From Candidatus Lokiarchaeum ossiferum (GTDB taxonomy: Archaea > Asgardarchaeota > Lokiarchaeia > Sigyniarchaeales > Promethearchaeaceae): a DNA stretch of 32,000 nt. The stretch covers positions 5,010,001 through 5,042,000 of the forward strand of contig CP104013.1 of assembly GCA_025839675.1 (NCBI GenBank), in the 5' to 3' direction. The position numbers and the translations under genes are program-made. The notes beneath the pieces were generated by a model. That model ran no database searches and was not told the origin of the DNA. It worked only from the letters and a program-made list of their open reading frames with translations. Positions 1 to 32,000 of the stretch are shown here, one piece after another (position 1 is the stretch's first letter; each line of letters opens with the position of its first letter).

Positions 1-2
1 AT

Positions 3-941
3 TATATCTATATCAAAACCCTTAATATTCCTTTTATTCGATTCTTTCAGTTTGCTTTCAAAATATCTCAATTGCTTAAGCTCAGAAAGTATGATATCGT
101 TCATTCCAGTTCAGGGGCGGGAATGTTTGTCAAAAATGTGGATTTTGAAACATTTTATCATTACGAACCATTTTCGATCCCTAACTTCAATGCGTGGATT
201 GGTTATACCCTATCGCGTGTCAGTTTGAAACGAAGCCGCCATATTTTTGCAATCTCAGAACAATCAGTAACAGAACTAATTCAATTTGAAAATCGTCGCC
301 GTGAGCTGATTTCTATTATAACAAATCCAATTGATTGCATGATTTTCAATCAAAATCATAATTTTTCTACCAAAAAGAAGGAAATACTGAAAGGAAAAGA
401 CGAAAAATTGATTCTTTCGGTTGGTCTTTTAATTAATCGGAAAAATCCCTTTTTGCTCATAAAAACTCTCGATTACATCATAAAAAAAGGAATTAATGCA
501 AAATTACTTATTATTGGCAACGGTCCTCTAAAACAAAAAATGATTCTTGCTGCTAATGAGAAAAAAATTCTCGATAATATCATTTTTATACATTCTACGG
601 GAGAAATTTACCCTTATTATTGCATGGCAGATCTCCTGCTCACTCCCAGCAAAAAAGAAGGATTTGGGTTCCTCTATCTGGAAGGACCTGCTTGTGGATG
701 CAAATTTGTCGGATTTCCTACGGGAATATCTCCCGTTGCTGCTAAAAAAAATTTGGGCATTGTTGTGAATGATGAAGTGTCGTTTATGGAATCTGCACAT
801 CAAATATTGCTTTCTGGGGACCGAACCGGTCAAGAAGAGTTTAATTTCATCTATAATAATTTTTCCATGGAAAAATTTGGAAAAAGACTGATTTCCAGTT
901 ATCAGAAATATTTAAATATAAGAGATGGTCGAAAATTTTAA
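3..941 (+). CDS. Glycosyltransferase, GT4 family (GT-B fold), 5'-partial (start lies upstream of the window)
   Basis: The frame is open from nt 3, with no stop upstream of the listed TTG at 72, so the gene begins outside the window. The C-terminal half has the Glycos_transf_1 pattern: LILSVGLLINRKNP, LLIIGNGPLK and the donor-binding motif PSKKEGFGFLYLEGPACGCKFVGFPTG (E-x7-E type). Confidence 0.8.
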   Translation, partial: YIYIKTLNIPFIRFFQFAFKISQLLKLRKYDIVHSSSGAGMFVKNVDFETFYHYEPFSIPNFNAWIGYTLSRVSLKRSRHIFAISEQSVTELIQFENRRRELISIITNPIDCMIFNQNHNFSTKKKEILKGKDEKLILSVGLLINRKNPFLLIKTLDYIIKKGINAKLLIIGNGPLKQKMILAANEKKILDNIIFIHSTGEIYPYYCMADLLLTPSKKEGFGFLYLEGPACGCKFVGFPTGISPVAAKKNLGIVVNDEVSFMESAHQILLSGDRTGQEEFNFIYNNFSMEKFGKRLISSYQKYLNIRDGRKF

Positions 942-1138
942 TTTATTGTTAAAAATCTGACTCCACCTATCATTTAGTGATTTGCATTTGAAATTCCTGT
1001 TAGAATTGTGATTTGTTTATTAACGACATTTTTTGTGACGCTACTTCTTAAATGTATGTTAAATTTTTCTTTGTATCTCATTTTAGTACTGATTAAGCTG
1101 AAAATTTAAGAAGCGTGAAGATTTTACTCACAATATAG

Positions 1139-1876
1139 ATGTTGCAAAAGTTTTTCAAACGTTTTGAAATTAAATATCAAATTTCTTTGCAAGAACGGGA
1201 TAACTTCATTGCTCATATCAAACCTTTCATGCATCTTGATTCACATACTTCCAATAATTTTTCTTATGAGGTAAGGAGTTTATATTTTGATTCACGCACA
1301 CATCATTCTTATTTTCAAAAAAATAATGGAACCAGCTATCGAAAAAAACTTCGAATTCGATATTATCCCGATTTTCAATCAATCGATGGAGAAACGGTTT
1401 TTATAGAGATAAAGAAAAAAAATAACGAAAATGTATCTAAGTCGAGAATAGTGGTTCCATTTGCTGATGCCATGAAAATTATTGATAATCACTCTCAAGA
1501 ATCACAAATTTTTTATCAAAATTCTTCAATTCAAGATAAGCGAACCCTTTCTGAAATTTGGCTCTTAGTTAAAAAACATGCTTTAACACCCGTCTGTGTA
1601 GTAAGTTACAAACGACAAGCATTTGTAGGATTAGTAGAGTCACGTTTTAGGTTGACATTCGATACAAATATAAAAGTACGAAAACAGAATTATGACCTTC
1701 ATAATGGGCATGGGATAAGTATCCTTTCTAAAAATGTTAGCGTGATGGAGATCAAATTTAACAATATCATTCCCCATTGGGCTATACGAATCGTTCAACG
1801 AAATAACCTCATACAACAAAAAATCTCAAAGTTTGCAAAGGGAATAAAAAAATCACGAAATTATTACCTAAACTGA
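1139..1876 (+). CDS. VTC-domain protein (triphosphate-tunnel / polyphosphate-polymerase-type domain), soluble
   Basis: 245-aa ORF with an ATG start and no hydrophobic helix. It has a series of beta-strand motifs with alternating charged residues, typical of the CYTH/VTC tunnel fold: RFEIKYQI, YEVRSLYFDS, KKLRIRYY, VFIEIKKK, SKSRIVV, VSYKRQAF, FRLTFDTNI, VMEIKFN. It ends 21 nt before the CotH gene. Confidence 0.8.
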   Translation: MLQKFFKRFEIKYQISLQERDNFIAHIKPFMHLDSHTSNNFSYEVRSLYFDSRTHHSYFQKNNGTSYRKKLRIRYYPDFQSIDGETVFIEIKKKNNENVSKSRIVVPFADAMKIIDNHSQESQIFYQNSSIQDKRTLSEIWLLVKKHALTPVCVVSYKRQAFVGLVESRFRLTFDTNIKVRKQNYDLHNGHGISILSKNVSVMEIKFNNIIPHWAIRIVQRNNLIQQKISKFAKGIKKSRNYYLN

Positions 1877-1897
1877 AATAAATCAAAGTGTCATAAA

Positions 1898-4747
1898 ATG
1901 AAAATTAAAGATAATAATTTCTTTGAATCCCAAATTAATTTTCAAAATCGGGTACCTTTATCAAAACAAAAAAAGGATTTCATTACTTTTGTTGTTATCT
2001 GCATTTTAACAGTAAATTTTTCCATTTTTTTCACTATCCTAGAACAACGGTCCAGCGAAGATGAACGAATACAAGAATTGTTTAATATTGATTACCAAAA
2101 TTCTTTCTCATCCCAAATCGAGATTTGTTCTTCAAAATTTCATACTAATACCATGATTTTGGAATTTTTTTGTTTTGTTCCAAAAGGATCTGAAAAAGTA
2201 TGGGTCAAATTGAATAATTCTGAGTGGATTCCCCTTCTTAAACAAGAAAATTTTATTCTCCAATCAAAGGAACCTTTTCAAAATGCTAGCCAATATTCAA
2301 TTGAGTTAAAGTGTGATACAAAAAGTTTTGAGTTCACAACCAAAATTTATAAACAAGATCTCCCAACCATTCAAATATTTTCCAGTAACCCAAAGAAAAT
2401 TATTTCAAATGAATCTGAAGAATGCCACTTTATTTTTCAGGCTAATTCGACTGTATTCAAGGAAACAGGCTATTTTTGTAGGGAAATCATTGGAACAATT
2501 CGAAATCGAAATTCTGGTAACGGCTTCTCAATTGAATTAAATCAACATGAATCCTTATTGGACATGAGAAAGGATGATGATTGGGTGCTTATTCCGAATC
2601 GTAACTATTTTAATGCTCTTCGGACTAAATTTGCGATGGATTTATTTAATTCTCTTTCACAATTGGATCCAATGTGTATTGCTCCAAAATCTGAACCCGT
2701 AGAAATATTTTTGAATGGATACTACTTAGGAGTTTATTTGTTGACCGAAAAAATAGATCGAAAACTTTTCAATCTTCCTGACAATCCGGCTGAAATTTCG
2801 GAAGAAAATTCGGTCGAAAACCCTATCGAAAATCTGGCAAAAAAAAGCGTGATCTTCAAATTGGAAGATTGGCAAGGCGATTTTTTTCACGCTACATCTC
2901 AAGGAAATGACAAGTGGGAACAAATTTATCCTAAGTCTTATCCATTTGACGATGAATATCTGAGATTGGAGGAATTCATTCAAACTAGCTCTGATGAGAT
3001 GTTTTTCAATGAAATCTCGGGAATATTTTCGTTCGTTAATTATACTCAATTAATGGATTTTATTCTATTTGACATAATTTCAGGCCATAACAGCATCGAA
3101 GGATATAAATATTACCTTGTTCAAAACGAATTTACACAATCACAATTCTGTTTTATTCCATGGGATTTTGACATGAGTTGGGGGTTTACCAATAGCTTTA
3201 TGTTATCTCCAGATTATTGGCTAAACCAAGATTCAAGTAACATTCAGTTCATTCGATGGAATAAATTAATTCAAAGAATTCTTTATCCTCAAAATACTTC
3301 CCTTAATACTCAATTTTTAACCGATCTTTCATTGCGCTGGGTATCAATACGAAATTCAATATGGACTTCTGAATATATTCAAGATTCTTTAACTTCTTTG
3401 TTTAATCAGATGTCAAATTCAATGCTTCGCCAAAATAAGTCAGAGGTGATTAATTTAATGTATACTCAAATGTCTGACTGGATCGATGTGCGATTACCTT
3501 TAATGGATCAAAAAAATTGGAGCCATAATAACGATGCTCTAAAAAATATTTCAACTTCTAATTTGCCATCGATTTCTCTTACATATAGTGCCATAATCTC
3601 TAAGGAAAGTTATGTTCAGTGCAATTTTGAGATGTTCAACTCAACCTTTGATAATAATGTACTCTCAATGAAAAGTAAAATAAAGATAAGAGGAAGGTCT
3701 GCATCTACTTTTCCAAAAAAAGGCTATCGGATTGAACTTGATAAAAAAGAATCACTATTGGGGATGAGATTTGATGATGATTGGTCTCTATTTGGAATGA
3801 ATTCTGATTTCCCACGAATGCGTCTTAAAATATCGATGGATTTATGGCGTGGTCTCCAATCTAATTCTTCAACGGCGACCTTACCACAATCTGAATATGT
3901 AAATTTAGTTATCAATGGCGTATACCAAGGATTATATCTTTTAGCGGAAAAAAATGATCCTAAACTCTATAATTTGGATGATCCACAACCAAATATCAAT
4001 TCTAGTTTGATCTTTCAAGCGATTACTTGGTCGTCTTTTCGAGAATACAAAAATTATTGTTGGGAGCAGGATTTTCCGGACATTGAAGATGGAAATATTA
4101 TTGATGAAATCTTGACCGATTTAATTGCTTTTGTGAGTGATTCACCCGATGAAATTTTTTATAATGAAACTTTTGGGGTATATTCTATCTTTAATAAACA
4201 AAATCTTATTGATTATTACCTTTACAACGTCTTTATTGGACATCTCGATTTTTGGGGAAAAAATTACTACATCATACGAAATACCGCACCAAATCAATTT
4301 TTTTTTAATCCTTGGGATTTTGATGGAACTTTTGGACAATGGGGTTGGTGGTTAGGGGAGCTGAATGAGACTGAAGGAGCTATAGGGTGGTTTGGGGATG
4401 ATATTCCAGGATTACATATTTTACGTCAAAGCCGGATTTACAATCGGTTACTGGAAAATTCAGCTTTTAGTCATGAAATAAAATTGCGCTGGAAAGATCT
4501 TCGAACCCGTTTATGGACTGAACAATATTTTCAAAATATGTATAATTCAAATTACAACAAAATCTCCCCTGTTCTCGCTCTCGATCTCCAACTTTGGAAA
4601 CCCACCACTGTAGATACAGAATTACCTTTTGAATGGCCAAATTTTGTTCTTTACAGTACAGAGACTTTTGTTTTAAACACATATCTTGAACATCTTCAAA
4701 GATATTTTCCTCAAATGCTTTCGATAATGGACGATTATTGTGCATAA
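1898..4747 (+). CDS. Membrane-anchored protein with two tandem CotH kinase-like modules
   Basis: 949 aa. A K-rich N-terminus is followed by one hydrophobic helix (FITFVVICILTVNFSIFFTIL, aa ~28-48). Two CotH-like modules follow (aa ~154-540 and ~555-949). Each carries ESLLxMRxDDDW, NGxYxGxYLLxEKxDxKLxNL and F(I/N)PWDFD motifs. There are at least 12 N-x-S/T sequons. Confidence 0.85.
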   Translation: MKIKDNNFFESQINFQNRVPLSKQKKDFITFVVICILTVNFSIFFTILEQRSSEDERIQELFNIDYQNSFSSQIEICSSKFHTNTMILEFFCFVPKGSEKVWVKLNNSEWIPLLKQENFILQSKEPFQNASQYSIELKCDTKSFEFTTKIYKQDLPTIQIFSSNPKKIISNESEECHFIFQANSTVFKETGYFCREIIGTIRNRNSGNGFSIELNQHESLLDMRKDDDWVLIPNRNYFNALRTKFAMDLFNSLSQLDPMCIAPKSEPVEIFLNGYYLGVYLLTEKIDRKLFNLPDNPAEISEENSVENPIENLAKKSVIFKLEDWQGDFFHATSQGNDKWEQIYPKSYPFDDEYLRLEEFIQTSSDEMFFNEISGIFSFVNYTQLMDFILFDIISGHNSIEGYKYYLVQNEFTQSQFCFIPWDFDMSWGFTNSFMLSPDYWLNQDSSNIQFIRWNKLIQRILYPQNTSLNTQFLTDLSLRWVSIRNSIWTSEYIQDSLTSLFNQMSNSMLRQNKSEVINLMYTQMSDWIDVRLPLMDQKNWSHNNDALKNISTSNLPSISLTYSAIISKESYVQCNFEMFNSTFDNNVLSMKSKIKIRGRSASTFPKKGYRIELDKKESLLGMRFDDDWSLFGMNSDFPRMRLKISMDLWRGLQSNSSTATLPQSEYVNLVINGVYQGLYLLAEKNDPKLYNLDDPQPNINSSLIFQAITWSSFREYKNYCWEQDFPDIEDGNIIDEILTDLIAFVSDSPDEIFYNETFGVYSIFNKQNLIDYYLYNVFIGHLDFWGKNYYIIRNTAPNQFFFNPWDFDGTFGQWGWWLGELNETEGAIGWFGDDIPGLHILRQSRIYNRLLENSAFSHEIKLRWKDLRTRLWTEQYFQNMYNSNYNKISPVLALDLQLWKPTTVDTELPFEWPNFVLYSTETFVLNTYLEHLQRYFPQMLSIMDDYCA

Positions 4748-4860
4748 TTGAATGGTAGCTCCCAAGGAAATGCACTGTTTTACGATATATTCTCATCTCC
4801 AGCCTCCGAGGAAATCCTCCCAAAATTTTAAAATTAATTAATCGTTTGGATTACATAACA

Positions 4861-5643
4861 ATGAGTAGCATAGATGGTACTTTCTTTGAGAAATTCATTC
4901 AAGATTCATTTGATAGTCTCGGAACCAACGTTTCTTCGTTAGTTTTTTCTGATATTCTGATAGTAGTATTTTGGACAACAACATTATCTCTAATTATTGC
5001 TCTCACATATCGGGGAACACATAAGGGCATTTCCTATTCTCAAAATTTTACCCAAACTCTGGTACTGTTAGGGTTAATTGTAGGAACCATTATGATTATT
5101 GTTGGGTCTGATATCGCTCGAGCTTTCACGCTTGTTGGGGCTCTATCCATTGTTCGATTTCGAAATGCAATCAAAGATACCCGAGATGTAGGCTTCATTT
5201 TCTTCACTATGGCAATCGGGATGGCATGTGGGACTCGTTTTTACTCTGTCGCTATTTTTGTCACTTTATTCGGGTGTGGATTGATGTATTTAATGTCATT
5301 TCTTGAGTTTGGTAAAAAAGAGTTAGTTCAAGATATTCTGGAGATGAATCTACCAATATCCCAAGAATATGCTCAAATTCTCTCTCCTATTTTAATCAAG
5401 TACTTGAAATACTATTCTCTACTTGGAATTGATTCGATCGATGATAAAACAAATCGGATCAGTTTTATTGTGACTTTTAAGAAGAAAACAAAGGGATTCA
5501 ATGTAATTTCCCAAATTATGAATAAAAATAAATATTCTGCTTCCGATTTGAACTCAAAAAATCTATTGTTAAAAGAACTTAATGAAAACGAATATGTTTC
5601 AGATATTAAAATTATTGAAGGGAATAATTCTACCGAAATTTAA
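4861..5643 (+). CDS. DUF4956-type integral membrane protein
   Basis: The ORF track starts at TTG 4846; the first ATG is 4861 (MSSIDG...) and is used here. There are about five hydrophobic helices (ILIVVFWTTTLSLIIALTY, TLVLLGLIVGTIMIIVG, VGFIFFTMAIGMACG, YSVAIFVTLFGCGLMYLM) and the core motif ALSIVRFRNAIKDTRDVGFIFFTMAIGMACG. A soluble tail of ~110 aa follows. Confidence 0.75.
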   Translation: MSSIDGTFFEKFIQDSFDSLGTNVSSLVFSDILIVVFWTTTLSLIIALTYRGTHKGISYSQNFTQTLVLLGLIVGTIMIIVGSDIARAFTLVGALSIVRFRNAIKDTRDVGFIFFTMAIGMACGTRFYSVAIFVTLFGCGLMYLMSFLEFGKKELVQDILEMNLPISQEYAQILSPILIKYLKYYSLLGIDSIDDKTNRISFIVTFKKKTKGFNVISQIMNKNKYSASDLNSKNLLLKELNENEYVSDIKIIEGNNSTEI

Positions 5644-5754
5644 TTCTGGAAATTAATTTAGGGAACTTCAGATCAAATAATCTCAAAAAAATTACCCCAA
5701 AATCGATTCTTTTTTAAAAAAGCAGCTAATATTGCACAAATGTTGGAATAAATA

Positions 5755-6822
5755 ATGGAAAATGAACAAATCTCTTCTAACTATAATCTTACCGTGATTT
5801 TTGTTAATTATCATTCCTTTTCTTTATTAAAAGCGGCCCTTAGTACTCTGGATGATCAAATCTATCATAATTTTCAAATTGCAATTGTTGATAACACCCC
5901 CGGAGTTGTTGAATATCAAAAATTGCAGCAGCTAGTTCAAAAAAGGAAAACGGATCGAAATCTTGCTACCATCCATTTGTTTAAACCGAAATTTAATCTC
6001 GGGTTTGCGGGAGGCAATAATTTTGCCATTAAACGGCTGAATTCTGATTTTTATTTTTTGTTAAATTGTGATACGGAGATTCCTACTCCCGACTTTTTAT
6101 CTCAAATTATGGAATATTTGTACAATCATCCTGCCGTAGGGTTTTTATCACCCAAAATGCTTTTTTATGCTGCTCCTATGCGAATATGGTATGCGGGGGC
6201 TCAGATTGCTCCTTCCAAGTTTTCCTTTATCTCCCATAATGGATTATATAAATTAGATTCCTCAACATATTCCCAAATTCGTGAAACGGATTTTGCCTGT
6301 GGGGCGGCTATGTTTGTCTCCCATAAGGTTATCCAGAAAGTTGGCCTGCTCGACGAACTATTTTTTATGTATGCAGAAGAAACCGATTGGAATGTGCGAG
6401 CCAAACATGCAGGCTTTCAAATCATCTATTTTCCCCCTGTTTCACTTTTTCATAAAGTCGATTTATTTACGGAAAGCAATAAGTGGGGGTATCGGAAAAA
6501 TTATTTCCAAGTCTATCTATACAACCGCAATAAGATTATTTTCATGCTAAAAAATTATGCCGGGCGAGAAATTTTCCTTTTTTTTACGCGTTATGAATTA
6601 AAAACGCTGGTGGCTGAACTTTATTTGGCCATCAAGATGAACCAACCGCTTTTTATCAAAGATTTTCTCCAATCTATCGTTCGGGGGGTTCAGATAGGAA
6701 TTCGACGAAGAACTCATCGAACCTGCTCCACCCTTTTGCGGAAAGAAATGGCATTTTTATCACGGGTTCAGAAAGTATCACGCAGTACGTCTTCGTCCCA
6801 AAAAGTTGATTGCAATAATTAA
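5755..6822 (+). CDS. Glycosyltransferase family 2 (GT-A fold; RfbF/WbbL-like)
   Basis: N-terminal GT-A motifs are present: LTVIFVNYHS, QIAIVDNTPG, NLGFAGGNNFAIK, FLLNCDTE (DxD-type) and ACGAAMFVSHKV. Confidence 0.85.
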   Translation: MENEQISSNYNLTVIFVNYHSFSLLKAALSTLDDQIYHNFQIAIVDNTPGVVEYQKLQQLVQKRKTDRNLATIHLFKPKFNLGFAGGNNFAIKRLNSDFYFLLNCDTEIPTPDFLSQIMEYLYNHPAVGFLSPKMLFYAAPMRIWYAGAQIAPSKFSFISHNGLYKLDSSTYSQIRETDFACGAAMFVSHKVIQKVGLLDELFFMYAEETDWNVRAKHAGFQIIYFPPVSLFHKVDLFTESNKWGYRKNYFQVYLYNRNKIIFMLKNYAGREIFLFFTRYELKTLVAELYLAIKMNQPLFIKDFLQSIVRGVQIGIRRRTHRTCSTLLRKEMAFLSRVQKVSRSTSSSQKVDCNN

Positions 6823-6831
6823 AATCTGTGC

Positions 6832-8064
6832 TTATTGGTATTTCTTTTCGCACTCGTTGTAAATTTGAATAAATTGCTTAATAATAATGTCCCAATTATA
6901 ATGGGCTCGAATTTTTTGGTGAGAATATTCGGAAAATAGCTGTTTTAACTGTTTATCTTTCAACTTTTCAAGATACTTTGCAATCTGTTTCTCATCGTGA
7001 GGGTTAACAAAATACCCGTTTTTGCTTTCCTCAATAAAATCACTCGCAAATCCCGTTCGGGTTGAAATAATGGGTAGACCGGATGCTGCCGCTTCTTGAA
7101 TGGTTTGGCCAAAGTTTTCATAGAGTGAAGTATAGACAAACACATCTGCATTTTGAAATTCTTCTATGAGATCCTGATCATATTTAGGTCCGATAAATGT
7201 TATTTTATCTGATAAGTCATGATTTTGGACCCATTGCTGCAATTCATCCAAATAACCTCCTTTTAACATCCCTGATGTCTTCATTTCTGCCCCGATGATC
7301 CGAAGTTCGACATCTTTCACCAATAGCATCGCCCTTAAGATTGGTTCTAAATTTCGATTTCTGGACAAGCGCCCTACAAATATTATTTTCAATGGGTTTT
7401 TTGATGTTGATTCGTAGAAGGTTTTGGGTTTATAGTATTTAGCGGAGTCGATTCCCATCGGAATTAGAGCCAATTTTTCTTGCGATACTCCAAAGGTCAA
7501 CGCTTCATCATATTCTAACTGTGATTCCACGATTATTTTATCTGCTCGTTTGATTATTTTTTTCCATGTTAGAATATCATATAAAATATATGGAAGCTGT
7601 TTAAACCCCGACACTACATGCTTATAACTTAATAATTGGCCACAGGGGTTGAAAATCAAAGGAATTTTTTTCTTTTTTGCTATTTTATACGCTATTTCGG
7701 TCTGAATACTCCGATAATTGAAGGCGTGGATTAAGTTTAAGTTTTTTTTCTTTAACTCTCCATACATTTGTGGGGTAAATACAAAGCGCATAATTTTTCC
7801 GTATATCTTGTAGCGTTTTACAGGAACTGCATCAAAAATTTCCTCATTTCTGCAGTCTTTTGTATCTAAATGAGAAGTAAAAATTGATGGTCTAAATCCA
7901 TCGTGCACAATTCTTCGAGCAATTCCAAACGCCTCTTTATTGGGTCCCGTTATACTTGGAAAAAATGATTCGATGGTAAAAGCGATATTCCTTGGATTTT
8001 CTTTCATCAATTGCTCTATCAATATCAGTTTTTCATACTTTTTATCTTTTTCTTCAATAGGCAT
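6832..8064 (-). CDS. Glycosyltransferase, GT4 family
   Basis: Donor-binding motif VFVYTSLYENFGQTIQEAAASGLPIISTRTG, plus KIIFVGRLSRNRN and N-terminal FFPSITGPNKEAFGIARR. The listed TTG start at 8097 is unlikely. The ATG at 8064 overlaps the last 11 nt of the upstream 964-aa gene (stop at 8054-8056). The ATG at 8007 (MKENPRNIAF) is an alternative start. Confidence 0.85.
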   Translation of the reverse strand: MPIEEKDKKYEKLILIEQLMKENPRNIAFTIESFFPSITGPNKEAFGIARRIVHDGFRPSIFTSHLDTKDCRNEEIFDAVPVKRYKIYGKIMRFVFTPQMYGELKKKNLNLIHAFNYRSIQTEIAYKIAKKKKIPLIFNPCGQLLSYKHVVSGFKQLPYILYDILTWKKIIKRADKIIVESQLEYDEALTFGVSQEKLALIPMGIDSAKYYKPKTFYESTSKNPLKIIFVGRLSRNRNLEPILRAMLLVKDVELRIIGAEMKTSGMLKGGYLDELQQWVQNHDLSDKITFIGPKYDQDLIEEFQNADVFVYTSLYENFGQTIQEAAASGLPIISTRTGFASDFIEESKNGYFVNPHDEKQIAKYLEKLKDKQLKQLFSEYSHQKIRAHYNWDIIIKQFIQIYNECEKKYQ

Positions 8065-10948
8065 ACTCCCAGAAAGTTGCAAGGATATTAATAACAATAA
8101 TGAATGCTGAAAATAATAGTAGCACCCATGTTGGTTTTGATTGCCAGAACTGTATCCATATTTTTGTTGAGGTTTGTTCCGATAAAATTAACACAAAATG
8201 TCCCAACAGAAACCAATTGGCAAATCTATAGAAATATTCCATATAGGATCCCGGTCCCAAAGGTTGAACTAAAATGAAAGTTGATGAAACTACCACAAAA
8301 ATGATATCAAAAATGATGAAGGGCATGAAGATATTAGGTTTTGATTTCATCAGATCCAAAAAACTCAGCAATACTTGGCTTAATACAATGATTTGTCCCA
8401 TGAATAATATTGCCGATACAAATGGATACCAAGAAAGCGATTGATGCGAGTAAATTTGGTTTGCCAAAATGAGAACCGATCCAAAAATCCATGTTAGTGG
8501 TAAAATATTTTTCCTCATAGCAAAATTGATTTTAGAGATTAAAAAGCGCTGAATTCTACTGAGAAACTCCATTAGGATTATAAATAAACACTGAAGAAGG
8601 TATTCCAATCTTTCAAATATCCCAAATTTTTTTGTACAAAAGAGGATAAGTAGGATAATTATTGGAATTGCGAAGAATGTGGCTGAAAAAATATTTACTA
8701 CTTGATTATTCAGCTGAGGGACTGTAAATAACGTAAATTCTCGAAGATAGTTTCGTGGAATGAATTTATCGAGTACTTGTAGGAAATAGTGTTCCAAGGA
8801 ATTTGAAATTTCTAAGGAAATATAGCTCAGCCATGAAATTGTTAGAAGTAGGAAGAATTGTCCATAAAATTTGATATCCAGTAATAATGGTTTAGTTATT
8901 GGTGTCTTTGAATACTGGTAGATCAAATAAAATATTGAAACAGGAACCACTATGAAGGCATGGGAAAAATGAAATAACGAAAGAAGACAGGACAAAATAA
9001 TGAAAATAACTCTATATTTTTCCACATCGTCATTTTTAGAAATCATTGAAAATAACAGGAGAATCAAAGATATGGTTCCTAATGTTTCCGAATTCCCTAT
9101 GTGAGTAAATTTCCACTGAATTGGTGAAGTAACAAAAATAATTATTAGAAGTATAAATGCAAACCTTCTTTTTTTGCTGTCTATATTTTCATGATTTATT
9201 TGCCATTTTTTGAAGGAAATGTGAATGATTTGAGTGAGGATAATATAAATGATAGAATTTGTAATTGGTAATAGGAAAGTGATAAAAATTTGGGTCCCAT
9301 TAATGCTGGACAAGAAAAAGGTTAGAAAAGAATACTGGGATGAAGAATAAAAAAAGAAAATTGCATAAAAATTGATAAAATAATTCTCTTTTTCAATAAA
9401 AAATGGATCAAGATGATTTACCAAATTCACAGCATCTATCCCACACCAATTCGTGGTGACATTGCCGGTGATGGAAATCAAAACTATTAAAATGAAAAGC
9501 TTTACTTGGATTTCTGATACATTGGGCTTAAATTGATAGATTTCATATAATAATAGAGTTATTAAAATTCCAAACAAAAATATTATATCTATGGGGATAA
9601 ATTGGAAAATTACTAAATTATGCAGTATTTCATAGGGGTTTTGGATTTGATCGTGAGGATTTAGGAAAATGTAAATTAGTCGGATGAAAATAACCATCGC
9701 CATAAAATAAAAACTGATATTCAATAGAAATTTGATCTCAATTCTCCCAAATTTCTTTTTTATTTTGGTAATCGTTTTTCTGAAATTCTGTGGGTTGAAG
9801 AGACCGATAATTAGAATTGAAAGTAATAAATATAATATTCGGAAAAAAGAATAGATTGAAATTAGAAGAAAATATTTCGAAATTAATAATTCAATAAAAC
9901 CAACCAATGATAAAAGCAGGATGATAGAAGAACATACAAATACTATTTTTATTTCTATTTTTTGTAAGAATTTATTGCTCAAATGGGTACAAATTAAACA
10001 GAGCTCAATAATGATTAAAAATCCTAATATATTTTGAGGTAGAATTATTCCTCCAAGGGTAATACACATCGGTAGCACGTATTTAAGCAAAAAAATCCAT
10101 ATAAATTTCTTTTCATGATATCTTGAATAAGTTTTTAAGTTATTGGGAGTAATTTTCTTTCCTTTACTCAATTTATTAATAAAATATTTAAATATTCGAG
10201 AAAGAAATTCTGATAGGTATTCTATTTTCCACAATCTTTTTTCGGTTTTTAATAATACTAAACAATATGATGCTTCAGTTCTCTTTTGTAGATATTCATG
10301 TTTTAAATGTTCTGTTTCAAAAGATTCTTCCTTTTTTGATTTTAAATATGCTCGATAGGCATTGATTTCTTTGATTCCATTTTTCATTGCCATTATTGTT
10401 GATAAAATGATATTTCCTTTCTGATTTAATTTGGAAATGTAGAAATTTATTCTATAATCATAGAAAATTAAATGTTTTGTATTTTTTTTTATCAAAAATT
10501 GGTGTTTTAACTTGTTCATATGATATTTAATTGGTTTATTTTGTAAATCTTCATTAAGTATTTCAGCTTTCCAATTATCTATTAAACTGAGCATTTTTAC
10601 TTTTTTATTTTTATATTTGGTGATTAATATGAATTTTCTTTGATAAATGTGAAAAGAGAAAAAAGCTTTTAAAAAATTATTATATTCTCGAGAAATTTGA
10701 TTTAATAGAGAGAAAAGTGTAGTTCCTATGATATAGAAACTTGAAATTATGATAAATTCTATGAAAAAATCCCGTGATTGAAATAAGATATAAAAAACTA
10801 ATAAAAATACATAGGTAATATCGAGTATTTTTGAAAAATAATATAAAAATTTGCTCAAAACCATTTTTTTTCTAAATAATTTCCCGAAATTGCTGATTTT
10901 TGTGTATTCTAAAAATGAAAATTGATTAATCTCGTTTAATTTATCCAT
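8054..10948 (-). CDS. Very large polytopic integral membrane protein, family unknown
   Basis: 964 aa. Two N-terminal hydrophobic helices are followed by a Lys-rich soluble insert of ~195 aa (aa ~85-280, nt ~10109-10696). An almost uninterrupted ~680-aa run of hydrophobic helices follows (well over a dozen). I recognised no family motif by eye. Its 3' end overlaps the start of the downstream GT4 gene. Confidence 0.8.
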   Translation of the reverse strand: MDKLNEINQFSFLEYTKISNFGKLFRKKMVLSKFLYYFSKILDITYVFLLVFYILFQSRDFFIEFIIISSFYIIGTTLFSLLNQISREYNNFLKAFFSFHIYQRKFILITKYKNKKVKMLSLIDNWKAEILNEDLQNKPIKYHMNKLKHQFLIKKNTKHLIFYDYRINFYISKLNQKGNIILSTIMAMKNGIKEINAYRAYLKSKKEESFETEHLKHEYLQKRTEASYCLVLLKTEKRLWKIEYLSEFLSRIFKYFINKLSKGKKITPNNLKTYSRYHEKKFIWIFLLKYVLPMCITLGGIILPQNILGFLIIIELCLICTHLSNKFLQKIEIKIVFVCSSIILLLSLVGFIELLISKYFLLISIYSFFRILYLLLSILIIGLFNPQNFRKTITKIKKKFGRIEIKFLLNISFYFMAMVIFIRLIYIFLNPHDQIQNPYEILHNLVIFQFIPIDIIFLFGILITLLLYEIYQFKPNVSEIQVKLFILIVLISITGNVTTNWCGIDAVNLVNHLDPFFIEKENYFINFYAIFFFYSSSQYSFLTFFLSSINGTQIFITFLLPITNSIIYIILTQIIHISFKKWQINHENIDSKKRRFAFILLIIIFVTSPIQWKFTHIGNSETLGTISLILLLFSMISKNDDVEKYRVIFIILSCLLSLFHFSHAFIVVPVSIFYLIYQYSKTPITKPLLLDIKFYGQFFLLLTISWLSYISLEISNSLEHYFLQVLDKFIPRNYLREFTLFTVPQLNNQVVNIFSATFFAIPIIILLILFCTKKFGIFERLEYLLQCLFIILMEFLSRIQRFLISKINFAMRKNILPLTWIFGSVLILANQIYSHQSLSWYPFVSAILFMGQIIVLSQVLLSFLDLMKSKPNIFMPFIIFDIIFVVVSSTFILVQPLGPGSYMEYFYRFANWFLLGHFVLILSEQTSTKIWIQFWQSKPTWVLLLFSAFIIVINILATFWEYAY

Positions 10949-11055
10949 ATTTCTAACCTTGAATCATTGTTCATTTGTTATTTTTTTTAATATCTAATTG
11001 AAATTAGTATATACGAATCTAAATACTATCAAATTCGAAAATTTTAACGATTTTG

Positions 11056-12174
11056 TTAGAATTTTAGTTTATTTTTGATAAGAATTGTGAAAACTCCTAT
11101 GACTCCAAAAATAAGAAAGTTTTTCATATTGAAATTACTAAAAATATCTTTGAAGGTAGAAATTGCTGTTTTAGGAATGACTTTTATTTTCACTACATTA
11201 GATATGAATCCTCCATAGCCATCAATTAATTCGATTTTGTAAAAATATTCACCAATATCTAAATTATCTACATTAATCCTTATATGTTCATTAGAAATCC
11301 AAGAATGGGATGAGTTTTCAAGAATAAATGTCCCATTTCTATAGATCGTATATGTTGAGATTGATTCATTCACTACAAAATCTTTTATTATCCACTCAAT
11401 AAAATTTCCTTTTGTACCTTTTTCATAAGTTAATGAATTAGGGATCTTTAAAAATTCAGGATTTTTAAAATTGCTTTTTACCCCTCCTATAGTTGAAAAA
11501 GCTTCTCCTTCAGAAATCCCGACATATAAAGCATCAATATATACGTGATAATTTGAATCAATTGGTGAACTTGCAAAATATGCATAAGAGACATTATGAT
11601 CAGTGTCATTTCCTATATCTTCATACTCCAAAAAACCATCGATAAATACTTTGAGAGAATGAGTTTTACCATTAAAAGCATCTTTGATGCAAATATGATA
11701 CCAAGTATTTGATTCAATTTCTGATATCATATTTTTTCCATTTTTTCCAGTAAAATAAAACCCAGAATTTTCGATACTAAAAACGAATAGTATTTTCTTC
11801 CATCCTTCAATTGAAGTTCTATAATAAAATCTATTTTCAGAATTATCAATTTGTATCCAAAACGAAGTAAAATATGTAGAATTTATATGAGAGGTATCAA
11901 TTATAGCCAAATTGGAATTTTCAGAATTTTCATCACTTATATTGTCATAAAAATCTAATGGGTATTGATGACCATTTATTTCTGGAATTATTTCTATATA
12001 TGATCTATCTTCAAACGGGCGTATATATGAAAATCCATTAGATGGGGCACCATTTTCACCCCATTGAATTATTCCTGGATGATTCTTAAAATTTTTAGTA
12101 GTTGATGCACTTATTGGCAAAAAAGTTGGAGAAATAAAACTTATAAAAATTAAAGCAATAGTAATATTTCTCAT
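11056..12174 (-). CDS. Secreted, C-terminally membrane-anchored surface protein with a LamG/concanavalin-like domain
   Basis: The listed start is GTG 12186; the ATG at 12174 gives a classic signal peptide (MRNITIALIFISFISPTFLPISAS). LamG-like motif WYHICIKDAFNGKTHSLKVFIDGFLEYE. Ig/Fn3-like C-terminal module (YTIYRNGTFILEN...YFYKIELIDGYGGFISNVVKIKV). Terminal hydrophobic anchor FLIFGVIGVFTILI followed by KNKLKF. Seven N-x-S/T sequons. Confidence 0.6.
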   Translation of the reverse strand: MRNITIALIFISFISPTFLPISASTTKNFKNHPGIIQWGENGAPSNGFSYIRPFEDRSYIEIIPEINGHQYPLDFYDNISDENSENSNLAIIDTSHINSTYFTSFWIQIDNSENRFYYRTSIEGWKKILFVFSIENSGFYFTGKNGKNMISEIESNTWYHICIKDAFNGKTHSLKVFIDGFLEYEDIGNDTDHNVSYAYFASSPIDSNYHVYIDALYVGISEGEAFSTIGGVKSNFKNPEFLKIPNSLTYEKGTKGNFIEWIIKDFVVNESISTYTIYRNGTFILENSSHSWISNEHIRINVDNLDIGEYFYKIELIDGYGGFISNVVKIKVIPKTAISTFKDIFSNFNMKNFLIFGVIGVFTILIKNKLKF

Positions 12175-13594
12175 AAATCCCAACACGATTATCCTATTAT
12201 CAAGTAATTTTCCAGACTTTAAAATTTTTTTTATGTAAAAACGAGTAATAAGACTTTTGGATGATGAAAAAAAATTTATTTGTTTTACTTTTCGATGATT
12301 GAAGGCCGAGTTTTCCCGAATCGTGAGAAATTAATCAATTATATTTTATAACCACTCCTACTGTAATTCGATAGATCAATCAAAAAATAATATGTTGATG
12401 ACTTATTTTATCTCTATATTCATCATGAAGGGTGAATTCCATATTCTGCCCGAAATATCTATTCATTTCGATCCCAAAATTCCATTAATTGACAAGAACT
12501 TCATGAAATGTTTGAGAGCATGTTGATAAATATGACATTCAAATCTTAGGAATTATCATTGACAAGCAAAATATTACTGAGATGTTGCATCTGTTTTATG
12601 AAAAGTGTGAATAAGAATGTATATTTTGGAAGGGGTGATATTCAATCAGTAAAGGAAGTTTTTCAATCTATAGATAAAGATCTTCAAAAATTACAAAAGT
12701 CGGGAATTAACTCTTTAAACTGTTTCGTTGAGTGTGATAATATCAAGTAATACTAATAAAAGTTCAAGATATGTAAGATCTGACAAAACAAGTGGATTCT
12801 ACAATATGAGTAATAAAAAATTTTTGCACGCATATGTACAATGTGAGGTATCCTACAATAATATTCTTTTCTTTTTGAGCAAAATTCTGAAATCACCGCT
12901 CTCTCAATTAAATTCTTAATATATGCTTATGGAAGCCCCTGCAAGTTAAGCTTCATAATTTGCCTCACTTTCGGAATGTTATCATTTTACTGCAATTTTT
13001 ATAAATAGGCTTTAATAAATAGGTTCGAATTTAGGAAATGTGTGCATTTATGATAGATTATTGAAATATGCGATATAAAATGGTTTAGGCTTCATTCGGT
13101 CGAAAATATTTAATTTTACTTAAAGGTTCTTGTTGGATATAGTTTTATCTTGTTGAATCCTGCAATTATCAACTCCTTTAAAAATATATGCTGAATAACT
13201 ATCCTTTTATGGTAGTAATTTTACTCCTACTTTCTTTAATACGTGATTTTATTAGTGTATTTGATTCTTAAAGCGTTGGAATTTTGTTATTGATGTTTTT
13301 TTATAGTTTTTTGTCTCCTAATAAATTTAATTTGTCTAGAATTAATTTCTAAAATTTAATCATTCAAATCCTATTCATTAATTTTTGATTTTTATTTACA
13401 ATTTCTTTAAGCTGTCTTGGGTGTTTTTAATTTTTTAAAATTCTAGATAAAATTACAGAAAAAAATAAAAATAATTAATGAGACACCAAATATTGCATCC
13501 ATTCTTAATTCTTATATTATTTGGAATATTTTATCAACTATATTTAGATTTTCTCTGCATTCAACAAAATAAAATTAACTGATGATTCGATAAA

Positions 13595-14740
13595 ATGAAA
13601 AAAATAAAAATAATTTTTTACTTAAAAGGATATGGAAATGCAATTCCAGGTGCAGAATCTGCAGGATATCATATTTTGCAGTCGATTATTGACAGAAATG
13701 ATTTGAAAATTATTATTGTTTCTGATCAAAAGGCAAAATGTCAAAGGAATGAGATCTTATTCAAACATAAAAATCTTCCAATAAATTTACCAATATTAAA
13801 TTTTATAATTAATAATTTTTTTGCTAAACGAATGATTAAAAATGTTACAGAGATATTTTCACCGGATATAATTCACATTCAAGGCTTTTCAGGAAACTAT
13901 CCAACACTTAAAACACAAATAAAAAAAATACTAACTTTACATGATGATCCTTCAATGGAAATCTATGATAGAAATAGAAATGATCCATTAAAATTTTTTG
14001 AATATTTTTGGTTTAAATTTATAAAATGGTCCATTTCAAAAGCAATTAGAAATTTTGACTTTTTTCATGTAGGTTCTTCGAAAATGATCAGAGCTCTCCA
14101 ATATCAAGGGGTAACAAGCGAGCGAATTTATCAAATTCCAAATGGAAGAGATAACTTGATAAATAAAAAGGAAGAATTAGAATCAGAAACTAAGAAATCA
14201 ATTAAGATAGCAGATAATTCAATAATTAAAATGATAATGGTTGGGACAATAGAGTATAGGAAAGGGACATTGAGTGTGGCACAAAGTTTAGAATATTTAC
14301 CACCAAATTTCCATCTCCTACTTGTGGGAAAATCTCAACCCATTATTGGAATTCCATACTTGAAAAAAGTATTAAAAATTAATAGAAAAAAAATTCATTA
14401 TTTAGGATATTTACAAAAGCAACAGTATTTATCCGTTTTGGAGATGGCAGATATTTATATATCTGCAAGCAATTATGAAGCGTGTCAATTGGTACCACTA
14501 GACGCGCTATTTTTAAGAAAAAAAGTAGTTACTACTACTGCTGGAGCAATTCCTGATTTTCTCTCAAAAGATTATCCATATTTTTTGAAATCTAATGATC
14601 CATCAGAAATTTCAAAAATTATTTTAAAAGCAAGATTGTCAAATCAGTATGAATCTAGTTTCATTAAATCTTATCCAAAAACTTGGAAAGTTATTGGTGA
14701 AGAAATATCCAAAATTTATGATTTTATCTTAAAAAGCTAA
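13595..14740 (+). CDS. Glycosyltransferase, GT4 family
   Basis: 381 aa with GT-B features: IIHIQGFSG in the N-domain, MIMVGTIEYRKG and LLLVGKS, and the donor motif ADIYISASNYEACQLVPLDALFLRKKVVTTTAGAIPDF. Confidence 0.75.
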   Translation: MKKIKIIFYLKGYGNAIPGAESAGYHILQSIIDRNDLKIIIVSDQKAKCQRNEILFKHKNLPINLPILNFIINNFFAKRMIKNVTEIFSPDIIHIQGFSGNYPTLKTQIKKILTLHDDPSMEIYDRNRNDPLKFFEYFWFKFIKWSISKAIRNFDFFHVGSSKMIRALQYQGVTSERIYQIPNGRDNLINKKEELESETKKSIKIADNSIIKMIMVGTIEYRKGTLSVAQSLEYLPPNFHLLLVGKSQPIIGIPYLKKVLKINRKKIHYLGYLQKQQYLSVLEMADIYISASNYEACQLVPLDALFLRKKVVTTTAGAIPDFLSKDYPYFLKSNDPSEISKIILKARLSNQYESSFIKSYPKTWKVIGEEISKIYDFILKS

Positions 14741-14835
14741 CTTAAGGGAAGTAAGAAAAAAATCACTTAATTGATAATATACATTTATAAACAAATCACC
14801 CAGCCAGAAGAAAAGTTTTTCTTTTTCAATTTAAA

Positions 14836-15160
14836 TTCTATGAGGTTCTATCAAGATTTATTAGATTAAATATTTTATCACCCTTGTGAAATTCATGCCG
14901 ACTTATGAGCCATCTATCCCACTAATATACCAATTTAGATTTTTGATAAATCATTTCTAAGATGTTTATCTCGCTCAAATTCAATAAAAAAGGAGTACCT
15001 CTTAGATTTTTAAACATAAATCATACGTTCGATTTCATAAAAGGATCGAAATTTCAATTCGACAAAATTGAAAATTGGATAAATTCTCAAAACGGGTTAA
15101 GTAACTCGAAGTAAATCAAAAAAAGTTTAAATTGATAAATCTTGATAGATCCTCCTATAA
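14836..15160. repeat. MITE-like inverted-repeat element (alternatively a long stem-loop)
   Basis: The 35-nt terminal inverted repeats at 14836-14870 and 15126-15160 match at 29/35 positions. They share a perfect 15-nt core (tctatcaagatttat at 14847-14861; reverse complement at 15135-15149). They enclose 255 nt of ORF-free AT-rich DNA inside the 647-nt gap between two GT4 genes. Confidence 0.45.
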
Positions 15161-15387
15161 CATTTTGAGATAGATTGAATTAAATTTCAGTCAAATGTCA
15201 TATATTTGTCAAGTGGGAAATTGTAATTAAAAATTAACACTTTTTTGATCTTAACTCAGGAAATTTAAATAGATAAGTAGAAAATTTGTTAATAGACATT
15301 AGTATTAATCTATGTAATGAATTTTTCAAAATTTGCTCAATTCATTTTTTTTTATTTATCAAAATTTTTTTTAAATAATTTACTTGT

Positions 15388-16530
15388 ATGGTTTGTGATA
15401 AAATGAATAAAAATAAAGGAATTTGTGTTGTAAATTTTCCAATCTTAAAAACCGGAGTGAAGCCAGTATTTCAATTAATTCAGATAATTAAACAAGTTAA
15501 AGATACAAATTATTTAATATGTGGAAGTTTAGATAATCATTCCTTAGAAAAAATGATTCCAGACATACATTATATAAAAATTGACCACAGAAAAATGGAA
15601 AATTTCTTTTTTAGAATTGTTTCTTACATACGAACTCAGATATTGATGACAATCGAAATAATTAAATTGAAAAATGTTGTTGAAACTTATTTATTTTTTA
15701 TTGGAACTGAAGATATGATAATTCCTCATTTAGTTAGTAAAATTTTGAGGAAGAAAACACTATTTCTACTCGCAGGATTCCCATCGAAAAGAAGTTATTC
15801 AAATAAAGATCTATTTTTCATATTTCAGAAAGCCTTATCTAAAATTAACTTCTTTTTAACCAATAAAGTATTGGTTTATTCAAAAGAAATAATTACTGAG
15901 CGGAATTTACATTATCTTGATAAAAAAATTGCTGTTTTTCAGAGACATTATATCCCCCATTCAGAAATTCTTTTTAAAAATATTAGCAAGAAAAAAGAAA
16001 ATATTGGATTTCTTGGAGAAATTTGTTTACCAAAAGGGATTCAAAACTTGATAGTTGCTATAAAACAATTGAAAGATCAAAAAGTAAATGTAAATTTACA
16101 CATTGGAGGTTTTGGGGAAAAAAAATTTGTAGATAAGCTAAAGAAATATATTGAAAAAACTGATTTGAAAAATCAAGTTTTTTTTCATGGTTGGATAAAC
16201 AGAGAAGACATTCCCTTATTTTTGTCAAATATGAAATATTTCATATTACCTTCCTTAAGTGAAGGTTTACCGAATGTTTTATTAGAAGCGATGGGATGTG
16301 GATGTTGCGTCATTTCTACGAAAGTTGGGGGTATTCCAGATATTATAGTTGATTCGGTTAATGGAATATTATTGGAATCAAATTCAACAGATGCAATAGT
16401 TGATGGATTTCTTAGAACAAAATCATTAAATCTTGATATCTTGTCCAAAAATGCATCCGAATTTATTAAAAAGAAGTTTTCATTCAAATACTCAGTTGAG
16501 AATTTCCGCTCAATTTATAAAAAAATTTAA
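15388..16530 (+). CDS. Glycosyltransferase, GT4 family
   Basis: Canonical GT4 donor motif YFILPSLSEGLPNVLLEAMGCGCCVISTKVGGIPDIIVDSVNGILLE (E-x7-E), plus IGFLGEICLPKGI. An alternative ATG lies at 15403 (MNKNKGICVV). Confidence 0.85.
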   Translation: MVCDKMNKNKGICVVNFPILKTGVKPVFQLIQIIKQVKDTNYLICGSLDNHSLEKMIPDIHYIKIDHRKMENFFFRIVSYIRTQILMTIEIIKLKNVVETYLFFIGTEDMIIPHLVSKILRKKTLFLLAGFPSKRSYSNKDLFFIFQKALSKINFFLTNKVLVYSKEIITERNLHYLDKKIAVFQRHYIPHSEILFKNISKKKENIGFLGEICLPKGIQNLIVAIKQLKDQKVNVNLHIGGFGEKKFVDKLKKYIEKTDLKNQVFFHGWINREDIPLFLSNMKYFILPSLSEGLPNVLLEAMGCGCCVISTKVGGIPDIIVDSVNGILLESNSTDAIVDGFLRTKSLNLDILSKNASEFIKKKFSFKYSVENFRSIYKKI

Positions 16531-16535
16531 ACAAG

Positions 16536-17570
16536 GTGAAAGAAGTGAAAATAGCTATACATTGTACTGAAAAAGAAAATTTCTGCCAGGATTGGATAAA
16601 ATATTGTATAAATAATAAAATTAATTACAAAAAAGTTAATTGTCTTTCTGCAAATATTTTTAAAGATCTTGATGATTGTGATATTTTGTTGTGGCACTGG
16701 AATCATCTCAACTACTCTCAATATTTGATAGCAAAGGAATTTTTGTTTATCATCGAATTTTATTCAGATATTTCGATATTTCCAAATTTTAAAACTGGAT
16801 GGCATTTTGATGATAAAATTGCCCAAAGTATTTTATTAGAAAGAATTCAAGCTCCGATTCCAAAATATTGGACATTTTTTGATGAGAAGTCTGCTTTGGA
16901 ACATAAGAATGAAATCGAGTATCCTGTTGTATTTAAATTAAGAAAAGGATCAGGATCCTCTAATGTTAAATTAATTAAAAACAAAAGTATGTTTGAAAAA
17001 GAAGTTAAAATGATGTTTTCTATTGGAAAAAATCCTACAAATAATTATATTGGTGACGCTATAAAAAAAAAAGGGATTTTTACGTATTTAAAGCATATAT
17101 TAAAAATTGGATTAGTAACAGCGATTAAAAGATATTTCAAATTTCAAAAAAAAACAAAATCCTTCCCGAAAGAGAGAGATTATTTTTATATTCAAGAATT
17201 TATAAAAGATTGTGATAGGGACTATCGAGTGATTGTTATTGGTGATTACGCGTATGCTTTTGAAAGATTTGTTAGAAAAAATGATTTTAGAGCATCAGGA
17301 AGTGGAAAATTTAGAATAGATCAACAATCCATTGATAAAAACTTGATAAACATTGGGTTCAAAATTGCAGATAAGCTGAACACCGACTGCATAACTTTTG
17401 ATTTTGTAAAATCTGGTCGAGGGTATGTAATTCTAGAAATTAGCTATGGTTTCGTCCCTTGGAAATGGGAGTCATTTTGGAATAGAGAACTTAAAATTAT
17501 TCAAGAACCATTAAATCCAGTAGATTTAATTATTAAAAACATTATTCAGAAACATAATTCAAATCACTAA
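16536..17570 (+). CDS. ATP-grasp domain protein (RimK-like carboxylate-amine ligase fold)
   Basis: Motifs: EYPVVFKLRKGSGSSNVKLIKNK (Lys plus Gly-rich loop), FYIQEFIKDCDRDYRVIVIGDYAYAFERFVRKNDFRASGSG and CITFDFVKSGRGYVILEISYGF. The start is GTG 16536 or GTG 16545 (preceded by AAGGTGA). The gene begins 6 nt after the GT4 stop. Confidence 0.7.
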   Translation: MKEVKIAIHCTEKENFCQDWIKYCINNKINYKKVNCLSANIFKDLDDCDILLWHWNHLNYSQYLIAKEFLFIIEFYSDISIFPNFKTGWHFDDKIAQSILLERIQAPIPKYWTFFDEKSALEHKNEIEYPVVFKLRKGSGSSNVKLIKNKSMFEKEVKMMFSIGKNPTNNYIGDAIKKKGIFTYLKHILKIGLVTAIKRYFKFQKKTKSFPKERDYFYIQEFIKDCDRDYRVIVIGDYAYAFERFVRKNDFRASGSGKFRIDQQSIDKNLINIGFKIADKLNTDCITFDFVKSGRGYVILEISYGFVPWKWESFWNRELKIIQEPLNPVDLIIKNIIQKHNSNH

Positions 17571-18062
17571 GTTAAATTTACTTCTTTTATTTGTGTAATA
17601 TGACTTTTAGTTGTGGACTTTTTTTTCTTCTAAGGAAATAAGTGGAAATAAATTTTTGAGCAATTATTGCATTTTATATACGTTTCTAAAGCTTTAATGA
17701 TATAACCTATTCTCCTTCATTAGATAATTGAACAGGTGGCGACCAATATAATTATTTACTAATATTCTGAATCAATTTGTTTTCTAATTTCTCCAAACCG
17801 TTTTGTCTAAAAATTTTTAGATTCAATTCGATTATTGGTTGCACGTTTTTTACTAATAATTTGAATTATTCTTGATTTGATTCTCTATTTAATGGATGGA
17901 TCAAATTAAATCATAAGAAAATAGTATTTCAAAAGGATTATTTTAATTAAAATTGCTAATAATTAAATCTCTCTTTTAGAAATTTTGCATAGGGATTTAT
18001 AAAATAAATATAAATCAAAGCATTAGGTAATTTTTAATAAAGAAGGAATTTGACTTTAAGTA

Positions 18063-25540: not shown

Positions 25541-27232
25541 TTAAAATGTCGGAATCCGATTTTTTACTCCATCATATCCTTCATAAGCCTTATCGCGAGT
25601 TCTCCAAGATTTAGCTTGATTGGATATCTCAGCTCTTAATTCTGTCCGTAGTTCATAGATCAAAGCTTGAGAAGATTCTTCAATAATATCCGTTTTTAAT
25701 TCTTCTTCTGAACAATGGGTTAATCGCAGATAATCTTCACCTCTTGTCGCAATAATATGACATACAATACCTTTTCCTGCACGTGTTATGAGCATTTGCT
25801 TTTGCTTACTGAATGCGCGTTCATTTTCACCATTAGTTCGGAAATGACCTAGAAATTGCTCATACTTAAATAAACCAGAGAGGTATGAATTCCAAAGTCT
25901 ACACCATTCCCCCTTTATTCTTAAAGGTTCCTTAATTTTTCCAGGAAGAAAGGATTTGCAGTCTTCAAGTTGAAATTGTGAGTCATTAGAACATATATTT
26001 TCATATACTTCCTTGAAGACACAATCAATTTGACGCTGTTTTTCTTGCCAGGCACTTTTAATGTCATTAAAAATTCCTCGTATCTGCTGAAACCAAAGGC
26101 TTAGTTGAAGTGTTTCATCATACCAAGGTTTTACCGCATCTAAAGCTTTAGATAAATTATCATAAATACGCTTCAATATTATCGCCACTCGAAATTCAGG
26201 ATCAACTTCATCCATGCTTTTTCGACCTTTTTTGATATATTCGCCCAAGGTTTCATACAACCAAAGCCCTCGTAGTTCTTTGAATTTCTTATTTCTGGCT
26301 CGAATCATTGATTGAAAGTCGTCATCCATGGGTTTGAATATTTCCCTTACAGATCGTTTTCCAATATAGTCAAATTTCACTTCTTTGCTAGTGTCTGCGG
26401 TATGAATATACAATTTATTAATCAATTTCTTTAACGGCATGAAGATTTGGCTATCTACCACCTGAATATGATCCCACAAATGAGTTTGAAAGTGAAACTG
26501 ACAATATTGATGTGGAATATCCTTATAATAAGTGTCATGACACTTCACGATGACATTTTGTTTATCAGTAACCCAACCAATAATTGGTACGCCATAAAAT
26601 GCTTGAAGTGCTACAAGATATTCATGTAGAATTTGATAATTAAGAGTCTCGAATTTTGTAGTACTCAAAATCCGATTTGTCGTTAATTCCATAAAGGACC
26701 ACAATGCAGGTGCGTTTCCTCCCGGATCTTGACCATCAAAACCAAGCAGTATGAAGCCTTGGTTTTGAATCATTTCAATAGTGTTTCGATCAATCGAAAA
26801 AGCCTTGATTTTTAATATATCGTCACACATTCGAGTGATGGTTTGTTCGGAAATATCTAAATTAGGATGCTTTAATCGAATACGGGTATGAATTTGACTT
26901 GGTTTCTGTTTTAATGGAGGGAGGAATTCATTGGCGACAAATCTAAATACATCAGCACCATAATATCGAGCACCATAATCAAATCGAGGTGTAGGGTTGA
27001 AATTCTTTTTTGAATAAAGACACTTCTCGTTTGTACAAATAAACAAATCAATTACTTGATAGATATCTTGTTCGAGGCAATGAATTAGTTTTCCACTATT
27101 AGAATAGGAAAATTCAACTGGAAGTTGGCATAGGATGCACTTTTTGTCTAAATTTGACGGATACCCAAACCTAACATATTCATAATCAGCAGATTTTGCA
27201 GGGAGATTCATAATTTGTTGAGGAATCGCCAA
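25541..27232 (-). CDS. Putative DDE transposase with an N-terminal Cys-rich zinc ribbon
   Basis: 563 aa. N-terminal motif CILCQ...HC...CTNEKC. Candidate catalytic region LLGFDGQDPGGNAPALWSFMEL ... IIGWVTDKQNVIVKCHDTYYKDIPHQYCQFHFQ. This D...D...H-x2-C-x-F-H layout is reminiscent of IS66/ISBst12- or ISL3-type enzymes. The start is TTG 27232 or ATG 27211. Bracketing by terminal IRs supports a transposase role. Confidence 0.65.
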   Translation of the reverse strand: MAIPQQIMNLPAKSADYEYVRFGYPSNLDKKCILCQLPVEFSYSNSGKLIHCLEQDIYQVIDLFICTNEKCLYSKKNFNPTPRFDYGARYYGADVFRFVANEFLPPLKQKPSQIHTRIRLKHPNLDISEQTITRMCDDILKIKAFSIDRNTIEMIQNQGFILLGFDGQDPGGNAPALWSFMELTTNRILSTTKFETLNYQILHEYLVALQAFYGVPIIGWVTDKQNVIVKCHDTYYKDIPHQYCQFHFQTHLWDHIQVVDSQIFMPLKKLINKLYIHTADTSKEVKFDYIGKRSVREIFKPMDDDFQSMIRARNKKFKELRGLWLYETLGEYIKKGRKSMDEVDPEFRVAIILKRIYDNLSKALDAVKPWYDETLQLSLWFQQIRGIFNDIKSAWQEKQRQIDCVFKEVYENICSNDSQFQLEDCKSFLPGKIKEPLRIKGEWCRLWNSYLSGLFKYEQFLGHFRTNGENERAFSKQKQMLITRAGKGIVCHIIATRGEDYLRLTHCSEEELKTDIIEESSQALIYELRTELRAEISNQAKSWRTRDKAYEGYDGVKNRIPTF

Positions 27233-27267
27233 GTAAAAAATCTATCGTCTTGCAAGATTGTCATCGA

Positions 27268-27297
27268 TCCGACGAAAGATGAACTTGAAAAATCATG
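27268..27297. repeat. Right terminal inverted repeat of the 1.8-kb IS
   Basis: The reverse complement reads catgatttttcaagttcatctttcgtcgga. It matches 25496-25525 at 25/30 positions. Confidence 0.7.
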
Positions 27298-27328
27298 TAT
27301 TTTTTAATAATTTCGATTATTTACATAG

Positions 27329-28300
27329 TTAGGTTTTTTTCAAAATACAAATAATTTGATCCCCATTTTCTTGTTCATTCAAAGAATCTAGTTCTTCTGA
27401 AAAATTGATAATTTCATTATTAGAAAAAATATTTTTGTTTGATTTCCCATTTGTACATAATGGCAAGCCTCTCAGATATAATTCACTACCTAAGAATAAG
27501 TTGATCTTTGAATTGAATTTATAATTCTGAATTTTTAGACCTACTTTGTGAAGCAGAATTTTAAAACTTTTTAGAGTTTGTATACAAACATGTCTTGGAA
27601 CATCTAACTGAACCCAATTAATACCATATTTTTCCCAAACATAATTTGTTTTAATGGGAATTGATAAAATTATAGATGAATTATCATTTTTTAATAGTTT
27701 TTTCATTTGCATTAAAGCTTTTTCTTGATTAGGCATATGTTCTAAAGAATGAGTTGAAAAAATATTATCAAAATGAACATCTTCCTTAACTAGGTCACTT
27801 AGGGATTTCTTAAAAACTTTATACTGCTTTGTAATAATATCCTTTTCGATGAATGGATCCACACCAACATTCTTAGTGAAACCAATATTGGCAAGAGTTT
27901 TTAAGAAATTCCCTGAACCCGATCCAATATCAAGAACTGTTGAATTGTCCAGATTAATATTTTTTAGTATATAGTGAAAATCGTCAAGATTTTCCATTGG
28001 ATGATGATTGGCTACAATTTTACCAATCAGTGTCTTTTTATTTTGAAGAAGATATTTATCTCGATACAAAATTAAGAAATCTTTGATTTTTTGAATTATT
28101 GAATTGCTGGTTCTGAATGAATAATAATCTGAAGGATAATAACTAGCAATATCTTCAGGAATGATGCAAATTCTTAGCATACCACAGTTTTTACATTCAT
28201 AATATCGAAATTTCTTTTTTGTTCCATACATTTTTTCAAATGCAACAAAATAATTTAATTCATCATTCTTGCAGATTAAACATTTATCCTTTTTTTCCAT
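27329..28300 (-). CDS. Class I SAM-dependent methyltransferase with an N-terminal zinc ribbon
   Basis: Motif I VLDIGSGSGNFLKTLANIG, the later motif FDNIFSTHSLEHMPN, and N-terminal CLICKNDEL...YYECKNCGM (a four-Cys ribbon). Confidence 0.8.
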   Translation of the reverse strand: MEKKDKCLICKNDELNYFVAFEKMYGTKKKFRYYECKNCGMLRICIIPEDIASYYPSDYYSFRTSNSIIQKIKDFLILYRDKYLLQNKKTLIGKIVANHHPMENLDDFHYILKNINLDNSTVLDIGSGSGNFLKTLANIGFTKNVGVDPFIEKDIITKQYKVFKKSLSDLVKEDVHFDNIFSTHSLEHMPNQEKALMQMKKLLKNDNSSIILSIPIKTNYVWEKYGINWVQLDVPRHVCIQTLKSFKILLHKVGLKIQNYKFNSKINLFLGSELYLRGLPLCTNGKSNKNIFSNNEIINFSEELDSLNEQENGDQIICILKKT

Positions 28301-28388
28301 TAAATCCCAATTAGTATTAGTCTTAAATTATTTAAAAATGATAATGTTATCTTTTAACATTTTTTAGCACTTTTTACAGAGAATTTGT

Positions 28389-28410
28389 CTCGTTATAATT
28401 CAATAACGAG
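28389..28410. other. Perfect 8-bp stem / 6-nt loop hairpin in a divergent intergenic region
   Basis: ctcgttat-aattca-ataacgag, followed by tttgttt. It lies 89 nt upstream of the methyltransferase start and ~330 nt upstream of the 641-aa gene. Function unknown. Confidence 0.3.
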
Positions 28411-28741
28411 TTTGTTTCAACATTTTAAAAAAGTGTTTTCTATTTAATCTTGAAGATTTTGCTTATTTCTGTGGTAGATTCTATTTTTCTAAAAATTATT
28501 TTTATAATTAATTGGCTGATGAGATCATCTTTAGCATGATAATACATTTTTCAATTATATTTAATTTATGCTCCAGACGAACATTTTGTCCCGTATTTCT
28601 ACTCTATCACCTGTATTATTGAATGATTTTAATGATGCGAGATAGTCAGGCATGATATCAAGAGAATATTATTTTATTATTACGATTAATCTCGTGGGCT
28701 CATTAACAATATTTTAGAATAATGTTATATAAAAAAAATAT

Positions 28742-30667
28742 GTGTGCAACAAAAAAAAATTAAAGCAAAAATTACTACTTAGCATTTTTGGAATATCATT
28801 GTTAGTTATTTTGATGATTTCAAATATGTATAATCCTTTTGATACTTTTGGACTAATGAGTAGTATACCACCTTTTTCTGAAAAAATTTCTGACATATCA
28901 ATTTTCTTAAAAATTCTAAAAACTACTCTCTCATCATTAAGTATCGCTAAAATTATATTGATTTTTTGGATTTTATTTATAAATTTCATGAGTTTGTTTC
29001 TCTGGGATTTAAATATTAAAGAAGAAAAAATCTTATATTTCTTCTTTACTTACATTTTATATTTTGTAATCATTGTCTCACCTAGTATTTTTTCAATGAA
29101 ATTTTGGTCAACAGATAGTGCGTATCATCTACTTCTGGTAAAAAAATTAGCTACGAATTTGAATTACACAACAGGAAACTATTATGGGAATTTTTTGTTT
29201 CATAAATTCTTTGCATTATTATCAATTTTATTTCATATTGAAATTTATCAGATGCATAATATATTCCTATTTCTCCCACAATTTATAATGTCATTAACTT
29301 TTTTCATTGGATTATATTTTCTTATGTTCTCCCACAATTCTATTTTCGATTTTTCAATAAATAAAAAGAAAGAATTTTTTTTTTTACTAATTCTCTTCCA
29401 TCCATTTCTTATTTTCAATTTTTCTTTTATGGCACCATTTTGTTTTGTTTTATCTTTTTCTCCCTTGATTTTTTATCTTTCAATTAATTATAAAAAATCA
29501 TTAAATATTCTATTATTAAGCTTGATTATTTTAATTTGTATATGTTCTCATATTTTTGGCTTTTTTTATATTATAATTTCATTAATCATTATGATTTCAT
29601 CCCAGATTTTTCATTGCAAAAATAAAAATAACCTTATTTTGGCTTGGAAAATCAATGTAATTTTTATTTGTTTATCTTTATTACTTTTATTTTTTATGAA
29701 CAACCTGATATTACTTGTAGAATCGATATTTTCCAATATTTTTGCAGATAGTAGAACTTTATCTCGTTTTATTCAATCATTTGGGACTTCTGGGGTATTA
29801 AAGGAATATTATTTTAAATTTGAGTCGGTGTTTTCAACATTTAAATTATTTGAATTTATTATTCGTTTAGGTCCAATTTTTTTCATTATTGTTAATAATC
29901 AATTCTATTATTATAAAAATTATAAAAATAAAAATAAATTAAATAGAAAATCAGATATATTTCGAATATTCACAGATTTCTTCTTTCCATTCATTATTTT
30001 AAGTCTATTCTATGGTTATGTCTCTTCTTTTGATCGAATAATTATCATGGTAATTATAATTTATTATATATTATTTCTGGAAAACATAAATGTAAAAATT
30101 TTTATTAGGAAAATCGACGTCATCATATCAAGAATATTCAGTAAATTTCAACAGAAATGGAATGAAATTTTTAAAAAAAGATATGATGAAAAAAAAATAA
30201 AAAACATACGTTACACACAATATTTTGCTATTTGTCTCTTATTGATGTTATTTACAAATATGTTATATATTCAAAATAGACCTTATTCTGATGCTCAATA
30301 TGAATCTATTAATTGGATTGCTTCACATACTCCAAGTGACTCAACTATCATAACAAATCATAAATTTAATTATTTAGTTGAAGCACTTTCTTCAAGGAAT
30401 AGCACATATTATTGTCGTGATTTATTTAATAATGAAACTGATGAAAACCAACGAATAGAAGATTATTTAAACCTTTATGTAAGCAATGGAACCTTATTTC
30501 TCCTTCTTGATATAAATCCTTATTATAATTTCCTGCTTGAGACAAGAAATCATACTCGAATTGGTTTAAATGTTATAATACCAATAATTGAGAATTCAAC
30601 TTACTTTCAGCTATTATATAACCAATCAGAAATTCTCATATATTATTTAAATTATAGTTTTTTTTAA
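28742..30667 (+). CDS. Polytopic membrane protein, GT-C-like (PMT/ArnT-type) with a C-terminal soluble domain
   Basis: 641 aa with a GTG start. There are more than a dozen hydrophobic helices up to aa ~520, then a ~120-aa soluble domain. First-loop acidic motif WSTDSAYHLLLVKKL. The motif LSILFHIEIYQM matches CSNIFNIESYKM of the 938-aa protein at similar spacing. Confidence 0.6.
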   Translation: MCNKKKLKQKLLLSIFGISLLVILMISNMYNPFDTFGLMSSIPPFSEKISDISIFLKILKTTLSSLSIAKIILIFWILFINFMSLFLWDLNIKEEKILYFFFTYILYFVIIVSPSIFSMKFWSTDSAYHLLLVKKLATNLNYTTGNYYGNFLFHKFFALLSILFHIEIYQMHNIFLFLPQFIMSLTFFIGLYFLMFSHNSIFDFSINKKKEFFFLLILFHPFLIFNFSFMAPFCFVLSFSPLIFYLSINYKKSLNILLLSLIILICICSHIFGFFYIIISLIIMISSQIFHCKNKNNLILAWKINVIFICLSLLLLFFMNNLILLVESIFSNIFADSRTLSRFIQSFGTSGVLKEYYFKFESVFSTFKLFEFIIRLGPIFFIIVNNQFYYYKNYKNKNKLNRKSDIFRIFTDFFFPFIILSLFYGYVSSFDRIIIMVIIIYYILFLENINVKIFIRKIDVIISRIFSKFQQKWNEIFKKRYDEKKIKNIRYTQYFAICLLLMLFTNMLYIQNRPYSDAQYESINWIASHTPSDSTIITNHKFNYLVEALSSRNSTYYCRDLFNNETDENQRIEDYLNLYVSNGTLFLLLDINPYYNFLLETRNHTRIGLNVIIPIIENSTYFQLLYNQSEILIYYLNYSFF

Positions 30668-30695
30668 TTAATGGCACAGATAAAAGGTTTAATAA

Positions 30696-31841
30696 ATGAG
30701 TTTAATAAATTTTCTCTTTTGTGGTGATGTTGCACCAATTAGAAGGTACAGTAATATCTCTGATGATCAAAGTATAAAACTATTTTCAGATGTCAAAGAA
30801 TTACTCGATCAAAGTGATTTTTCTCTATTAAATTTGGAGAGTCCTTTAACTGATAAAAAACAAAAATTGAAAAAAAGTGGCCCTAACATTTCAGCAAGTC
30901 CTACTTTTTCCAGTACTCTCAATAAAATTGGTTTTAATGCTGTTGGATTAGCAAATAATCATATAATGGATATGGGAGAAAATGGTCTAATAGATACTAT
31001 GGACTCATTGAAAAAAAATGAAATTTCATATTGTGGGGCAGGAAGAAATATTGAAGAAGCACAGAAATTATTAATACTCGAGAAAAATGGATTAAAAATT
31101 GGAATTATTGCTATTGCAGAAATTGAATTCAACGTGGCTAGCGGTAAAAAAGCAGGCGCTGCTCCATTAAATGCTATTACCAATTTCTATCAGATTGAAA
31201 AGGCTAAAAGTGAAGTGGATATTGTAATCATTTCTTTACATGGGGGAAATGAATTTTTTCCATATCCACGACCAAATTTAAGAAAGATTTGCCAATTTTT
31301 TATAGATTTGGGCGTTGAAGCTGTAATATGTCATCATTCTCACATTGCTGGGGCTTATGAAATGCATAAATCAAAACCTATAATATATAGTCTTGGTAAT
31401 TTTTTATTTGATGATGCAAGAAATGAAGATAGTTTTTGGAATTATGGTTATATGGTCATGTTGAAAATTGATCCAATTAATAAAATTGTTGAATCAATGG
31501 AAATTATTCCGTATCATCAATCAATTTCAAATCCAGGAATAAAATTGCTACACGATGAAAAGAAAAAAGTCTTTATGAGAAAATTACTTGCATTAAATAG
31601 TAACCTTCTGGATTCCAGAAAATATACTAAAATATGGAAAAATTTTTGCATGAAGTCAGAAAATAATGTACTTTCATTACAATATTTACCTACAAATTTC
31701 TTTGGAATTTCAACATTGGCAAAATGTATTCCAATTTCACGATTTTTAGTATCAAAAAGAGAAATACCAACAAAACTGAATCTCATAAGATGTGATTCAC
31801 ACAGAGAATTATTAATTTCAGTTTTAGAACAAAAAATGTAA
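30696..31841 (+). CDS. CapA-family protein (PGA_cap / metallophosphoesterase-like)
   Basis: Family motifs in order: FCGDVAP, LLNLESPLT, AVGLANNHIMDMGENGLIDT, YCGAGRNIEEA, GAAPL, VIISLHGGNEF, VICHHSHIAGAYE, YSLGNFLFD. Confidence 0.85.
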   Translation: MSLINFLFCGDVAPIRRYSNISDDQSIKLFSDVKELLDQSDFSLLNLESPLTDKKQKLKKSGPNISASPTFSSTLNKIGFNAVGLANNHIMDMGENGLIDTMDSLKKNEISYCGAGRNIEEAQKLLILEKNGLKIGIIAIAEIEFNVASGKKAGAAPLNAITNFYQIEKAKSEVDIVIISLHGGNEFFPYPRPNLRKICQFFIDLGVEAVICHHSHIAGAYEMHKSKPIIYSLGNFLFDDARNEDSFWNYGYMVMLKIDPINKIVESMEIIPYHQSISNPGIKLLHDEKKKVFMRKLLALNSNLLDSRKYTKIWKNFCMKSENNVLSLQYLPTNFFGISTLAKCIPISRFLVSKREIPTKLNLIRCDSHRELLISVLEQKM

Positions 31842-31875
31842 ACACCTTTTTTATTTAAAAGTTAAAGGTTATTCT

Positions 31876-32000
31876 TCAGTAATCAAAATACTTACTCCTT
31901 TTTCTAAAACTCAAGCTTGCAGTTTCCGGGTGTAAGAATGTTATGTGGGAATCAAAAATCACCATAATTTCCATTTGGACCATTTTTTTTGTTACTTTCT
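31876..32000 (-). CDS. 3' end of an unidentified minus-strand ORF running off the window
   Basis: The frame is open from the window edge to the TGA at 31876-31878 (...KMVQMEIMVIFDSHITFLHPETASLSFRKRSKYFDY*). It is convergent with the CapA gene. It is too short to classify. Confidence 0.25.
   Translation of the reverse strand, partial: KVTKKMVQMEIMVIFDSHITFLHPETASLSFRKRSKYFDY

Follow-up and report, generated by a model that had tools for sequence, protein, structure and literature searches.

A VTC–CotH–DUF4956 gene cassette with a predicted polyphosphate polymerase in the Asgard archaeon Candidatus Lokiarchaeum ossiferum

The stretch of DNA analysed here (the window) comprises 32,000 nucleotides of Candidatus Lokiarchaeum ossiferum and contains three co-oriented open reading frames, all on the plus strand. 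The first (1139..1876, NEF87_004287) encodes a 245-aa VTC tunnel protein (Pfam VTC PF09359, E = 7e-43), the second (1898..4747) a 949-aa double CotH protein (Pfam CotH PF08757, E = 1e-55), and the third (4861..5643, NEF87_004289) a 260-aa DUF4956 membrane protein (Pfam PF16316, E = 1.4e-15). An earlier interpretation made from the letters alone (the sequence-only reading) had placed the three genes there, and its three domain assignments are right by these profile searches. The VTC and CotH genes are separated by 21 nt. The size of the second gap depends on the start codon of the DUF4956 gene: it is 113 nt to the ATG at 4861, which gives 260 aa, and 98 nt to the TTG at 4846, which gives a 265-aa open reading frame. 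The ATG is the NCBI start and is consistent with the N-termini of homologues. Of the gaps given originally, 21 nt stands as it was and 113 nt holds for the ATG, while the length of 265 aa quoted with it goes with the TTG. Outside this core, the cassette is flanked by a GT4 glycosyltransferase gene (72..941, plus strand; Pfam Glycos_transf_1, E = 8e-22), by the GT2 gene already recognized after the triad (5755..6822, plus strand; Pfam Glycos_transf_2 PF00535, E = 4e-8), and by another GT4 gene (6832..8097, minus strand; Pfam Glycos_transf_1, E = 7e-34).

The VTC protein has a 100% identical match among L. ossiferum proteins. Its residues 7-238 (of 245) align to positions 1-233 (of 235) of the VTC profile with 147.3 bits (cutoff 23). 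It consists of the VTC domain alone, without SPX or the three-helix VTC transmembrane domain, and has no hydrophobic segment, as expected from the letters. The AF2 model (pLDDT 81.6) has eight long strands, and the eight charged beta-strand motifs from which the tunnel fold had been proposed all lie within them. The best 13 Foldseek matches of the model are all Vtc4, Vtc3, or Vtc2 (TM 0.61-0.71, E = 5e-13 to 5e-10), the best being Vtc4 (3g3r_B, TM 0.71, E = 5e-13). Sequence identity to Vtc4 is about 18-20%, and all nine Vtc4 active-site residues are kept. In Vtc4, mutation of K200, R264, R266, K281, Y359, R361, E426, S457, or K458 lowers polyphosphate (polyP), and K458 distinguishes active Vtc4 from inactive Vtc2/3. 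By HMMER alignment, R72, R74, K92, Y157, R159, S230, and K231 of the L. ossiferum protein correspond to Vtc4 R264, R266, K281, Y359, R361, S457, and K458, respectively. For K12 (Vtc4 K200) and E204 (Vtc4 E426) the correspondence comes from motif and spacing alone; R8 and K12 reproduce the R196-K200 spacing of Vtc4. The comparison with Vtc4 that had been suggested as a check on the tunnel residues finds nine of nine conserved, and among 143 diverse VTC homologues the same positions are 93-100% conserved. The assignment of this protein as a soluble, Vtc4-like, predicted polyphosphate polymerase is well supported by sequence and model. The family is large, with 9,656 cluster representatives at E <= 1e-3. 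The best 150 of these are nearly all stand-alone proteins of about 240-300 aa and include no natural VTC-DUF4956 fusion; the only fusion found, in a bacterial locus (L036), joins VTC to a different polytopic membrane domain. In a literature search no report of polyP synthesis by any prokaryotic VTC-domain protein, or of its biochemistry, was found, nor anything on Asgard VTC or Asgard CotH proteins.

The 949-aa protein matches the CotH profile over two stretches (190 bits, cutoff 23.8) and also matches B. cereus CotH (5JD9). It is composed of an N-terminal signal anchor, a spacer, and two CotH modules. The anchor (1973..2047, plus strand; residues 26-50) is its sole hydrophobic segment and is flanked by six K/R and three D/E on the N-terminal side and by two K/R and six D/E on the C-terminal side. 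The modules are predicted to face outward (N-in, C-out), in agreement with the sequence-only reading: this orientation fits the positive-inside charge bias at the single anchor as well as the equivalent, basic-then-hydrophobic N-terminus present in all Asgard CotH paralogues. Homologues from streptococcal cassettes are reported in secretomes (bioRxiv 10.1101/2024.04.20.589940). The outward topology had also been argued from at least 12 N-x-S/T sequons. The count is correct, as 15 are observed; the argument drawn from it fails, because 11.1 +/- 2.9 are expected from composition and sequon density is greater in the cytoplasmic VTC protein than in the CotH protein. Sequon enrichment was therefore ruled out as topology evidence.

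The two CotH modules differ in their active sites. In module 1 (2345..3517, plus strand; about residues 150-540), the catalytic loop is GHNSIEGYKYY (residues 396-406), with Ser or Ile at the Asp position and Lys instead of Asn at +5, and there is no Asp 23 residues upstream of the PWDFD Asp (D423). PWDFD itself is kept, and a deletion removes the motif 'RG..S..KK[GS]Y' from the N-lobe. With such a degenerate active site, module 1 is probably a pseudokinase. It groups with long 'type A' Asgard CotHs, which additionally lose the DFD motif (PWNFAQ). Module 2 (3548..4744, plus strand; residues 551-949), which groups with short 'type B' Asgard CotHs, has an intact kinase-like active site: D784 (GHLDFWGKNYY), N789, and D807 (PWDFD) align with 5JD9, and the Asp-Asp spacing of 23 residues equals that of D228 and D251 in B. 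subtilis CotH. Mutating either D228 or D251 inactivates CotH (PMC7821199); catalytic residues were taken from that study and transferred by spacing and by alignment to 5JD9. What had been described as a tandem CotH kinase does have two modules, of which only the second carries the catalytic Asp and Asn. A 909-aa orthologue with an identical tandem-CotH layout exists at another Asgard locus (L021), and in nine Asgard cassettes the sole CotH has a degenerate active site. Like Bacillus CotH (PDB 5JD9/5JDA), module 2 belongs to the same Pfam fold family and has the catalytic-loop Asp, the +5 Asn, the metal-binding Asp, and identical spacing between the two Asp residues. Unlike Bacillus CotH, which acts in spore-coat assembly, the L. 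ossiferum protein is anchored and predicted to face outward, contains a second, degenerate module, and belongs to a host not known to sporulate. In Bacillus the spore coat is assembled within the mother cell, in the presence of ATP. No gene for a Ser/Lys/Arg-repeat substrate (cotB/cotG-like) was noticed in the window.

The third protein matches Pfam DUF4956 with 57.9 bits (cutoff 30.6), as do all of its aligned homologues (33/33). About five helices had been proposed for it, and the AF2 model (pLDDT 81.4) has five (residues 29-53, 61-81, 84-102, 107-124, and 128-147); the motif quoted for it is also present. The helices are followed by a C-terminal beta-alpha-beta-beta-alpha-beta domain, which matches ACT, NikR, and the MgtC C-terminus weakly (Foldseek, E >= 0.012). 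Pfam MgtC scores 17 bits (cutoff 31.4) on the L. ossiferum protein and has sub-threshold matches in 19/33 homologues, and the JGI annotation of homologues is YhiD. Judged from sequence and model, DUF4956 is MgtC/YhiD-like, with five helices and a predicted cytoplasmic ACT-like domain; scoring under the MgtC threshold, it is a family separate from MgtC. It resembles MgtC/YhiD in having several membrane helices followed by the ACT-like domain and differs in its partners, which are VTC, CotH, or membrane-fusion protein (MFP)/TolC genes. Two basic loops are conserved, YRGTH[KR] and RFRxxxKDxRD, and R99-F100-R101 is near-invariant in all context classes. By charge bias, the two loops are cytoplasmic, as is the ACT-like domain. 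Among the Foldseek matches listed, the membrane domain has no similarity to the VTC pore or to any transporter. In one context DUF4956 adjoins a caspase-like gene and may thus serve as a generic membrane module.

The association of VTC with DUF4956 is highly conserved. In 21 of the 22 other Asgard loci and in 10 of the 11 bacterial loci, the gene directly after VTC on the same strand is DUF4956; the bacterial loci come from Acidobacteriota, Bacillota, Actinomycetota, and Bacteroidota-like contigs. The conserved core is VTC plus DUF4956, and the partnership is well supported; the earlier idea that DUF4956 could be the membrane partner of VTC is strongly backed, since the two genes adjoin almost invariably in Archaea and in four bacterial phyla. 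Among the compared Asgard loci (n = 22, window included), VTC is present in 22, CotH in 21, and DUF4956 in 21, and no fourth universal component is found. These are the only families that recur across the compared loci, a point raised by the suggested co-occurrence check, and the arrangement of the triad is far beyond chance. L. ossiferum itself carries a second copy of the cassette. CotH is a frequent yet variable third gene, which cannot be detected with several of the bacterial VTC-DUF4956 pairs.

Gene contexts vary with envelope type: archaea and monoderm bacteria have CotH, and Bacteroidota have a periplasmic adaptor or TolC, with DUF4956 lying beside membrane-fusion and TolC-type genes. 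Homologues of a membrane-fusion-type protein are encoded in four operon-like clusters, ahead of VTC-DUF4956 in two of them and ahead of DUF4956-TolC in the remaining two. Of these four members, three match HlyD_3 (best E = 2e-7), and the best PDB match is the MFP ZneB. In a fifth export-type locus DUF4956 is followed by HlyD. These MFP/TolC contexts amount to five loci only, three of which have no VTC within 6-7 kb; no other inner-membrane transporter is annotated near their DUF4956 genes. Such neighbours are hints of export, and export of polyP by the cassette is plausible from gene context.

The same three families are known from bacteria. In Gram-positive bacteria, pel operons have accessory genes for CotH, a poly-phosphate polymerase, and DUF4956 (Whitfield et al., bioRxiv 10.1101/768473 = PMC7112168), and SIR_1594-1592 of S. 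intermedius is the same triad (bioRxiv 10.1101/2024.04.20.589940). The sequence-only reading considered the association uncharacterised. This holds for function, as no functional tests have been published; the association itself is not new, having been described in 2019/2020 and 2024 beside Gram-positive pel operons. The triad was not found outside pel operons in the 2024 preprint (bioRxiv 10.1101/2024.04.20.589940); at the loci compared here it does occur widely outside them, which extends that statement. In L. ossiferum the three families are likewise contiguous, gene order aside (VTC-CotH-DUF4956 here, CotH-VTC-DUF4956 in the pel cassette). The parts also correspond: in each case a CotH that is secreted or anchored stands with a soluble, Vtc4-like protein in which the catalytic residues are present and with a membrane protein that is MgtC-like and has an ACT domain, and the genes are tied to those for surface polysaccharides. 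Unlike the hosts of the pel cassette, L. ossiferum is an Asgard archaeon and has no pelDEA(DA)FG at the locus, and its CotH, which has no FN3 domain, fuses a degenerate module to an intact one.

The glycosyltransferase genes around the L. ossiferum cassette do not belong to a pel operon. No NCBIfam model reaches its cutoff on the upstream GT4, the GT2 has weak NCBIfam matches only, and the minus-strand GT4 scores 43 bits on the PelF model. PelF scores among the neighbours are 43 and 37 bits, with a cutoff of 100, and no other Pel family is found in the window. Pel membership was ruled out on these scores; the locus is a generic glycosyltransferase island. The cassette lies within or near glycan genes here, in Pseudobutyrivibrio, in Planococcus, and at L036. 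No glycosyltransferases occur near the cassette at L021, the other tandem-CotH locus, or at canonical Asgard loci, and most Asgard cassettes, including the second copy in L. ossiferum, have none nearby. A glycan island as a general trait of tandem-CotH cassettes was ruled out, given its absence at L021.

The reading that accounts best for these observations, held at somewhat short of even confidence, is that the locus is the archaeal copy of a widespread prokaryotic cassette working in three steps: polyP synthesis, export, and a surface CotH. In the first step, the VTC protein, working on the cytoplasmic side of the membrane, would polymerise ATP-derived phosphate into polyP with a Lys/Arg/Tyr/Ser/Glu-Mn2+ site as in yeast Vtc4. 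In the second step, DUF4956 would bind the polymerase and tether it to the membrane and, probably as an oligomer, conduct or gate outward passage of the nascent chain; it would be comparable in function to the Vtc1/3/4 pore, with an unrelated fold. In the third step, the type-II-anchored 949-aa CotH protein would display its degenerate and intact modules at the cell surface, where it may act on the exported polymer or together with it, or else on proteins or glycans of the surface. For the L. ossiferum copy, a connection of this role with the glycosyltransferase island around it is probable. Similar to the eukaryotic VTC complex (Vtc4/Vtc3 or Vtc2/Vtc1; PDB 7YTJ, 8I6V), the cassette has the same tunnel fold with the nine active-site residues and pairs the polymerase with a membrane component, and it may parallel synthesis-coupled translocation. 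Unlike that complex, the cassette lacks SPX and also a three-helix VTC membrane domain of the DUF202 type, whether fused or separate; its polymerase is instead partnered by an MgtC-like protein of five helices that carries an ACT-like domain and whose fold has no detectable similarity to that of the VTC pore.

A different view of DUF4956 leads to the strongest alternative, which is rather unlikely yet to be taken seriously. According to it, polyP stays in the cytoplasm, DUF4956 is an MgtC-like anchor or sensor of the polymerase, and CotH works independently at the surface; the ACT-like domain would bind a metabolite and switch the polymerase on or off, as SPX does in eukaryotes. The MgtC/YhiD-like architecture with its ACT-like C-terminal domain agrees with such a role, ACT domains usually being allosteric sensors, and so does the absence of any channel-like fold among the Foldseek matches listed for DUF4956. 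We know of no MgtC/YhiD-family protein that is a channel. Descriptions of MgtC give it a regulatory role in ATP and phosphate homeostasis, not that of a transporter, and the authors of the streptococcal study suggest that polyP stays cytoplasmic (bioRxiv 10.1101/2024.04.20.589940). What a cytoplasmic polymer leaves unexplained is the persistent link to an extracytoplasmic CotH, the clustering of VTC-DUF4956 with a periplasmic adaptor, and the position of DUF4956 in the inner-membrane slot beside MFP/TolC genes.

The glycan genes and the intact site of module 2 allow another, improbable explanation. Here the cassette would be a phosphorylation module accessory to surface-polymer synthesis: CotH would phosphorylate a polysaccharide or glycoprotein, comparable to the glycan kinases Fam20B and POMK, and exported polyP would serve as energy where ATP is absent. 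CotH has been described as a distant relative of the Fam20C-family secretory kinases. Glycosyltransferase clusters surround the cassette in this archaeon and in several bacteria, pel operons adjoin it in published loci, and the hints of export from MFP/TolC genes apply equally to this explanation and to the three-step one. Against it, most Asgard cassettes lack a nearby glycosyltransferase, many have only a degenerate CotH, several bacterial VTC-DUF4956 pairs are without a detectable CotH, and no CotH is known to use polyP or to phosphorylate sugars. The idea that polyP is the phosphoryl donor for CotH is pure speculation, and those many Asgard cassettes with only a degenerate CotH weaken it as a general rationale; the nine cassettes noted above argue against a kinase in need of a donor as the unifying logic. 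That the VTC-domain protein is instead a triphosphatase, nucleotide cyclase, or other tunnel-metalloenzyme, in a cassette unrelated to polyP, is very improbable: the superfamily does include many hydrolases and identity to Vtc4 is low, but the nine residues required for Vtc4 activity are conserved, including the Lys that separates Vtc4 from inactive Vtc2/3, and structure matches to VTC proteins (E = 1e-10 to 5e-13) exceed those to CYTH and thiamine-triphosphatase enzymes (E >= 1e-6).

The L. ossiferum triad is a real system of uncharacterised function, which adds an archaeal member to a cassette already known. In prokaryotes, polyP synthesis is credited to PPK1 and PPK2. Two related questions are how polyP gets to the surface of those organisms in which it is reported there, and where secreted kinases find their phosphoryl donor. 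The cassette is a candidate for all three functions: polyP synthesis in prokaryotes, delivery of polyP to the surface, and donor supply for secreted kinases. A stronger form of the three-step reading, in which VTC and DUF4956 are a synthesis-coupled polyP export machine feeding energy and phosphate to surface CotH-fold proteins, is unlikely. If true, it would add a third prokaryotic polyP route to those of PPK1 and PPK2 and would be the first dedicated polyP exporter known from prokaryotes. It would also answer how an extracytoplasmic kinase works without ATP and provide a functional parallel of the eukaryotic VTC complex in which the membrane protein is MgtC-like and unrelated. Of the VTC machinery, Asgard archaea possess the catalytic half. 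A specific Asgard origin of the eukaryotic complex is not indicated by the evidence here: in a crude score comparison yeast Vtc4 is no closer to Asgard VTC than to other prokaryotic VTC proteins, leaving a special Asgard-eukaryote affinity of the tunnel domain unsupported. The scale on which the system occurs is large, with thousands of stand-alone VTC clusters distributed over Archaea and at least four bacterial phyla.

Three co-oriented genes in the window encode a VTC protein of 245 aa (1139-1876; Pfam VTC, E = 7e-43), a CotH protein (1898-4747; Pfam CotH, E = 1e-55, in two stretches), and a DUF4956 membrane protein (4846 or 4861 to 5643; Pfam DUF4956, E = 1.4e-15). Open reading frames and Pfam confirm this arrangement, which had been proposed from the sequence alone, and Pfam likewise confirms the GT2 gene that follows. 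The intergenic gaps are 21 nt and, when measured to the ATG of the DUF4956 gene, 113 nt, as proposed. From this ATG, which is backed by NCBI and by homologue N-termini, the DUF4956 protein has 260 aa rather than the 265 aa given earlier. The VTC protein is 100% identical to NEF87_004287 of L. ossiferum and the DUF4956 protein is NEF87_004289. None of the three proteins is covered by an NCBIfam model.

The gene association had already been described in 2019/2020, as a set of accessory genes that adjoin the pel operons of streptococci, clostridia, and bifidobacteria (bioRxiv 10.1101/768473; PMC7112168), and was taken up again in 2024 for S. intermedius (bioRxiv 10.1101/2024.04.20.589940). The latter study describes a Vtc4-like protein, an MgtC-like protein (4TM+ACT), and a CotH that is secreted and has catalytic residues. 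It suggests that polyphosphate (polyP) remains cytoplasmic, and reports that the triad was not found outside pel operons. C. perfringens NELoc-2 has related genes. In the window, no neighbour of the cassette reaches the PelF cutoff, and we found no literature on the cassette in Asgard archaea. The cassette is a real, conserved system, and the window copy is an archaeal newcomer to it, differing from the published form in its variant gene order and fused CotH.

The predicted polymerase activity of the VTC protein is well supported by sequence and fold. Its AlphaFold model (pLDDT 81.6) has eight long strands, which coincide with the eight beta-strand motifs picked out earlier. In the structure comparison, VTC polymerases take the first 13 places (Vtc4 at TM-score 0.71, E = 5e-13), ahead of CYTH and thiamine-triphosphatase enzymes (E ≥ 1e-6). 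In the yeast VTC cryo-EM study, triphosphate is bound by K200, R264, R266, K281, Y359, R361, S457, and K458, and Mn2+ by E426. All nine residues are required for polyP synthesis, and K458 is the sole one that differs in the inactive Vtc2/3. HMMER aligns R72, R74, K92, Y157, R159, S230, and K231 with seven of the nine; K12 (R8-K12 corresponds to Vtc4 R196-K200) and E204, within an ExK strand, are assigned to the other two by motif and spacing. The expected tunnel residues are thus kept, and the nine positions are 93-100% conserved among 143 homologues (median 30% identity to the window protein). The family is large (9,656 cluster representatives at E ≤ 1e-3), and almost every protein among the top 150 is stand-alone and ~240-300 aa long. 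No report on the biochemistry of any prokaryotic member was found. Since yeast Vtc4 shows no greater affinity by score to Asgard VTC proteins than to those of other prokaryotes, no Asgard descent is claimed for the eukaryotic complex.

Co-occurrence extends well beyond this genome. In 21 of 22 other Asgard loci, from Promethearchaeota (Lokiarchaeia), Thor-, Hermod-, and Hodarchaeota and including a second L. ossiferum cassette (L038), DUF4956 directly follows VTC; it does so in 10 of 11 bacterial VTC loci, the eleventh having the order DUF4956-CotH-VTC. A VTC-DUF4956 partnership is therefore well supported by synteny. CotH is detected in seven of the bacterial loci, several of which are embedded in glycosyltransferase clusters. 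The lone Asgard exception, in Candidatus Harpocratesius repetitus (L022 7920-10585), looks decayed: CotH is broken into two pieces (97 and 209 aa), VTC is matched over only the first ~150 residues, and DUF4956 was not detected. No fourth family recurs across the compared Asgard loci. The second L. ossiferum cassette (L038 4533-8768; also L002 7316-11560) has the canonical order of CotH+LTD (890 aa), VTC (248 aa), and DUF4956 (255 aa, NEF87_000438), has no glycosyltransferase genes in its vicinity, and shares about 55-59% identity with the window copy. Upstream of CotH+LTD-type cassettes, two small divergently oriented genes recur (L001 6090-7169; L002 6075-7148; L038 3292-4365; also L018, L020, and L022). 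They encode ~250 aa without a Pfam match and ~100 aa with a weak winged-helix match, the latter possibly a local regulator.

CotH is found in every Asgard locus where flanking sequence allows, and its forms are interchangeable. The long type A lies upstream and its active site is degenerate; the short type B, whose motifs are intact, occurs in one to four copies on the opposite strand; the window and L021 have an A-B fusion; and a further form, CotH+LTD or 'A2', is largely intact. B. subtilis CotH is inactivated by mutation of D228 and D251. Module 2 of the window protein (551-949) retains D784, N789, and D807, and its two Asp are likewise 23 residues apart. In module 1 (about 150-540), which reads GHNSIEGYKYY, PWDFD is kept but an N-lobe motif and both the Asp and the Asn of the catalytic loop are missing, so that the proposed tandem kinase holds for module 2 alone. 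Type A proteins (~882 aa; GHEIIEGSSYY ... PWNFAQSWG) lack equivalents of D228, the Asn at +5, and D251, and are probably pseudokinases or bearers of a different active site. Type A, encoded upstream of VTC, is the only CotH in cassettes L003, L005-L008, L010, and L012-L014. A role of polyP as the phosphoryl donor of CotH is speculative, and these degenerate proteins make it less likely as a general principle. The proposed outward orientation of CotH fits the charge distribution: its single hydrophobic segment (residues 26-50) is preceded by 6 K/R and 3 D/E and followed by 2 K/R and 6 D/E, predicting N-in, C-out, and such an anchor is common to all Asgard CotH paralogues. Sequons, taken earlier as a sign of outward orientation, are not enriched (15 observed, 11.1 ± 2.9 expected).

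DUF4956 relatives are annotated 'YhiD' by JGI, and 19 of 33 homologues have sub-threshold MgtC matches. R99-F100-R101 is near-invariant in every DUF4956 examined. Charge bias places the N-terminus outside and the ACT-like domain in the cytoplasm, on the same side as the soluble VTC polymerase; YRGTHK and RFRNAIKDTRD, two basic loops that are conserved, also face the cytoplasm by this criterion. In operon-like clusters of three Cytophagales genomes (L030 5775-9015, L033 4903-8063, and L031 6917-9857), DUF4956 lies between a membrane-fusion-type (MFP) protein and a TolC/OEP-family protein (Hymenobacter and Spirosoma) or upstream of an HlyD-family adaptor (Chondrinema). VTC is absent within 6-7 kb, and the nearby annotations include no other inner-membrane transporter. 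DUF4956 here sits at the usual site of an inner-membrane exporter, and may be that part of an unrecognised tripartite exporter. On two Bacteroidota-like contigs (L034 4174-6675; L035 4189-6675), an adaptor-like gene directly precedes VTC-DUF4956, without CotH, in overlapping or near-abutting order, connecting VTC to a trans-envelope apparatus. Its product is homologous (30-35% identity) to that of the DUF4956-TolC loci; HlyD_3 matches three of the four adaptor-like proteins, with a best E of 2e-7, and the best PDB match is the MFP ZneB. In another bacterium (L036 4370-5980), a 536-aa protein begins with a polytopic membrane domain (about 290 aa) and ends in a VTC domain, with an acidic linker between them; DUF4956 and CotH lie downstream and a GT2 gene upstream. 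The MFP/TolC contexts of five loci give indirect support for polyP export, which is plausible. Caution comes from a third context, on Sinorhizobium meliloti pSymA (L032 5251-7621), where the gene immediately before DUF4956 encodes a caspase-domain (Peptidase_C14) protein of 538 aa; VTC is lacking, and an NAGPA phosphodiester glycosidase is encoded nearby.

Beyond the cassette, the remainder of the window forms a surface-glycan island, with GT4 genes flanking the cassette block and further GT4 genes and a methyltransferase elsewhere. The first GT4 gene (72-941, +; 289 aa, TTG start) may be truncated or mis-started; its N-terminal domain is matched only from profile position 68 on. One of two large polytopic proteins (8054-10948, −; 964 aa) matches no known family; the first 44 nt of its gene overlap the end of a GT4 gene. 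A 938-aa membrane protein (18063-20879, +) has an N-terminal region weakly resembling AftA_N (GT-C) and, at its C-terminus, a right-handed beta-helix. The RimK-like ATP-grasp protein (16536-17570, +) and the PGA_cap/CapA-like protein (30696-31841, +; E = 1.5e-61) in one island hint that an Asgard archaeon carries a surface polymer of poly-amino-acid or capsule-like type. An IS110-family transposase (21918-23183, −) lies within the island, and G+C changes in blocks (about 0.29-0.37 in 1-9000, 0.22-0.29 in 9000-21000, and 0.33-0.36 in 21000-27000), together suggesting that the region is mosaic and possibly mobile.
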